DNA from: a virus
DNA: 64,000 nt
Virus record (IMG/VR): IMGVR_UViG_3300027833_000001
Location: 1-64,000 of that record
Strand: one strand, 5' to 3'
Shown here: in pieces, positions 1 through 64,000 of the stretch
How the letters are laid out: each line of letters opens with the position of its first letter
Position numbering within the stretch: the first letter of the stretch is position 1
Notes under the pieces: model-generated
Databases searched by the model: none
What the model saw: only the letters and a program-made list of their open reading frames with translations
Told to the model about the DNA's origin: nothing
Made by a program: the position numbers and the translations under genes

Positions 1-269
1 TCCCGTTCTATAAAGTTCTAGCAGGTTGGAGTGGTGGTTACTTGGATGGCTCCTCATGGAGAATGAATAGTGGTATTACTCTTGTGTTTGATCGTGAAGA
101 TGAATTTCATTTCCATGGTGAAAGCGGTTCACTCTACAGATGCCCTAAAGGAGCCTACGGACTTAAAATGAGTACTGCTGGTATCTATAAGGATTTGTGT
201 TCACAGCAACACTTTAAGGGCCAGATTATATTGATGCCAGAAGATACCGACTGGATGGAGTTGATATGA
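1..269 (+). CDS. Hypothetical phage protein, 5' end probably outside the window
   Basis: ORF track gives 42..269; the frame appears open back to the window edge; stop overlaps the next start (ATGA). Confidence 0.6.
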   Translation, partial: PFYKVLAGWSGGYLDGSSWRMNSGITLVFDREDEFHFHGESGSLYRCPKGAYGLKMSTAGIYKDLCSQQHFKGQIILMPEDTDWMELI

Positions 270-817
270 AAATTAAAATAGGCAAGTATCCAACACATAG
301 ATGGTATCACAACTTTCTATATGAAAAGTTTGGTATCGGTAATGAGCCTAAAGTATCTGTGCATATAGATGACTTTGATACCTGGAGTATGGATCATACG
401 TTAGCACATATCATTGAGCCGATGCTGAAGCAACTCAAACTTACCAAGCACGGTGCTCCTTACGTATATCCAGAAGATGTGCCAGCAAAGTTGCGCCCTA
501 CTAAGAAAGAACTAACAGCATACACTAAAAATGGTGATACTGATCCTAAGTTCTTTGAGCGTTGGGATTGGGTATTAGATGAAATGATTTTTGCCTTTGA
601 GAGCAAACATACAGACTGGGAAACCCAGTTTTCATCCGGTGAACATGACATTCAGTGGGTTAAACTAATTGAAGGTAAACTCAAAGGTCATAGTAAAATG
701 GTCAAAGGTCCTAACGACACATATGAGGTTGATTGGGAAGGGCGTACAGCATACCAAGAGCGTATCTCAAACGGCTTCAAATTGTTTGGCAAGTATTATG
801 AAAATCTTTGGGATTAG
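266..817 (+). CDS. Hypothetical phage protein
   Basis: 183 aa ORF with coupled start and phage-like composition; no recognised motif. Confidence 0.75.
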   Translation: MKIKIGKYPTHRWYHNFLYEKFGIGNEPKVSVHIDDFDTWSMDHTLAHIIEPMLKQLKLTKHGAPYVYPEDVPAKLRPTKKELTAYTKNGDTDPKFFERWDWVLDEMIFAFESKHTDWETQFSSGEHDIQWVKLIEGKLKGHSKMVKGPNDTYEVDWEGRTAYQERISNGFKLFGKYYENLWD

Positions 818-872
818 AGCAAGCGAGAGATTTCACGCATATATAGTATAACATTAGTAAAGGAAAATTGTA

Positions 873-1190
873 ATGCCAACATATAGTTTCAAGAATAAAG
901 AAACTGGTGAAGAATGGGAAGAGTTTATGTCCATATCTGCTAGTGAAGAATTGGTAGAAAATAGTAACGGAAATATACATAAACTCCCAACAACCATGGC
1001 AATTATTGGTGGTACGGGTGATTCTGTCAAACCAAAAGGAGACTTTAAAGAAGTTCTCTCACGTATCGCTGATCAAAATCCATACGCACCAATAGCGAAT
1101 GAGTATGGCAAGAAAGATCCAACTTCAGTCAAACTCAGAAATGTGGTAGACAATGTTAGAAAGAAAGTGGGTCCAGCAATTGATAGTTAA
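873..1190 (+). CDS. FmdB-like putative regulatory protein (T4-like phage family, Cys-less)
   Basis: N-terminus MPTYSFKNKETGEEWEEFMSIS is typical of this family; SD AAGGA. Confidence 0.6.
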   Translation: MPTYSFKNKETGEEWEEFMSISASEELVENSNGNIHKLPTTMAIIGGTGDSVKPKGDFKEVLSRIADQNPYAPIANEYGKKDPTSVKLRNVVDNVRKKVGPAIDS

Positions 1191-1416
1191 ATTCCTTAAA
1201 AAGATAGCTGATTGGATAGACCCTAGTTATTGGGCAGACAAAATTGGCGATAAAACTGGTGCGTATGACAAAGCGAATGATAGTTCTCTAGCAGAATGGT
1301 CAAGAAACCTTACCGGATGGAAATGGTGGGCTTGGCAATTACTTGGGGGTTTTATCGGATTGATAATTATAGAAATCTTATTAAACATGATAGGTATGAC
1401 AATTATACCATGGTAA
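1153..1416 (+). CDS. Small membrane protein (true start probably near 1180)
   Basis: C-terminal hydrophobic helix WWAWQLLGGFIGLIIIEILL. Confidence 0.6.
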   Translation: MLERKWVQQLIVKFLKKIADWIDPSYWADKIGDKTGAYDKANDSSLAEWSRNLTGWKWWAWQLLGGFIGLIIIEILLNMIGMTIIPW

Positions 1417-1445
1417 GAGTTTCGTAGAATAGGAAACACATAAAT

Positions 1446-1913
1446 ATGACTGAATATTATGATATCGAAAGTGACGTTGGTCCTAATTTGGAATTAAATG
1501 ACGCACTACCAGAAATGGCAAAAAAGTCTGAAGAAGAGCGTTATCAAGATGAAAGAGTTCGGGTGCTACAAGAAGCACTAAGAGTTGATTATATAGAGAA
1601 GTTTGATATATATGCTAAACTTATTGTTACTCAGCGAGAACTAGCAGAGACTACAATACATAGAGACAAACTTCAAAATGTTAAAAACCTTTTGGATTTG
1701 AACAACAAAGCCCTCACAAAAGAAATTGTTGAATTGAAAGGTATAGCCAGAGACTTGAAAGCAAAAAAAGAAAAATTGCAACAAGCGGCTAAGAAGAAAA
1801 AAGAGTCTTTTGCACCCTCCGAATCTTATGTAGAAGAGGAAGTAGAAGTACAGAAACCCAAACGCGCCGTTGTAAAACGGACAAGAGCGAAGAAAGCAAA
1901 AGAAGAAGAATGA
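1446..1913 (+). CDS. Coiled-coil hypothetical protein with basic tail
   Basis: 155 aa, heptad-rich core, SD AGGA. Confidence 0.7.
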   Translation: MTEYYDIESDVGPNLELNDALPEMAKKSEEERYQDERVRVLQEALRVDYIEKFDIYAKLIVTQRELAETTIHRDKLQNVKNLLDLNNKALTKEIVELKGIARDLKAKKEKLQQAAKKKKESFAPSESYVEEEVEVQKPKRAVVKRTRAKKAKEEE

Positions 1914-3163
1914 AAAGATTTTCAACATTTCTAACCGAAGACGCAAATGGCAAAAACTTGCATTTGGAGCATCTCGAGGACGAAATTATTAATTCTGGAA
2001 TTGGCGGTGCTAGAGGCGCAGTCAACTTTCTTCGGTCATTAAGAGATATGATGGCTGGCAACTCACGTAGTTCCATTAACATGACTGTTAAATGGGATGG
2101 AGCTCCAGCTATTTTCGCGGGTATAGATCCTGCAGACGGTAAATTCTTTGTAGCTAAAAAGAGCGTGTTCAATAAGACACCTTTACTGTATAAGACTGCA
2201 AAAGAAATAGATTCCGATGCAAGATTACCCGCATCACTAAAACCCAAATTCAAGATTGCTCTCACAGAATTTAGTAAATTGGGTATCAAGAACGTCCTAC
2301 AGGGTGACTTGATGTATACGTCTGCCGATTTAGAAACGGACAAAATAGACGGTCAAACATATACAACATTTCAGCCCAACACAATCGTTTACGCAATTCC
2401 TAAAGGTTCATTTTTAGAGAGAAAGATGAAAGCCGCTAAGATCGGTGTAGTTTGGCACACTACATATACAGGAACGTCACTAGAAAACATGAAAGCATCA
2501 TTCGGTGCAGATACGAAGAGTCTTAGAAAACCTACGTCTATCTGGATGGATGATGCCACTTACAAAGATGAAAGTGGAACAGCCACATTTACTAAAGCAG
2601 AGACAGATCAAGTAACAGCTAAATTGTCTGAAGTTGGAAAAGCATTTGCCAAAATATCTTCTGCGGAATTAACAAAATTTTTAAGAATACAAGCATCAAT
2701 GGAAGGTAAATTTGTTGGCGCTAGTATAAAAACATATACAAATTCTAAAGTAAGAGTCGGTCAAGAAATTACTAATCCTAGTGAACACGCAAAAGGTTAC
2801 CTTACCTGGGTTGAAGAAAAATTCGACAAAGAAGCGGGAAAGGTTAAAACTGATAAAACGAAGAAAGCGATTGAGGACAAGAAGACAGCGACCCTCCGCG
2901 ATCTACGTAAGCTAACAGGCTTACTTGTAAACGTCATCATCTTCCAGAACTTACTAATATCTGCGAAGATGATGATAGTTTCCAAACTTAATAAGATAAA
3001 ACAATTAACTAACACATTTGTCAGAACTCCTAATGGATTTAAAGTAGTGAATCCTGAAGGATATGTTGCTATCGACAGAACATCTGGTCGGGCAGTAAAG
3101 CTAGTTGACCGAATGGAGTTTAGTTACAACAACTTCACCGCAATCAAGGCTTGGGACAGATAG
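1910..3163 (+). CDS. RNA-ligase-like covalent nucleotidyltransferase (DUF6267-like), probably head-packaged
   Basis: Ligase-superfamily-like motifs TVKWDG (K61), LQGD, PEGYV and AVKLV; N-terminus MKRFSTFLTE resembles the T4 capsid-targeting sequence. Confidence 0.6.
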   Translation: MKRFSTFLTEDANGKNLHLEHLEDEIINSGIGGARGAVNFLRSLRDMMAGNSRSSINMTVKWDGAPAIFAGIDPADGKFFVAKKSVFNKTPLLYKTAKEIDSDARLPASLKPKFKIALTEFSKLGIKNVLQGDLMYTSADLETDKIDGQTYTTFQPNTIVYAIPKGSFLERKMKAAKIGVVWHTTYTGTSLENMKASFGADTKSLRKPTSIWMDDATYKDESGTATFTKAETDQVTAKLSEVGKAFAKISSAELTKFLRIQASMEGKFVGASIKTYTNSKVRVGQEITNPSEHAKGYLTWVEEKFDKEAGKVKTDKTKKAIEDKKTATLRDLRKLTGLLVNVIIFQNLLISAKMMIVSKLNKIKQLTNTFVRTPNGFKVVNPEGYVAIDRTSGRAVKLVDRMEFSYNNFTAIKAWDR

Positions 3164-3176
3164 TTTATTTTTGTCT

Positions 3177-3184
3177 TATAAATA
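3177..3184 (+). promoter_or_regulatory. T4-type late promoter TATAAATA
   Basis: Exact gp55 consensus in the intergenic gap before 3221. Confidence 0.85.
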
Positions 3185-3220
3185 GTATATAGAATACTAA
3201 TTAGTAAGAGAATTTAAACC

Positions 3221-3856
3221 ATGAACCTTAGAACAATACACGAAGAACGAGAAAAGCGAATAGTTTTTGCTTTTGGTCGACTAAACCCTCCAACTGCTGG
3301 TCATAGCAAGTTAGTCGATAAAGTGAAGAGTGAAGCCCAGAAACGTAGGGCAGATCACAGAGTAATAGTGAGTCATTCTCAAGACAAGCATAAAAATCCT
3401 CTTACAGCACAAGATAAAATTACATACCTAAAAAGTATTCATCCTGGCACGAAATTCCAAGCCTCCTCTAAAGCACAACCACACTTTATTGCACATCTAA
3501 CAAAGATGAATAAAGAAGGATTTACCCATGTGGTAATGATAGCAGGTTCAGATAGAGTACAAGAGTTTCAAAAAATAGCAGATAAATACAATGGTAAAGA
3601 CTACAACTTTAAAGAGATAGCAATAGTATCTGCTGGCGAAAGAGACCCAGACGCTGAAGGTGTGACTGGAATTAGTGGTACTAAGATGAGATCATTTGTC
3701 AGTAACAATGATTTTACATCATTCAAGAAAGGACTGAATCAACGAGCATCACAAGCAAGTGCAAAGAAGCTATTTGATGCGGTACGTAAAGGTATGCAAC
3801 TCAAAGAGGGTGAAAGTCGCCCCTCTTTTTCAAATTTTTTAAGGGAAAGTAAATGA
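3221..3856 (+). CDS. HxGH-superfamily nucleotidyltransferase (phage cytidyltransferase / PPAT / NMNAT-like)
   Basis: FGRLNPPTAGH, KNPL, IAGSDR and ISGTKMR motifs. Confidence 0.8.
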   Translation: MNLRTIHEEREKRIVFAFGRLNPPTAGHSKLVDKVKSEAQKRRADHRVIVSHSQDKHKNPLTAQDKITYLKSIHPGTKFQASSKAQPHFIAHLTKMNKEGFTHVVMIAGSDRVQEFQKIADKYNGKDYNFKEIAIVSAGERDPDAEGVTGISGTKMRSFVSNNDFTSFKKGLNQRASQASAKKLFDAVRKGMQLKEGESRPSFSNFLRESK

Positions 3857-4296
3857 ACAGAGAAGCAGTTTTTGAGCAACTAAAAATCGATGAGGGAGTT
3901 GTGTATGAAATTTATAAAGACCATTTGGGCTACCCAACTTTCGGAGTTGGACACTTGGTCCTCGAGTCTGATCCAGAATTTGGACAAGCAGATGGCACAC
4001 CAGTCTCAGAAGAACGAGTTAGAGAATGCTTTGAACGTGACCTTGACACATCAATCTCAGAGTGTGTTGCACTATATAAAGCACAATTTAATACATGGCC
4101 GGGGACAGTACAGGAAGTCCTAGTAAACATGATGTTCAATATGGGCAGAACACGCCTAGGTAAGTTTCAGAACTTCCGTAAAGCACTAGAAGAGTGTGAT
4201 TGGAAACAAGCTGGCATCGAAGGTAGAGATTCTAGATGGCACGATCAAGTTACAAATCGTGCGGAAAGGTTAATGATAAAATTGGAAGAAACATGA
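3853..4296 (+). CDS. T4-type lysozyme (GH24)
   Basis: Catalytic E-x8-D-x5-T in IDEGVVYEIYKDHLGYPTFGVGH; NMMFNMG; SRWHDQVTNRAERL. Confidence 0.9.
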   Translation: MNREAVFEQLKIDEGVVYEIYKDHLGYPTFGVGHLVLESDPEFGQADGTPVSEERVRECFERDLDTSISECVALYKAQFNTWPGTVQEVLVNMMFNMGRTRLGKFQNFRKALEECDWKQAGIEGRDSRWHDQVTNRAERLMIKLEET

Positions 4297-4297
4297 G

Positions 4298-4756
4298 ATG
4301 AATTCTTGTGTTGTGGTAATAGACGCATGGAAGTATTGCTCACAAGAAGACTTAAACAAATTTCCGTGGTTATTAAAAGAAAATAAATTATTTGGATCAT
4401 TTTTAGACCTACAATTATCCAACATAAAACAAAAATATAATTATGATGTTATACACCAATGTGGAGGTCATCGACCAGAGCAAGTAATGGAAGAAATACA
4501 AACTAAAGACTTGGTTATAGAGGATTTAAGAGAAATACCTACATATGACTACTATTATTTTTGCGGATTTCATTTAGGCAGATGTTTAAACCAGTCTGTT
4601 AGAGTTTTGAATAAATCTAACTGTGGTATTGTATACAATTTAAGCCTGATATTTCCAGAAGACACATATGGTCACGTTATTGGTAAAAACTTTTCCAATA
4701 ATTATATGTATAGCTATAGCAAAGGTTTTGAAAAAATAACAATGGAGGAAGCATGA
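4298..4756 (+). CDS. Hypothetical protein, possible cysteine-hydrolase (isochorismatase-like) fold
   Basis: VVVIDAW near the N-terminus and FCGFHLGRC resemble the Asp and Cys catalytic motifs. Confidence 0.4.
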   Translation: MNSCVVVIDAWKYCSQEDLNKFPWLLKENKLFGSFLDLQLSNIKQKYNYDVIHQCGGHRPEQVMEEIQTKDLVIEDLREIPTYDYYYFCGFHLGRCLNQSVRVLNKSNCGIVYNLSLIFPEDTYGHVIGKNFSNNYMYSYSKGFEKITMEEA

Positions 4757-5118
4757 AACACGGATTATTAATAATAGCAACTTTACTTACACTGTCTGGT
4801 TGCGCCAACTTATTCTCAGATAGATTTGACAACGTAGAGTATGGTATGCTAGTACAACTTAATGTTGACTCAATTACTCAACGAACTGATTGTCCAATCA
4901 AACTGGATACATACAAGAAATCACTAGCACTCAAGATATACTCTGAAGGTACAATGAACGATACCAGTAAAGATATATACAATGAGATACATGGGTTAGT
5001 AGATGAATTCTACACAAGAGAAAACCCGTCTCCTGTATATTGCGGACTTAAATGGGATAACATACAAGACGCAACTACAAGAGCAATTGAACTTACAGGA
5101 TCACGCATTAAAAAATAA
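4753..5118 (+). CDS. Predicted lipoprotein
   Basis: Signal peptide ending in lipobox LSGC. Confidence 0.75.
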   Translation: MKHGLLIIATLLTLSGCANLFSDRFDNVEYGMLVQLNVDSITQRTDCPIKLDTYKKSLALKIYSEGTMNDTSKDIYNEIHGLVDEFYTRENPSPVYCGLKWDNIQDATTRAIELTGSRIKK

Positions 5119-5127
5119 CTTGGAGAC

Positions 5128-5355
5128 ATGACAATGCAAGAAGCAGAACACGAATTATTTGAGGAATACTCTCTCAAAATTACCCAATTACAAGAGTACC
5201 TGAGTACGAATGCTATTACCCGTAGCGAATATGATGAACTAGTAAACGATTTCTCTGATGTTGAAGCAATACGTGACAGCATCAAAGATGAGAAGTTGAA
5301 AATTCACGCAGAGAATTTAGTCTCAGCACTTACCAAGGTATTAGCTTTAGTCTAA
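5128..5355 (+). CDS. Small acidic helical hypothetical protein
   Basis: 75 aa ORF with SD GGAG. Confidence 0.65.
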   Translation: MTMQEAEHELFEEYSLKITQLQEYLSTNAITRSEYDELVNDFSDVEAIRDSIKDEKLKIHAENLVSALTKVLALV

Positions 5356-5356
5356 G

Positions 5357-5364
5357 TATAAATA
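5357..5364 (+). promoter_or_regulatory. T4-type late promoter TATAAATA
   Basis: Exact consensus 5 nt before the ATG at 5370. Confidence 0.85.
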
Positions 5365-5369
5365 GTCTT

Positions 5370-7196
5370 ATGAACAAAACATTCGTAGATTTTCTTGACC
5401 CGCGACCACTTGAAGAGGGTATAAATGACCCTGGAATTTTCAAGGCAGTTTTCCTTGCTGGAGGACCTGGCAGTGGTAAATCTTTTATTGTGGGACAAAC
5501 ATCCCTTCAGTCGTTTGGGCTAAAATTAATTAATAGCGATGACGCATTTGAAAGAGCATTAGCCAAAGTTGGGCTAGAAGCAACACCAGAAAACATTTAT
5601 TCTAGTAAAGGTCAGTCCATACGAGACAGAGCCAAGCTCCTCACTAAGATGAGACAAGAGCAATGGATTGATAGTAGGCTTGGTCTAGTAATTGATGGTA
5701 CTGGTAAAGACTTCACAAAAATTAATAACCAAGTAAATAAACTCAGATCAATTGGTTACGATGTTGCGATGATATTTGTCAACACTGACCTAGAAACAGC
5801 AAAAACAAGAAACCAATCAAGAGCCAGAACTCTTCCAGATAACGTAGTATCAGATATGTGGAATGATGTTCAGAAAAACATCGGTAAATTCCAAAACTTG
5901 TTTGGTAGATATATGTATATTGTCGATAACTCAGATGGTGCAAACTATCAGGGTGCTACCATGTCAATCTACAGAAGAATTGGTGCATGGACAAGAGAGC
6001 CAGTTGCAAATCATAGAGCGAGAGCCTGGGTAAGAAGCCAGAAAAAATTACGCGGAATCAAAGAAGAAGACATAGGCAGAACTCGCACAACGATGCGAAA
6101 TCGTCTTGGTAAGTCTTCAATGCAACTGAAAGCAGAAAAGCGCAGAGCAAAACTTACTATTAAAAACCCAAAGGCTCCTAAAGAACTGGGTAAATTAGAA
6201 GAAGCAGAACTTGATGAAGCACCGAGATGGATGCTTGATCCTCTAGCCAAGACAGTGTATAGACACCAGTATGCAGTAGCCGCAAAACTATTAAAACAGA
6301 TATACGATAAAAAGAAAAAAGAAGGTGGCGGCAGGACCAGACATGGTATTGAGTGGTATGCCCATAGTGTAGCTGGACAAATTTCAAACCGAGTTGATGC
6401 AAGAACTTTGGCTAATATGGTCAAAGAATCTTATAACGCAGATGTGCATCAATGGGGAACACCAGAAGGCACTCAGTTATATAAAGATATGACTCCTGGT
6501 CAAGGCGATGATGTATATAAAAAGAGCAACGCCGATGACGCAGTAACAGATGCTCCCAATGCATTCGTTTTCTCAGAAGTAGAAATACTTCAGATGGAAG
6601 ATGAAATTGGTATGATGAGTTTCGAAGATATGGTCGATCTTGGAATGTATGACGAAGATGAGTTGCTTGATTTCCAAGACATTGAAAACATTCCAGATGA
6701 TGGTGAATTGGATGATCTAGATTTAGACGAAGAAACACTTGATGAAGTATTATCTGTACAAGGTAGAATGAAGCGCAGATTTGCGGCTAGAAGAAACAGA
6801 CAGAAACTTAAAGTTGCTAGAATGAGAGCATCTAGAAGAGCCGCTGATCCAGCTAGAATCAAGAAGAGAGCGCAACGTGGTGCAAGAAACATAATCAAGC
6901 AGAGATTTGCTAGAGGTCGAGATGTAAGTAAAATGCCTCCACAAGAGAAAGCACGTATCGAAGGCATGGCAAAGAAGATGGCGCCACTCGTATCTCGTTT
7001 GGCTATTCGTATGATGCCACTCGTAAGAAAGAATGAATTACAAAGAATCAAATCTGGCGGTGGTGGAAAGAAGCAAGCCGCAAAGAAATTTAAAGTAACT
7101 AAAGGCGGTTCTGCTAGTAAGTATACTGCAAAGAAATTTAAAGTCAAAGCACCTAAAAAAGCCAAGAAAGCTAAAGCTCCAGCCAAAAAGAAGTAG
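5370..7196 (+). CDS. P-loop kinase (zeta-toxin/AAA_33/PNK-like) with long acidic and basic extensions, probably head-packaged
   Basis: FLAGGPGSGKS Walker A, INSDD, GLVIDGTG and RNQSRAR lid; N-terminus MNKTFVDFL..LEE; many (L/I/V)xE sites. Confidence 0.75.
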   Translation: MNKTFVDFLDPRPLEEGINDPGIFKAVFLAGGPGSGKSFIVGQTSLQSFGLKLINSDDAFERALAKVGLEATPENIYSSKGQSIRDRAKLLTKMRQEQWIDSRLGLVIDGTGKDFTKINNQVNKLRSIGYDVAMIFVNTDLETAKTRNQSRARTLPDNVVSDMWNDVQKNIGKFQNLFGRYMYIVDNSDGANYQGATMSIYRRIGAWTREPVANHRARAWVRSQKKLRGIKEEDIGRTRTTMRNRLGKSSMQLKAEKRRAKLTIKNPKAPKELGKLEEAELDEAPRWMLDPLAKTVYRHQYAVAAKLLKQIYDKKKKEGGGRTRHGIEWYAHSVAGQISNRVDARTLANMVKESYNADVHQWGTPEGTQLYKDMTPGQGDDVYKKSNADDAVTDAPNAFVFSEVEILQMEDEIGMMSFEDMVDLGMYDEDELLDFQDIENIPDDGELDDLDLDEETLDEVLSVQGRMKRRFAARRNRQKLKVARMRASRRAADPARIKKRAQRGARNIIKQRFARGRDVSKMPPQEKARIEGMAKKMAPLVSRLAIRMMPLVRKNELQRIKSGGGGKKQAAKKFKVTKGGSASKYTAKKFKVKAPKKAKKAKAPAKKK

Positions 7197-7203
7197 GATA
7201 AAA

Positions 7204-7683
7204 ATGATAACATTTTCAGAAGGTAATAAAAAAGGTTTGTGGGATAACATCCACGCAAAGAGAAAAAGAATTAAAGGCGGATCTGGCGAGAAGATGCGTA
7301 AGCCAGGAAGTGAGGGAGCACCATCTAAATCTGATTTAGAGAACTCTCGGACTGAAGAAGTTTGTTGCAGTGAATGCGAAGCAATGAACGAAGATTTAAT
7401 ATCAGAAGATATTGTAATTATGGAAGAAGGCGAGAAAAAGAAAGTTGCGCTAAATAAAGTTCAACGTGGTGGTTCAAAGAAATTTTACGTGTATGTCAAA
7501 AACGACAAAGGCAATGTAGTTAAAGTTTCATTTGGTGATCCAAACATGGAAATTAAACGAGATGACCCAAAAGCAAGAGCAAGTTTCAGAGCCAGACATG
7601 ACTGTGCAAACAAAAAAGACAGAACTAAAGCAGGATACTGGAGTTGTAGACAGTGGCGTGGTGGTGCGAAAGTCGAGGATTAA
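7204..7683 (+). CDS. Conserved T4-like phage protein (DUF6321-like C-terminal domain)
   Basis: KKFYVYVKN..KVSFGDP..SFRARHDC..AGYWSC recognised from T4-like marine phages. Confidence 0.6.
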   Translation: MITFSEGNKKGLWDNIHAKRKRIKGGSGEKMRKPGSEGAPSKSDLENSRTEEVCCSECEAMNEDLISEDIVIMEEGEKKKVALNKVQRGGSKKFYVYVKNDKGNVVKVSFGDPNMEIKRDDPKARASFRARHDCANKKDRTKAGYWSCRQWRGGAKVED

Positions 7684-7918
7684 AGAATGGTGGCTCAGAT
7701 TCTGGTTAGAAGAATATGAGTTGACTATTTTCTTTCCTGGCAAGACAACCATAATGCCCGATGGTGCAAGAATTACAGAGGGCGCACCTAAAACATGGCG
7801 CGTAGCTAAGATTAAAAAGCTATCTCCTAAAAATATTGTGTTCATAGATACCGACAAGAGAAAACATGAAATAAAGACGGTTGAACCAGTAGGATATAAT
7901 CTTACTAAAATATATTAG
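7658..7918 (+). CDS. Hypothetical protein (start uncertain; ORF open from 7532)
   Basis: Fills the gap to 7928; GTG starts overlap the end of the previous gene. Confidence 0.55.
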   Translation: MVVRKSRIKEWWLRFWLEEYELTIFFPGKTTIMPDGARITEGAPKTWRVAKIKKLSPKNIVFIDTDKRKHEIKTVEPVGYNLTKIY

Positions 7919-7927
7919 AGTTACATT

Positions 7928-9541
7928 ATGGCAGTAGACGTACTACTTTTTACGGGTATCTCCGCATATTCGTATGAAGTAACAAATATGAGTACCTCAC
8001 CTTCTTATGAAATGGCGATGCGAACATCAGGCACGTATCGAGTTGCCACCTACCTCAGAGAAACATATGATCTAAACGTAGAAGTTGTTGACTATCTACA
8101 CTCATGGACATATGAAGAACTAGTCGAAATCGTTGATAGTAGAGTAGACCGCAATACCAAACTAGTTGGTGTTGGAGGCATCTTCTATTTAAACACTCCC
8201 AATATAGCAAGTATATTTCAATACGTCAAGGAAAACTATGACGTAGTAACAGTGGCTGGCAGCCAAGGATTGTGGTCTATTGCATCCATACCCAACATAG
8301 ACTATGCCATAGTAGGATACGGAGAACTGGGTATCAGCGCAGTACTTGCTGGTAATCCAATATACTCAGAGAAATCAGTTTATCCTGGTGGACCAACGGT
8401 AAAAGTTGTTGAGTGTATGGACACAAAAGAGTACAATGCATTCCCTTGGAAAAATATTGGAATTGGATATGAAAAGCGAGACTTTGTAAGACCAGAAGAG
8501 ACACTATCATTTGAGACTTCAAGAGGATGTCGTTTTCAATGTGCATATTGTAACTTTCCTATTCTTGGTGTGAAAGATGACCACACAAGATCAGCCGAAG
8601 ACTTTGAACGCGATCTCAAGCGCAACTATGACACATGGGGTACAACAGATTACATTGTTACAGATGATACTTTTAATGATTACACAGACAAGATAACAAA
8701 GTACGCTGATGTAGTACAAGATTTATCATTTGAGGTTGACTTTACAGGATATATCCGTGCTGATTTAATGACACAGAGAAAGGGTGATTTAGAACAACTT
8801 GCTAGGATGAGATTCAATAGTCACTTATATGGAATTGAGTCAACAAACAGAGAATCAGCTAAAGCAATGGGTAAAGGTGGCGATCCTAAAAAGATTCTTG
8901 ATGGCATATTAGAAGCAAAAGAATATATGTTAAAGCAGACTGGGTACTATAGAGGTGAGATGAGTTTCATATGGGGGCTGCCGTACGAGACAAGAGAAAC
9001 GCTTGACTGGACATTTGATTGGATAGATAAAAATTGGCAGGGAGAAGCAATGTCAATGTTTGATCTCAGTATACCAATGGCAGGTCCACACGCTATTATT
9101 CGTAGCAATATACTCTCCACAAACCTAGATAAATACAATTATAGAAAGGCTCAACCAATAGAAATATCTAACATTGATGTTCAACTACAACAAATTTTAG
9201 ATGACCCTAATGTTGATGATTTCAATAAGAATAGAATGCGTTTGATGAAACCGGATCCAAATGATCCATTGTATCAGATACACACGGTACTATGGAAAAA
9301 CGAACACTGGGATATGATTAGTGCGTGGTTAGGATGTCAAACAGAGTTATATGGCAACAAACGATACTGGGATAGAGGCATTCCAATCTTCAATCAAGCC
9401 AACTGGACATCGGTAGGATACAAAAAAACTGACTTATTGAAGTCATTTAGGGAACTTGGACTGACAATGCACCCACCTATAGAAAAAAGAAGAGCGGTTA
9501 TTGAAGAATACAAGCAGAATAAACTTTCCTGGGTATCTTAG
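7928..9541 (+). CDS. Radical SAM enzyme with B12-binding-like N-terminal region (class B-like architecture)
   Basis: ETSRGCRFQCAYC, VTDDTF, YGIES, IDYAIVGYGE and FIWGLPYET. Confidence 0.85.
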   Translation: MAVDVLLFTGISAYSYEVTNMSTSPSYEMAMRTSGTYRVATYLRETYDLNVEVVDYLHSWTYEELVEIVDSRVDRNTKLVGVGGIFYLNTPNIASIFQYVKENYDVVTVAGSQGLWSIASIPNIDYAIVGYGELGISAVLAGNPIYSEKSVYPGGPTVKVVECMDTKEYNAFPWKNIGIGYEKRDFVRPEETLSFETSRGCRFQCAYCNFPILGVKDDHTRSAEDFERDLKRNYDTWGTTDYIVTDDTFNDYTDKITKYADVVQDLSFEVDFTGYIRADLMTQRKGDLEQLARMRFNSHLYGIESTNRESAKAMGKGGDPKKILDGILEAKEYMLKQTGYYRGEMSFIWGLPYETRETLDWTFDWIDKNWQGEAMSMFDLSIPMAGPHAIIRSNILSTNLDKYNYRKAQPIEISNIDVQLQQILDDPNVDDFNKNRMRLMKPDPNDPLYQIHTVLWKNEHWDMISAWLGCQTELYGNKRYWDRGIPIFNQANWTSVGYKKTDLLKSFRELGLTMHPPIEKRRAVIEEYKQNKLSWVS

Positions 9542-9544
9542 ATT

Positions 9545-9552
9545 TATAAATA
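9545..9552 (+). promoter_or_regulatory. T4-type late promoter TATAAATA
   Basis: Exact consensus upstream of SD AGGAG and the ATG at 9585. Confidence 0.85.
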
Positions 9553-9584
9553 TGATTACAAATAAAATCTTTAGGAGATAACCG

Positions 9585-11678
9585 ATGTCAATTGAAAGAC
9601 GCATTAAAGATATTATGTCGGGCGATAACCAACTGCAAGAAGCTGATCAATCCAGGCGTCTAGATATGTTGGTTCGTCAGGGCTTAATGTCTCCTGCTAA
9701 GTTACCTATTTTAAAAAGAGGTTTAGCAAAATTGAATGATGGTAAGGCTATGGCACCAAATGAAAGAGATGCCGTAAAGTCGTTACTTAATAGTTTCATG
9801 TTTATAGTGCTTGGAGATGATGCAGTCTTTAACAGGGCAAAACAGAATACTCAAAAGAACAAATACCAGCAAGAAGATGTCCAAGAGTATGTAGAAGAAT
9901 CTTGTTCTTGCTGTGATAACAAAATCGAATCTGATGGAACTTGTGGTTGTGACGAATCTTGTGACCATTGTGGTGGACAACATAACGTATCAGAAGAATT
10001 TAAAGCACATGATATGTGGGATCCTAAAACTGGTGAAAAGAAATTAGCCAAAACAGAGAAAGAGCATCTAGCATTAAAAGATAAGGGTTGGGAACATGAA
10101 GATCCTAATCAGAAAGAAGAGCAAAAAGATTTCAATGAAGCCATCGATCCTGAAGAAGACGAAGCACTGACTGATGAAGAAATGGAAGCAATTCTCAGTG
10201 ATGACTCCATTGATACTGATTTGAGTGAAGATTACAAAACTGGTCACAAATCATACACAGATGCAGTCAATACTGCATTCTCACATCATGCCAAAAGAGA
10301 TAACATTCACTCTACACCAGATCACAAGGCAGATCATATTGGATTAAATTCTAAGAAGCCAGGTAGTGGTAAAACAACTCGCGTGAACATTCCTGCTACA
10401 CACAAAGAAACTGGCAAGAAACACATGATTCATATGCAAGTACACAATAAAGGTGGATCACACCCGTACGAGTTAAACACATACTCTAGTAAACTGCCAC
10501 GTAAAGATCAGAAAGAATCAGTTGATGAAGCTGTGTTCGATAGAGATGCTAATTCTAATTCATTTAACAGACTAAAATCAAAAACTACTAAAGTAAAAAC
10601 AGGCGAGAAGCGTAACCCAAAAACTGGTAAAATGGAACCAGTAATGGGAACGACTACTACGCCACAGGGGAACCCATCTATGAGCATTAAAAAAGAACAC
10701 GTTGGTCCATCACCACTGGATGTATGGAAAACACATCAAGATAAATTGTCAGAAGGTGGTTTCAAGACCATGGCTACTGATGCCTCAGAAACTGCTAGAT
10801 TAGCCAAAAAGAAAAAAGTTGGCGACATGAATCCTGCTGAAAAATCAGCTAATGATTCAAGACGCAAAGAGTACAACGATTATCAAAAATCTAAGCGCAA
10901 CGAAGAAGTTGAAGAACAGGGCGAGACTCTGCAAGAGGGCGGAGAAGTTCAATCAGCATCTGGCGCATCAATGAATAAGAAAAATCAAATGGACAAACCA
11001 GTTGGTTATGGTATTCCTGGTGTTAAAAAGCCTAAGAAAGATACGCTTGTAGCTAATCCTAAATCAGGAAGAGTTCGCAAAGTAACTAAGAATCGTGCCG
11101 CTTCAGCCGTTAAGAAAGGCTTTGTATATGCAGAAGAGTGGACTACGGAAGACCTTGAAGCACTGTTTGAAATGGACTACAAAGAAAAGTTCCAAGCAAT
11201 GCTTAAAAAGACTGGTAAATCACTTGCAGATATGTCTGACGAAGATAAGAAGAAATTCTTTGGTGCAGTAGATGCCGCTCATTCAGCTAAGAACGAAGAC
11301 TTTGAAGAATTTACTATGGACTCCTTCAATGAGTTTACTGCTGAACAAGAACAGTTAGCAATTGAAGAAGGTGCCGCAGAAGATGCTAGAAGAGATGCTC
11401 GGAAAGATAGCAGAGGTTTAGCACCTACTAAGCAAGATAAACCAGATGTATCACATAATGCAAAGACGGACAAGAGCGTAGAGCATATTGTTCCTCAGTT
11501 AAGAAAAGCAATGTCTATTGGAAAGAAAGTAACTTTTCAAGACGGAAAATCCCATACAATTAGCAAGGGACATGCCGCTAAATTCTTATCTAAATATATG
11601 ACTGGCAAACCAGCAGACAAAGAAAGAATGCAGAGTCACGGTCATACATCACACGAACATTTTAAAAAACACGTATAA
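9585..11678 (+). CDS. Large late protein, probable head-internal multi-module protein
   Basis: Late promoter; alternating acidic linkers and small basic modules separated by (L/V/I)xE sites; Cys cluster. Confidence 0.6.
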   Translation: MSIERRIKDIMSGDNQLQEADQSRRLDMLVRQGLMSPAKLPILKRGLAKLNDGKAMAPNERDAVKSLLNSFMFIVLGDDAVFNRAKQNTQKNKYQQEDVQEYVEESCSCCDNKIESDGTCGCDESCDHCGGQHNVSEEFKAHDMWDPKTGEKKLAKTEKEHLALKDKGWEHEDPNQKEEQKDFNEAIDPEEDEALTDEEMEAILSDDSIDTDLSEDYKTGHKSYTDAVNTAFSHHAKRDNIHSTPDHKADHIGLNSKKPGSGKTTRVNIPATHKETGKKHMIHMQVHNKGGSHPYELNTYSSKLPRKDQKESVDEAVFDRDANSNSFNRLKSKTTKVKTGEKRNPKTGKMEPVMGTTTTPQGNPSMSIKKEHVGPSPLDVWKTHQDKLSEGGFKTMATDASETARLAKKKKVGDMNPAEKSANDSRRKEYNDYQKSKRNEEVEEQGETLQEGGEVQSASGASMNKKNQMDKPVGYGIPGVKKPKKDTLVANPKSGRVRKVTKNRAASAVKKGFVYAEEWTTEDLEALFEMDYKEKFQAMLKKTGKSLADMSDEDKKKFFGAVDAAHSAKNEDFEEFTMDSFNEFTAEQEQLAIEEGAAEDARRDARKDSRGLAPTKQDKPDVSHNAKTDKSVEHIVPQLRKAMSIGKKVTFQDGKSHTISKGHAAKFLSKYMTGKPADKERMQSHGHTSHEHFKKHV

Positions 11679-11701
11679 ACAAAAACTAGGAGAATACAAT
11701 C

Positions 11702-12478
11702 ATGTCCGCATGGGGAAAAACAGACGATAAGACTAGTTCAGGTACTATAGCACTTACTACTGCAGGTGCTGTTACTGGAACTAGCACAGCTTTCACTACT
11801 GAAAGCGCAATTGGTGACACTCTCACCGCAAACGCAATCGATTTCAGAATCACTGCAATAGCATCTGATACTGCCGCTACGGTAGTAAATGCTAATGCTT
11901 CTGGTACTGCTATTGTAGCACAATCTGCAGGCGCCGCTTACACATTGAGCGAAAAGCCTAAATCTATTGGTTCTAATTCGGTTGGTGGTTACACCTCTGA
12001 AACTACATTTGGTGTAGATGAGAACGAAATGGCAGCCAACCCAGATATTGGTGCTGGTCATGCTGGATGGGTTCACGTAAGAACTAACGGATCTCGTAAA
12101 ATCTCAGAAACATTAGTAGCATTATCTAAGAATGGTATTACTGGCGATGCTGAAGATACAGAATTCGAAGATTACTTACTGTCTATCACTACTCAGCCAT
12201 CTAATAGCACTAAAGCTACTGGAGAAGCAGAGTCATTCACTGTAGTAGCCGCATCTACTGGAACTGGTGGTACGATTACGTTCCAATGGCAGTTGCAGAC
12301 AGGCGGTACAGGATCATTTGGTAACATATCAAATGCCGGTGTATACACTACAGCAACAACAGCTACTTTGAATATTTCAGACAACACAGGTCTTGGCACT
12401 AACAAGTACCGTTGTGTAGTTAGTAAAACAGGCGCAGATGATGTAACATCTACCGCTGCCACACTGACTGAAAGCTAA
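11702..12478 (+). CDS. Virion structural protein with C-terminal Ig-like domain (Hoc/decoration-like)
   Basis: MSAWGKTD N-terminus; Thr/Ala/Gly rich; ITTQP..FQWQ..YRCVV Ig pattern. Confidence 0.7.
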   Translation: MSAWGKTDDKTSSGTIALTTAGAVTGTSTAFTTESAIGDTLTANAIDFRITAIASDTAATVVNANASGTAIVAQSAGAAYTLSEKPKSIGSNSVGGYTSETTFGVDENEMAANPDIGAGHAGWVHVRTNGSRKISETLVALSKNGITGDAEDTEFEDYLLSITTQPSNSTKATGEAESFTVVAASTGTGGTITFQWQLQTGGTGSFGNISNAGVYTTATTATLNISDNTGLGTNKYRCVVSKTGADDVTSTAATLTES

Positions 12479-12486
12479 TATAAATA
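12479..12486 (+). promoter_or_regulatory. T4-type late promoter TATAAATA
   Basis: Exact consensus directly after the stop codon at 12478. Confidence 0.8.
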
Positions 12487-12511
12487 CTTTTAACAACAGG
12501 AGTATTTTTAA

Positions 12512-12955
12512 ATGGCTGATTCGAAAGTAAGTGAACTCACAGCGGCAACGTCAGTTGCCGCAGTGGACAACCTTTATCTGGTAAAAGGTGGAGCTAGTAA
12601 CAAGATTACAATAGCTAACCTTTTTGCCGATGTTCCAACCCCGGCATCCTTTTCAGGAAAAGTTAGTATTGCTGGTACAGATACTATCACTGCACCGGGT
12701 GCCATCTCAGTTGCAACTAATACCACGCTTATTACAAATCCTTCCTCAGCAGGGAATTTGAACATAATTGCTGGTGTAACTGGGCAGATCAAAATTATTA
12801 TAATGACATCGAATAGTGCTGGACATATTGTTAGTTTAATTGACTCACAATTAGCCCACGCATCGATTGCGTTTTCATCCGCTGGTGACACTGCCCAACT
12901 TATTTACTTAGCTGACAAGTGGTATTGCATTGGAGGTACGGCTACCGTATCGTAA
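12512..12955 (+). CDS. Putative virion fibre/decoration protein
   Basis: MADSKVSELTAATS..LYLV..NKITIANL N-terminus is common in phage fibre proteins; beta-rich C-terminus. Confidence 0.6.
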   Translation: MADSKVSELTAATSVAAVDNLYLVKGGASNKITIANLFADVPTPASFSGKVSIAGTDTITAPGAISVATNTTLITNPSSAGNLNIIAGVTGQIKIIIMTSNSAGHIVSLIDSQLAHASIAFSSAGDTAQLIYLADKWYCIGGTATVS

Positions 12956-12973
12956 CATAAAAAGACTTACTTA

Positions 12974-13357
12974 ATGATAGAATTGAATGAAGATACTTTT
13001 TTGGTATTTGCTCTAAAGAATTATAATAACCCAGAATGTACGGGAATGGACGATTTTGAAGAGGATACTAAAAGATTCAAGTATCTAAAAAGATTATTTA
13101 ACAGATATGAAAGCAGTGGTATTTTAAAAGACAGATTGATTATTAACCATTTAATAGTCCTATATAATGTGTTTGATAAAGCCGCTACACCAATGTTATT
13201 CTACAAGATAGATAGAGAACATTGGTCCATATTAAAGACTTTCCTTGTGTTCTTGAATAGAATGCCAATGGAACAGATCGTTACTGGTGGGGTATCAATC
13301 GAGGAGACTGATATCCAACTAAATTTCGATATAATAAACATACTTAGGAAGATTTAA
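12974..13357 (+). CDS. Conserved T4-like hypothetical protein
   Basis: KNYNNPEC..DTKRFKYLKRLF..RLIINHLIVLYNVF, a family usually found upstream of the primase. Confidence 0.7.
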   Translation: MIELNEDTFLVFALKNYNNPECTGMDDFEEDTKRFKYLKRLFNRYESSGILKDRLIINHLIVLYNVFDKAATPMLFYKIDREHWSILKTFLVFLNRMPMEQIVTGGVSIEETDIQLNFDIINILRKI

Positions 13358-13884
13358 TGTCACGCACGATTGATGCACTTATTGTTTACCGAATTCTTAG
13401 GTTGTTCGCAACCAAGATCGAAGACTTTGATGCTTTCAAATTCGGCATTATTGACGCCAACGGAAAGAAATTAAAGAATCCGAAAACAGAGGAAGAGAGA
13501 AACTCTTGGACAATGCTAGTTCGCTTTGTCCTAAAGGTCAAGAGCAGTCTTCTTAAATCTTCAGATATGAATGCACGTAGACTATTGACATTTGCCGCGG
13601 CAGTTGCTATACTACGAGAACATGGAGAAGATGCAGAGGAGCATTTAGACTTACTAGAACTGTATATGACAGATGAGGCTGTTATTAAAGAAGCTAGTCT
13701 ATTAGAGAACTACAATCTGATGACGTTTAAGTCATTCCTCACAGATGAAGCGGCAATGTCAGTAGGAGCCGGAGGAGTTGCTGGAATAGGAACAGGTCCA
13801 GCATCACAAAGAGAACCGGGCAGAGATCCAGTATTCATGCCCATGGTCCGCAGAAAAAAGAAGAAAAAAGATGCCACCAAATAA
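13357..13884 (+). CDS. Conserved T4-like protein (gp61.1-like)
   Basis: YRILRL..DAFKFGIIDANGK motif and position upstream of gene 61. Confidence 0.55.
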   Translation: MSRTIDALIVYRILRLFATKIEDFDAFKFGIIDANGKKLKNPKTEEERNSWTMLVRFVLKVKSSLLKSSDMNARRLLTFAAAVAILREHGEDAEEHLDLLELYMTDEAVIKEASLLENYNLMTFKSFLTDEAAMSVGAGGVAGIGTGPASQREPGRDPVFMPMVRRKKKKKDATK

Positions 13885-14371
13885 TACGGAAACTGTAGAA
13901 ACTAAGGTTGCAATCTTACAGAACGACATGAAACAAATGTCAGGATTGTTTCAAAGACTTGACGATGCCATAGAGAAGATGAGTGAGGTGTCTAATTGTA
14001 TTAATAAATTATTAGCCGTACATGAGGTGCAATTAGCCCAAGCGGCAACGGATACTGGAGAACTTTTCAACTTGGTAGAAACACGTAGAGTAGAGCAGGA
14101 TGCAATGGAGAAAGAATTGCATTCTCGTATTACGACTCAGAGTAGAGAAATCAAAGAAGAACTCAGAGATGACTATAAAAGGCTGGTGGATTCCATTGGC
14201 GAACTAAAGATCATGCTAGGCACGGCTGTAAAAGACGCTGACGATCAACGGATGCGACAGGAAGAACGTATCAAGATCATTGAACGTAAGCAATGGCTCA
14301 TTATGGGTGGTGCTTTGGCTGGTGGATTCATACTTGGCAATTTAATTGATTTATTGGCAATTTTTGCTTGA
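13871..14371 (+). CDS. Coiled-coil protein with C-terminal membrane anchor
   Basis: Heptads followed by WLIMGGALAGGFILGNLI. Confidence 0.7.
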   Translation: MPPNNTETVETKVAILQNDMKQMSGLFQRLDDAIEKMSEVSNCINKLLAVHEVQLAQAATDTGELFNLVETRRVEQDAMEKELHSRITTQSREIKEELRDDYKRLVDSIGELKIMLGTAVKDADDQRMRQEERIKIIERKQWLIMGGALAGGFILGNLIDLLAIFA

Positions 14372-14396
14372 CATACGAATAAACACCTGCTATAAT
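14368..14396 (+). promoter_or_regulatory. Sigma70-type promoter (primase)
   Basis: TTGACA-17-TATAAT with extended -10 TG. Confidence 0.85.
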
Positions 14397-14421
14397 GTAG
14401 TCTAATTAGCAGGGTTATATT

Positions 14422-15441
14422 ATGAGTCTTTATATTGATATCAAGTACCTTAACTTGATCTCCCACAGATTTGAATTATTCAAACGAAAAGATGACAATC
14501 TCTGGAATGTGAGATGTCCAATCTGTGGCGATTCCCAAAAGAAAAAGACCAAGATGCGTGGCTATTTTTATCGCAAAGAAAATGGACTATTCTACAAGTG
14601 CCACAATTGCGATTTTGGTACAAATTTTGGTAATATGTTAGAGAAGCTAGACACCCTATCCTATAAAGAATATGTTCTGGAAAGATACAGCAATGGACAG
14701 AGCAAATTCACCTCCCATAAGAAACCCGTACTACCAGATTTCAAGCCTAAATTCAAGCCTAAGTCCGTTATAGATAGTTTAATGGATAGACTTGATACTC
14801 TCCCCTATGACCATGAAGCGGTCAAGTATTGTGAGTCAAGGGCTATACCCAAAGACACTTATGATAGATTGTATTACATAGACAATATCAAAAATGTAAT
14901 TCAACTTAATGATAAGTATAAAGAGTCAATAAGAACTGAAGAACCACGGCTTGCTATTCCATTTTTTGATGGTAATGGTAGACTTTTATCCGTTGCACTT
15001 AGAGCAATTCGTGGGGAAGCATTACGTTATATAATTATTAAGGTGCATGAAGACGCACCAACTGTATTCGGTCTTGATAAGATCGATGTGAATGAGCAAA
15101 TCACAGTGGTTGAAGGACAACTTGATAGCTTATTTTTGGACAATGCGATCTCTGTATCGGGAACTAGTTTCTCAAAGATAGAGAGTCTCAATTTGCCCAA
15201 AGAACGGTTGAATATCGTTTTTGATAATCAACCAAAGAATACTGAAATCTGTAGATTGATGAAGAAATATATAGACTTACAGTATTCCATTTGTATCTGG
15301 CCAGAAGATATTAACGGCAAAGATATTAATGAAATGGTACTGAGCGGGTTGACAAGACAATGTGTTTCTGATATAATAGTCAAAAATACATTTAAAGGTC
15401 TTCAAGCGCAGATGAAACTATCTTCATGGAAAAAATGTTAG
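14422..15441 (+). CDS. 61: DNA primase, T4 gp61
   Basis: Zn finger RCPICGDS..YKCHNC; TOPRIM motifs VVEGQLDSLF, FDNQP and KDINEM. Confidence 0.95.
   Translation: MSLYIDIKYLNLISHRFELFKRKDDNLWNVRCPICGDSQKKKTKMRGYFYRKENGLFYKCHNCDFGTNFGNMLEKLDTLSYKEYVLERYSNGQSKFTSHKKPVLPDFKPKFKPKSVIDSLMDRLDTLPYDHEAVKYCESRAIPKDTYDRLYYIDNIKNVIQLNDKYKESIRTEEPRLAIPFFDGNGRLLSVALRAIRGEALRYIIIKVHEDAPTVFGLDKIDVNEQITVVEGQLDSLFLDNAISVSGTSFSKIESLNLPKERLNIVFDNQPKNTEICRLMKKYIDLQYSICIWPEDINGKDINEMVLSGLTRQCVSDIIVKNTFKGLQAQMKLSSWKKC
15349..15377 (+). promoter_or_regulatory. Sigma70-type promoter inside the primase 3' end
   Basis: TTGACA-17-TATAAT; positioned to drive 15454 and the thyX/nrd cluster. Confidence 0.75.
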
Positions 15442-15453
15442 GAGAAATATAGC

Positions 15454-15747
15454 ATGACGATTTGGCAAAAGATCAAAGCCTTTTTTGGTGTAGTCGAAGA
15501 TAAACTAGACTATAACAAAGACGGTGTAGTATCCTCTCAAGATGCAAAAGATGCGTTAAAGGATGCTAAAGGAAAAGTAAATGAAGTCAAAGCCGAGACT
15601 AAGCGTAGAGTTAAAAGAGTCAAGGAAGAGATTTCTGACGTAGCAGAAGCCGCTAAAGATGTCGCTGAACAAGCTGGCGATGTTGTCGATGCAGTCAAAG
15701 GTAAGACAAGACGCGGTAGACCAAAAAAGAAAGCGACTAAAAAGTAA
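15454..15747 (+). CDS. Small protein with EF-hand-like loop, LEA-like helix and AT-hook-like tail
   Basis: DYNKDGVVSSQD loop; RRGRPKK tail; SD AGGAG. Confidence 0.6.
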   Translation: MTIWQKIKAFFGVVEDKLDYNKDGVVSSQDAKDALKDAKGKVNEVKAETKRRVKRVKEEISDVAEAAKDVAEQAGDVVDAVKGKTRRGRPKKKATKK

Positions 15748-15773
15748 ACCACAACCCTTAACAGGAATATATT

Positions 15774-16457
15774 ATGTATCAAGAAGTGAATTTGATAGGT
15801 TTAACTACCCCGAGTGCTAACACAGGGTGTAACACGGCAGAAGAGTTAGTCGCTTATGCCGCCCGTGTTAGCAATCCGGGGAATCAAAGTAACAAACTCT
15901 CAGCACCAAAACTATTAGGGTATCTAATCAAAGAAAACCATTGGTCTCCTTTTGAGATGGTGTCTGTGACGTTGGAGATTAAAACTACAAGAGACATATC
16001 TAGACAGATTGTTCGCCATCGTAGTTTTAGTTTTCAAGAGTTTAGTCAACGGTATGCGGTATCTGAAGATTTCGTAACCCGTGAAGCACGACTACAAGAC
16101 AAGAAGAATCGACAGAATAGTATAGCTATTGACCGCTCAGATGTCAAGCAAATTGAACTTGCTGAAGAGTGGAATATGCAACAGATCAAACTAACAGAAA
16201 AAGTTAAAAAACTATACAAGTGGGCATTAGACAATGGCATAGCAAAAGAACAAGCACGTGCCATTCTGCCAGAAGGCAACACAGTGACTACATTGTATAT
16301 GTCTGGTACACTCAGAAGCTGGATACATTATTGTCAGTTGCGTATGGCAAATGGTACACAAGCAGAGCATATGGAAATTGCTCAACTCGCTTGGAATATA
16401 CTTGAAGGGCATTTCCCAAACACTACAACCGCAGTACGGGAACTAGATAATGATTGA
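15774..16457 (+). CDS. thyX: FAD-dependent thymidylate synthase
   Basis: HWSPFE, RHRSFSFQEFSQRY and EQARAILP. Confidence 0.95.
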   Translation: MYQEVNLIGLTTPSANTGCNTAEELVAYAARVSNPGNQSNKLSAPKLLGYLIKENHWSPFEMVSVTLEIKTTRDISRQIVRHRSFSFQEFSQRYAVSEDFVTREARLQDKKNRQNSIAIDRSDVKQIELAEEWNMQQIKLTEKVKKLYKWALDNGIAKEQARAILPEGNTVTTLYMSGTLRSWIHYCQLRMANGTQAEHMEIAQLAWNILEGHFPNTTTAVRELDND

Positions 16458-17313
16458 TAGAATTTACATACCGACTGTTCGTAGAGCAGACAATCAGATT
16501 ACTTTTGATAATCTTCCTAAAGAACTGCAAAAGCGAGTTGTTATGGTTGTCGAGCCAGGTGAAAGACACCTATACAATTACGACTGTGAGTATCTTGAGA
16601 TACCAGAAGAGTTTGTCGGTACGTGGACTCAATTAGCACAGACTAGACACTTCATTCACAAACACGCTGGATCTATTAAATATTGTGTTGCGGATGATGA
16701 TATCATTATTAGAAAAAGAAATTCTAGGTACTGGTCTGACATTTCTGATATGGAAAAGTCCAAGAGAAATGCTACCCAAGAAGAAATACTTAGATTATAT
16801 GAAACAGCAGATAAATGGTTTGATGAACACGATATTGGTGTTGTTGGTCTTTCAGATGCTGGAAGCCATCCAGGATTTGACGAATACCATGATACTAAAG
16901 ATGTGTACTCATACATATTCTATGATGGAAGAATGCTTTCAGAAGTCATTGATGACATAGACATATGTTCGTTGAGAATTGCAGAAGATGTTTTGTTTCT
17001 ATATGAAGTTTTATCTAGAGGAATAAACACTAGACGGTCTACGGAATTCATGTACGATAATAGAAGTATGGTAGACAAGAAACTTAAAAATACACGCGAA
17101 GTATGGACTGGTATGTATGAAAAAGAAGAAGATAGACCAGACAACTTTTACCAAAGCAAAGAACATTATGACGCTATGAGATATATTCAACAAAAGTATC
17201 CTCATGGAGTAAAGATTTTCGAAAAAGATGGAAAGATGAAGAACGTCAAGTATTGGAAAAAAGTTTATAACCCACATACTAAGCCATCTTTATCAGATTT
17301 ACTAGGAGAATAG
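16450..17313 (+). CDS. GT-A glycosyltransferase, TET-associated (TAGT)/GREB1-like
   Basis: IYIPTVRR, VVEPGE, VADDDI (DxD) and AEDVLFLYEVLSRG. Confidence 0.65.
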   Translation: MIDRIYIPTVRRADNQITFDNLPKELQKRVVMVVEPGERHLYNYDCEYLEIPEEFVGTWTQLAQTRHFIHKHAGSIKYCVADDDIIIRKRNSRYWSDISDMEKSKRNATQEEILRLYETADKWFDEHDIGVVGLSDAGSHPGFDEYHDTKDVYSYIFYDGRMLSEVIDDIDICSLRIAEDVLFLYEVLSRGINTRRSTEFMYDNRSMVDKKLKNTREVWTGMYEKEEDRPDNFYQSKEHYDAMRYIQQKYPHGVKIFEKDGKMKNVKYWKKVYNPHTKPSLSDLLGE

Positions 17314-17314
17314 T

Positions 17315-18190
17315 ATGAAAATTGGATCAGACACAACCTTTGATGTATTGCGCGAAGGCGATGATATTGAACACCACAGAAACACCGTGCATGAATATGC
17401 TCAAGGATGGTGGGTAAACAAAGACGATGATATTCCTGGTGTTAAGGAAGCTATTCGATATTCAAATAAACGTGCATTAAAATTCAAAGAGCCTTATGTG
17501 ACTCCATGGTTTTCTACTGACGCTGAAGATGTGTGGTTAAAAAATATGGAAGAAAAACCAGAAATAATGGCAGACTATGGTTGGGCAGATCCAGATAATC
17601 AAATCATCTACAACTTCAATTCAAATGGATTTAGAGATGAAGAACTCACCGACTACGATGATTGTTGGCTTGCTGTAGGAGAATGTTTTACTTTTGGTTC
17701 AGGACTGCATGACGAAAATATCTGGGTAAGAAGAGTTGAAAAACATTTTGGTACAAAAATTTGGAATTTAGCACACTGTACAACTGGATTTGATTATACT
17801 TTTAGAGTAATTTTAGGGTTACTAGATGAATTGAAGCCATCTAAAGTATTAGTGTTAGAACCAGTTCCAATAACTCGGGAAGTTTATGTAGACGGTAAAC
17901 CAGAATGGCCAGGGGATTGGTCAGACGATCACTGGATGAGAAATATTGCTGGTGACAAAGTAGAACGCTATGTTTCCAGAGTAAAAAATTATTTTGCATT
18001 GAAGCATTTTTTAGAATCACGAGGAGTAGAACTTGTTTTCGTATCCTCAGATGAAAGACATAACATGGCAATGCAATCATGGGAAGAAAAGAGTAGTGGT
18101 TTCGGTGCGGCAGCCAGAGATTTGATGCATCCGGGAAATCACTTTCACGAATTATTATTACAACATTGGAAGAAAAAACTTGGAGAATAA
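17315..18190 (+). CDS. SGNH-like protein (Cys at the catalytic Ser position)
   Basis: NSNGFR, VGECFTFG, WNLA and RDLMHPG. Confidence 0.55.
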   Translation: MKIGSDTTFDVLREGDDIEHHRNTVHEYAQGWWVNKDDDIPGVKEAIRYSNKRALKFKEPYVTPWFSTDAEDVWLKNMEEKPEIMADYGWADPDNQIIYNFNSNGFRDEELTDYDDCWLAVGECFTFGSGLHDENIWVRRVEKHFGTKIWNLAHCTTGFDYTFRVILGLLDELKPSKVLVLEPVPITREVYVDGKPEWPGDWSDDHWMRNIAGDKVERYVSRVKNYFALKHFLESRGVELVFVSSDERHNMAMQSWEEKSSGFGAAARDLMHPGNHFHELLLQHWKKKLGE

Positions 18191-18194
18191 ATTA

Positions 18195-18467
18195 ATGAAG
18201 AAGAATGATATAATTTCAGTAGTGACAGCGGCAGGTGAGTTTATTGGTAAATTTGAGGATGAAGACACTTCAAGATTAACTATCAATGATCCTCGTATGC
18301 TGATCAATACACCAGAAGGTATGGGATTTGCTAGAGGTGTTTGTGTGAGTGGCGTAGAAAATCCTAATTCAATGGCTTTTTACACAGGTGGTATCGTTTT
18401 CGTTGCGCCCACAAATGAAGACATTCAGAAGTCATATAGACAAGCAGTTAGCGGCATAATCACATAG
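18195..18467 (+). CDS. Small beta-rich (Sm-like) conserved phage protein
   Basis: DIISVVTAAGEFIGKF..INDPR; SD GGAG. Confidence 0.6.
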   Translation: MKKNDIISVVTAAGEFIGKFEDEDTSRLTINDPRMLINTPEGMGFARGVCVSGVENPNSMAFYTGGIVFVAPTNEDIQKSYRQAVSGIIT

Positions 18468-18478
18468 GGTAGATACAC

Positions 18479-20278
18479 ATGGCAAAGCAAGAATATTTAG
18501 GACTACAGATAGATCCATCGCGGGATAGTCTATTCGATAAACTGGGACTGGCGCGACTGAAAGAAAGTTATATGCGGGATGACGAAGATAGTCCTCAACA
18601 GAGATTTGCCTATGTAAGTAAGCAGTTCGCTAGTAATCCAGAACACGCGCAAAGATTGTATGAATATAGCAGTAAGCATTGGCTATCATACTCTACACCA
18701 ATTCTATCTTATGGTAAATCAAAGAAAGGTATGCCAATATCATGCTTTTTAAATTACATCAACGACACTGCGGAGGGATTGGTTGAGAATTTATCGGAAA
18801 CAAACTGGCTTAGTATGCTCGGCGGTGGTGTGGGGATCGGTTTTGGTATCCGTGCTGCCGATGACAAATCTGTTGGCGTCATGCCTCATCTTAAAACCTA
18901 CGACTCAAGTAGTCTCGCATATCGACAAGGAAAAACTAGACGAGGAAGTTATGCCGCATACCTCGATATCAGTCATCCAGACATTACCATGTTTTTGGAA
19001 ATGCGTAAAGGCACCGGTGATCAGAATGTTCGATGTTTGAATCTGCACCACGGTGTCAATGTAACAGATCGATTTATGGATGTCATAGAACGATGTATGT
19101 TGGACCCCGAGGCTGATGATGGTTGGAATCTATGTGACCCACACACGGGTGAAGTCAGAGAGACAGTATCAGCAAAAGCATTATGGCAAAGAATATTAGA
19201 AATGCGAATGGAAACTGGTGAACCCTACATTCACTACATCGATACTAGTAACAGACATTTGAATCAGTTTCAAAAAGATTTGGGACTAAAGATACACCAG
19301 AGTAATCTATGCTCAGAGATTATCTTACCTACAAACAAAGACAGAACAGCCGTATGCTGTTTATCATCTGTCAACTTAGAACACTATGACGCTTGGAGTA
19401 AGGATAGCTTATTTCTAAGAGACATGGCTGAAATGTTGGACAATGTATTGCAATTCTTTATTGATAATGCACCAGCTGAAGTGAGTCGAGCAGTATTTTC
19501 GGCAACACAAGAGCGTAGTATTGGCATAGGTGCCTTAGGCTTTCACGCTTACTTACAGAAGAAAGGACTACCATGGGAAAGCGCACTAACAACTGGTGCT
19601 AATCTCAGGATGTTCAAACTAATAAGGAGTAGATTAGATGAAGCAAACATTCAACTTGGCACGGAACGAGGTGAAGCTATTGATGCAAGAGGCACCGGAA
19701 GACGGTTTAGTCATGTTATGGCTATTGCTCCCAATGCTAGTAGTAGCATTATTATGGGAAACACTTCTCCGTCTATTGAACCCTATCGTGCAAATGCTTA
19801 CAGACAGGATACCATCAGTGGAGCGTTTCTCAATAAGAATAAGCATTTGGATATCCTTATTAAGGATAAAATTAAAGATGATCCTAAGCTGGACTATGAA
19901 GAAATTTGGTCGTCAATAATTGCCAATGATGGATCAGCACAGCACCTCAAATGTCTTGATGAAAATGAGAAGTTAGTGTATAAGACTGCAATGGAGATAG
20001 ACCAGAGATGGGTGATTGAACACGCATCAAAACGTCAAGCATTTATCGACCAAGCACAGTCACTTAACCTGTTCTTTAGACCTGATGTAAATATCAAGTA
20101 CCTTCATGCAGTACATTTCCTAGCATGGAAACAAGGACTGAAGACATTATATTATTGCCGTTCAGAGAAACTTGGTAAAGCCGATAAGGTAGCCAATCGA
20201 ATTGAGCGCAGAATTACGAAAGAACTTGACATGACCGCACTAGCAAATGACGAAGAATGTCTGGCATGTGAAGGTTGA
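18479..20278 (+). CDS. nrdA: Ribonucleotide reductase class I alpha subunit (short, no ATP cone)
   Basis: PISCFL, QSNLCSEI, AVCCL, IAPNASSS, IDQAQSLN, KTLYY and C-terminal CLAC. Confidence 0.95.
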   Translation: MAKQEYLGLQIDPSRDSLFDKLGLARLKESYMRDDEDSPQQRFAYVSKQFASNPEHAQRLYEYSSKHWLSYSTPILSYGKSKKGMPISCFLNYINDTAEGLVENLSETNWLSMLGGGVGIGFGIRAADDKSVGVMPHLKTYDSSSLAYRQGKTRRGSYAAYLDISHPDITMFLEMRKGTGDQNVRCLNLHHGVNVTDRFMDVIERCMLDPEADDGWNLCDPHTGEVRETVSAKALWQRILEMRMETGEPYIHYIDTSNRHLNQFQKDLGLKIHQSNLCSEIILPTNKDRTAVCCLSSVNLEHYDAWSKDSLFLRDMAEMLDNVLQFFIDNAPAEVSRAVFSATQERSIGIGALGFHAYLQKKGLPWESALTTGANLRMFKLIRSRLDEANIQLGTERGEAIDARGTGRRFSHVMAIAPNASSSIIMGNTSPSIEPYRANAYRQDTISGAFLNKNKHLDILIKDKIKDDPKLDYEEIWSSIIANDGSAQHLKCLDENEKLVYKTAMEIDQRWVIEHASKRQAFIDQAQSLNLFFRPDVNIKYLHAVHFLAWKQGLKTLYYCRSEKLGKADKVANRIERRITKELDMTALANDEECLACEG

Positions 20279-20292
20279 TAGTTTCGACTTTT

Positions 20293-20910
20293 ATGAAATT
20301 ATACATATCAGTACCAGCAGAAAAAAGAATTGCAGTAGTTGTTTCTGGTGGTTGGGATAGCGCCTGTCTTTGGTATATGGTAAAGAGTATTTGTCTCAAA
20401 AGAGGACAAGAATGTACTGCTTACACCGTACCTAAAATAGATGGCGCTGAACATTATGCCAACCTCGTATTGAAATGGGCAAGTGAGAAGTTAGGATATG
20501 GATTTGAGCCTACCCGCATTGTCGGTAAGATAACCTCAGAAAATCCTTCAGACTACGTAACGAGTGGCGCACATGAAATTTTTGATAAGGGATACGCAGA
20601 CTATCTCTTTAATGGAATGAATGCATACCCACCAAATCAAAGGGAAATGATGCCATCTGGCTATCCAATGCCCAATGATAGGTTTACACCAACAGAGAAT
20701 GAACGTAAATATGTAGGACATCCGTTCGCAGATTTAACAAAAGATCAGACCATACAGTTAGGCTTTGAATTAGGCATAGCAGAAGATATTATGCCTATTA
20801 CACATAGCTGTACAGAACAAGATCGTGGTCGATGTAATGATTGTTGGTGGTGCAAGGAGCGTGAATGGGGTTTTAATCAAATAGGCAAAAAGGACAAAGG
20901 AAATGAGTAA
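20293..20910 (+). CDS. QueC-like PP-loop ATPase
   Basis: VSGGWDS PP-loop, HPFADLTK and THSC..RCNDCWWCKER zinc motif. Confidence 0.7.
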   Translation: MKLYISVPAEKRIAVVVSGGWDSACLWYMVKSICLKRGQECTAYTVPKIDGAEHYANLVLKWASEKLGYGFEPTRIVGKITSENPSDYVTSGAHEIFDKGYADYLFNGMNAYPPNQREMMPSGYPMPNDRFTPTENERKYVGHPFADLTKDQTIQLGFELGIAEDIMPITHSCTEQDRGRCNDCWWCKEREWGFNQIGKKDKGNE

Positions 20911-21115
20911 AGTTTTAATTAAGAGCAGGGATGATTGCCGTTATTGTAGTGATGCGAAAATGTTTTTAGAAGGCATGGAAGTAGAGTACGAAGAACAGCA
21001 CCAAGCAGAGGGAACAGTCCCCCAAATCTCCATTGGAGATTACCAAATAGGCGGATATAACGACCTAGTGGAGTTCGCCACAACAAACGATTTTGATCAA
21101 CTAATTAACCAATAA
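20903..21115 (+). CDS. nrdC: Glutaredoxin
   Basis: CRYC, TVPQI and IGGY; lies between nrdA and nrdB. Confidence 0.9.
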   Translation: MSKVLIKSRDDCRYCSDAKMFLEGMEVEYEEQHQAEGTVPQISIGDYQIGGYNDLVEFATTNDFDQLINQ

Positions 21116-21126
21116 GGAAGCAATAA

Positions 21127-22107
21127 ATGTCACCAAAGCTAGGACTTCAGGACAAGAGAGAGTATTTTAAACCATTTAACTACCCATGGGCGTATGATGC
21201 ATGGCTTAAACATGAGCAATCACATTGGTTGCACACTGAAGTTCCAATGTCAGAAGATGTAAAAGACTGGAAGAATAAACTGACTGACTCAGAGAAGGGA
21301 TTCCTTACAAACATCTTTAGATTCTTTACTCAGGGTGATATCGATGTAGCAAGTGGATACGTAGATAACTATCTACCACACTTTCCACAACCAGAAGTAA
21401 GAATGATGCTTATGGGTTTTGCCGCACGGGAAGCACTCCACGTAGCCGCGTATAGTCATTTGATTGAGACTCTTGGTATGCCAGAGTCAACTTACAATGA
21501 GTTTCTTGAATATCAAGCCATGGCAGACAAGCACGAATACTTTAAAGAACTCTCAGCCGCAAATGGTGACAGAGCAAGCATCGCTACCAACATTGCGGCA
21601 TTCAGTGCATTCACTGAGGGTATGCAGTTGTTCTCCTCATTCATTATGCTACTGAACTTCCCAAGACATGGTAAGATGAAGGGTATGGGGCAGATCATTA
21701 CATGGTCAATCGTAGATGAGACAATGCACGCCGAGTCCATGATCAAGTTGTTTAGATCGTACATCGATGAGAACTTGGACATCTGGAACGATGATACAAA
21801 GGGCAAGATATACACTATAGCTGAAAAGATGGTAGAACTTGAAGATAAGTTCATCGACTTAGCATTTGCTATGGGTCCAATGGAAGGGTTGACCTCAGAA
21901 GAAGTCAAAAAGTATATCAGATATATTGCTGACCGTAGATTGATTAGTTTAGGCATGAGAGGAATCTTCAAAGTTAAGAAGAATCCAGTGCCATGGGTAG
22001 AAGAGATGATCAATGCTCCTACTCATACAAATTTCTTTGAGAACAGAAGCACAGACTACGCCCGTGGCGCCCTTGGCGGTGATTGGGCAGATGTGTGGGC
22101 AGCCTAA
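21127..22107 (+). CDS. nrdB: Ribonucleotide reductase class Ia beta subunit
   Basis: FFTQGD, EALHVAAY, FTEG, DETMH and NFFE..TDY. Confidence 0.95.
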   Translation: MSPKLGLQDKREYFKPFNYPWAYDAWLKHEQSHWLHTEVPMSEDVKDWKNKLTDSEKGFLTNIFRFFTQGDIDVASGYVDNYLPHFPQPEVRMMLMGFAAREALHVAAYSHLIETLGMPESTYNEFLEYQAMADKHEYFKELSAANGDRASIATNIAAFSAFTEGMQLFSSFIMLLNFPRHGKMKGMGQIITWSIVDETMHAESMIKLFRSYIDENLDIWNDDTKGKIYTIAEKMVELEDKFIDLAFAMGPMEGLTSEEVKKYIRYIADRRLISLGMRGIFKVKKNPVPWVEEMINAPTHTNFFENRSTDYARGALGGDWADVWAA

Positions 22108-22275
22108 ATGAAGAAGCTATCTTATCTCTGGAAAATCTGGGCAATGTCTTTAGGTGAGAAAGCATCTGAAGACTCTAAGGAAGCCGATAGAGTAGCCCTC
22201 ATACGTACAGTTGTAGTACTTGTTAATTTCATCACTTGTTTTTTTATTATTGCAGGAAATATACATAATTGGTAA
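22108..22275 (+). CDS. Small membrane protein, 55 aa (not in ORF track)
   Basis: Hand translation MKKLSYLWKIWAMSLGEKASEDSKEADRVALIRTVVVLVNFITCFFIIAGNIHNW; abuts the nrdB stop. Confidence 0.7.
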   Translation: MKKLSYLWKIWAMSLGEKASEDSKEADRVALIRTVVVLVNFITCFFIIAGNIHNW

Positions 22276-22282
22276 CATACAT

Positions 22283-22693
22283 ATGAACGAGAAGTACATT
22301 AAGTATTTTCACACTATTGCTTTAGAGACAGCAATGCTCTCTACCGCTACAAAGCTAAAGGTAGGGTGCATTATCGTAAAAGGTACTCGCATCCTATCTA
22401 TTGGCTACAATGGCACACCAGCTGGCTGGGATAACGAATGTGAAGTAAACGGAAAGACCAAGCCAGAAGTACTCCATGCAGAAGCAAATGCATTGATGAA
22501 ACTGGCACAGTCAACGGAAAGTTCAAAAGATGCGGTATTGTTCATCACGCATTTTCCCTGTATAGAATGTGCTAAACTAATTTACCAAGCAGGCATATCT
22601 AAAGTTTATTATGGACAATTTTATGAAGCATCGAAAGGATGCGGTGAATCTTTTTTAAAGAAGGCAGGGATAGAACTATATGCAAAAACCTAA
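22283..22693 (+). CDS. cd: dCMP deaminase
   Basis: SIGYNGTP, LHAEANA and PCIECAKLI. Confidence 0.92.
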   Translation: MNEKYIKYFHTIALETAMLSTATKLKVGCIIVKGTRILSIGYNGTPAGWDNECEVNGKTKPEVLHAEANALMKLAQSTESSKDAVLFITHFPCIECAKLIYQAGISKVYYGQFYEASKGCGESFLKKAGIELYAKT

Positions 22694-22877
22694 AACATTA
22701 GAATGTATGGAATGCGATGCAGTGTTCGATATTAAACACGAAATGTCAGAAACCCATTACACACCACAATATTGCGTATTTTGTGGTGAACACTTAGAGA
22801 TCGAACTGAGTTTACCCACAGAGGATGAATTCGATGAGTTTGATGATAATTCAATTGACCTAGAACAGGAATGGTAG
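22680..22877 (+). CDS. Small zinc-ribbon protein with acidic tail
   Basis: CMEC...CVFCG. Confidence 0.7.
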   Translation: MQKPKTLECMECDAVFDIKHEMSETHYTPQYCVFCGEHLEIELSLPTEDEFDEFDDNSIDLEQEW

Positions 22878-22886
22878 GAGAAACCA

Positions 22887-23333
22887 ATGAAGGACTTTTT
22901 AAGAATAGTAGGATTTGTTATCATAGGAATGTGGATTGGTGCGGCATACGGCACACCAAATGCAGAGATTTACGATTTTCCAATCACAAGAGTTATTGAT
23001 GGAGACACCGTAGCATTTGAAGCATCATTCTTACCAGCACCATTGAAGCAAGAGTTGTCTATACGAGTATATGGAGTGGACACACCTGAGAAATCTTGGC
23101 GCGGGTCATGCGACTATGAGAAAGATTTAGGTGAGCAAGCATCCAAATTTACAGAGAATATGCTGTTTCATGGCGAGAAAGATATCAAAGTAATGATTAT
23201 GAAATGGGACAAGTTTGGTGGTAGAGTATTGGGTGATGTGATCGTTGATGGTGTGTCTCTCAGAGAAGCACTATTGGAAAATGGTTACGCAAGAGAATAT
23301 TTTGGAGACAAGAAGGAATCATGGTGTGAGTAA
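22887..23333 (+). CDS. Thermonuclease (SNase) family nuclease with N-terminal signal/TM segment
   Basis: RVIDGDT, IRVYGVDTPE, DKFGGRVLG and LLENGYA. Confidence 0.88.
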   Translation: MKDFLRIVGFVIIGMWIGAAYGTPNAEIYDFPITRVIDGDTVAFEASFLPAPLKQELSIRVYGVDTPEKSWRGSCDYEKDLGEQASKFTENMLFHGEKDIKVMIMKWDKFGGRVLGDVIVDGVSLREALLENGYAREYFGDKKESWCE

Positions 23334-23541
23334 AGGTAGCAAACAGAGACCCACTTCCAAAGAAGCCTTTGATAAGAACTACGAGATTATCTTTAACAAA
23401 AAGGCAATGGACCAATTAAAAGTCGATTTGGAAAATAGTGAGAAAAACTATAAGATCATTCAACAAGATCAAACGGAACTTAACGGTGACGGCAACAGAG
23501 AGCGTGGTAGATACGGGGAAGACGAGTCTGTAGATGAATAG
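23326..23541 (+). CDS. Small conserved phage protein
   Basis: GTG start overlapping the upstream stop; SKGSKQRP..FDKNYEIIF. Confidence 0.55.
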   Translation: MSKGSKQRPTSKEAFDKNYEIIFNKKAMDQLKVDLENSEKNYKIIQQDQTELNGDGNRERGRYGEDESVDE

Positions 23542-24316
23542 ACTCTTTACTTTTGGCTGTAGCTTTACACACTATCACTGGCAAACTTGGGTAGATTCTA
23601 TTGCAGATCAATTTGATAAAACCTATAATTGGGGTATGCCAGGTTCTGGTAATCAGTCGATAGCAATAAGACTCACACAGTGCCACAAGTCATTTAATAT
23701 TACCAAAGATGATACTGTTCTTATCATGTGGACAAATATCTCAAGAGAAGATAGATGGTCAACTAACGGTTGGGAATGTGCTGGTAACATATCATCGCCT
23801 AAACATAAAAAACTTCCAGATATTGAAGATTTACAATGGTATGCCCTAAGAGACTATTCAACGATAACAAATACAGTATGGTTGTTAAATCATTTGGGAT
23901 GTAAGCATGAAATGTATAGCATGGTACCCTATTACCAAGCAGACCAGTATGAAGATGGACCAATATATGATAGAGGTAAAACTATATCAAATGTTTTTGG
24001 AAATGAGTTAGAACAAATCAAACCAAGTGTACTAGATGTCTTATACAATGGTATATGGCCACAAGACAGAAGAGATATGCACCCTTATCCAAGTGAACAT
24101 TTAAAATATATGGACCTAGTATCATCATATACACCATCTGAATCTGCAAGAAAAATAGCATACGAACAAGATATATGGATCAAAGACAAAATAGAAAGTT
24201 TTGGTAATAGTAAGAAGATGCTAGGTGTAGATGAACTATCTAAAATTAGAGAGAATAAGAAAAACCATAGAACAGCCATGGTTGGCTTACAGCATTATGA
24301 ATTAGTATCCTACTAG
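23534..24316 (+). CDS. SGNH-like protein
   Basis: FTFGCSFT, NWGMPGSGN, IMWT..RED and RDMHP. Confidence 0.6.
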   Translation: MNRLFTFGCSFTHYHWQTWVDSIADQFDKTYNWGMPGSGNQSIAIRLTQCHKSFNITKDDTVLIMWTNISREDRWSTNGWECAGNISSPKHKKLPDIEDLQWYALRDYSTITNTVWLLNHLGCKHEMYSMVPYYQADQYEDGPIYDRGKTISNVFGNELEQIKPSVLDVLYNGIWPQDRRDMHPYPSEHLKYMDLVSSYTPSESARKIAYEQDIWIKDKIESFGNSKKMLGVDELSKIRENKKNHRTAMVGLQHYELVSY

Positions 24317-24319
24317 CAC

Positions 24320-24327
24320 TATAAATA
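24320..24327 (+). promoter_or_regulatory. T4-type late promoter TATAAATA
   Basis: Exact consensus in the gap before 24357. Confidence 0.85.
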
Positions 24328-24356
24328 GTAGTATCATTAATTATTATGGTGCTATT

Positions 24357-24695
24357 ATGGCAGTGAAGAAAAAGAAGCGCAAGGCAAAAGAACCCAAAGT
24401 ACACCGAGTGTACTGTACATATTTCCCAGACGGTAAATACTACATCGGGTACTCTTGTAAGACAGAAAAACTTTATGAAAAGTATTTTGGTAGTTCTAAG
24501 TATGTTACCGAGTACGAAGGTGATCTAAAGAAAGAGACTCTAGCAACATATACGCAAAAGTCTTATGCTAAGATGCAAGAATTTTTATTGCAATGGCAAC
24601 AGAGAGAAGACCCCAATTGCCTAAACGATATGTTGAATATCAGATTGCGAAGGAGTCACCTCTCCGATTTTAAACCAATTAAGTGGAAACCATAA
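24357..24695 (+). CDS. Short GIY-YIG (Seg-like) nuclease
   Basis: VYCTYFPDGKYYIG, YFGSS, a conserved Glu helix and LN motif. Confidence 0.6.
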   Translation: MAVKKKKRKAKEPKVHRVYCTYFPDGKYYIGYSCKTEKLYEKYFGSSKYVTEYEGDLKKETLATYTQKSYAKMQEFLLQWQQREDPNCLNDMLNIRLRRSHLSDFKPIKWKP

Positions 24696-25667
24696 ATGGC
24701 ATTTTTATTACTACTCATAACCTCAGCACTAGCAGTATCATTTGTAGCTGGCTGGTTCTCAATTGTAGGATTGATGGCTATATTTCCAACAGCCGCATTC
24801 TCTATCATGGTTATGGGCATTGTATTAGAGATAGCAAAACTAGTAACCGCTTCTTGGTTGTATCGTAACTGGCAAAAAGCTGGTTATATCATGCGTACAT
24901 ATTTCACAACAGCAGTCATAGTTTTATCAGTAATAACCTCAATGGGTATCTTCGGATATCTTTCTAAAGCACACATCGAACAGACCGTATTGACGGGAGG
25001 TGGCAATGCCTTACAAATCTCCAATTTGGAAAGAAAGATTGTTGTTGAAGAGAATAAGATTACAACAGCACAGCGCCAAACTGACCAGCTTAATACGGCA
25101 GTTGAAACCCTCATTGACTACGATAGAATACGAGGTAGGGGTGGTGCTACAGCGTTACGTAAAGCACAAGAACCAGAAAGGGCATCGCTCAGTCAGTCAA
25201 TTGACACATCGATAGAGACAATTGAGACATACCAAGAAGAACTATTACCACTCAAGACAAGTAAAATACTACTGGAAGCAGAGGTAGGTCCCCTAAAGTA
25301 CATAGCAGAATTAATATATGGTGAATCTAGTACAGAAGTACTTGACAGGGCTGTGAGATTTGTTATAATGATGCTTGTATTTGTATTTGATCCATTGGCA
25401 ATCCTGCTTGTGATCGCGGCTAACATGAATATTATGGAGCGTAGAGGTGAAAGCATTACTTTTATTGGCGAAAAAGATTTTGAGAAAACTGAAGAAAATT
25501 TCGGAATTGGACCCGAATCACCCAGACCCCCGCCTACATTTACTGGGAATTCAGAAGAACAACCCTCATTTACCGAAGATGACACAGAGCAGTTCAAGCG
25601 ACTCGACCGAGGTCTGAGGAAAAAGATGGAATGGATAATAGACAAGAAACCTGAAGAAAAGACTTGA
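24696..25667 (+). CDS. Multi-pass membrane protein with coiled-coil insert
   Basis: Three N-terminal TM helices, coiled coil, EVGPLKYIA and C-terminal TM VFDPLAILL. Confidence 0.75.
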   Translation: MAFLLLLITSALAVSFVAGWFSIVGLMAIFPTAAFSIMVMGIVLEIAKLVTASWLYRNWQKAGYIMRTYFTTAVIVLSVITSMGIFGYLSKAHIEQTVLTGGGNALQISNLERKIVVEENKITTAQRQTDQLNTAVETLIDYDRIRGRGGATALRKAQEPERASLSQSIDTSIETIETYQEELLPLKTSKILLEAEVGPLKYIAELIYGESSTEVLDRAVRFVIMMLVFVFDPLAILLVIAANMNIMERRGESITFIGEKDFEKTEENFGIGPESPRPPPTFTGNSEEQPSFTEDDTEQFKRLDRGLRKKMEWIIDKKPEEKT

Positions 25668-25692
25668 CAAGTGGTTAATATGGTGCTATACT
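25664..25692 (+). promoter_or_regulatory. Sigma70-type promoter
   Basis: TTGACA-17-TATACT with extended TG. Confidence 0.8.
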
Positions 25693-25718
25693 AAGTCAAA
25701 ATATAGCGAGGTTTATAT

Positions 25719-26042
25719 ATGATGAATTTTAGTGGTTCTTTACGCTATGATATGAACGGTCGTAAGCGTAAAGCATACAAGAAGAACAACCCAACTGTTA
25801 AGAAAGCAAAGCCCATCAAATCTACTAAAGAATTAGTACAGAATCCCATACAACAGCGTATTGAAGATGAGCGTAAGAAGTATCCATCTATGAACGATAT
25901 GCACGGCACTGGTGGTCAGAAGAATCACCTATGGGAAAAAGAGAAGCTGGATATCAGTCAAGGCTACACTGTAGCACCTGCATATAACAAGGGTGCTTAT
26001 CAAGTGATAGGCAAATCAAGCATCAAGGACATTGGCAAATGA
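25719..26042 (+). CDS. Conserved T4-like basic protein
   Basis: YTVAPAYNKGAYQVI motif; SD GAGG. Confidence 0.65.
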   Translation: MMNFSGSLRYDMNGRKRKAYKKNNPTVKKAKPIKSTKELVQNPIQQRIEDERKKYPSMNDMHGTGGQKNHLWEKEKLDISQGYTVAPAYNKGAYQVIGKSSIKDIGK

Positions 26043-26455
26043 TAGTAGGATTTACCTGCTCGGCATTTGATCTGCTTCATGCAGGACACGTACAAATGTT
26101 AAGAGATGCAAAACAACAATGTGAATTTCTGGTGTGTGGATTACAAGTTGATCCTCGTATCGACAGACCAGAGAAGAATAGCCCAATCCAATCCGTAGTG
26201 GAGAGGTATACTCAATTGAAGGCTATTCGCTATGTGGATGAAATAATTCCATATAGTACTGAAAAAGACTTAGAGGACATATTATCCATGTATTCATTGG
26301 ATGTAAGAATTCTAGGGGAAGAGTATAGAGAAAAGGACTTTACAGGTAAAGATATCTGCAAACAGCGTGATATCACCCTGTATTTTAATAAGCGGGATCA
26401 CCGCTTTTCAACCAGCGACCTACGTAGTCGCGTATGTACAGAAGGAATTATATAA
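26039..26455 (+). CDS. tagD: Glycerol-3-phosphate cytidylyltransferase-like
   Basis: AFDLLHAGH, RYVDEII and R..STS. Confidence 0.8.
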   Translation: MIVGFTCSAFDLLHAGHVQMLRDAKQQCEFLVCGLQVDPRIDRPEKNSPIQSVVERYTQLKAIRYVDEIIPYSTEKDLEDILSMYSLDVRILGEEYREKDFTGKDICKQRDITLYFNKRDHRFSTSDLRSRVCTEGII

Positions 26456-26691
26456 TGACAAAAGATAACTATGTGAAACAGTTGCAATCAGGCACTAAGA
26501 AAATTACATTCACGAAAGTGGATGGGACTCAACGTGTGATGAATGCGACTCTAGACCCTGCTGTGTTGTCCAAAATGTACGGTGAGCAAATCACTGCTAC
26601 TCAGCGCAATGACACAACTCTTACCGTATTTGATACGGATAAGCAGGACTGGCGCGCCATGAGATTAGAATCAATTCAATCTTTTGAATAA
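26455..26691 (+). CDS. SH3/WYL_2-like small protein (DUF2693-like)
   Basis: TFTKVDGTQRVMNATL..VFDTDKQDWRAMR. Confidence 0.7.
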   Translation: MTKDNYVKQLQSGTKKITFTKVDGTQRVMNATLDPAVLSKMYGEQITATQRNDTTLTVFDTDKQDWRAMRLESIQSFE

Positions 26692-26697
26692 AAAGAC

Positions 26698-26726
26698 TTG
26701 ACATTTGGTCGGACTCCTGTTAATAT
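26698..26726 (+). promoter_or_regulatory. Sigma70-type promoter overlapping an SD-sequestering inverted repeat
   Basis: TTGACA-17-TAATAT with extended TG. Confidence 0.65.
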
Positions 26727-26759
26727 ATACTAATACAAAATATAAACAGGAGTCCTATC

Positions 26760-27296
26760 ATGGCAAAATCTAAAATCAAGTACGAAGAATTTCGTAAAGA
26801 ACCAAAGAAAATACGCAAGAAGCGTAAACCAATGACTGAAGAGCAGAAGGCTGCCGCAGTTGAGCGACTTGCAAAAGCACGTGCGGCTCGCGCACTGAAG
26901 AACCCACCCAAGCATTCCGGCATTGCCGCTTCGGTTGTAGCATTACCAGATGACGATCCATTTTCACTAGTTAGTGTTAGGGGTTGGATTAAGTCTAACA
27001 AAGAGAAACTTACTGGTGCTAGACAAGAAGAGAAATCTGGTCTGAAGGGTGCAATAGCTAAAGTGGCTTCCCTTGATGGTTACATAAGAAACATGGAAAC
27101 TTACATTCGCACAGGTGTGTGGAATGATCTGTTCTATGGTGAACACCGTAACAACAAGATTCGCCAGTCGTGTATTGCAATGGCATACCATGAAGATGGC
27201 ACACCTAAAAGATCAATTGGTGTATTCTATGCAGACATTGGCATGACATGGCAAGGTGAAGAAGCATATGAAGAGAGAATGGAGGAACTAGCATGA
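26760..27296 (+). CDS. Conserved T4-like hypothetical protein, basic N-terminus
   Basis: 178 aa; KPMTEEQKAAAVERLAKAR; SD AGGAG. Confidence 0.7.
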   Translation: MAKSKIKYEEFRKEPKKIRKKRKPMTEEQKAAAVERLAKARAARALKNPPKHSGIAASVVALPDDDPFSLVSVRGWIKSNKEKLTGARQEEKSGLKGAIAKVASLDGYIRNMETYIRTGVWNDLFYGEHRNNKIRQSCIAMAYHEDGTPKRSIGVFYADIGMTWQGEEAYEERMEELA

Positions 27297-28183
27297 TTGT
27301 TGTAGATTATTCGCAGACCGCAATCAGTAACTTTATGGCTGAGATAAATCACCGTAAAGATTCATCCATTGAAGTGAATGTACCACTCATACGACATATG
27401 ATTCTCAATACCCTGCGCTCATACAGAACTAAGTATGGTGCAGAGTATGGTGAACTTGTAATTGCCTGTGATAACAGACACTATTGGCGTAGAGAAATCT
27501 TTCCACAGTACAAAGCTGGACGTAAGAAAGGCAGAGATGACAGTGGACTGGATTGGAACTCCATCTTTGAAGCACTCAATGCGGTGCGTGATGAGATTGA
27601 TGAATTCATGCCTTATCCTGTAATCAATGTTCATGGTGCTGAAGCTGATGATGTAATTGGTGCGTTAGCTACATATAGTCAGACTAACGACTTGACGGAC
27701 CATCCATTGTTTCAAGAGCCAAAGCCATTTATGATCATCTCTGGTGACCATGACTTCAATCAGTTGCAGAAGTACAGCAACGTGGCTCAGTACTCACCTG
27801 GTAAGAAACGCTTGGTAAAGATTACAGAACCAGCAGATCATGTAATCATGGAACATATTATCATTGGAGACAAAGGTGATGGTGTACCAAACATATTGTC
27901 AGATGATGATACATTTGTTACTGACAAGCGCCAGAGACCTATTCGTAAAACTCTATTAGCAGAGTGGAAGAAATCACCACCAGAGCAGTGGATCACAGGT
28001 GACATGGCACATGGCTACACACGCAATAAAGCATTAGTCGATCTCTCCATGACTCCTACAGCTATCTGTGAAGAGATAGTTGAGAGTTACGAGTCACAGT
28101 TAGGACAGGGCAGACAAGAGATGTTTAATTATTTCGTCAAATACCAATTAACCGGCATGATGGGTGTCATACAGGATTTCTAA
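27293..28183 (+). CDS. rnh: T4-type RNase H (5'-3' exonuclease)
   Basis: IVVDYSQ, YWRREIFPQYKAGR, EADDVI, SGDHDFNQL and GDKGDGVPNI. Confidence 0.93.
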   Translation: MIVVDYSQTAISNFMAEINHRKDSSIEVNVPLIRHMILNTLRSYRTKYGAEYGELVIACDNRHYWRREIFPQYKAGRKKGRDDSGLDWNSIFEALNAVRDEIDEFMPYPVINVHGAEADDVIGALATYSQTNDLTDHPLFQEPKPFMIISGDHDFNQLQKYSNVAQYSPGKKRLVKITEPADHVIMEHIIIGDKGDGVPNILSDDDTFVTDKRQRPIRKTLLAEWKKSPPEQWITGDMAHGYTRNKALVDLSMTPTAICEEIVESYESQLGQGRQEMFNYFVKYQLTGMMGVIQDF

Positions 28184-28275
28184 TGGATTATATTCAAATA
28201 GGGTCATACATCTTTTTTGGTGCAGTGTTTATAGTTTGGTGGATTATAAAATACGATGATTACCATGATGACTAA
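28183..28275 (+). CDS. 30 aa single-TM peptide (not in ORF track)
   Basis: TAATG coupling; MDYIQIGSYIFFGAVFIVWWIIKYDDYHDD. Confidence 0.5.
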   Translation: MDYIQIGSYIFFGAVFIVWWIIKYDDYHDD

Positions 28276-28312
28276 ATAGTAATGTTATTATTAAACTACC
28301 AGTGGAGTTAGT

Positions 28313-28804
28313 ATGAAGAAATTTAGACAAGTTGATGAAGGTTTAGTATGGGTACTTGAAGGAGTATCCATCGATGATCAAGTCAGTAGATTAAAAGAAT
28401 GGGCAAAGTCAACCCAGTGTTTAGTACCAGTTGTTAGAATTGGTGTCGGAGCAGAAAAAGTAGACTTCGGTATACCAGAAGGTATGCCAGACCTCGCAAA
28501 ACTCAAAGAAGATATTCCAGCAGGGATGGGGCATTCTACCATCAATCTAGAATGGCGTAGGATTTCTGGTTTTACGCAAGCTGATAGCCCAATTCACAAA
28601 ATCACCCAAGCAAAGCGTGAAAACGTATGGGTACAAATACTAGAGGGATTACACCATACAGAAGCTAAGGTGCTTACTGCGGTAAAAGATGGTAAACTTC
28701 TAGGACTCTATCCAAAGCTGGAAAGAATTTTGCCGGCATTGGGTATAACAGAATACAACAAGCCAAAAGCTAAACGGAAAACTAAAGCTAAGAAGGAGAA
28801 GTAA
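28313..28804 (+). CDS. Conserved T4-like protein downstream of rnh (DUF6433-like)
   Basis: KRENVWVQILEGLHHTEAKVLTAVKD; ACTAAATA late-promoter variant at 28271-28278. Confidence 0.65.
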   Translation: MKKFRQVDEGLVWVLEGVSIDDQVSRLKEWAKSTQCLVPVVRIGVGAEKVDFGIPEGMPDLAKLKEDIPAGMGHSTINLEWRRISGFTQADSPIHKITQAKRENVWVQILEGLHHTEAKVLTAVKDGKLLGLYPKLERILPALGITEYNKPKAKRKTKAKKEK

Positions 28805-29094
28805 TGAAGATTGAGATTGTCAAGGCGGCTAGAGCGTATTTTGAAGGTGCTAAGTCTAAGCACGTATTGAATGCACTCCTGATATTGGAGAAACCAGCGG
28901 CAGTTGCAGAACACCCTGATATGATTGAGACACTAGAAGTAGAACTTGGAAAGGTAGCGCACTACAATGATATGCTAGATGCATTAGGTGAAGTGGCTCC
29001 TAGAAATGTTCAACAAACTCTAGTTGAAGCAGGAATGGATGGTGTGATAGGTGCATTAGGTCAAGAATTCCTAGACAAAGACGAAGGTCTATAG
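28804..29094 (+). CDS. Conserved small phage protein
   Basis: VAEHPDMIETLEVEL; coupled start. Confidence 0.65.
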   Translation: MKIEIVKAARAYFEGAKSKHVLNALLILEKPAAVAEHPDMIETLEVELGKVAHYNDMLDALGEVAPRNVQQTLVEAGMDGVIGALGQEFLDKDEGL

Positions 29095-29597
29095 GGGTCA
29101 TAAAAGCGACCCCATTGCCAACCTTCTGGCAATACAAATTCAAGTAATACAAGGTGCCTCTTGCCGTTCGGTTCAACGCACCATTTTCTTTTGGGTCTTT
29201 GAAAAGCCTTTAGACGTATTTTATTAATGGTATCTTGGGTGTGTTTGCGCCCATACATAGGATTAAATTCACCACCTCTGGTGCCAGTCATAGTTGCAGA
29301 GATTCTCCTCTTATGATCCTCTTTCAATCCATTAGCGGCAGGATGCTTCTTTCCCAGTTTCGCTTGGCGTATCCTCTCACGACCTTCTGGTGTATGCCAC
29401 TCAGTTCTATCACGACACTTATCTACAATGGGGAAATTGGCTGTATTCAAGGAGATCACATAGTCCCGCACATCCTCTACAGTAGACTTTTTGATGATCA
29501 GTTCTCTAGGTTTGGGTACTGTCTGAAGTGAGTCTTCATCTACTATCCAGAACTCATTTCGGTGCTGAAAGAGGAAGAAACGTGTGGCACGTGGCAT
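29061..29597 (-). CDS. NUMOD3-repeat DNA-binding protein (homing-endonuclease related)
   Basis: HTPEGRERIRQAKLG, EDHKRRIS and NPMYGRKHTQDTINKI; own late promoter. Confidence 0.7.
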   Translation of the reverse strand: MPRATRFFLFQHRNEFWIVDEDSLQTVPKPRELIIKKSTVEDVRDYVISLNTANFPIVDKCRDRTEWHTPEGRERIRQAKLGKKHPAANGLKEDHKRRISATMTGTRGGEFNPMYGRKHTQDTINKIRLKAFQRPKRKWCVEPNGKRHLVLLEFVLPEGWQWGRFYDPYRPSSLSRNS

Positions 29598-29636
29598 TAT
29601 ATGGTCAATCCTATAATAATATTGTCAACTTTCTTC

Positions 29637-29644
29637 TATTTATA
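29637..29644 (-). promoter_or_regulatory. T4-type late promoter (minus strand)
   Basis: TATTTATA on + reads TATAAATA on -, upstream of 29597. Confidence 0.8.
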
Positions 29645-29656
29645 TGCAAAAAAGGG

Positions 29657-29685
29657 TTGACTTTTACCTCAAAATGGTGCATAAT
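29657..29685 (+). promoter_or_regulatory. Sigma70-type early promoter
   Basis: A-tract followed by TTGACT-17-CATAAT; GA-rich leader. Confidence 0.75.
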
Positions 29686-29712
29686 ATACTAGTAAATGAG
29701 AGAGGAGATCAA

Positions 29713-29994
29713 ATGTTAATAGATTATATAAGTGCTAATGAGGGTGGAATCCAGTTCTTTGGGGGTGAGCCTACTAAAGATTGGGATATGATTGGATTCG
29801 GTAAGACTCCAGCAGAATGCCAAGCTATCATTATGGAAAATGGACTTTCTGAAGATGGTGTTTTTGCTTCTTCTTCAATGGACTTTGCTAGTGAGTATGG
29901 CTTTGCTGAAAACGATGACGCGAATACCATGTGGTACGAAGCTATCAAGAATTGCACCCAAGACAATTGGAAATCTATCTCAGTAGGAATATAA
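29713..29994 (+). CDS. Early hypothetical protein
   Basis: SD GAGGAG; SSSMDFASEYGF. Confidence 0.7.
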   Translation: MLIDYISANEGGIQFFGGEPTKDWDMIGFGKTPAECQAIIMENGLSEDGVFASSSMDFASEYGFAENDDANTMWYEAIKNCTQDNWKSISVGI

Positions 29995-29996
29995 TT

Positions 29997-30539
29997 ATGA
30001 AAATTGTAATCAATACTCAAATCAAAGAAAACTACGGTGCCCACGACTGGGATGGCGTTGGTACTTGCCCTCAGTACTGGAAGTTCAAAGGTGGTCGCAC
30101 GTTTGTTATATCCAATGTGTCTGTAGAGCAGGCACAAGATATTCCTTTCTGGGATAACGCTATCGATGCTGTTACCTGCTCGGACGAGTACTACGAGGAG
30201 TACGTATTACAGTCGGAACTGTTAGATGATGGTGCTACCGTCGATATAGAGCCATGGGAGACTGTTATCTCATTAGAGAAGGACATCTTCACTGATGGTT
30301 TTGTAGCATTGCAGACTGTGGTCAACGACCGCTATGCAAGCATGAAGTTTCCAATCGCTAAGAAGTTTAACCGTTGGTTACAGATATCTGGTGAGCAGAT
30401 TGATTACTCTTGCTCCTACGAGTTTGCAAATGGTCATGTTCTACCTTACAAGGAAGCTATGGAATACCTTGCTAAGATCGATGACAACAACTACGAATTA
30501 CAAATATTTGAGGATGATGCACAATGTGTAACGGCATAG
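29997..30539 (+). CDS. Early hypothetical protein
   Basis: MKIVINTQIKENYGAHDWDG..PQYWKFKGG; SD AGGA. Confidence 0.7.
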   Translation: MKIVINTQIKENYGAHDWDGVGTCPQYWKFKGGRTFVISNVSVEQAQDIPFWDNAIDAVTCSDEYYEEYVLQSELLDDGATVDIEPWETVISLEKDIFTDGFVALQTVVNDRYASMKFPIAKKFNRWLQISGEQIDYSCSYEFANGHVLPYKEAMEYLAKIDDNNYELQIFEDDAQCVTA

Positions 30540-30727
30540 ATCAGATGGACGTTGAATGGGAAGAGGTCAAGTACCTGTTTCCACCTAAAATTCAAATTGG
30601 TCTGAAAGGTTTCAAACAAACTTTCGAAACAGAGGAGTTAGCCATTGACTTCTTTGGTGCAATCGAGTATAATGCTATTAAGAATGGCACTCATTCAGAA
30701 TACTGGTTTAAGGAGGTATATAATTGA
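30524..30727 (+). CDS. Hypothetical protein
   Basis: 67 aa with overlapping start and stop. Confidence 0.55.
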   Translation: MCNGIDQMDVEWEEVKYLFPPKIQIGLKGFKQTFETEELAIDFFGAIEYNAIKNGTHSEYWFKEVYN

Positions 30728-31311
30728 ACGTATTTTATTTAGATAAACAGCCGACAGATTGTGCTAAATTCCATGTGGACAAGCACGTAGTCAAAATGAA
30801 CGTAGAGTATGCACAACTACTCTCAACAGCACACCGCGTATTAGACGGTGAATTATGGTATGACAAGACCGCTAATGGTAGAAGCATCAAGCGATGGCGA
30901 CATACCGACCAATGGCGTGATGATATCCTATACAAAGCATCTCATGTCAATCACCCTTCCAATATCTGGTGCAGAGCATCAAAAGACAATTACGATTGGC
31001 TCTACCAGCTATTTCTTGCTACCCTTGATGAGTACACATATCGTTATGGTAAAATCCATGGTTGTGCTAAAATGGTGCACGTACTCAGAGAAGCACCTCA
31101 GAATATCCCTGATGTCGGCTTCACACAGCCCACACCAGCTATGCCAGACCAGTACAAAACAAGTGACGCAATACAAGCGTATCGACAGTACTACATTGGT
31201 GAGAAGTCTGGTTTCGCAGTATGGAAGAATCGTGAGACTCCTGCGTGGTTTTTAGAAGAGAATTACAAGAAAGTGCTTGACAATGCGGAGAATCCTGCTA
31301 TAATAACTTAG
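30724..31311 (+). CDS. Pyrimidine dimer DNA glycosylase / endonuclease V-like family
   Basis: MNVFYLD..DKHVVKM..AQLLSTAH, HVNHPSNIW, EYTYRYGKIH and AMPDQYK..AYRQYY; TTG start with SD AAGGAGG. Confidence 0.75.
   Translation: MNVFYLDKQPTDCAKFHVDKHVVKMNVEYAQLLSTAHRVLDGELWYDKTANGRSIKRWRHTDQWRDDILYKASHVNHPSNIWCRASKDNYDWLYQLFLATLDEYTYRYGKIHGCAKMVHVLREAPQNIPDVGFTQPTPAMPDQYKTSDAIQAYRQYYIGEKSGFAVWKNRETPAWFLEENYKKVLDNAENPAIIT
31277..31304 (+). promoter_or_regulatory. Sigma70-type early promoter
   Basis: TTGACA-16-TATAAT followed by a TGAGAGAGG leader. Confidence 0.75.
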
Positions 31312-31329
31312 TAAATTGAGAGAGGAAAT

Positions 31330-31494
31330 ATGACAGTAAAAAATTATGAAGCCGCCATTGCCAAATACGAGGTTATGCTACGAAACGCTGACCTCACCAT
31401 TTCACAGTATGTGGCAATCAAACGTGAAAGCGACAGAGTTCGCCTCGAACTAGCCGAGTTGAAGCTAGGAGGAACTGGATATGCAAGAATCTAA
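31330..31494 (+). CDS. 54 aa early protein (not in ORF track)
   Basis: SD GAGG; MTVKNYEAAIAKYEVMLRNADLTISQYVAIKRESDRVRLELAELKLGGTGYARI. Confidence 0.65.
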   Translation: MTVKNYEAAIAKYEVMLRNADLTISQYVAIKRESDRVRLELAELKLGGTGYARI

Positions 31495-32104
31495 TAGCCC
31501 AGATAAATTCATACTGGTCGATTGTGATGGAGTATGTCTGGACTGGGAACAAGCATTCTATATGTGGATGCTACACAAGACCATCCAACCCGCAGTAGAG
31601 AACTACAAAGAACTCTACAACGTGAACGAGTGGTACGGACTTGACAAAGAGCAGGGCAAGAGACTGGTCACTGAATTCAATGCTAGTGCCGCTATGGGGT
31701 TCTTACCTCCTCTGCGTGATTCTCAATGGTACATCAAGATGCTGGCTGAGAAGCATGGTTACCGATTTGTAGCAGTCACCAGTCAAAGCGATGATCCATT
31801 CGCACAACAACTCCGTATCAGCAATCTGAAGAAGTTATTTGGAGAAGACACCTTTGCAGAGTATCACATCCTAGGGTGTGGAGATGACAAAGATGAAATC
31901 TTGTTGGAGCTCCAAGATAAATATGCTGGATGCTACTGGATAGAAGATAAGCCTAAGAATGCCATAGTAGGACACAACTTAGGGTATCGAACTATGCTGG
32001 TAGAACACACCCATAATATGCAGATGGAGATTCCAGAAGGAATCGAAGTCGTTAGAACTTGGGAAGATATATACAACAGCGTAATAGGAATTGATAAATG
32101 GTAG
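31481..32104 (+). CDS. HAD-superfamily phosphatase/nucleotidase (T4 gp30.2-like)
   Basis: ILVDCDGV, AVTS and WIEDKPKN. Confidence 0.8.
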   Translation: MQESNSPDKFILVDCDGVCLDWEQAFYMWMLHKTIQPAVENYKELYNVNEWYGLDKEQGKRLVTEFNASAAMGFLPPLRDSQWYIKMLAEKHGYRFVAVTSQSDDPFAQQLRISNLKKLFGEDTFAEYHILGCGDDKDEILLELQDKYAGCYWIEDKPKNAIVGHNLGYRTMLVEHTHNMQMEIPEGIEVVRTWEDIYNSVIGIDKW

Positions 32105-32343
32105 AAGCGTTTAGTCTAGAAGTAAAAGAATTAGTGTTTTTGTGTGTATTCGCAGTCGGTATTACCTGTTCATATATTTCAGGTAGATCATATGGTATGT
32201 CCATTGGTGGTACTGTGGGTATGAATCTTATGAAAGAGTTTTTCAAGACTCGCCTTGGTTCAGAAAAAGTTGAAGAACTGTGTGAACAGGGACCATGGAA
32301 TTTTGAAAATTGGTTGGTTAAACTACAAAAAGATAAATCATAA
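32098..32343 (+). CDS. Small membrane protein
   Basis: N-terminal TM segment. Confidence 0.6.
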   Translation: MVEAFSLEVKELVFLCVFAVGITCSYISGRSYGMSIGGTVGMNLMKEFFKTRLGSEKVEELCEQGPWNFENWLVKLQKDKS

Positions 32344-33228
32344 ATGAAAACACTAGTCGGTAATGATACGTTCGGTAGAAGCAGTTCCGATGGAGCACAG
32401 CTAAAAGATCAACCCGAAATTCGTAAATGGTTCCCCTCTGATACAGAAGAGAATTGGGAACACCTGATGTCCAATGAAAAAACGAGACAAATCAGTATCG
32501 ACAATGGATGGGTAAAGCGCAATCCAGATGATACCTGGTCAAACGATCCTAAAGAAATCTTATATAGAATCAATAAGCATGGCTTTAGGGCTGACCATTT
32601 TATGGCAAATAGACTCCAAGAAAAGTGTGCTATGTTCCTAGGATGCTCTAATATGTTTGGAGTGGGTATATACGAGAAGCACACCATACCTTACCTATTT
32701 TCACAGAAACTTGCATCAACTGACATGAAGCAGTTACACTGTATTAACATGGGACAACCTGGTGGATCACTGGATGCGGCTACCAGAGTAGCGATGACAT
32801 GGGCACCTATATTTAAACCTAAACTCATTGTATTACTATTACCTCCAGGACTCAGAAGAGAGTATTGGACATCTGCATTGATGAATGAAGATATGGTAGA
32901 TAATGGCAACAGATGGATTCAATATGGGATTAACAAAGCCAGTGGTACATCCAGCCCTGCTTGGGGTGAACTTATAGAACAGATTTTTATAACACCACAG
33001 GAAGAGATGGTCAGTACAGCACGTAATATGTGGGCACTCAAAGGATTGGCACTACACCTGGGAGCAAGGTTCCTAGTTGCAGATGGTATGCAAGTACCTA
33101 CAAAATTAAGTAAAGAAACAATATTAAAGGCACGTGATATGAAGCACTATTCTGCCAAATGGCATGAGTGGTTAACCGAGTATTACTTTGATCAATATAT
33201 GAATAACAATACAAGTTATTGCCCGTAA
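32344..33228 (+). CDS. SGNH-like protein
   Basis: INKHGFR, FLGCSNMFG, NMGQPGGS and ARDMKH. Confidence 0.6.
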   Translation: MKTLVGNDTFGRSSSDGAQLKDQPEIRKWFPSDTEENWEHLMSNEKTRQISIDNGWVKRNPDDTWSNDPKEILYRINKHGFRADHFMANRLQEKCAMFLGCSNMFGVGIYEKHTIPYLFSQKLASTDMKQLHCINMGQPGGSLDAATRVAMTWAPIFKPKLIVLLLPPGLRREYWTSALMNEDMVDNGNRWIQYGINKASGTSSPAWGELIEQIFITPQEEMVSTARNMWALKGLALHLGARFLVADGMQVPTKLSKETILKARDMKHYSAKWHEWLTEYYFDQYMNNNTSYCP

Positions 33229-33240
33229 CACAGGAAACGA

Positions 33241-33552
33241 ATGGAAAAACTACTCAGAGTGACATTCACCGTCACACTCATGCTTATATTCTTTTGGACA
33301 TGGCCAGCAAGGCTATTCACTGACAAGAGCAACTGTTATTTCTGGACACTAGAACGGCTCATCGTAGAAGGTGGTCGTGCTAAATGGTATAATTCACAGC
33401 GATGGTTTGGACATCATGTGATATGGATAGACAAAGCAGGACAAGGATGGGAGTATACGATACCTAGAATGCGTAGGAATACTCCATGGTGGAAGATGTT
33501 ATACTACGCTGGTACAGTCAGAAAGTTTAAGCAGTCACGCAAAGACCAGTAG
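33241..33552 (+). CDS. Hypothetical protein, Trp-rich
   Basis: 103 aa with SD AGGA. Confidence 0.6.
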   Translation: MEKLLRVTFTVTLMLIFFWTWPARLFTDKSNCYFWTLERLIVEGGRAKWYNSQRWFGHHVIWIDKAGQGWEYTIPRMRRNTPWWKMLYYAGTVRKFKQSRKDQ

Positions 33553-33563
33553 TCTTGAACTAG

Positions 33564-33869
33564 ATGGAGTCCACCTCAAGAAAGTGTATAGGAATCTGTA
33601 AGCTAGATGAAATGGATACCTGTATTGGATGTAATCGAACGATAGAAGAGATAACTATGGAAGGTAAGAAAGCTAAAAAAGTACCTACACGACCAGCGAA
33701 AACAAAATTCGCAAGTCTCACCGATTTCAGGAACTGGCTTGAAAAGAACACCAAAGAAAGAGTGGTAAGTTTTGATGGTCTGCACCTGGTAATGAGGCGT
33801 GGAAGAAAGCATATCACATATGGCATGGTCGATTCTGAAGTCATAGAACACGGACAGGAAAAGTTATGA
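33564..33869 (+). CDS. DUF1289-like Cys4 domain fused to a basic domain
   Basis: CIGICKLD..CIGCNRTIEEI. Confidence 0.55.
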   Translation: MESTSRKCIGICKLDEMDTCIGCNRTIEEITMEGKKAKKVPTRPAKTKFASLTDFRNWLEKNTKERVVSFDGLHLVMRRGRKHITYGMVDSEVIEHGQEKL

Positions 33870-34702
33870 GCGAAGTATGGTTTGATGTAGAAGACGATGA
33901 GCCACGCTACTATAAGACGATGGTAGTCAGCGGTGGCTTTGATCCTCTTCATAGTGGACACATAGACTATCTAGAGTCAGCATCAAGTCATGGAGACGAA
34001 TTGGTAGTTCTCCTCAACTCAGACGAATGGCTCATACGGAAGAAGGGCACAGCATTCATGCCATTCGCAGAACGCAAAGCGATCCTAGAAAGCCTCGCTT
34101 GCAACCCTCGCGTATTCGCACATGACGATAGTGACGGTTCAGCAAGGAAAGGGCTAGAGAATCTGGTGAGCGACAAGCGATGGTCAGATATTATCACATT
34201 CTGCAATGGTGGTGACAGGACAGTAGACAATATACCAGAAGGAAACATCGTAGGTATAGAGTATCTGTTCAACGTAGGTGGAGAGAAAACGGAAAGTTCG
34301 TCAGGAATTCTCAGCAAATACCTCAATAATACAGCAAGTCTCGTCACGGTAAAGCGCACCTGGGGTCATTACTCAGTGCTATGGGAAGACGATAGCGTCA
34401 AGGTAAAGGAACTGGTGATCAAGCCCAACAGTGGAATCAGTATGCAACGCCATAGAAAACGCTCAGAGCAGTGGTTTATCAGTAAGGGAACAGCTAAAGT
34501 CAAAATGGGATTGCCCACGAATCCCGAATATCGCCAAACAATAGAACTCAAAGAAGCGCAATTCTTTCAGGTACGAGTAGGCTCATGGCATCAATTATAC
34601 AACGAATCGAGTACAGATGTCCATGTGATAGAGATCCAATACGGTGAGGACACCAGAGAGGATGACATCGAAAGACATTCATTTTACGGAGAAGAGCCAT
34701 GA
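33866..34702 (+). CDS. Cytidylyltransferase (RfaE/TagD-like) fused to a type II mannose-6-phosphate isomerase cupin
   Basis: SGGFDPLHSGH, LNSDEWL and NGGDR, followed by RTWGHY, SMQRHRKRSEQW and EIQYG..EDDIER. Confidence 0.85.
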   Translation: MSEVWFDVEDDEPRYYKTMVVSGGFDPLHSGHIDYLESASSHGDELVVLLNSDEWLIRKKGTAFMPFAERKAILESLACNPRVFAHDDSDGSARKGLENLVSDKRWSDIITFCNGGDRTVDNIPEGNIVGIEYLFNVGGEKTESSSGILSKYLNNTASLVTVKRTWGHYSVLWEDDSVKVKELVIKPNSGISMQRHRKRSEQWFISKGTAKVKMGLPTNPEYRQTIELKEAQFFQVRVGSWHQLYNESSTDVHVIEIQYGEDTREDDIERHSFYGEEP

Positions 34703-34902
34703 ACAGAAGAAGGATGATTCGCAAGCAAAACGAAGAAAAAGAGCAGTGGTATTACATGATGTTCCAAGAGAACTGTAAGGAGAGGGAAGACAATCAAGAA
34801 GATATCTACACCTTCCAAGAGTATCTCACTCGGTGCGCTAGTTTTCTAAACGAGGAATGGGAGGAATATTGTGAAAAGAATAACACGCGGAGACTATCAT
34901 AG
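34699..34902 (+). CDS. Hypothetical protein
   Basis: 67 aa with coupled start. Confidence 0.55.
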   Translation: MNRRRMIRKQNEEKEQWYYMMFQENCKEREDNQEDIYTFQEYLTRCASFLNEEWEEYCEKNNTRRLS

Positions 34903-35293
34903 ACACATATGGTGGTTGGAAGAGAACAATAAAGAACTTATATCGTGGGAACAGTATAAGCATATGAAACAAAAAGGACTACCTATGGGTGATGATACAG
35001 ATAAGACAGTAAAGATACTCGCATACAGTATAACATTGATAGTAGTATTCAGTATTCTATTGCTATACTTCATAGTAACAAAAGATAACAACATCCCTGG
35101 ATATATGGGTACACCTATGAGTGAAGACCTTTATAGGGATCATCCTGCTGACCGAGTTAAACCATCTCCGATACCAGTAAGACCATCCACAGAGCAGATG
35201 GACCGTACGTTGGAGAGATGTTTTCGTAGGGGAACTGATAGTTGTATACTTGAATTAGATTCCAGTGCCTCCATGAGAAAGCACCTAGTATAA
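34871..35293 (+). CDS. Hypothetical membrane-anchored protein
   Basis: Central TM ILAYSITLIVVFSILLLYFIV; start uncertain. Confidence 0.5.
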   Translation: MKRITRGDYHRHIWWLEENNKELISWEQYKHMKQKGLPMGDDTDKTVKILAYSITLIVVFSILLLYFIVTKDNNIPGYMGTPMSEDLYRDHPADRVKPSPIPVRPSTEQMDRTLERCFRRGTDSCILELDSSASMRKHLV

Positions 35294-35384
35294 ATGTGAG
35301 CGTCGGCTCCGTTTCCAGAAAGGTCCCGGAGATTTTACCTAGACAGCTACGGGGATCCGAGCATCCATAGCCTCCAAAACAGCT

Positions 35385-35413
35385 AGTATAACACAGGTAG
35401 CGCCAGAAGTCAA
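35385..35413 (-). promoter_or_regulatory. Sigma70-type promoter on the minus strand
   Basis: Reverse complement reads TTGACT-17-TATACT with extended TG. Confidence 0.65.
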
Positions 35414-35456
35414 GGGGTCCGTGCAAAATAAACATGAAATAAAGTGAAGAAAAGGG

Positions 35457-35484
35457 TTGACATTCCCTCCTAGCCGTGTATAAT
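35457..35484 (+). promoter_or_regulatory. Sigma70-type early promoter
   Basis: A-tract followed by TTGACA-16-TATAAT. Confidence 0.7.
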
Positions 35485-35569
35485 AGGGTGTGTAGCCCTT
35501 AAAGAATAGAACAACACTATATGGTTATACATTGTTTATACTGTTATAACAAATAAGTCTAAAAAAGAC

Positions 35570-35598
35570 TTGACATTCCCTTGGAAGTGTACTATAAT
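35570..35598 (+). promoter_or_regulatory. Sigma70-type early promoter
   Basis: TTGACA-17-TATAAT followed by AGTCTTGTAACAA. Confidence 0.85.
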
Positions 35599-35631
35599 AG
35601 TCTTGTAACAATGAGAGAAGAGAGAGAAATT

Positions 35632-35961
35632 ATGCAAAAAGAACTTGAAATGTTGAAAGAGAAGATCGTCCAAGACTATGCCAACTGGAACGCAAGGACT
35701 CCATATGGTGATGAAGACACCAAGGCTGAGCGAGTCGCAGAGTTTGCCGAGAAGATCCGCATAGAAGAGGGTCGTAAGTATATGAAGGTGATCACTGGTG
35801 GATCTGTCTGGGGTTTCGTAATGAAAGAAGCAGACAAGATGTTCCAACAGGGTGACATCCTTAAAGCCGCTGGTTGGGCTGCTCCTGCGCGAAACAAGCC
35901 ACGTGGAAACGTCTATACAGACTTCACATGGGTAAGATGGACTGGTCCAGAATATCTTTAA
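35632..35961 (+). CDS. Conserved early phage protein
   Basis: GRKYMKV..SVWGFV..GDILKAAGWAAPA..RGNV. Confidence 0.75.
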   Translation: MQKELEMLKEKIVQDYANWNARTPYGDEDTKAERVAEFAEKIRIEEGRKYMKVITGGSVWGFVMKEADKMFQQGDILKAAGWAAPARNKPRGNVYTDFTWVRWTGPEYL

Positions 35962-35979
35962 TTAAATCGTAATAAAGGG

Positions 35980-36008
35980 TTGACAAATGGTCGATCCTTT
36001 GTTATAAT
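35980..36008 (+). promoter_or_regulatory. Sigma70-type early promoter
   Basis: TTGACA-17-TATAAT followed by AGTCTTGTAACAA. Confidence 0.85.
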
Positions 36009-36040
36009 AGTCTTGTAACAAATTGAGAGAGAATCTATTT

Positions 36041-36394
36041 ATGGCATATGTATCACAAGAAATGAAGAAGTCCCTAGCACCTACCATCAAGGCTATCCTA
36101 AAGAAGTATAAGATGAAGGGTAGCATCTCAGTCCAGAATCATAGCACCCTCGTGGTGAATCTTAAAGAAGGTGCCATCGACTTCAAGGCACAAAACACCC
36201 ATTACCAAGTCAATGAGTACCATATAGAGTCTCAGTGGACTGGTGTTGCCAAGACATTTCTATTAGAGTTGTTAGATGCCATGAAGGGTCCAACATACTT
36301 TAACAATGATGACGCTATGACGGACTACTTCCATAGGAGTCACTACACTAGCATTAACGTAGGTAAATGGAACAAGGAGTATGCCCTTGTATAA
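36041..36394 (+). CDS. Early protein, LPD29-like
   Basis: C-terminal DDAMTDYFH..Y..INVG motif. Confidence 0.55.
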   Translation: MAYVSQEMKKSLAPTIKAILKKYKMKGSISVQNHSTLVVNLKEGAIDFKAQNTHYQVNEYHIESQWTGVAKTFLLELLDAMKGPTYFNNDDAMTDYFHRSHYTSINVGKWNKEYALV

Positions 36395-36590
36395 AGTAAA
36401 CAATGAGATCGCACGGATCTTTAACCGTGCAGTAACGTCAGAAGAGAATCAGGATACGAATGGTATCAATTGGAACTTTGTCCAAGCTGATTTCTATATA
36501 GATGCACCACTGCTAGACCTAGAGTTAGACAAAGCGTGGGACTTCCTAGTCTCCCAGTTTAACATGGCACCGCGAGATCGTCTAGGCTAA
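36381..36590 (+). CDS. Early hypothetical protein
   Basis: SD AAGGAG; INWNFVQAD. Confidence 0.65.
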   Translation: MPLYKVNNEIARIFNRAVTSEENQDTNGINWNFVQADFYIDAPLLDLELDKAWDFLVSQFNMAPRDRLG

Positions 36591-36724
36591 CCAAGCAGGG
36601 TGATCCGGGGTATGGGATTGGATTCCAACCGTATGGTCTTACAGGGGCATATGCATCGACCAGTGTTTTGACTGGTTAATGGTGGAGAAATTTGCCCAGA
36701 ATTTTTTTTGTGGAGAGAGAACCG

Positions 36725-37825
36725 ATGAAGAAGAACAAGGCTTTAGTAAACGTACACGCACTAGGTGATACAAAACAGTTCACCCCTAAAGATGTGGAAA
36801 CGTATAACCAAACGTGGGATACACAGCGAGAACTACGACCCGAGATATTCGGTGATGAGTGCGTTGGTGGTCTTCGATGGAGTACCACTCTACTGATCCC
36901 TATGGATAAGATTAACCCTAGAATTGATACTGTAGATAAGATACAGGGTGCAGTTCGATCAGGGTTAAATCCAGCTTCACTTGCTATCACTGCATCTATT
37001 GTACAGGGTGGATGGGATCTCCGTGAGTTAGCTATATGTGTTCAGAGAGATACTACTGATAGTCCATATGATTTTATTATAAGAGAAGGGTGTACACGAT
37101 ATCTTTCACTTGCTGGACTTGAGTTTAAGAATGTTATATGTGAAGTCTATGATCATGTCAATCCAGCAATTAATCCCGATTACTTCTCCGTCTATATGAA
37201 TTACTATGGGCAGCCACGTGGGAAGCAACAAGCGGCTGATTTACAATTGTTCATATCTTCAGAGATTACCTCGCAAGGTTATGATCTGAAGTCAATGTCG
37301 CATAAAGAGATTATGGATGTTACAGATGGAATCTTCACCCTTCTCAATCAAGACGTTACTCGGAAAGTAAAGAATGAACTTCGATATGATCTGATGACTG
37401 GTGCGGGGATTCGTCCATACGAGACTTTGGATAAGAAAGGATGTGATGCGCGATTAGAACCATTGAATAAAGAGGATGATAATTATGTGTATATATCCAT
37501 GGGATCTGATCCCGACAACCTCAGATTCTTGACTCGATACGTAAGAAATGAGCCAGAGTCTGAGAAGCATAAGATGCTCCGCTTTGTACCTTTTAAAGGA
37601 AAACTCTCTGTCGAGAAGTCTGAGGATGATTACTATGATCTAGCGGATGCTGGCGCAACTATGGTTGCTACGCTTCGCGCTATTGTGAACATTGCAAGTA
37701 GAATAGATGATACGACTGGTATCTTCCCGCAACTACCCTCTTTATGGGATAAGTACGAAAAGGGTAAGTTGATTACGATTGCACCAGATACCAACCTAAA
37801 AGAAATGGTTGACTCTCGTGGTTAA
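36725..37825 (+). CDS. Hypothetical protein, possible ParB/Srx-like domain
   Basis: SIVQGGW..AICV..FIIREGCTRYLSL resembles the ParB G-x-x-R motif. Confidence 0.5.
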   Translation: MKKNKALVNVHALGDTKQFTPKDVETYNQTWDTQRELRPEIFGDECVGGLRWSTTLLIPMDKINPRIDTVDKIQGAVRSGLNPASLAITASIVQGGWDLRELAICVQRDTTDSPYDFIIREGCTRYLSLAGLEFKNVICEVYDHVNPAINPDYFSVYMNYYGQPRGKQQAADLQLFISSEITSQGYDLKSMSHKEIMDVTDGIFTLLNQDVTRKVKNELRYDLMTGAGIRPYETLDKKGCDARLEPLNKEDDNYVYISMGSDPDNLRFLTRYVRNEPESEKHKMLRFVPFKGKLSVEKSEDDYYDLADAGATMVATLRAIVNIASRIDDTTGIFPQLPSLWDKYEKGKLITIAPDTNLKEMVDSRG

Positions 37826-38432
37826 GTATGATACGATACTGAGTATGACTGCCCATTGGGACTTCGATGAATTTGTAGAGATGTTACCTCAAGAAGGTAA
37901 TCTATTAGAGATTGGAAGTTTCGTGGGTAAGTCCACAGTATGTTGGGCTAAGACTTTTGAGAAGTATCAGAAGAATTGGTCCATTCATACTGTCGATGCT
38001 TTTGCTGGAATTATGTCGCCTGCTTTTTATATGCCACGAAAGGGTGGCGATCTGTACGATATGACACCATCTGAAAAGAAAGGTTTCTTAGAGTTGATGG
38101 AACCATTTAATATGGATTCTAAGAAGCAGATGGCAATGTTCCTAGAGAACATAGAAGGATGGGATAATATCACTTGGGAAAAAAGATGGCTTGGTCATAC
38201 GAAACAATATGTGCCACCAGTAAAACCCACAGCAATGTTCTATGATGGTGATCACGGTTACAGAGGTATGAAAGCATTGTTTGATTCTCTAGGGGATACA
38301 CCATACATCTTTGTTGACGATTGCACACCACAGTTTCCGCAGTCCATTCAAGTGTTAGAAGAATTGAATAGACCTTATAGTATAAACGAATATGGCATAG
38401 GAGTGATCCATGAAGAATTCTTTACCAACTGA
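37809..38432 (+). CDS. Class I SAM-dependent methyltransferase (Methyltransf_24-like)
   Basis: LLEIGSFVGKST, TVDAF, FYDGDH and FVDD; start may lie further downstream. Confidence 0.8.
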   Translation: MTLVVKYDTILSMTAHWDFDEFVEMLPQEGNLLEIGSFVGKSTVCWAKTFEKYQKNWSIHTVDAFAGIMSPAFYMPRKGGDLYDMTPSEKKGFLELMEPFNMDSKKQMAMFLENIEGWDNITWEKRWLGHTKQYVPPVKPTAMFYDGDHGYRGMKALFDSLGDTPYIFVDDCTPQFPQSIQVLEELNRPYSINEYGIGVIHEEFFTN

Positions 38433-38925
38433 TTGTATGGCACCCGATGTGGTGTCAATGAAGGAAGAATATATTGAAGAGTTACAATTAAAACTTGTTG
38501 CGGCGCGCCAAGATGTAACTCTTGCTAAGATGGGTGACATCCTGAAGAAACATAATCCCAGTGAACCAGAATTGTTTATTGATTTCTCTTGCCCTGGCAA
38601 ATTAATTGGCGTCTACATTATAGGGCATATGGATGGAAGCATAGCAGATATTGGACAGGGTAGAATCATGAGCCGTGTTTCGTTGAAGCGCCAGTTTCTA
38701 ATGCAGAAGCAACGTAAGCTAGATAAAACAAAAGACTATCGAGTAGCGGAACAGATTGTCAATTACGACCCTGACCCAGAACAGTGGTGGGTACAGTACA
38801 TTCCATTCTATGGTCTTACTGCTAAAGATGAAGCAAGAGCATATGAAGAGAGAATTCACCAGAGATATATTGTAGAAGATAACGCACCAATGTTTGCGTC
38901 ACTACATATGGTAGGTGTTGGATGA
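38410..38925 (+). CDS. Hypothetical protein, possible divergent GIY-YIG
   Basis: GVYII..DIGQG..SR..ARAYEE. Confidence 0.45.
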   Translation: MKNSLPTDCMAPDVVSMKEEYIEELQLKLVAARQDVTLAKMGDILKKHNPSEPELFIDFSCPGKLIGVYIIGHMDGSIADIGQGRIMSRVSLKRQFLMQKQRKLDKTKDYRVAEQIVNYDPDPEQWWVQYIPFYGLTAKDEARAYEERIHQRYIVEDNAPMFASLHMVGVG

Positions 38926-38996
38926 TATCAGCTAAAGTAATGAGACAGTTAGGTGCTACCCATGCAGGTCACCTATCATTTAAGAGGAGAGAGAAT

Positions 38997-40118
38997 ATGA
39001 TATTTAAATTACCCACGTTATACAAGAGAGATTCAAAAGGCAAGATACGTGAATTAACAATTGAGTGGCAATCCGACGAGCCTGCTACTAGGTCCATTGC
39101 TGGAATAAAAGATGGCAAACTTGTTATGTCTGGTTGGAATAAATCAGAAGCAAAGAATGAGGGTAGAGCCAATGCAACTACCGCTGTCGAACAAGCAGAG
39201 AAAGAAGCTAAGGCTGATTGGGATAAGAAAGTTGAGAAAGAGTACTTTGAAGATATTACTCAAATTGATTCCTATGATAAGTTCAAACCACAACTAGCAA
39301 ATGACTATACAAAGAAGCCACAGTCTAGTGGCATTAGTCAACCTAAGTTAGATGGTATCAGATGTATTGCGAGAAAAGATGGACTCTATACAAGACAGGG
39401 TAAAGACATTACCACTTGTGATCATATCTTCAATGCACTGAAGCCTTTCTTTGAGTTACACCCAGATGCAATTCTAGATGGTGAATTATACAATCACGAA
39501 CTAAAAGATGACTTCAACAAAATTACAAGTCTAGTTCGTAAAGTAAAACCTACAAAGGGTGAGGAGCTTGAATGTGCTTTACTTGTTGAGTATCATGTAT
39601 ATGATATGTCTGGCACTTCACTGTATTGGAAAGAACTGGCATTCTGGGATAGAATCACAATCATCAAAGCGATGGCATGGGGCTTAGTTTGGAAGCACCC
39701 TGTTGTAGTTGTTGATACTCAAAAATGTGACAACCAAGAAGAACTTGATGCTTTGTATTCTAAGTACACCGAACAAGGTTACGAAGGACAAATGGTCCGT
39801 AATGATTCTTTATATGAAAACAAAAGAAGTCACAACCTTCTCAAGCGAAAAGAGTTTATTACTGAAGAGTTCGATGTAGTAGAAGTATTAGAAGGATCTG
39901 GAAACTGGGCAGGATATGCCAAACACTTTCAACTAGAGTTGGGTGATGGTAGAACTTTCCATAGTGGTGTTAGAGGCAACCAAGCAATCTTAAAGGAATT
40001 GCTCAATCAGCCTGTCAAACCAAATTGGGTTACTGTTAGATACTTTGAGAAAACTCCTGATGGAGTTCCAAGGTTCCCTGTCGTTATAGATTGGGGAACT
40101 GGTAACAGAGTAGACTAA
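38997..40118 (+). CDS. lig: ATP-dependent DNA ligase
   Basis: QPKLDGIR, LDGELY, YHVYD, YEGQMVR, LLKRK and PRFP. Confidence 0.93.
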   Translation: MIFKLPTLYKRDSKGKIRELTIEWQSDEPATRSIAGIKDGKLVMSGWNKSEAKNEGRANATTAVEQAEKEAKADWDKKVEKEYFEDITQIDSYDKFKPQLANDYTKKPQSSGISQPKLDGIRCIARKDGLYTRQGKDITTCDHIFNALKPFFELHPDAILDGELYNHELKDDFNKITSLVRKVKPTKGEELECALLVEYHVYDMSGTSLYWKELAFWDRITIIKAMAWGLVWKHPVVVVDTQKCDNQEELDALYSKYTEQGYEGQMVRNDSLYENKRSHNLLKRKEFITEEFDVVEVLEGSGNWAGYAKHFQLELGDGRTFHSGVRGNQAILKELLNQPVKPNWVTVRYFEKTPDGVPRFPVVIDWGTGNRVD

Positions 40119-40145
40119 ATAATACCACATAGCAAGGAGAATACA

Positions 40146-40478
40146 ATGAAGCAAACAACACTAAAAGAACTAGGTGAAGTTGTTAAGAACAATCGTACCT
40201 ATGTCGTTAAAGATGATGAGTCTATGGAGACTATGGTCGTAAGCACCACCAGACTCTTCCCTGGCAAAGAGACAACTGGGCATAAACATGATGACCAAGA
40301 AGAGGTGTACGTCTTTGTAGAGGGTTCTGGTAAGATAATTATAGATGATGTCGAACATGATGTCCGGATGGGCAATGTTGTGATGATCGCTAAGGGTGAA
40401 CACCACAAGGTAATCAACGACTCCGACAACGATGAGATGTTCTTTTTCTGTGTTTTCCCTGGTAAGCGAGAAAATTAA
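40146..40478 (+). CDS. Cupin domain protein
   Basis: GHKHDDQEEVYVFVEGSG and GEHHKVIN; ACTAAATA at 40114-40121. Confidence 0.85.
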   Translation: MKQTTLKELGEVVKNNRTYVVKDDESMETMVVSTTRLFPGKETTGHKHDDQEEVYVFVEGSGKIIIDDVEHDVRMGNVVMIAKGEHHKVINDSDNDEMFFFCVFPGKREN

Positions 40479-40532
40479 TTTAATTTATTTTTAAAGTCGT
40501 TTAATATCAGTAACTTACAGACGTAAATAAAC

Positions 40533-40561
40533 TTGACATTTGGTCTGATATATCGTATAAT
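40533..40561 (+). promoter_or_regulatory. Sigma70-type early promoter
   Basis: TTGACA-17-TATAAT with TGAGAGAGG leader. Confidence 0.85.
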
Positions 40562-40595
40562 ATGTATATATTGAATGATTGAGAGAGGATATAAT

Positions 40596-40859
40596 ATGAG
40601 TTCATTTGTTGAAGAGTCTGTTGTTTGGTGCATTGAGATACCATCTATCACTGAGTATACTGGTGGAATTCCTGCTGGTTATGATCTCGTTGAGTACGAA
40701 GCTGGTACTGACCCATATCAAGAAGGAATGGTGTTGTACGGTTTTGATGAAGTTGGTATGTTTGAGTTCAACTGTCCCCAACACGCCTTTGTAAACGGTA
40801 CTTTGGCTGAACTAGTTCTTGACCGCAGTAAGCCTGCTAAGATTGTAAAAGTTCAATGA
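40596..40859 (+). CDS. Early hypothetical protein
   Basis: SD GAGG; acidic composition. Confidence 0.65.
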   Translation: MSSFVEESVVWCIEIPSITEYTGGIPAGYDLVEYEAGTDPYQEGMVLYGFDEVGMFEFNCPQHAFVNGTLAELVLDRSKPAKIVKVQ

Positions 40860-41320
40860 AACTTTCCTCTCGAGGAGGTACAAAGTTTCAACGCCATGTG
40901 GTCGATGTTGCTGGTGTCTTTATGTGCAAGCAACTCGGTCTCACTCGCTACCCTTCATTGGAAGTTGTAGTGAAGATAAAGAAAGTCGATGACGGCTTTA
41001 ACGGATATTGTTATCCGACTGAATACGGTGATATCATTAGTAAGCCTAGAGATATCACAGTCGAGGTATCCAAATCTTTGGACCTCTATAGTTTCATTAG
41101 AACCATCTGTCACGAATTTGTCCACGTGAAGCAGTATGTGAAGGGCGAGATTCGGGAAGATTTAATAAACGGTTCTTCTATGTGGAAGAAAGGTCGAGTG
41201 CCACAAGGAACTCCTTACTTGGAGCAACCTTGGGAGAAAGAAGCATTTAGACTTGAGAATCAATATGCATTGGATGTTATTATCAATGTAGAAATCGCAA
41301 TGAATGGAGAAACATTATGA
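40856..41320 (+). CDS. HExxH zinc metallopeptidase-like protein
   Basis: TICHEFVHVKQY and QPWEKEA. Confidence 0.75.
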   Translation: MKLSSRGGTKFQRHVVDVAGVFMCKQLGLTRYPSLEVVVKIKKVDDGFNGYCYPTEYGDIISKPRDITVEVSKSLDLYSFIRTICHEFVHVKQYVKGEIREDLINGSSMWKKGRVPQGTPYLEQPWEKEAFRLENQYALDVIINVEIAMNGETL

Positions 41321-41511
41321 TACGATTACTTACTGGCTTATTTTTAATACTTGGTGCTGTTGGTCGTGATGACGCATGGCTTGCTTGTCACGCCGCGGCT
41401 GACTGTTTAGCTGGTCCCGCTCCGACTATTACTAGTCTTTTAACATACTCTTCTATTGGTCTTGCTCTATGTATGTGGGCAGCCGTTGACTTGAATAAGC
41501 AGTATTCATAA
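41317..41511 (+). CDS. Small two-TM membrane protein
   Basis: Two hydrophobic segments; SD GGAG. Confidence 0.6.
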   Translation: MIRLLTGLFLILGAVGRDDAWLACHAAADCLAGPAPTITSLLTYSSIGLALCMWAAVDLNKQYS

Positions 41512-41732
41512 TGTTGGTGAATAGATTATTTGCTTTGCGAGTTATCTCTTGTGATGACCCTAACAAATGGTATGCAGATAAAGTAGGACAAATAGTTCCT
41601 TACATAGCAGACCAATCTGAGTCTGAGTGGAAAAGTTTACAAGATGATGGTGTTGCACCAGGACATCGATTTACAAATTTCATCACAAAGAAAGATGCCG
41701 TTCTGGAGGAACTGTACGATGTATTTGACTAA
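41511..41732 (+). CDS. Hypothetical protein
   Basis: Coupled start; 73 aa. Confidence 0.6.
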   Translation: MLVNRLFALRVISCDDPNKWYADKVGQIVPYIADQSESEWKSLQDDGVAPGHRFTNFITKKDAVLEELYDVFD

Positions 41733-42369
41733 ACTGGCAATAGCAACCACCGTGGTTGTTGCAAGTCTTGGCATTGCTGATTCTGTTGCAATTGGACAAG
41801 ATGATGATTTACGCCTCGTGCTTGAGCAACCTTTTTACAGGGCTGAGATAGGTCAGATCAGTGAGATTAGAGGATGGGCATTACATCCAACTGAACAAAT
41901 TGATACAATAGAAATCTATATTGATAATCAGTTCTACTCTATTGTTCCTGTCGGTGGACAGCGAGGTGATGTTTACAACGCATATCCCGATGCAGTAAGT
42001 TCTAGATATTCTGGTTATGCACAAACAGTAAACTTCAAGACTTTACCGCCTGGGTTTCATACCATGCAAGTTGTAGCATATACTGTTGAAGGTAGCTATA
42101 ACGCTATAACGTCCGAGTTCTGTGTGGATGGATTTACTGGTGAGTTTATCAGTGATTCTTCAAGTATAAATTTACAAACAGTAGCGCGATTACACACGGA
42201 TAAAAATGCTCTGATATTAGAAGGTATGGAAGTTGACGGATACCTATATAATGTCGAGTTGGTGTGGAACAAAGCCACGCAAGGATTTATCATTGAGCAA
42301 ACTACTCCTTACGAATATATCAATGGCGATTATTCTAAGCATTGTCGAGTATGCGCTCCAGATATGTAA
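41719..42369 (+). CDS. Exported protein with Ig-like (Big) domain
   Basis: Signal peptide; IRGWAL..IEIYID..RGDV..SGY..PGFHTMQVVA. Confidence 0.6.
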   Translation: MYLTKLAIATTVVVASLGIADSVAIGQDDDLRLVLEQPFYRAEIGQISEIRGWALHPTEQIDTIEIYIDNQFYSIVPVGGQRGDVYNAYPDAVSSRYSGYAQTVNFKTLPPGFHTMQVVAYTVEGSYNAITSEFCVDGFTGEFISDSSSINLQTVARLHTDKNALILEGMEVDGYLYNVELVWNKATQGFIIEQTTPYEYINGDYSKHCRVCAPDM

Positions 42370-42397
42370 TTTTTTTGACAATAAATACGATTGCCAC

Positions 42398-42426
42398 TTG
42401 ACTTTTACAACTGTTTAGTTTATAAT
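42398..42426 (+). promoter_or_regulatory. Sigma70-type promoter
   Basis: TTGACT-17-TATAAT. Confidence 0.8.
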
Positions 42427-42451
42427 GGCACACATCAATAGGGAGGCGCAA

Positions 42452-42520
42452 ATGACGAAAACAATAGTAATCGAACTTACGGTAGCTATAGCGTGTTTAA
42501 TAATTCTCGTTACACTATAA
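42452..42520 (+). CDS. 22 aa hydrophobic peptide (not in ORF track)
   Basis: Strong SD GGAGG and own promoter; MTKTIVIELTVAIACLIILVTL. Confidence 0.6.
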   Translation: MTKTIVIELTVAIACLIILVTL

Positions 42521-42657
42521 GCGTATATTATTAAACCTATGTCTCTTATTGGTCTGCTGGATTGCCGAAGAAAAAGATCCAGAGTTGTGTCGATTAAAAA
42601 GTCGTGGTGAACAGTCCGCGATTATTGAATACGAGGTAGATTTATAAGTTTTAGGTT

Positions 42658-42665
42658 TATAAATA
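42658..42665 (+). promoter_or_regulatory. T4-type late promoter TATAAATA
   Basis: Exact consensus immediately before the pseudoknot array. Confidence 0.85.
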
Positions 42666-42670
42666 GTATT

Positions 42671-42875
42671 AGAACAACCCGGTTGTAGTCCTGAGTAAAG
42701 ACTCCACCCTGTACTAAGTTAAACTGCTCCGTCAATAGAGCCAAATGCCATTGACGTTAAGCCATAGACTCCTGAGTAAGAGTATAAAACTTCTCCGGCT
42801 GTCACCTCTCTCAAAACACCGGCAGTCGTTAAACGGAGGGTCCTGGGCATGACGCTTAAACTGCCCAACTTTTTA
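42671..42875 (+). ncRNA. Putative structured RNA with three tandem H-type pseudoknots separated by hairpins
   Basis: Three units of stem-CTGRG(T/C)A loop-stem..AAACT(G/T)C(T/C)C with covarying pairs; about 200 nt with no ORF after a late promoter. Confidence 0.65.
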
Positions 42876-42894
42876 TAATGATCAAGTGGAGAAT

Positions 42895-43269
42895 ATGATG
42901 TCAGATGAAACACCCAAACCAGAAGTAGAAGAAAGTGCTGAGTATGAAAACTTTCTAGGACAGAAAGCGACTGAGTATGAAGCTCCTTCATTATCTGATG
43001 TCCTTGGAGTGGATCAAGAAGACTTACGTGGTAGTGTAAACCCAGTCAAAGATCATTGGGTAGGTATGCCAGAATACGAACATAAAAAAGATGCTGGTCC
43101 ATTTAAATCTATCAATGTACATTTTCGCAACGAAGAAGATTATCAAGCATTTGCTGAACTGCTAGGTACTGGTTTAACAAAGAGAACAAAAAGCATTTGG
43201 TATCCAAAACAATCTATTACAGCAAATTCATTAATGCGTTGGATGCAGGAAGATGATGCCGATGCGTAG
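42895..43269 (+). CDS. Conserved partner of phage GREB1/TAGT-like glycosyltransferases
   Basis: WVGMPEY..VHFRNEEDYQAFAELLG..TKSIWYP; overlaps the GT gene. Confidence 0.6.
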   Translation: MMSDETPKPEVEESAEYENFLGQKATEYEAPSLSDVLGVDQEDLRGSVNPVKDHWVGMPEYEHKKDAGPFKSINVHFRNEEDYQAFAELLGTGLTKRTKSIWYPKQSITANSLMRWMQEDDADA

Positions 43270-44197
43270 TAATCAATATCCAATTTACATAGTATCTAAG
43301 GGTAGACATGAATCCATGTTTACTTCTAGAAGTCTTGATAAGATGAATACGCAACATTACATTGCTATTGAACCACAAGACTATGACAACTATGTACAAG
43401 CGTTCGTAGAGTTCGGTATTACTACTGCTACTCTTTTAGTTCTACCCTTTAGCAATCATGGTGATGGACCTGGTCGCGCACGTAATTGGTGTTGGGATCA
43501 TTCGATGCAAAATGGCTTTGATGCTCATTGGGTACTTGATGATAACATACAATCATTCTATAGATTCAATGATAACATACGAATACGTGTGGGCTCAAGT
43601 GTATTCTTTAGAGTAATGGAGGATTTCTTTGACCGATACGATAATCTTTATATTGCTGGTCCTCAGTACCGCTTTTTTATTGCACCCAATCAGAGTTATC
43701 CGCCTTTTGTGGCGAACACTCGTATTTACTCTTGCCTTCTTATTAGGAATGATTGTTCTCACAGATGGCGAGGTAGATACAACGAAGATACGGACATCTG
43801 CTTGCGAGTTCTTAAGGACGGAGACTGCACAGTCCAATTTAACGCCTTCTTACAGGGCAAAGTTGCAACACAAACTGTAAAGGGGGGAAATTCCACTGAG
43901 TTCTATCATAAGGAGGGTATGGAAGAAGGGTTATCTGAAGAACAAGTTGCACAGATGACAAAGGAGAAAGGTGAAAGATATAACATCGATGGCACCATAA
44001 ATAAATCACAGATGCTGGAGGATATGCACCCAGATGTAGCCAGAGTAGTTTGGCGATACGGAAGGTGGCATCACTATGTTGATTATTCATCTTTTAAAAA
44101 GAATAAATTAATCTTGAAAGAAGGAGAAACATTGCCCAATGTGAAAGTAGATAACTATGGCATGAAGCTAGTTACCCTTGAAGAGAAAATAACTTAA
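43253..44197 (+). CDS. GREB1/TET-associated-like glycosyltransferase (putative DNA base glycosylation)
   Basis: YPIYIVSKGR, ARNWCWD, HWVLDDNI, YSCLLI, WRGRYNEDTD and KGGN. Confidence 0.7.
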   Translation: MMPMRSNQYPIYIVSKGRHESMFTSRSLDKMNTQHYIAIEPQDYDNYVQAFVEFGITTATLLVLPFSNHGDGPGRARNWCWDHSMQNGFDAHWVLDDNIQSFYRFNDNIRIRVGSSVFFRVMEDFFDRYDNLYIAGPQYRFFIAPNQSYPPFVANTRIYSCLLIRNDCSHRWRGRYNEDTDICLRVLKDGDCTVQFNAFLQGKVATQTVKGGNSTEFYHKEGMEEGLSEEQVAQMTKEKGERYNIDGTINKSQMLEDMHPDVARVVWRYGRWHHYVDYSSFKKNKLILKEGETLPNVKVDNYGMKLVTLEEKIT

Positions 44198-44215
44198 AAT
44201 AAAGTAAAAAAAGGG

Positions 44216-44244
44216 TTGACAAATGCAATCAAGCCTGCTATAAT
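44216..44244 (+). promoter_or_regulatory. Sigma70-type promoter
   Basis: A-tract followed by TTGACA-17-TATAAT with extended TG. Confidence 0.85.
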
Positions 44245-44309
44245 GTGTATTGTAAGTTGGAAAACTATTTACATTTCTGAAACTATATTATTGATAACGG
44301 AGAACGTCT

Positions 44310-44591
44310 ATGACAACTCAAACTGTAACTACTAAATCTAGCCAAGTCCTTTCTGCCTTTATGGCGGGTGAAGAACTTTCAGCTGGTCAATTGAAGCAAC
44401 GCTTTCAAGTCGGCAACCCTACTGCAACTGTTTCGGCACTGCGAATGAAGGGCTATGCTATTTACCTTAACCAAGGCACCAAAGACTCTAGGGGTCGACT
44501 CGGTGTCTCTAAGTATCGATTAGGTTCGCCTAGTCGTGCTGTAATTGCGGCTGGATATCAAGCACTAGCGGCTGCGGCAAAGACTGCATAG
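44310..44591 (+). CDS. Small winged-HTH DNA-binding protein
   Basis: GEELSAGQLKQRF..NPTATVSALRMKGYAIY. Confidence 0.7.
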   Translation: MTTQTVTTKSSQVLSAFMAGEELSAGQLKQRFQVGNPTATVSALRMKGYAIYLNQGTKDSRGRLGVSKYRLGSPSRAVIAAGYQALAAAAKTA

Positions 44592-44618
44592 TCTAGCCAT
44601 TATCCAACTTACAGCACT

Positions 44619-44648
44619 AAAGAGGGAGCTTAACGGCTCCCTTTTTTT
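44619..44648. terminator. Intrinsic terminator between convergent genes, likely bidirectional
   Basis: AGGGAGC-TTAACG-GCTCCCT followed by a T run and preceded by an A run. Confidence 0.85.
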
Positions 44649-45477
44649 ATGCAGTTTTGTAATGACTGTCTGGTAATTTTATCTGGTGTTCCATTACTAC
44701 AGCACTACCCTTTATAACAGGTCCTATATTATAAGGTGACTTCTTTACTGATTTGAATGTCATTGACATTGTTATCTGATACCCCTGGCTACCAGTAGGC
44801 TTCTTATTACGCTCTTCCAGTAAGAGAGCCTTAGAAACACCCTTAGACTGTATTCTGATTCTCAATACACATTTATGTGAACGACTCCACAAAGGAACTT
44901 TAGGTGCAGTACATTGCATCTTTGCTGGATCTTTACCTCCCAGTAAAAAGAATCCATGAGTTCCTACATTAATGTAGTACGTGTCTTTTAGGTTATAATA
45001 TTTTTCAATTGAGGTATCTGGTAAATCAAATAATATGTCCTTGCTATTTTCCAAGTCTTGTTTATATCGTTCTTCTACATTTGGTCGACCAGCTTTTTCC
45101 CATCGTTGGAGCCATTTAGCATCTCTGTCTTCTGCAATCCAAAGTCTCTTTTGACCCTGTAGCCATTTTCTCTTTATTGCAGTGAGTACTCCATTCTTTT
45201 CTCCAAGACTTTTCATAAATTCTTTTTCTTTAGAACCGCCAGTATCACCAATTCTAACATCATTCTTGGAGTTGTTATACTTTATCACAAGAGAGCCAGC
45301 ATCTGCTAGGTCTTTCTTTAGTTCGCATCCGTAGTCTACTCCATTTATGGTCAAGTCTAAGTCTGGTCTATCACTTGATGCACCAGCTGGAATATAGTTT
45401 TTCTTTACAAGCCCAAACTTTACCTTCTTGAGGGCATTTGCTACGTTAGCCTCATATAGAAATCCTTCTTGTGCCAT
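44647..45477 (-). CDS. PD-(D/E)xK nuclease-like protein
   Basis: YEANV..PDLDL..CELK motif order. Confidence 0.65.
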   Translation of the reverse strand: MAQEGFLYEANVANALKKVKFGLVKKNYIPAGASSDRPDLDLTINGVDYGCELKKDLADAGSLVIKYNNSKNDVRIGDTGGSKEKEFMKSLGEKNGVLTAIKRKWLQGQKRLWIAEDRDAKWLQRWEKAGRPNVEERYKQDLENSKDILFDLPDTSIEKYYNLKDTYYINVGTHGFFLLGGKDPAKMQCTAPKVPLWSRSHKCVLRIRIQSKGVSKALLLEERNKKPTGSQGYQITMSMTFKSVKKSPYNIGPVIKGSAVVMEHQIKLPDSHYKTA

Positions 45478-45623
45478 TATTTTCCTTGACCTCTGTATTT
45501 TTTATAGGATCTCTTTTTGGATTTATTCATGGAACTCATCTTCAAAGTTCCTCTACCAATACTAGTTCCTTTAATTGTAGGCTCTATTGTTACTTGCGCC
45601 CCGATGCCTCTTTGCTTTGCCAT
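45477..45623 (-). CDS. 48 aa basic conserved phage protein (not in ORF track)
   Basis: Hand translation MAKQRGIGAQVTIEPTIKGTSIGRGTLKMSSMNKSKKRSYKKYRGQGK; TAATG coupling to the next gene. Confidence 0.7.
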   Translation of the reverse strand: MAKQRGIGAQVTIEPTIKGTSIGRGTLKMSSMNKSKKRSYKKYRGQGK

Positions 45624-45624
45624 A

Positions 45625-46098
45625 TTACTGTCCTGCCAATGGGTTCTCTAATGCTAACTGAATTTGATCTGCAATAGACTTTCGGATATCAATCAACTCT
45701 TTACCGGTGTCTCTTTCAAGTTCATATAGTCTTTTGTCAGAACTTCTAAGATCCACAGAAAATCCACCTAAGTCTCCGTCGATTCTATTTATGCTTTCTC
45801 GCATCACGGAAAGATTAGTCTGCATTGCTTCAATCTTTGTGTCGTAAGATCCAATTATAGTATTCTGGCTTTCAACTGTTTCTTCTAGTACTGCTATTGA
45901 TTGATTTATAGCTGACAAGTCTGGTGCAACATATTCTTGGATAGTTTCTTTCATGTCCATGTAATCTTTATAGACTTCAAAACCTCCATATAACACACCA
46001 ACCGCGGACGATAGTGCAACTAGGATTCCAAATACTTTGCCTCCCTTAAATGAGATGCCACCGACCTCTATTTCCATTCCTTCTTTTTCTTTAGACAT
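45625..46098 (-). CDS. Membrane-anchored coiled-coil protein
   Basis: TM VFGILVALSSAVGVLYGGF, heptads, C-terminal ENPLA. Confidence 0.75.
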   Translation of the reverse strand: MSKEKEGMEIEVGGISFKGGKVFGILVALSSAVGVLYGGFEVYKDYMDMKETIQEYVAPDLSAINQSIAVLEETVESQNTIIGSYDTKIEAMQTNLSVMRESINRIDGDLGGFSVDLRSSDKRLYELERDTGKELIDIRKSIADQIQLALENPLAGQ

Positions 46099-48566
46099 TA
46101 ATATTGACTCCTAATTAATTGTTGTAGTGTACCGTGATTCTCTTTCGACAAATCATACATTGTTCTGTTGTTGTCTTTGAGTTGACCTCCCAGATACACT
46201 TGATCTTGTAAATAAACTTGATCGCTTGCTGTCATCGTGTTATTGTAGTATGCACTCAAGTCTGTTCCAACCGCAATAGACTGTAACGCGACTGTTTGCC
46301 CTTGAGCGGCAATGTTTGACTTCTCTTCTCTTGCTTTCTTGTTGGCATCTGCCATCTTTTCGGCTAATGACTTTACTGGTTCTATCTCTTGCATAATCAT
46401 ATCTGTTACTGGCTCTATAATAGAGAATCCAATAGGCGCTGAATCGCCCAATGCGACATTTTGCCCTATCTGTTCTATATTCATTGCGAACTGAGTGTTG
46501 GAAGACCCTGTACCATCGTCACCTCCGCTCTCTCCAGACATTTGTGTGAATAACTGAGTATCACTACCAAATATTGCGCTTGAATTCAACTCAACACCAA
46601 TTTGACCGCCGTTATTACCGGTATTGAACTGTTGCGAACCGTTATCAGAGCCGTCAGCGTACTGATTTGAGCCGTTATTTTGTGATCCTGCCGATCCATC
46701 GCTATTTTGTTGTTGATTTTGATTTGATTGACCGGAATTTTGATTCATATCTTGTACATTTCCGTTATTTTGACTATTATTAGAAACATTTCCGTTGCTT
46801 TGACTATTATTAGAAACATTTCCGTTGCCATTGTTGTTTTTACCCGCACTATTGCTAGAATTTGTCTCTATACTTGAAATTAATTTACTTGTTGTTGATA
46901 ATGAGAGTGATAAAGCTAACTTGTTGCCACCTTTTTTGCTTGGACTGCTTGGCTTTGATAATTCTTCCAGTGATCCCGGCTCTTCAAGTACTTCTTCCTC
47001 TGCTTCTTCTTCTCTGATATCTCTTTCCGCTCTAGATTCGTCAGGACGATCTTCTTCCAAGTCTGCAATGTCTTCAATTTCCTCAAATAGTTCTTCTTGT
47101 GGTTCTTCAAAACTTCTTTCAAAGTCTTGGATGTCTTCAAACTGTTCTTCAAAGAATGGTTCTTCCCTAGGCATAGGAAAATTTTCTGGTCTTTCTTGAT
47201 GTTCATGTGGAGCCAATCCTGGTAAATCTTCAGGTCGTTCTATCATTACCAGTTCGAAGGCTCCAGCTTCTTGAAATTCTTCTCCGGGTATGAACTCTTC
47301 GCTAATAGGGGGTGCGGGATAAAATGTCCCTTCTTCTGGAATGTCAAATCCGCCTTGAAAATCTTCTTGGTGTCCATCTGGTACGGACCCAAACGTGAAA
47401 AGAGATCCATCTGCATCTTCTCTAGGCATATCCCCTGTCTCATTGCTAAATCCATAAAATTCCTCCTCTGACACTCCGAAACTATCTTCAAATGATTGTC
47501 CGTCATCTTGACCACCATTATTGGATCCATCGAAAGGGTCATTATTAAAGTTGGGTTGTCCGTCATCTTGTCCGTCATCAGGTCCAAAAGCAAAATTGTC
47601 ATCTTCCCAGTAATCTTCAAAGTCATCCATCATATAGCCAGGACAGAACTGGTCAGATTGTGGATCGTTATTACATTCGTTTTCGTATACTGCTTCATCA
47701 TAGAACTCGCACTCTGAGTTTGATGTTTGATCATCATTACATTGTTGTGCAAATACGGCAGCCGCATATCCAGGACAAGTAGAATCATTCAATGCGTTAG
47801 AACAATCAACACTTGCTACTGAAGAGTAACCACCGTCTGTACCATACCATGCTCTACCACCCGGTACTGTCTCTGAATGAAAGTCTATATTAAATTCTGT
47901 AAAATTGCTATCTGCAAATTGTAGCTGATTCAACTCCGACTCGTTATCCTCATTTGCTGTTAAGTCACCAGTAAATCCAATAAACACATCGTGGTTTGTT
48001 ATATCAACTTCATCATATACAAAATCAAACGAATTGTCGGTATGTATATTGACTTGGAATGTGTTCTTGTTGTTATTATAGTATTCATTTACATTGTACC
48101 ACAGAAATGACGAACCTGAATTACTGGTTTCATAAAAGAATCCACTATTAGCACCATTAGTCTTGTCTATTATGTCAGTCCATAAAGGAGCTATCATATA
48201 ACTGTAGGGAGTTATATTACCACCCGCTGATTCTAATGCTTTAAGATTAAGTCCATCACAACACAAACTTCGGTTAAAGTTATTGATCGAGGCATTTCCT
48301 AATCTGCTATTACCAATTCCAGATGATGAATCATAGAACATAAGAAAACCATTAGTTGACATCCATGCATCATTAAATGTGCCACCATAGTATGTGAATG
48401 AATGTCCTAAAGATATCTTCATAATAGAGTCATCAAAATTTTGTCCATCCATAACTTGCGTCATACCAGAAGGGCTTAATAGGTCTGGAGACGCATGAGT
48501 ATTATTGCCAAATGTGCCTACCAAAAGATAGGCTAGAAAAAATAACCCTGCAAACCAATTACGCAT
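46098..48566 (-). CDS. Large exported protein: NIDO-like domain, Cys repeats, acidic and Asn/Gln-rich regions
   Basis: Signal peptide; FTYYG..STNGFL..IAPLWTD..NTFQ; three C-x8/9-C repeats ending CPGY/CEFY. Confidence 0.65.
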   Translation of the reverse strand: MRNWFAGLFFLAYLLVGTFGNNTHASPDLLSPSGMTQVMDGQNFDDSIMKISLGHSFTYYGGTFNDAWMSTNGFLMFYDSSSGIGNSRLGNASINNFNRSLCCDGLNLKALESAGGNITPYSYMIAPLWTDIIDKTNGANSGFFYETSNSGSSFLWYNVNEYYNNNKNTFQVNIHTDNSFDFVYDEVDITNHDVFIGFTGDLTANEDNESELNQLQFADSNFTEFNIDFHSETVPGGRAWYGTDGGYSSVASVDCSNALNDSTCPGYAAAVFAQQCNDDQTSNSECEFYDEAVYENECNNDPQSDQFCPGYMMDDFEDYWEDDNFAFGPDDGQDDGQPNFNNDPFDGSNNGGQDDGQSFEDSFGVSEEEFYGFSNETGDMPREDADGSLFTFGSVPDGHQEDFQGGFDIPEEGTFYPAPPISEEFIPGEEFQEAGAFELVMIERPEDLPGLAPHEHQERPENFPMPREEPFFEEQFEDIQDFERSFEEPQEELFEEIEDIADLEEDRPDESRAERDIREEEAEEEVLEEPGSLEELSKPSSPSKKGGNKLALSLSLSTTSKLISSIETNSSNSAGKNNNGNGNVSNNSQSNGNVSNNSQNNGNVQDMNQNSGQSNQNQQQNSDGSAGSQNNGSNQYADGSDNGSQQFNTGNNGGQIGVELNSSAIFGSDTQLFTQMSGESGGDDGTGSSNTQFAMNIEQIGQNVALGDSAPIGFSIIEPVTDMIMQEIEPVKSLAEKMADANKKAREEKSNIAAQGQTVALQSIAVGTDLSAYYNNTMTASDQVYLQDQVYLGGQLKDNNRTMYDLSKENHGTLQQLIRSQY
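46756..46828. repeat. 30-bp coding tandem repeat (about 2.4 copies)
   Basis: ACATTTCCGTTRYTTTGACTATTATTAGAA at 46756, 46786 and 46816; encodes NGNVSNNSQ. Confidence 0.9.
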
Positions 48567-48568
48567 GG

Positions 48569-49708
48569 CTACTTACAGACCTGTTCTTCTGGATATGATG
48601 CACAAAATTCAGGTTTTTTCCAAACTCTATATTCCATATTTTTATTAGATTTGATTGTTGTTCCGTTTGTCTTATCGAACACTCCATCAGGCATTCTTTC
48701 TGGTGATTGTTGCCATCTTGTTAAAGCATCATCGCCAATCTCTCCTTGGAATGGGCAAGGAGTTCCTGCCATTCGCATTGCGCTCCAGACTCTTTTGTCT
48801 TGGCACATTAAAGATACTGCGGCTACTTTCATGCCCATATCATACATTGTTTTGGAAAGTTTTATTCTCTCACAATTCATATCTCTTACAGACTTACCAG
48901 CAGACACACCGAATATTTGCGTCTGCACTGCACCACTGATTCCAGTTGTACATAAGTCTTGTGAGTATGATGAGCCAATACTAGGTGCGATTGCACTAGG
49001 AGGTGGAGACTTGATAGTAGTCTCTGATTTGTTTATATTCTCGTTTCTATTTGTATTCTCGTTCTTACTGTTGATATCAGATTTACTTTCTGATTTAGAG
49101 TTGTTGTTATTGGTGTTAGTATTATCCGAAGTACTATCACTTTTAACATTCTGGTCTACAGTTGAGTTCGAATTGGAATTAGAAGTTGAGTTCGAATTTA
49201 CCGTACTGTTGTTATTGTTATTGTTGGTGCTAGTACTGTTGATAGTGCTGGCATTTGTATTGGTATTATTGTTGGTATTATTCGAGGTGCTGTTGCTAGT
49301 ATTATTATTGGTATTAGTATTTGCACTAGTACTGTTAATAACACTAGTATTATTGTTGTTATTAGTATTTGTACTTGTGGAAGTATTTACATTATTGTTG
49401 TTATTGGTGTTCGTATTTGTGGACGTGTTGTTATTGGTGTTCGTATTTGTGTTTACACCAGTATACGTAGTTGCATTAGTATTAGTATTGTTGTTTGTGG
49501 ACGTATTAGTATTGGTATTGTTATTGGTGTTCGTTCCAGTGACCGTAGACGTTGTAGCCGTCGTGTTATTGATGTTAGTGGTCGATGAACTTTCCTCACA
49601 ATACTGTGTACCTGCAGTACACGTACCTGTCTGTGCGCCAAAAGCCATTGGAATAGCAAAAGCTGTTGCGGTTGCAAAGAATACGCCTATGATAGTATTC
49701 CGCTTCAT
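48569..49708 (-). CDS. Exported Asn/Thr/Ser-rich protein with conserved Cys-containing C-terminal domain
   Basis: Signal peptide; about 190 aa N/T/S tract; PPPSAIAP..DLC..NCERIKLSK..LMCQD..GTPCP; SD AAGGAG. Confidence 0.8.
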   Translation of the reverse strand: MKRNTIIGVFFATATAFAIPMAFGAQTGTCTAGTQYCEESSSTTNINNTTATTSTVTGTNTNNNTNTNTSTNNNTNTNATTYTGVNTNTNTNNNTSTNTNTNNNNNVNTSTSTNTNNNNNTSVINSTSANTNTNNNTSNSTSNNTNNNTNTNASTINSTSTNNNNNNSTVNSNSTSNSNSNSTVDQNVKSDSTSDNTNTNNNNSKSESKSDINSKNENTNRNENINKSETTIKSPPPSAIAPSIGSSYSQDLCTTGISGAVQTQIFGVSAGKSVRDMNCERIKLSKTMYDMGMKVAAVSLMCQDKRVWSAMRMAGTPCPFQGEIGDDALTRWQQSPERMPDGVFDKTNGTTIKSNKNMEYRVWKKPEFCASYPEEQVCK

Positions 49709-49793
49709 TGTATCTCCTTAATAAGATTAGTAACAGCCGAGTGCTGTACTCTGACATGATAATCAAATCACTTATTATAAAGAGAAATTCCGC

Positions 49794-49822
49794 TTGACAT
49801 AATGAGTTCCATGGTGTATAAT
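49794..49822 (+). promoter_or_regulatory. Sigma70-type promoter
   Basis: TTGACA-17-TATAAT upstream of the desaturase operon. Confidence 0.75.
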
Positions 49823-49824
49823 GC

Positions 49825-49845
49825 TATTTATAACCGTAATAAATA
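49825..49845. promoter_or_regulatory. Back-to-back late promoters (TATAAATA on - at 49825-49832; AATAAATA on + at 49838-49845)
   Basis: Consensus matches in the divergent intergenic region. Confidence 0.7.
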
Positions 49846-49877
49846 CAAGTAGAAAGAGTAGAACTATGGTGATATAA

Positions 49878-50609
49878 ATGAGAAAAGCAGTACTTAAACA
49901 AAACAATTCCTGGGCACCCATCACATTGTTGATTAGCCAACTGATCGCTCAGGTGTCATTGATACCTATGATCATGTACGCACAGTCTTGGCAATGGATA
50001 CCATTCATCGCTGTCTATTGCGCTATGATGTTAGGTGTTACAATGGGATATCATCGATACTGGTCACACCATGCATTCAAGTGCAATAAAGTTATTGAGT
50101 ATGTTATGATGTTCTTTGCTCACGTTATGATGATCGGTCCAGCAATTACTTGGGCAGCCAATCATAGAGAACATCATAGATATGCTGATACGGAAAAAGA
50201 TCCACATTCACCTCACTATAGAGGTTGGCTTCTTGCATACTTTGGACAAGTTCTTATTAATATAAACTTCAAGTATGCCCGAGACTTATTGAAGCAGAAG
50301 TTATGTCGAGATCAGGTAAAGTATTATTGGCACGTTATAGGAGCATATGCTCTCTTGTTAGTTTTGATTGATCCGTTTGCTTTAATATATGCTTGGTTAG
50401 CACCAGCAGGTGCCGCTAAGTTGATTGGCTCTTTCGTATTTACATTTTCACATAGAGGCAAAGAAGCGCATAGTGATACTTGGTTAGGAATTATAACACT
50501 TGGTGAAGGTTTTCATAAAGCACACCATGATCACGGTAACAGACAAATTCTTTGGCATAAACTTGACCTTGGAGGACAGTTAATCAGACTTATTGATAAA
50601 ACTGCTTAA
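49878..50609 (+). CDS. Fatty acid (delta-9-type) desaturase
   Basis: His boxes HRYWSH, HREHH and GEGFHKAHH; DPHSP; TM helices. Confidence 0.92.
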   Translation: MRKAVLKQNNSWAPITLLISQLIAQVSLIPMIMYAQSWQWIPFIAVYCAMMLGVTMGYHRYWSHHAFKCNKVIEYVMMFFAHVMMIGPAITWAANHREHHRYADTEKDPHSPHYRGWLLAYFGQVLININFKYARDLLKQKLCRDQVKYYWHVIGAYALLLVLIDPFALIYAWLAPAGAAKLIGSFVFTFSHRGKEAHSDTWLGIITLGEGFHKAHHDHGNRQILWHKLDLGGQLIRLIDKTA

Positions 50610-50612
50610 ATT

Positions 50613-51311
50613 ATGAATTTTAAATATGTACCCTTTGTGGCTGATAGATTTGATTATGACTATTGTAGAAGACACCCGTATCGCAATCAATTAGAAGCAC
50701 ACCCAATCGCCAACGCAGATGATATGGCTTTACTCCATGAAAATCTTACGGACTGGGAAAAAGCTATTATCATTGCAGGAAGTTATTACTTTATTTGGGA
50801 TAGCTATGACCAGAAAAGAATAACAGAGCAATCAGACAAACTAATCAGCATTGAAGACTGTCAATTCTCTTCAGATGTCCATGCAAACTCTACCAGTCTT
50901 ATTAAAGAATATGTAGAAACATATCAAGGTACTTTTAGTTTCTTGATGGGTAACAATGACTACAGACCTAAAGCAGATAGCTACTTTAAACACGCACATC
51001 AACCTACAGAGATTGATGGCAAAACATATGAAGACACTTTCACGATTATCTATCCTATACATCTAGAAAATGACGTTATAGAAGAGTTCAAAATTTTCTA
51101 TGTGGAAGAAGAAGGAATCTACAAGCTATTAAAAGCACCATTGACTTATCCAGACGGAGATGTTAAAAGTGTAAGATTTCCTAAAAAGGGTGAAGCACTC
51201 TTGATACACTTTAATTCATGTAAGGGTATTCATTGGATAGACGGACTTACTAATAATAATTTTATGGCTCATGCATTTGATTCTGTCAATATGAGGAAAG
51301 AACTATGCTAA
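50613..51311 (+). CDS. Hypothetical protein, possible cupin/2OG-Fe(II) oxygenase fold
   Basis: FKHAH..TFTIIYP..LIHFNS..IHWI. Confidence 0.4.
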   Translation: MNFKYVPFVADRFDYDYCRRHPYRNQLEAHPIANADDMALLHENLTDWEKAIIIAGSYYFIWDSYDQKRITEQSDKLISIEDCQFSSDVHANSTSLIKEYVETYQGTFSFLMGNNDYRPKADSYFKHAHQPTEIDGKTYEDTFTIIYPIHLENDVIEEFKIFYVEEEGIYKLLKAPLTYPDGDVKSVRFPKKGEALLIHFNSCKGIHWIDGLTNNNFMAHAFDSVNMRKELC

Positions 51312-52003
51312 AGAAACGAGATTTGCCTGTTGTTGCTCCTATTCCAGGAATACGATTTAACTTGGATAAGATTAAAGAAGAACTTGCTAAGATAGAACAT
51401 CTATGGGAAGACATCTACAAAGCTAATCCCGGCATAACAAAATTACATGATCCATCTTTTGTTGATAATGCATATGCAAACTTAAAAGAGATTCCCTTGA
51501 TGGTAATGTCACCAGAGAATATGGCAAAAGCTGATGACTTTGAACTTGAAGATTTGGGTGCTACTCTTAGAGATAGAATTCGTAATAAGAAAGCGAAGGG
51601 TGATAACTTACCACCAACTGCAAATGAGATGTTGTGGGATTATCAGACTGATGCTTGTAGGGGTACTTACTTTGAAGAAGCATTAGCAGGACACTTTTCT
51701 GCACCAGTTTGTCGTGCTAGACTACACTTTCTTGCACCAGGTATGAGTTTACAACCACACATTGATTATGATCCATCTTATGGTGTTAGAATCGTCTGTC
51801 CTATATCTGGAACTGATGAATGTATCAATCAATTTTGGGTAAACGGTGAGTATCAAGAACATAATCTGCCAGCAGACGGAAGAGTTTGGTTTTTGAATAC
51901 TGGATTTAAACATGGCGTAGTAAATAATGGTACTGAGCCACGCATTGCATTATTAGCTACATTGAAGAGTCAGGAAGATATAGAATGTTTGAAATTAGTA
52001 TAG
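51305..52003 (+). CDS. Asp/Asn beta-hydroxylase-like 2OG-Fe(II) oxygenase
   Basis: LAPGMSLQPHID and WFLNTGFKHGVVNNGTEPRIAL. Confidence 0.8.
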   Translation: MLKKRDLPVVAPIPGIRFNLDKIKEELAKIEHLWEDIYKANPGITKLHDPSFVDNAYANLKEIPLMVMSPENMAKADDFELEDLGATLRDRIRNKKAKGDNLPPTANEMLWDYQTDACRGTYFEEALAGHFSAPVCRARLHFLAPGMSLQPHIDYDPSYGVRIVCPISGTDECINQFWVNGEYQEHNLPADGRVWFLNTGFKHGVVNNGTEPRIALLATLKSQEDIECLKLV

Positions 52004-52626
52004 TAGAGTATGATGGTTCTAAAATAGAAAGAGAACAGATAGAGAACTTTAGAGAGTTGTCTTTTAAAGAAGGTAATGATAGTTTAGCATATGACAAATA
52101 CGACCCAGACAAGACTGGTCAGACGTTTTTAAATTATGTTGATGGCAAGCTGGCTTCATTGAGTGTTATAGAGCCAAGTCATTACACGGGTGATCCAACT
52201 GTAGCCGCAAGAGGTTGCAGACTTCACATTGCTACTGAATTTAGACCTGCTTGGTTAGGATTGCTTCATGCACCTAAACAAATTATGTGGGCAAAAGAAA
52301 ATGGGTTTAAAGTATTCTTCTTTACGCATGATATTCGTAACAGAGCAATTAATGCAATGTATCAAAAACGAAGATTTGGTGGAGCAGTTACAGAGTTACA
52401 GAAACAGATGGAATGGATGTGGACTTCAGATTGGTATCAGGACTTGTCTCTTGATAGAAGACTATTATTTCAAGTCGATGAAAGGTCTGACTTATTACAG
52501 TATGTTTATTATTGGACATTAGAAGAAGGGTATGTCTGGAAACCACCTAGCAATGTTGTTTGGTATGACCACGATGGAAGAATAAAATCGAACGTAACAG
52601 AAAAGGAAATAATTAATGCACATTAG
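51985..52626 (+). CDS. Possible GNAT-fold acyltransferase
   Basis: DGKLASLS..RLHIATEFR..WAKENGFKVFF..N. Confidence 0.45.
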   Translation: MFEISIVEYDGSKIEREQIENFRELSFKEGNDSLAYDKYDPDKTGQTFLNYVDGKLASLSVIEPSHYTGDPTVAARGCRLHIATEFRPAWLGLLHAPKQIMWAKENGFKVFFFTHDIRNRAINAMYQKRRFGGAVTELQKQMEWMWTSDWYQDLSLDRRLLFQVDERSDLLQYVYYWTLEEGYVWKPPSNVVWYDHDGRIKSNVTEKEIINAH

Positions 52627-53227
52627 CGGTGAAGTAGTTGCCACTTGGTTTAACTTTCTTAGAGATAATCAAGATGATCCAGAAGTTTGTCGTAGATACT
52701 ACGAATGCTTTTGGGAAAGTCAATTGCAAAGTAAACAAGTAGTGTTGGACATGATTGATAGAATGGATGTGTATCAATGTTACATCTTTGGTGGATGGTA
52801 TGGGTTGCTTGCACAGATTTTACATGATTCAATCCGAAATCATCATCCTGTCGTTAGTGTTGATATAGACCCTAAGTGTGCTATTGTAATTAATAATTAT
52901 TTTAATCCTGAAGATGGTATTGTAGCACATACAGGTGATATGGCAACATATAAGTATATTATTAAGCCCGAACTTGTTATCAATTGTAGTACAGAACACG
53001 TTGATCAAAAAACATACGATGCTTGGTTTGATAGAATACCATTGAACACTGAGTACATTATTCAAGGTAATAATCTGGATATACCAGAGCATATAAGACT
53101 TGCAGATGATATTAATCATTTTAAAGATATTAATAGATGCACCAAAGTCATTGATAAGAGAGTTACTGACTGTCCTGGACCCAATGGAATCTTTCAGAGA
53201 TATACGATTAAGGGAATCAAAGTATAA
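52616..53227 (+). CDS. Class I SAM-dependent methyltransferase-like
   Basis: YIFGGWYG, SVDIDP, TGDM and VINCSTEH. Confidence 0.7.
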   Translation: MHISGEVVATWFNFLRDNQDDPEVCRRYYECFWESQLQSKQVVLDMIDRMDVYQCYIFGGWYGLLAQILHDSIRNHHPVVSVDIDPKCAIVINNYFNPEDGIVAHTGDMATYKYIIKPELVINCSTEHVDQKTYDAWFDRIPLNTEYIIQGNNLDIPEHIRLADDINHFKDINRCTKVIDKRVTDCPGPNGIFQRYTIKGIKV

Positions 53228-53230
53228 TAC

Positions 53231-54022
53231 ATGGACAAAAAAGTGATAGCAGTCCATCTAGGACTCAATAAAGAATATACTCTTAATATAGAACTCTTTG
53301 ATCACAGAGTGGCAAATCGAATATGGGAAATGATACGGGTAGCAGATGATGTAGACTTTGTTTCTCGTATGGAGTTTTATAAGTTTGGTAAAACTGAGTC
53401 ACAAGTAGAATCCGACTTATATGAAACAATAGAAGAACTAAAGCGATTAAAACCTGATACCTTTACACTAGATTATGATTTAAATAGATTACATGAAAAT
53501 TTTCCTGAGTTAGTACGCACAGAAACATCGTCATCGATAAAACACTGTTTGACAATGTTTAATTATCATCTGCATCATCTTGAAAGAATGCGTCAAGGTG
53601 GTGGAAGACAATTTTTATTCTGTAGCAACATTGAGTCAGAACCTTTACAAGATGAAGACTATGATCTTTTTACTATAGGCAATAAAGAAAACATTGCTTA
53701 TATGAACTATCCTCATGTGGGTAAGAGTGTTACAGAAATAGTACAACAAGAAGACACAGAAATTCCATCACAACATATTCTCCCTACAAGTGTAATCAAG
53801 CCAGATTTATTGTTTCACTTAGACGAAGATAGATGGATAGGGAACGAACAAACAATAGTAGAATACATAAACTCATGGCTTGTTAAGATACAACATAAGT
53901 TACCGTATCCTATTAACGATAAAAGATTGGCACTTGGACACATACCCATAGGTAAAATAATCGATCCAAATATAACTAGTATAACAGAGAATCAATACAT
54001 ACACAGCATAGAGGCTATATGA
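53231..54022 (+). CDS. Hypothetical protein
   Basis: 263 aa; LNRLHENF..NYHLHHLE..YPHVGK His motifs. Confidence 0.65.
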   Translation: MDKKVIAVHLGLNKEYTLNIELFDHRVANRIWEMIRVADDVDFVSRMEFYKFGKTESQVESDLYETIEELKRLKPDTFTLDYDLNRLHENFPELVRTETSSSIKHCLTMFNYHLHHLERMRQGGGRQFLFCSNIESEPLQDEDYDLFTIGNKENIAYMNYPHVGKSVTEIVQQEDTEIPSQHILPTSVIKPDLLFHLDEDRWIGNEQTIVEYINSWLVKIQHKLPYPINDKRLALGHIPIGKIIDPNITSITENQYIHSIEAI

Positions 54023-54570
54023 AAACTTTATCAATAGAAAGTTGGGGAACTCAAGCAGAATATATTCGTAGTGGTCTTAATCTGACGCTATTCGATAAAA
54101 ACCTAGCAGAGATAGTTGACAATGGTATTGATGCTTGTATTGTATGTACCTTCAACTTACTAAGCATTCCAAACTTTAAAGAGTTTCTTGATGTTATGTT
54201 GGAATTCAAGACTGTTGCATGGCTTCGTGGTGAAGGTAAGGTATCTTTGGACACTTTCCCAGTTCATAGTCATTATCATTTATCATCATTGATATTAGAT
54301 GATAAACAGCTTGACAACCTCCGCAATTTAGTGTATTATATGTCTAAATCTGTAGATGATAGGGATGTTACTAAATTTAACTCAATAGAGTTCGCTAAGT
54401 TTGAGCGAGTACTCACATGGGTTGAGGAGAATAGGTTTACTGGTGATGAATTAGTCAAGAATAGATTAGATTTTAAAAAGTTTATTGATGAACACGATAA
54501 GGAAAGGGGTACGAACTTTACCAAAACTTTTCCAGAATTGGAGTATTTCTACGAGATGTGTAATGGCTGA
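54019..54570 (+). CDS. Truncated paralog of the downstream radical SAM family (C-terminal half only)
   Basis: SIESWGTQAEYIRSGL, TFNLLSI and DKERGTNFTKTFPEL present, but no CxxxCxxC or GGEP. Confidence 0.7.
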   Translation: MKTLSIESWGTQAEYIRSGLNLTLFDKNLAEIVDNGIDACIVCTFNLLSIPNFKEFLDVMLEFKTVAWLRGEGKVSLDTFPVHSHYHLSSLILDDKQLDNLRNLVYYMSKSVDDRDVTKFNSIEFAKFERVLTWVEENRFTGDELVKNRLDFKKFIDEHDKERGTNFTKTFPELEYFYEMCNG

Positions 54571-55948
54571 AGAAGGCACTAATGAATATTGGATCAAAGA
54601 ATTAAAAGATAAAAGAATCAAGATAAATGAAATAAGTCCTTCTTTTTGTTCTGCTAAATGGTTACAGACTACTCTGATGTTACAGAATGGTTATAATCAT
54701 TCATGTCACCATCCATCCCCACACAAGATTCCTGTTGAAGAAGTCTTGGCAAATCCAGCGGCATTGCATAATAGTAATTATAAGAAAGTGCAAAGAGACA
54801 AGATGTTGTCTGGTGTTCGACCTAAAGAATGTGACTATTGTTGGAAGATAGAAGACTTAGACAAAGAGTATTTCTCTGACAGACATTACAAGACTGCTGA
54901 TTGGTGGGCTTGGGATAAAGTTGACATTATTGCAAAGAGCGATCCTTACGAAGATGTTTATCCTACTTACTTAGAAGTATCATTCAGTAATGCTTGCAAC
55001 TTTGCCTGTGCTTATTGCTCACCCGAAATATCTTCTGGGTGGATGAAAGACATTCAGAAAGATGGCGTGTATCCAGTTAAGTTTGGTTCACATGATTTGA
55101 ACTATCTTAAAGAAGTCGGCAAGTATCCATTCAAGAATAGTGATCCAAATCCTTATGTTGATGCATTTTGGAAATGGTTCCCAGAAGCATTTAAACATCT
55201 AAAAGTATTCCGCATTACTGGTGGTGAACCTACAATGTCAAAAGACTTTTGGAAAGCAGTCGATTATATTGTAGAACATCATCACGAAAATCCAGAACTT
55301 AAAATAGGAATCAATAGTAACTTAGGTACAGACCCACGTTTGATCGAAAGACTTATTGAGTCTGTTATAAGACTAGAATCACATGGCATTGATGTTGAGA
55401 TATTCACTAGCGCAGAAAGTACTGGTAATAAAGCCGAGTATGCTAGAGATGGTATTGTCTATGATGAATGGATAGCGAACATAGAACGTATGTTGACAGA
55501 AACAAATTGTCGTGTTGTTATTATGACAACGGTAAATATATTGTCGATATCTTCAATGGTTGAGTTTGTTCAAGATATAATGGACTTACGTATTAAGTTT
55601 AATCAGAACTTGGCGCATAATAGAATACCATTAAGTGTAAACTACTTACGTTATCCACCGCATTTACAGTGTACATTGTTGACACCTATTTACCGAGAGA
55701 CAATGGCTAATACATTAGAGGTATTTTGTGAGAGTTGGTTGAAGTATGATTCACCTGACAAATTTGCTAGATTGTACTTAGAAGAATTTGACCAAGTTAA
55801 AAGACTTTGTGACTATCTGAGATCGGAGCCTACCGCAGATAAATACAGAGAAGACTTTGCAAACTTTATTAAAGAATACGATAGGCGAAGAGGAAAGAAC
55901 TTTAAAAATACTTTCCCCGAATTGATTAAAGATATGGAGAAATGGTGA
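54563..55948 (+). CDS. Radical SAM enzyme with N-terminal Twitch/SPASM-like region (paralog 1)
   Basis: FCSAKW..SCHH..CDYC; CNFACAYC; TGGEP. Confidence 0.9.
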   Translation: MAEEGTNEYWIKELKDKRIKINEISPSFCSAKWLQTTLMLQNGYNHSCHHPSPHKIPVEEVLANPAALHNSNYKKVQRDKMLSGVRPKECDYCWKIEDLDKEYFSDRHYKTADWWAWDKVDIIAKSDPYEDVYPTYLEVSFSNACNFACAYCSPEISSGWMKDIQKDGVYPVKFGSHDLNYLKEVGKYPFKNSDPNPYVDAFWKWFPEAFKHLKVFRITGGEPTMSKDFWKAVDYIVEHHHENPELKIGINSNLGTDPRLIERLIESVIRLESHGIDVEIFTSAESTGNKAEYARDGIVYDEWIANIERMLTETNCRVVIMTTVNILSISSMVEFVQDIMDLRIKFNQNLAHNRIPLSVNYLRYPPHLQCTLLTPIYRETMANTLEVFCESWLKYDSPDKFARLYLEEFDQVKRLCDYLRSEPTADKYREDFANFIKEYDRRRGKNFKNTFPELIKDMEKW

Positions 55949-57456
55949 AAAAAGAACATGATTTAATTAAGTATCGGGAAGATATTCTTGATACCAAATC
56001 TAAAAGTTTTTGTGGTGCAAAGTGGTACAATGCTACTACTTGGTTGGGCAGTGGCACTACTGCTTCATGTCATCACCCGCCCGCGCATAAAATCCCACTA
56101 GACGAAATCAAAGTCGACCCATCTGCAATTCATAATACTAAGCATAAGAAAACTATGCGGAAGATGATGCAGAAAGGCGAACGTCCAAGAGAGTGTGAAT
56201 ACTGCTGGAAAGTAGAAGACATGGATACGGGTGCTGTTAGTGACCGTACATACAAGTCGATCATCTATTCAGAAGAAGAACTTCAAGCCGCATTTGAAAT
56301 GGACCCTGATGAGAGTGTTGATTTAAAAACATTTGAAATATCATTTGACCGTACTTGTCAGTTGGCTTGTTCTTATTGCAACTCAAGTTTCAGTACAACA
56401 TGGGCTAAAGATATTAATAAGAAAGGTCCATATCAGAATCTAGTATCTGATGGTGCTGGAGCATTCCAACATAACGGAGATTGGGCAGATCCATATGGCA
56501 AGAAAGAAACTAACCCGTATGTAACAGCATTCTGGGATTGGTGGAATGACGGACTATCTAAGAGTCTAGACGAATTGCGAGTTACTGGTGGTGAGCCGTT
56601 GATGTCAGATCAGGTATGGAAACTGTTTGACTGGTTTGGTGAGAATAAAACAGATATGAGATTTGCAATCAATTCAAACTTGATGGCAAAAGATTCTATC
56701 ATTGATGCGATGATTGCGAAGACACAGAAAGTAGATCAGTTCCATCTTTATACTAGTTGTGAAGCAACGGGATTACAAGCAGATTATATCCGCGACGGAT
56801 TACATTATGAAACTTGGAAAAATAATGTATACAAGATACTGACTAATGGTAGACTTAGTGGTTGTAATATTATGATGACTATTAATAGTTTATGTTTGTT
56901 TAGTATCACGGACTTTCTTGATGATGTATATGATATGAAAATACACACAGGAATGAAAGCACCTGTTGTTAGTTTAAACTTGTTACGTTTTCCTAGCTTT
57001 CAATCTCCTCTTGCTTTACCAGATCATCTTAAAGATCACTGTCGAAAGCAACTACAAGATTGGTGGGAAGAAAAGAAAGATTTAAAATTGTGGCATGAAT
57101 TTGAAAGGGCTAGTATAGAACGTCTTATTGACTATCTTGTTACTGTTGATGCACCACATAGACGTACAAGTGATAAGATGACTTTATGGAGAGACTTCAA
57201 AACTTTCTATGCTCAATACGATGAAAGAAGAGGGTTGTCATTATCTGTATTTCCTAAAATTCTTACTGACTGGGTAGAAACTATTCCTACTACAGAAACT
57301 ATTCCATTAAAAGAAATGATTGATGGTGATAGCACTAGACAGTATGACAATGACCCCGATTTACAAGAGACTGTATCGTTAGCGAATGAAGAGGGTTGGG
57401 TACTTGACCCAGATAGTGAGAATATTGATGAACCTTTAGCATCGTATGACGAATGA
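55942..57456 (+). CDS. Radical SAM enzyme (paralog 2)
   Basis: FCGAKW..SCHH..CEYC; CQLACSYC; TGGEP. Confidence 0.9.
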   Translation: MVKKEHDLIKYREDILDTKSKSFCGAKWYNATTWLGSGTTASCHHPPAHKIPLDEIKVDPSAIHNTKHKKTMRKMMQKGERPRECEYCWKVEDMDTGAVSDRTYKSIIYSEEELQAAFEMDPDESVDLKTFEISFDRTCQLACSYCNSSFSTTWAKDINKKGPYQNLVSDGAGAFQHNGDWADPYGKKETNPYVTAFWDWWNDGLSKSLDELRVTGGEPLMSDQVWKLFDWFGENKTDMRFAINSNLMAKDSIIDAMIAKTQKVDQFHLYTSCEATGLQADYIRDGLHYETWKNNVYKILTNGRLSGCNIMMTINSLCLFSITDFLDDVYDMKIHTGMKAPVVSLNLLRFPSFQSPLALPDHLKDHCRKQLQDWWEEKKDLKLWHEFERASIERLIDYLVTVDAPHRRTSDKMTLWRDFKTFYAQYDERRGLSLSVFPKILTDWVETIPTTETIPLKEMIDGDSTRQYDNDPDLQETVSLANEEGWVLDPDSENIDEPLASYDE

Positions 57457-58766
57457 CCAGTTCTTATTTTTGTACAGCACCATGGACACACACCTATGCC
57501 TCTCCTACTGGAGAGCGTAGGCTTTGTTGTGCAAGTAGAGAAGACGCATCGTTTCAAAAGCAATACATAGACTCTGGTAACAAAGCTGGAGAATTTAATC
57601 CTGTATCTTTGAAAGAACATTGGAACAGTGAGTACATGAAAGATATTCGCAAACGTATGCTTGCGGGTGAGAAAATAAAACAGTGTGAAGTATGTAATGA
57701 TAATATATTAAACTTACACACCTATAGAAAATACTTTACGGAAACATTGTTCCCACATAAAGTGGAAGATATAATAGCTAGAACAGAGCCAGATGGTCAT
57801 TACAACGATCTTCCTATTTCATATGACTATCGTATATCAAATCTTTGCAACTTCAAATGTAGAATGTGTGGTGATCAGTTGTCGAGCAGTTGGGAAGCAG
57901 AGAATAAGATAAATGGTAGAATGCAAACTCAACCATGGACACAAAAAGACACTAGAAAGAAAATAGATACATTTCAGAAAGAAGTGTTAGAAGAAGAACT
58001 TCAAGCCGCAGTAGATGAGCGTAGAATAGAAGAAATATATTGGGTAGGTGGTGAGCCTTTAATGTGGGAACGCCATTGGACTATCTTAGAACAATTAGTG
58101 TATGATGGACAAGCAAAGGATGTTACACTAAGATATAATACAAATTTAAGTAGAGTATCATACAAGGGTATTGAGTTGTTCGACTTACTTCCACATTTCA
58201 AGCACGTTAATCTATGTGCATCGATTGATGGAGCTGGTGAAGTCGGTGAGTATATTAGAACTGGTCTAAAGTGGGATGAGTGGCTAGATAATTTTAAAAA
58301 AGGTATTCCTTTAATAGAAAAATATGGCAATGATGCTATGGTGTTTGATGTTACATTGACAACTCCAGGATTGTTTGATTTAAAACGCCTGTTCGATGTT
58401 GTTACAGAATTGGATGTAAAATCGTACTTCAAGTTCACTTTTGCATTTGATCCATCTGTTGTTATGAGTCCTTTATGTTTGCCCAGAGAGATATTAGAAG
58501 AAACCGTTAACGATTTGATTGATTACATTACTCCTAGAATGACTGATAAGACCCATGTATATAAAACATCTCTTGTTAATCTTTTGACTAGACAGACATT
58601 TCAAGAACAGTGGCCAAGAAAGTATGAAGAAGGAATCAGAAGTGGTAAAGGACATATGAAATATCTTGATCGTATTAGAAACGATAATATTGTTTTTAGA
58701 GACACTCTATCTGATAGTGCAAAAATCTGGTGGGATGCAATACCAGAAAATGAGGATTTGCCATGA
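57453..58766 (+). CDS. Radical SAM enzyme (paralog 3)
   Basis: FCTAPWTH..LCC..CEVC; CNFKCRMC; VGGEP. Confidence 0.9.
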   Translation: MTSSYFCTAPWTHTYASPTGERRLCCASREDASFQKQYIDSGNKAGEFNPVSLKEHWNSEYMKDIRKRMLAGEKIKQCEVCNDNILNLHTYRKYFTETLFPHKVEDIIARTEPDGHYNDLPISYDYRISNLCNFKCRMCGDQLSSSWEAENKINGRMQTQPWTQKDTRKKIDTFQKEVLEEELQAAVDERRIEEIYWVGGEPLMWERHWTILEQLVYDGQAKDVTLRYNTNLSRVSYKGIELFDLLPHFKHVNLCASIDGAGEVGEYIRTGLKWDEWLDNFKKGIPLIEKYGNDAMVFDVTLTTPGLFDLKRLFDVVTELDVKSYFKFTFAFDPSVVMSPLCLPREILEETVNDLIDYITPRMTDKTHVYKTSLVNLLTRQTFQEQWPRKYEEGIRSGKGHMKYLDRIRNDNIVFRDTLSDSAKIWWDAIPENEDLP

Positions 58767-59956
58767 GTAAAACTTTTTGCCCTTTACCATGGACACATTT
58801 GGCTACACACCCCCAAGGTGAATTGACTCTTTGTTGTGAAGCGGATCATACAATGGGAATCTCTGAAGCATTTGATACTGATGAGTTTGGTCAACGTAAG
58901 CCGAGAACTCTTCATACAACTGAATATGATTTCGATGCAATACAGAACAGTGGTTCATTTAGTCGAGTCAGAAGAGAGATGCTTGACGGTAAGAAACCTC
59001 CTCAATGTACAAGATGTTTCGACTTAGAGAAAGTTGGAATAAAATCTAAACGTCAATATGAAAGCGACCGATTAAACTTTGATGAAACCAAAGCAATAGA
59101 AATAACAAATGCCGACGGAACAATCAATGAAGTTTCTTACGAGTTTGTTGAGTTACGTTTGGGTAATCATTGTAATCTAGCTTGTCGTTCTTGCAACCCA
59201 TTATCAACTAGCCGATGGACAAAAGATTGGAATGAAGTAAATCCTGATAATAAACTTTCAGTTACACAGAAGCTATTCAACTGGCCACTTGATACTGATT
59301 TCTGGGAGAAACTGTTAGAGCATTCTAATACACTTAGGTATGTTTATATTAACGGTGGAGAGCCATTACTAATTGATAAGCACTTGCAATTCTTAATTGA
59401 TCTTGTTAAGTGTGGTAGATCAAAAGATATTACTTTAGTTTATTCTACTAATTGCACTGTTGTTAACCACATATACGAAGACGTATGGCGACACTTCAAG
59501 CACGTACAGTTAATGGTATCTATTGATTGTCTAGCTGAAAGAAATTCGTTTATTCGCTCACCATCAAAGTGGGATGTTATACTACAGACATTAGAATGGA
59601 TAAAAGCAATATGTAAAGTAGATAATATATCATACAATATTATGCAAACGGTTTCTGTTTATAACATCTATTATATGAAAGAGTTCCATGAATTCTTTGA
59701 GTTTGCACCTTACGTATCGATGAACTTTGTGACTGATCCTTCTTATCTGGATCCTGCACTATTACCACAAGAGATAAAAGATGCTGTTATTGCTAAGTTC
59801 CCAAACCAGACAGTTATAGATTATTTGTCTAAAGGTGAATGCGCTGACAACATGAAAGAATTCCACAAGAAGAATGCTAAGATGGATGAATTGAGAAAAC
59901 AAGATTTCAAAGCAACATTCCCAGAACTATACGATATGGTGATTCCCTATGTCTGA
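58763..59956 (+). CDS. Radical SAM enzyme (paralog 4)
   Basis: FCPLPWTH..LCC..CTRC; CNLACRSC; NGGEP. Confidence 0.9.
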   Translation: MSKTFCPLPWTHLATHPQGELTLCCEADHTMGISEAFDTDEFGQRKPRTLHTTEYDFDAIQNSGSFSRVRREMLDGKKPPQCTRCFDLEKVGIKSKRQYESDRLNFDETKAIEITNADGTINEVSYEFVELRLGNHCNLACRSCNPLSTSRWTKDWNEVNPDNKLSVTQKLFNWPLDTDFWEKLLEHSNTLRYVYINGGEPLLIDKHLQFLIDLVKCGRSKDITLVYSTNCTVVNHIYEDVWRHFKHVQLMVSIDCLAERNSFIRSPSKWDVILQTLEWIKAICKVDNISYNIMQTVSVYNIYYMKEFHEFFEFAPYVSMNFVTDPSYLDPALLPQEIKDAVIAKFPNQTVIDYLSKGECADNMKEFHKKNAKMDELRKQDFKATFPELYDMVIPYV

Positions 59957-61145
59957 TAAATTTTTCTGTGTAGCACCATTTGTTCATCTTTATGGACACA
60001 CAACAGGAGCAATTAAAACTTGTTGTGTTGGTGAAAAAACTTACGGTGATACAAAAGTAAATTCACTTGAAGAAATATGGCACAATGATGAATTTAAAAA
60101 TCTTAGAAAAGAATTTATTGCTGGTGATATCACAGATAATATAGCTAAGAATTGTGCCACTTGTATTAACTTTGAAAAGTCTGGAGTGCATAGTTTACGT
60201 ACAGCTATGAATGACTCTTATATGCAGTTCGCTGACATAGAAGAAGATCCTGATTTAAACTTAATGTATATGGATTTTAGATTTAATAATTTTTGTAACT
60301 TTAAATGTCGAGGTTGTTACAACGAGTATAGTAGTTCTATTAATGATGAAGATCATGGAGAAAGACAAGATATTATTTTTGCGGGTAAAACTGATAGAGA
60401 CATATTCGATCAAATTTATCCGTTGTTAGAAGATGTACAGAAAATTTATTTTGCTGGTGGTGAGCCTCTCATACAATGGCAACATTGGGAAATACTTGAA
60501 AGACTAGTAGAGATTGGAAGAACTGATGTTACCCTAGTGTACAATACAAATTTCAGCACAATGAAATATAAGGGTGGTAAAAATGTTATTGACTACTGGA
60601 AGAAATTTACTGACATTCAACTCTTATTGAGTTTTGATGGTATAGACAAAGGAGCAGAATACTGGCGAAATGGTTCTGACTGGCCACGACTTGTTAAGAA
60701 TGTTCATCGAGTAGTAAATGAAGCACCTCATGTTAATGTAGGTTGTACTACTACAGTTGGTTGGGCTAATCTGTACACTGCTATGGATTTTATTGATTAT
60801 TGTTCAGATAACTCAAAGACATTTATTAATCCTGAAGGTATAAATATAAACGTATTGCAACACCCAGTACATTTTTGTGTGCAGACTCTTCCTGATTGGA
60901 AGAAAGAAGAACTTGAAATACGCATTAGAAAAACACTGCATAAATATGATAGTATGGGATATAAAGATTCCTTACTATCTCGTAATCTACACGCATTGAT
61001 CACTTTCATGTGGGCAGACCGAAACGATAAAGTAGTACTTAAAGGTGCATGGAAAAGGATTGTTACTAAAAGAGACAAACTTAGAAATGAAAACTTCTTT
61101 GAGACATTTCCAGAACATATAAACATGAAAGAGTTAGTTGAATGA
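59949..61145 (+). CDS. Radical SAM enzyme (paralog 5)
   Basis: FCVAPFVH..TCC..CATC; CNFKCRGC; AGGEP. Confidence 0.9.
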   Translation: MSDKFFCVAPFVHLYGHTTGAIKTCCVGEKTYGDTKVNSLEEIWHNDEFKNLRKEFIAGDITDNIAKNCATCINFEKSGVHSLRTAMNDSYMQFADIEEDPDLNLMYMDFRFNNFCNFKCRGCYNEYSSSINDEDHGERQDIIFAGKTDRDIFDQIYPLLEDVQKIYFAGGEPLIQWQHWEILERLVEIGRTDVTLVYNTNFSTMKYKGGKNVIDYWKKFTDIQLLLSFDGIDKGAEYWRNGSDWPRLVKNVHRVVNEAPHVNVGCTTTVGWANLYTAMDFIDYCSDNSKTFINPEGININVLQHPVHFCVQTLPDWKKEELEIRIRKTLHKYDSMGYKDSLLSRNLHALITFMWADRNDKVVLKGAWKRIVTKRDKLRNENFFETFPEHINMKELVE

Positions 61146-62410
61146 GTGATGATATTTTTCCAATAAAAACTGCTACAGCCTGTCAATTCAAATGGTCATG
61201 GAGTACAATATTCTTATCTAAGGGTACAACTACAAGTTGTCACCGTTGCAACCATTGGGAATTTGATTTAAGCACACTCAAAGACTTTCATAATCTTCCT
61301 GGAAAGATTGGTGATAGAGAGAAGATGCTTGATGGTTTATGGCCAGGGAATGGATGTGAGTATTGTAAGAAGATTGAAGATGTTGGTGGTTCTAGTGAAC
61401 GTACAGCTTGGATAAACAAAAAAGATTTGATACCACCTGAGATTCTTGCTGGTGATATGAAAGCAACTAAAGTTACTCCACGTTTATTAGAAGTTTACTT
61501 TACCAACGTATGTAATCAAGCCTGTGTCTATTGTACTCCCCAATTCAGTTCCCAAATCGAAGCAGAACTTAGAAAGCACGGAGAAATACCAGCTAATCCT
61601 AGCTACATGAATCATCCTAGTATTGGCGATAACTATCCATTGTATCTACAGAAATTTTGGGAGTGGATGGAAGAACACGGATCAAAACTGTATGAGTTTC
61701 AGACTCTTGGTGGCGAACCTATGTATCAAAAAGAGTTTGAGCAGTGTATAAACTTCTTTGATAAACATCCAAATCCAAATCTCATTTGGAGAATCTTCAG
61801 CAATCTAAAGCATGATGAAGAGAAATTTAAAAAGAAGATTCAAAAAGTTAATGATCTTATTGCAAACAAAAAGATACGAGAGTTTCATATTGTTGCAAGC
61901 CAAGATTGTTGGGGTCCTCAAGCAGAGTACGCCAGATATGGAATGAATCTAAAGAACTGGGAAGCTAATCTCAGATATTGTTTATCACAGGGTGTTCCCG
62001 TTAATATCCATATGACAATCAGCGCACTGACTATTCCTACTCTAGGAGATTTCATAGACAAGATTTACAGTCTACGTAAAGAATACAAAGCAGGATTATG
62101 GATTAGTTCTAACACTATTGTTAAACCTGAATGTTTAGATCCATATATTTTTGGTGATAAAATTGCATTTTACTTAGAAGATGTTCTTACTAAGCTAACT
62201 GATCCAAATGACAAAGATCAGAAAGAATGTTTAGAAGGCATTCTTGTAGGAATGAAGTCTAGTAAAGTAAATATAAAAGAAGTAAATGATTTTAAAAATT
62301 ATTTGGATGAGATTGATAGGAGACGAAATACGAATTGGCGAATTCTTTATCCTGTTATCAGTGATATAACGGAGACAATTACGGAGAATATAATTGGCAC
62401 GTCAAGATGA
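61142..62410 (+). CDS. Radical SAM enzyme (paralog 6)
   Basis: ACQFKW..SCHR..CEYC; CNQACVYC; LGGEP. Confidence 0.9.
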   Translation: MSDDIFPIKTATACQFKWSWSTIFLSKGTTTSCHRCNHWEFDLSTLKDFHNLPGKIGDREKMLDGLWPGNGCEYCKKIEDVGGSSERTAWINKKDLIPPEILAGDMKATKVTPRLLEVYFTNVCNQACVYCTPQFSSQIEAELRKHGEIPANPSYMNHPSIGDNYPLYLQKFWEWMEEHGSKLYEFQTLGGEPMYQKEFEQCINFFDKHPNPNLIWRIFSNLKHDEEKFKKKIQKVNDLIANKKIREFHIVASQDCWGPQAEYARYGMNLKNWEANLRYCLSQGVPVNIHMTISALTIPTLGDFIDKIYSLRKEYKAGLWISSNTIVKPECLDPYIFGDKIAFYLEDVLTKLTDPNDKDQKECLEGILVGMKSSKVNIKEVNDFKNYLDEIDRRRNTNWRILYPVISDITETITENIIGTSR

Positions 62411-63980
62411 GCCTTTAACTGCCAATCAGGGCGATAGGATAATATTACTTTTAGAACGTATTGCAGAAGCACTTGAACATCCAAAACTTAGCCACAATAC
62501 GACCACGATATCTAATACTATTCCTAGACCGAATCTTGGTAGATATGAACAGGCAGAGTATCCAGAAATTACTTTCAATGTATTCTTTGATAGATTCAAT
62601 GAGTCTGTTACTAACCCCAATGGTAATGGACAAGCACAATACCCTCCAAATGGAAGTTTAAAAGATCATATTTGGGATACTATTTTCCAAAGAATGAAAA
62701 CACATACGTTTGCAATAAGAGCATACGATGTAAAAGACTATGAAAGCGCATCAAAGTCATTTGATGAGAATGATGTCAATATTTTCCCAGTAGATTTGTG
62801 GGTAGATATGGAATTTGGCAAATCAATATCATCAATATCAGATAACGCAAAGAAGCTAATTGCAGACAAAAAACTATCACTGTTCTTATGTCTAATGGGT
62901 GAAGCGTTTGGATGTGATTATGAAGACTGGATAGCTAAACTCTCACAAGCAATTATAGGACATGGTCTTGCACAAGGTAAGATTGCAATATCATGTGCTG
63001 ACTTACGATTCCCAGAAAACTACGAAGAGTGGTCTAAAGACAATACTAAAATAACTTCCATGTTTAAATTTGAGAATATATTTCCATATGAATATTTTCA
63101 GTTGTTATATGCAGAACAATTTCAAGCAAGAACTGGTAGATGGTTACCTGAAGGCAAGCCAGCTAAATTCGGTAATATAGATGCACTAAGACCTATAAGC
63201 GAGGCTGAAGTCATGTTGAGTGTTCCTGATGGAACTACTAAGACTAAAGACTTCTTATGTATGAATGCCAGATCGAGACCACATAGAATTGCTATGGTAT
63301 CAGAACTGCATAGATTAGGATTAGATAATAACTTTATTAGTTTATTGTTTAGAGGTGATGATGTTGATAGTATTGTTAACCAAGATGGAATAATTAATTT
63401 TATCCGCAATGAATATATGGACACTGAAGCGAAACTAAATCACTTCAACACAATGTTTGTTAAGAATAGAAGTAAGAGAAAAATAATACTAGATGCAGAT
63501 GAAGCAGTCCATGCAGATGATAGAATACTTAATACCAAATATTTTGATGAGTCTTATTTTAGTCTTGTTACAGAAACAAATTTTGGAGTAACACTTGGTG
63601 AAGGTCAATTTCATCAAGAGTCATACAACACAACGATGTTTATTACAGAGAAGACATTTAAACCTATAGCGTATTTTCATCCTATTATTGTTTTAGGATC
63701 TCCTTATACATTAGCATTTTTAAAAGACGAGGGTTACGATACTTTCGAAGAGATGTTTGATGAGTCATATGATTTAATACTTGATCCACAAGAACGCTTT
63801 AACGCTGTTGTTACCCAAGTGAACAACTGGTGTAGAAAACCAGAAAAAGAAAAACGAGAGATATACGATTCAGTTAAGAAGAAGTTACATCACAATCATT
63901 GCCACTTTATCGGTAGATTTGATACACTGAGAAGAAGGGAGAAAAACTACTACAGGTATTTAGGGGCAAAATTAAGATGA
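62394..63980 (+). CDS. Putative GT-B glycosyltransferase-like protein (GT10/exostosin-like C-terminus)
   Basis: FLCMNARSRPHR, SYFSLVTET and FITEKTFKPI..PIIVLG; TTG start with SD GGAG. Confidence 0.55.
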   Translation: MARQDEPLTANQGDRIILLLERIAEALEHPKLSHNTTTISNTIPRPNLGRYEQAEYPEITFNVFFDRFNESVTNPNGNGQAQYPPNGSLKDHIWDTIFQRMKTHTFAIRAYDVKDYESASKSFDENDVNIFPVDLWVDMEFGKSISSISDNAKKLIADKKLSLFLCLMGEAFGCDYEDWIAKLSQAIIGHGLAQGKIAISCADLRFPENYEEWSKDNTKITSMFKFENIFPYEYFQLLYAEQFQARTGRWLPEGKPAKFGNIDALRPISEAEVMLSVPDGTTKTKDFLCMNARSRPHRIAMVSELHRLGLDNNFISLLFRGDDVDSIVNQDGIINFIRNEYMDTEAKLNHFNTMFVKNRSKRKIILDADEAVHADDRILNTKYFDESYFSLVTETNFGVTLGEGQFHQESYNTTMFITEKTFKPIAYFHPIIVLGSPYTLAFLKDEGYDTFEEMFDESYDLILDPQERFNAVVTQVNNWCRKPEKEKREIYDSVKKKLHHNHCHFIGRFDTLRRREKNYYRYLGAKLR

Positions 63981-64000
63981 AAATAAATTTATTCTATGAT
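63977..64000 (+). CDS. Start of next gene, truncated by the window end
   Basis: ATGA overlap with the previous stop; MKINLFYD. Confidence 0.5.

Follow-up and report, generated by a model that had tools for sequence, protein, structure and literature searches.

A long string of putative biosynthetic genes begins at position 49878 of the window (the whole 64,000-nt stretch of viral DNA analysed here) and runs back to back with an operon encoding an exported Asn-rich protein; what do these genes make, on what substrate, and when in infection? A sequence-only reading had described a phage-encoded biosynthetic-like cluster of 14 kb or more at 49794-64000, and had proposed that it heavily modifies a protein, glycan or lipid late in infection, with the adjacent Asn-rich protein as one candidate substrate.

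Results

The window belongs to a complete 165-kb genome of an uncultured marine T4-like phage. From 49878 onward the genes form one co-directional, mostly overlapping string, as the sequence-only reading had described; the block was thus real, but its end at 64000 was not, and it continues to ~70797 (~21 kb, 13% of the genome; Table 1). On its 3′ side lie the conserved flanking genes p102 and phoH, and a related phage (L116) offers an exact, clean empty site, in which phoH-p102 is followed after ~300 bp by the Asn-rich operon. The island is optional, horizontally shuffled and biosynthetic; in marine T4-like phages it fills a variable slot bordered by the late operon and p102-phoH. The proposal of an undescribed phage pathway for heavy chemical modification is supported, and purifying selection acts on every island gene tested (dN/dS 0.03-0.20); the relaxed selection named earlier as counting against it was not seen. 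Island proteins are soluble and lack a signal peptide, the exception being the desaturase, the sole membrane protein.

Table 1. Features of the island and its borders. Coordinates above 64000 continue the window numbering (L009 coordinate + 62000).
Feature	Coordinates	Strand	Basis or remark
Sigma-70-type promoter, perfect TTGACA-17-TATAAT	49794..49822	+	56 nt upstream of first gene
T4-type late promoter, exact TATAAATA	49825..49832	-	drives divergent Asn-rich operon; outside island
Membrane fatty-acid-desaturase-family di-iron protein, 243 aa	49878..50609	+	PF00487, E 6.7e-15
232-aa protein, family-less	50613..51311	+	no library match; kept in 5 loci, dN/dS 0.07
2OG/Fe(II) oxygenase, Asp/Asn beta-hydroxylase family	51305..52003	+	PF05118, 25.1 bits (cut-off 22.6)
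GNAT-like acyltransferase (tentative)	51985..52626	+	profile A5 vs GNATs 1tiq, 8osp, 2i79, 4e2a
Class I methyltransferase-like protein (tentative)	52616..53227	+	profile A4 vs 3dtn
263-aa gene, no family	53231..54022	+	recently transferred cassette; replaced 5′ two-thirds of seventh radical SAM gene
Radical SAM 3′ remnant, 183 aa	54019..54570	+	NF033640, 79 bits (below 170 cut-off)
rs1, SCHH subtype	54563..55948	+	NF033640, 308 bits; Cys motifs intact
rs2, SCHH subtype	55942..57456	+	NF033640, 293 bits
rs3, CC subtype	57453..58766	+	NF033640, 346 bits
rs4, CC subtype	58763..59956	+	NF033640, 343 bits
rs5, CC subtype, variable array member	59949..61145	+	NF033640, 314 bits
rs6, SCHR subtype, variable array member	61142..62410	+	NF033640, 217 bits
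gtA, GT-B-type glycosyltransferase-like, 528 aa	62394..63980	+	41% identical to gtB
gtB, GT-B glycosyltransferase-like	63977-65386	+	AlphaFold pLDDT 74; first bases inside window, to 64000
Nucleotide-sugar dehydrogenase	65383-66537		PF00984, E 1.5e-17; PF03721, E 5e-13
37-aa micro-gene ending RDPFIYD	66534-66647		AAGGAG site
NodU/CmcH carbamoyltransferase	66640-68079		PF16861, E 2e-53; PF02543, E 5e-29
SGNH-like protein	68079-68777		SGNH motifs
gtC, third GT-like paralogue	68758-69957		motifs common with gtA and gtB
279-aa protein, possibly SGNH-like	69958-70797		SGNH motifs; last island gene
p102	70802-71110		conserved flank 3′ of island
phoH	71142-71903		conserved flank, after p102

In the 5′ block, the desaturase identified earlier is borne out by its Pfam match, three His boxes (HRYWSH, HREHH and HKAHH) and three hydrophobic helices (dN/dS 0.07). 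The same is true of the Asp/Asn-hydroxylase-like oxygenase: its HxD...H...R residues (H152-x-D154, H203 and R213) are invariant in 11 homologues, and its profile matches the 2OG hydroxylases 7v4f and 4p7w in the PDB at E 3e-3. Two further assignments are suggested rather than established, since the GNAT-like profile matches several GNATs (E 1e-3 to 6e-2) with no match in a Pfam search, and the methyltransferase-like profile aligns with the class I enzyme 3dtn across the GxG region (E 6.5e-5; homologues in 31 of 89 loci). The supposed cupin-like protein (50613-51311) has no match in any library searched, and the supposed His-motif protein (53231-54022) falls in no family. The latter gene is a recent transfer that displaced the 5′ part of a seventh radical SAM gene: it shares 94.7% nucleotide identity with L023:5006-5796 while its flanks share only ~70%, its dS is 0.23 against saturated dS in neighbouring genes (dN/dS 0.08), and at this position the L016 locus carries an intact 443-aa radical SAM gene. 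The 183-aa remnant that follows covers model positions 237-398 only, is without twitch domain, CxxxCxxC and GGEP, and shares 65-67% identity with the C-terminal end of the intact L016 gene; the seven radical-SAM-family genes first counted are thus six intact genes and this C-terminal fragment.

The six intact genes score 217-346 bits on NCBIfam NF033640 (N_Twi_rSAM; cut-off 170 bits) and are predicted to encode anciently diverged N-terminal-twitch paralogues; rs1 likely starts at the ATG at 54563, and rs3 shows the Pfam layout of SPASM (residues 7-82) followed by Radical_SAM (127-283). Among 33 fully flanked viral loci, each with 2-8 radical SAM genes, orthologues are found of rs1 in 21 (at least 45% identity), of rs2 in 28, of rs3 in 29, and of rs5 and rs6 in only 4 each, and rs4 has relatives on 249 viral contigs. 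The core of the rs4 AlphaFold model (pLDDT 89) ties at Z ~12 with viperin (top), anSME, BlsE and SkfB, its structural neighbours being a mixture of peptide modifiers (anSME, SkfB, CteB, EpeE) and nucleotide/sugar enzymes (viperin, BlsE, MoaA).

The GT-like gene noted earlier (gtA) has no match in a Pfam search, but the model of its paralogue gtB matches GT-B folds throughout its top matches, the best being the alpha1,3-fucosyltransferase 5zoi (GT10; Z 12.8), with the T4 beta- and alpha-glucosyltransferases also matched (Z 12.0 and 9.4). At the level of fold, and without Pfam match, gtA, gtB and gtC are predicted to be three GT-B (GT10-like) glycosyltransferase paralogues. GT-like genes are present in 24/33 fully flanked loci, the carbamoyltransferase in 20/33 and the dehydrogenase in 17/33; the GT genes are the most variable (25-40% identity) and rs1-rs3 are conserved (60-79%), as would fit the transfer of one conserved moiety to acceptors that differ. 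Radical SAM genes with a carbamoyltransferase (and SGNH or DUF6071) recur in the Ralstonia jumbo phage RsoM2USA and on a Bacteriovoracaceae chromosome, where the nearby rs2 orthologues are 55% and 45% identical, respectively. The more distant carbamoyltransferases of cultured relatives (26-28% identity) likewise lie among sugar-nucleotide genes, namely an ArnB-like aminotransferase (Mosig), heptose genes (S-CAM1) and UDP-Glc dehydrogenase (HTVC008M).

As for timing, the sequence-only reading had drawn a back-to-back late promoter pair between the two operons. The minus-strand member stands, being the sole exact TATAAATA in the intergenic spacer (at 49832); the plus-strand member is instead a perfect sigma-70-type site. 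Such 12/12 sites number ~20 in the genome (against ~0.06 expected by chance, a rough estimate), and another precedes the primase gene, whereas exact late promoters lie ahead of the structural region and of the divergent Asn-rich operon. If T4-like phages are a guide, the 49794 promoter would be early-type, and the island is, on its promoter sequence, probably expressed early in infection, which does not support the late action proposed before.

Discussion

The interpretation we favour, with a confidence that falls somewhat short of even, is that the island serves to tailor an unusual sugar in the cytoplasm and to transfer it. Within the cytoplasm of the host, and probably starting early in infection, the dehydrogenase would supply a uronic-acid-type nucleotide sugar; the rs1-rs4 core, with its variable extras, would edit this sugar, or an intermediate that bears it, at the level of C-H bonds; small groups would be added or removed by the carbamoyltransferase, by the SGNH-like, GNAT-like and methyltransferase-like proteins and by the 2OG oxygenase; and the three GT10-like enzymes would place the product on an acceptor, candidates for which are a phage protein, the micro-peptide and a glycoconjugate of the envelope (at the inner membrane face). 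We infer such a pathway because the island combines a dehydrogenase, a NodU-type carbamoyltransferase, three GT-B paralogues and SGNH motifs; because rs2/rs3, GT, carbamoyltransferase and dehydrogenase genes are conserved among the 33 loci; because the radical SAM-carbamoyltransferase link recurs in RsoM2USA and Bacteriovoracaceae; and because the carbamoyltransferases of cultured relatives sit among sugar-nucleotide genes. Soluble proteins without signal peptide, low dN/dS and the sigma-70 promoter also count in its favour. Gene content, folds, conservation, selection, the behaviour as an island and the promoter class are observed, while the sequence of steps, the sugar as substrate and the acceptor are proposed. 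Against a sugar pathway, the rs4 model ties equally with peptide-modifying and nucleotide/sugar enzymes, the island lacks a flippase, a polymerase and a priming transferase, the GT-B call is one of fold, the N_Twi_rSAM family comes without a known reaction, and the rs3/rs4 pair of Bacteriovoracaceae sits in housekeeping surroundings with no GT nearby. Furthermore, the promoter sequence is all that speaks for early timing, and a pure sugar pathway does not explain an invariant peptide that is sometimes fused to a radical SAM enzyme.

That peptide is the centre of the main rival explanation, which we consider unlikely: the 37-aa DPFIY micro-peptide, missed by the sequence-only reading, would be the true substrate or scaffold, its invariant C-terminal motif being modified by the radical SAM enzymes and then carbamoylated and glycosylated, to give a product akin to mycofactocin (a glycosylated peptide-derived cofactor) or to small molecules assembled at the C-terminal end of a scaffold peptide. 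The RiPP-type tailoring first proposed, having lost its Asn-rich precursor, would survive only in this altered form. The micro-gene is real (AAGGAG site; dN 0.07 vs. dS 3.6; 41 of 42 carbamoyltransferase loci, the Ralstonia jumbo phage included), DPFIY is invariant while the remainder varies freely, in six loci the motif forms the C-terminal tail of an intact rs5-like enzyme, and peptide maturases (anSME, SkfB, CteB and EpeE) are among the rs4 neighbours. However, the peptide tracks the carbamoyltransferase and not the radical SAM array, being found at 0 of ~45 radical SAM loci lacking a carbamoyltransferase in reach; no RRE/PqqD-like domain, peptidase or exporter was detected in the island; and the peptide is absent from the Bacteriovoracaceae rs1-rs2-carbamoyltransferase locus. 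Fusion to its own enzyme would moreover limit a substrate to a single turnover, and the tail may equally well serve for docking.

Remodelling of envelope lipids or lipid A seems to us quite improbable. Here acyl chains or aminolipids would be edited by four proteins, namely the desaturase, the 2OG hydroxylase (LpxO-family-like), the GNAT-like acyltransferase and the methyltransferase; glucuronosyl-type glycolipids would come from the GTs and dehydrogenase, and the radical SAM enzymes would have lipid chains as their target. The first gene does encode a membrane desaturase, syntenic with the oxygenase-GNAT-methyltransferase block in 11-16 loci, and in a distant jumbo-phage locus (L073) radical SAM genes surround a homologue of this desaturase; the PF05118 family includes the lipid A hydroxylase LpxO, rs5 has a weak NCBIfam match to the tetraether lipid synthase Tes (E 4e-5), and the island adjoins phoH. 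Yet the desaturase-oxygenase-GNAT block has orthologues in 12-15/33 fully flanked loci and is missing from most radical SAM loci, and is therefore an accessory part; a carbamoyltransferase with SGNH proteins is a typical sugar-tailoring equipment, and the Tes match reflects core radical SAM similarity only.

We regard as highly doubtful a role in modifying nucleic acids or nucleotides, in which early expression, as of T4 DNA-modification genes, would yield hypermodified phage DNA (with a glycosylated, carbamoylated base) or modified nucleotides. The early-type promoter, the T4 glucosyltransferases among the GT-B matches, viperin as top neighbour of rs4, and the position of the Bacteriovoracaceae rs3/rs4 pair beside TsaD, KsgA, SmpB, uracil phosphoribosyltransferase and thymidine kinase are consistent with such a role. 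On the contrary, no thymidylate-synthase or dCMP-hydroxymethylase homologue was found in the genome (controls positive in 10/14 genomes), GT10 ranks first among the GT matches, which all tie at the level of fold, a membrane desaturase and SGNH proteins are out of place, and radical SAM core similarity is uninformative on substrate.

Finally, a role of the island in modifying its neighbour, the exported Asn/Thr-rich protein, is barely credible and already largely refuted by comparative data: although the two are adjacent and divergent here and in four related records, the protein's conserved C-terminal domain (459 viral contigs) has radical SAM genes nearby on only ~16 of the top 80, the domain is missing from six long records that carry the island (of which two are at least 90% complete), the L116 site is empty, the promoter classes differ, and the protein has a signal peptide whereas the island enzymes are cytoplasmic. 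The sequence-only reading had itself named independent distribution as grounds for giving up the link, and the co-occurrence comparison found just that, in both directions.

Comparison with known systems

Published work assigns no function to the island system, and to our knowledge the NF033640 family is catalogued only, with no member of known reaction or substrate. All six rs genes share its Cys-rich twitch/SPASM-like segment before the CxxxCxxC core, but here they form an array of 21-29% identical paralogues of two ligand subtypes (CC and SCH[HR]) in a phage island. Pelagimyophage host-recognition clusters and T4-like environmental viral genomes carry such genes, with no function given, up to 12 radical SAM genes in one genome, and O-antigen modification or Fe-S demand has been suggested for them (Zaragoza-Solas 2020, PMC7029224; Nishimura 2017, PMC5332604). 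These phages are likewise marine and T4-like, and their radical SAM cassettes are accompanied by glycosyltransferases, UDP-glucose dehydrogenase and Asp/Asn beta-hydroxylase. Those papers stop short of defining the rs1-rs4 genes as a conserved core, its link to the carbamoyltransferase, the micro-peptide or the borders of the island, all of which are described here.

Bacterial sugar-tailoring clusters with radical SAM enzymes (BlsE in blasticidin S, DesII in desosamine, AprD4/BtrN in aminoglycosides) also place them beside nucleotide-sugar enzymes and transferases, and the structural neighbours of the rs4 model include BlsE, DesII and AprD4 (Z 11.9, 9.6 and 8.1). The substrate of BlsE is a glucuronic-acid derivative, which parallels the island's uronic-acid-forming dehydrogenase; however, BlsE, DesII and AprD4 show no sequence relationship beyond the radical SAM core, and the island differs from these clusters in its N-terminal auxiliary domain, its six enzymes against one, and its being phage-borne. 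In mycofactocin- and PQQ-type systems a small peptide is acted on by a radical SAM enzyme at its conserved C-terminal end, and mycofactocin is later glycosylated and methylated; similarly, the island's peptide with its invariant C-terminal aromatic motif adjoins radical SAM, GT and methyltransferase-like genes, but no RRE chaperone, peptidase or C-terminal SPASM was found in the island, and its peptide follows the carbamoyltransferase. That enzyme is akin to the O-carbamoyltransferases NodU, CmcH and TobZ, with both Pfam domains far above their cut-offs. The carbamoyltransferases of cyanophages and pelagiphages in culture, 26-34% identical to it, have no such peptide alongside; the island enzyme differs in belonging to a phage subfamily accompanied by the DPFIY micro-peptide.

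Extent and gene content of the island

The radical SAM cluster lies in a T4-like phage (PHROG matches include primase, the large subunit of ribonucleotide reductase and DNA ligase) whose genome is complete at 165,127 bp, with direct terminal repeats. The plus-strand gene string flagged by the sequence-only reading is real, but it extends beyond the window (bases 1-64000 of the genome): in the genome sequence it continues co-directionally to form an island of 23 genes over roughly 21 kb, after which come p102, a gene of 102 codons, and phoH. Relaxed selection on these genes can be rejected, as every island gene tested against the closest relative (L016) had a dN/dS of 0.03-0.20. We found no near-identical DNA in cultured phages.

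Positions of the features discussed, on the phage genome
Feature	Position	Strand	Remarks
Radical SAM genes outside the island	7928-9541; 76498-77997; ~149.3-149.9 kb		three genes
Flank glycosyltransferase	43253-44197		phrog_842, E 6e-48
Asn-rich operon	45625-49708	minus	late promoter; Asn/Thr-rich exported protein, 822-aa protein, 157-aa membrane-anchored coiled-coil protein
Spacer sigma-70 promoter	49794	plus	TTGACA-17-TATAAT (12/12)
Spacer TATAAATA	49832	minus	exact
Island	49878 to ~70797	plus	
263-aa cassette gene	53231-54022	plus	
Radical SAM remnant	54019-54570	plus	
Sigma-70-like site	54311-54339		TTGACA-17-TATTAT (11/12)
rs1-rs6	54563-62410	plus	six intact radical SAM genes
Micro-gene	66534-66647	plus	37 codons, AAGGAG site
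PF01521-like gene	130784-131071		24.2 bits

Several enzymes could be assigned from profiles. The fatty-acid-desaturase-family protein (PF00487, 56 bits vs. a cut-off of 29.7) has three His boxes and three hydrophobic segments and is the only island protein with membrane helices; signal peptides were found in none. The oxygenase of the Asp/Asn beta-hydroxylase family (PF05118, 25.1 bits vs. 22.6) keeps H152, D154, H203 and R213 invariant, that is, the 2-His-1-carboxylate triad and the 2OG-binding Arg (HxD...H...R), and profiles built from homologues agree, though weakly, with one protein being GNAT-like and another class I methyltransferase-like. The island also encodes a NodU/CmcH carbamoyltransferase (Carbam_trans_N, 102 bits vs. 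24; Carbam_trans_C, 181 vs. 27) and a nucleotide-sugar dehydrogenase, a candidate member of the UDP-glucose/GDP-mannose dehydrogenases, with PF03721 and PF00984 above their cut-offs and TIGR03026 at 127 bits, under its 190 cut-off; no UDP-binding domain was reported at its C-terminus. SGNH-type motifs occur, at motif level only, in two proteins, and the PDB sequence-profile search gave no usable match for the SGNH-like protein. Two earlier labels could not be confirmed: nothing usable was returned for the ‘cupin-like’ 232-aa protein by the PDB sequence-profile search, the ESM Atlas or Pfam at E up to 5, nor any family for the ‘His-motif’ 263-aa protein by Pfam (E up to 5) or the ESM Atlas. Across the ten unassigned proteins searched, Pfam at E up to 5 gave only noise.

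An old radical SAM array with a recently exchanged cassette

Six intact radical SAM genes (rs1-rs6) score 217-346 bits on NF033640 (N_Twi_rSAM; curated cut-off, 170 bits). All six proteins share the CxxxCxxC motif (C137, C141, C144), the GGEP SAM-binding motif (G198-P201) and four N-terminal Cys; they divide into a CC subtype (rs3-rs5) and a SCH[HR] subtype (rs1, rs2 and rs6), and in rs3, rs4 and rs5 Pfam places SPASM at residues 6-85, N-terminal to Radical_SAM. The paralogues are only 21-29% identical to one another, while rs1-rs4 each have their own orthologues at 45-79% identity among 82 related viral loci, which marks them as old paralogues and rejects a recent tandem duplication. The array had been counted as seven genes; the seventh is a C-terminal remnant that covers the last third of the model (positions 236-398) and stays below the cut-off at 77-79 bits.

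At the remnant's position, L016 (~85% nucleotide identity) carries an intact 443-aa radical SAM gene, of which the first ~790 bp are replaced here by the 263-aa gene. This gene is 94.7% identical in DNA to the copy in another locus (L023), whose flanks are only ~70% identical, and it has a dS of 0.23, against saturation in the genes around it, and a dN/dS of 0.08; we therefore regard it as a recently exchanged, functional cassette. Within the remnant, upstream of rs1, lies an 11/12 sigma-70-like site that, by its sequence, may be an internal promoter.

Loci were searched with an orthologue alignment as query, the six-paralogue profile being too divergent, and were extended by 10-kb flanks only, so that absences close to locus ends are weak evidence. 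Among the 33 loci with both flanks, rs2 and rs3 orthologues were present in 28 and 29, respectively, and rs5 and rs6 in 4 each. At least 249 viral contigs in IMG/VR carry relatives of rs4, and loci hold 2-8 radical SAM genes, so the system seems common in large aquatic phages.

The fold of the family does not point to a substrate. No match came from the PDB sequence-profile search, and the core of an rs4 AlphaFold model (pLDDT 89) matches viperin, anSME, BlsE, SkfB, PFL-AE and MoaA at Z 11-12.4, so that peptide-, nucleotide- and sugar-acting enzymes tie. Three more radical SAM genes, one with a B12-binding domain, lie outside the island and are not NF033640 members. Elsewhere in the genome, a weak match to the A-type Fe-S carrier family PF01521, just under its cut-off, marks a protein that could help supply clusters to phage Fe-S enzymes, as reported in other T4-like environmental genomes.

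Glycosyltransferase-like paralogues and a candidate sugar pathway

Three paralogues (gtA, gtB and gtC; 528, 469 and 399 aa) had no match in Pfam, NCBIfam, PHROG or PDB profiles. An AlphaFold model of gtB (pLDDT 74, pTM 0.78) matched OtsA and glycogen synthase in Foldseek (probability 0.95-1.0), and in VIA-align the top 16 structures were all glycosyltransferases, as were almost all of the top 50. The best of these was the Helicobacter pylori alpha1,3-fucosyltransferase 5zoi (GT10; Z 12.8, rmsd 4.7, 290 residues), with GT10, T4 beta-glucosyltransferase and others tied within one Z unit. On this model, gtB is predicted to be a GT-B glycosyltransferase with two Rossmann-like domains.

We tentatively favour a cytoplasmic sugar-tailoring and transfer pathway as the function of the island, since it combines three GT-B enzymes with the dehydrogenase, the carbamoyltransferase and SGNH-like proteins, since variable glycosyltransferase genes stand beside a conserved radical SAM core, and since related carbamoyltransferases occur in a sugar-nucleotide context: in the cultured cyanophages and pelagiphages HTVC008M, Mosig and S-CAM1, more distant members (26-28% identity) are surrounded by genes for sugar nucleotides.

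A strongly constrained micro-gene

Between the dehydrogenase and the carbamoyltransferase, overlapping the stop of one and the start of the other, we found a 37-codon micro-gene whose peptide ends in RDPFIYD. Of 42 carbamoyltransferase loci, 41, including that of the cultured Ralstonia phage RsoM2USA, encode a peptide with DPFIY near its end, followed by one or two residues; the peptide gene usually abuts the carbamoyltransferase, sometimes lying one gene upstream. Against L016, 22 of 114 bases differ but only 3 residues do (dN 0.07, dS 3.6); this prevalence and this strong constraint mark the gene as real. In six loci the motif is found as a tail on the C-terminus of a radical SAM enzyme that is rs5-like and intact, and these fusions, with the 41/42 co-occurrence, tie the micro-gene to the carbamoyltransferase and the radical SAM family. 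We found no such peptide within the 10-kb flanks of radical SAM loci that had no carbamoyltransferase within reach, beside the distant carbamoyltransferases of C48C1, HTVC008M, Mosig and S-CAM1, or in the Bacteriovoracaceae locus.

The conserved 37-aa product is a candidate for a RiPP-type precursor, and the most interesting alternative to the sugar pathway, although an unlikely one, is that it serves as a ribosomal scaffold for a glycosylated, peptide-derived molecule during infection, on which the N-terminal-twitch radical SAM set, the dedicated carbamoyltransferase and the GT10-like transferases would build the product. The invariant peptide end and the fusions to an rs5-like enzyme speak for such a scaffold, but the fusions can equally be read as a docking tail. 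Searches of the island proteins for an RRE/PqqD-like domain or a separate RRE protein gave no Pfam/NCBIfam match, though remote RREs could escape them, and the 23 genes include no leader peptidase or exporter. Were the scaffold reading true, the molecule would represent a natural product or cofactor of a new, virus-encoded class, and the NF033640 family, of which, to our knowledge, no member has a known reaction, would gain its first substrate.

We consider remodelling of lipid or lipid A improbable. Nucleic-acid modification is very improbable in a genome that lacks a thymidylate-synthase-family gene, and hmC/hmU-type DNA glycosylation in particular is disfavoured by the lack of a PF00303 homologue.

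The Asn-rich operon shares the slot, not the function

The sequence-only reading took the island for a late unit and the divergent Asn-rich protein for one candidate substrate. The 169-bp spacer between them holds, on the plus strand, a perfect sigma-70 promoter, one of ~20 such sites in the genome, another of which lies directly upstream of the primase gene. Its sole exact TATAAATA is on the minus strand; late-like words on the island's coding strand reach only 7/8. Exact TATAAATA late promoters are scattered over the plus strand of the genome, and several at 95-132 kb precede ribosome-binding sites. Island and Asn-rich operon thus belong to different promoter classes, and the promoter sequence suggests that the island is expressed early rather than as a T4-type late unit.

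In the Asn-rich protein, a signal peptide and an N/T-rich region are combined with a conserved C-terminal domain that contains Cys, and against PHROG its operon matched only families of unknown function. The C-terminal domain occurs on 459 viral contigs; among the best 80 of these, it is accompanied by the 822-aa gene in 57 and by the 157-aa gene in 56, but only ~16 have radical SAM genes within 10 kb, so these three genes form a module of their own. Conversely, six long records that carry the island lack the domain, and two of these are jumbo-phage genomes with a completeness of at least 90%. In one relative (L116; identity 74% for the Asn-rich domain, 74% for phoH and 83% for the upstream glycosyltransferase) the island is missing altogether: phoH-p102 is separated from the Asn-rich operon only by a ~300-bp spacer, which has an TATAAATA of its own; other relatives have shorter island versions in the same slot. 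Since the two are distributed independently in both directions and the L116 site is empty, their adjacency reflects a shared variable slot rather than a functional pair, and modification of the Asn-rich protein by the island is essentially refuted. The glycosyltransferase on the slot's conserved flank keeps 83-93% identity among relatives, whether or not they carry the island.

Relatives and known systems

A tblastn search with rs3 and rs4 returned only 21-28% relatives, in Vibrio phages, RsoM2USA and one uncultured marine virus record. Outside the marine T4-like phages, RsoM2USA, a jumbo phage, carries an rs2 orthologue (55%) near a carbamoyltransferase (47%) and three DUF6071 genes. A search of cellular genomes found orthologues in Bdellovibrionota only, and none of 14 model genomes reached the NF033640 cut-off. 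The complete chromosome of a predatory Bacteriovoracaceae bacterium (OZ223251.1; G011, loci L098 and L200-L206) has 16 matches to the family: an rs1-like/rs2-like pair adjoins a carbamoyltransferase and then a GDSL hydrolase, and TsaD, KsgA and SmpB are neighbours of an rs3-like/rs4-like pair. The matches there are arranged as pairs plus a five-gene group around 1.11-1.12 Mb, and one pair follows a 619-aa pilin-like protein (N-methylation motif) and a TPR protein.

These results make the problem testable, through a conserved core (rs1-rs4, carbamoyltransferase and micro-peptide), clean island borders, a phage in culture that has part of this core (RsoM2USA) and cellular orthologues in Bdellovibrionota; they also remove the Asn-rich protein as a false lead and correct the inferred timing. 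What the analysis adds is the empty site, the promoter class, the replacement of a radical SAM gene's 5' part by the cassette, the peptide-radical SAM fusion, the links to Bdellovibrionota and RsoM2USA, and the finding that island and Asn-rich module are independent. A product that is a glycan of the envelope or virion would matter for host range and superinfection exclusion among ocean phages; a peptide-derived one would be a viral natural product of a new kind.

Text searches for the radical SAM family name, the N-terminal twitch and the DPFIY motif found no literature. Comparable gene sets have nevertheless been described: host-recognition clusters of pelagimyophages contain radical SAM ‘cassettes’, glycosyltransferases, a UDP-glucose dehydrogenase and an Asp/Asn hydroxylase (PMC7029224), and a T4-like environmental genome carries 12 radical SAM genes (PMC5332604), in both cases with no function assigned. 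In the cultured Pelagibacter phage Mosig EXVC030M (L209, 62-71 kb), a single gene string combines MoaA-annotated radical SAM genes with an ArnB-like sugar aminotransferase, a carbamoyltransferase and a methyltransferase; it offers a distant analogue of the island in a phage that can be grown.
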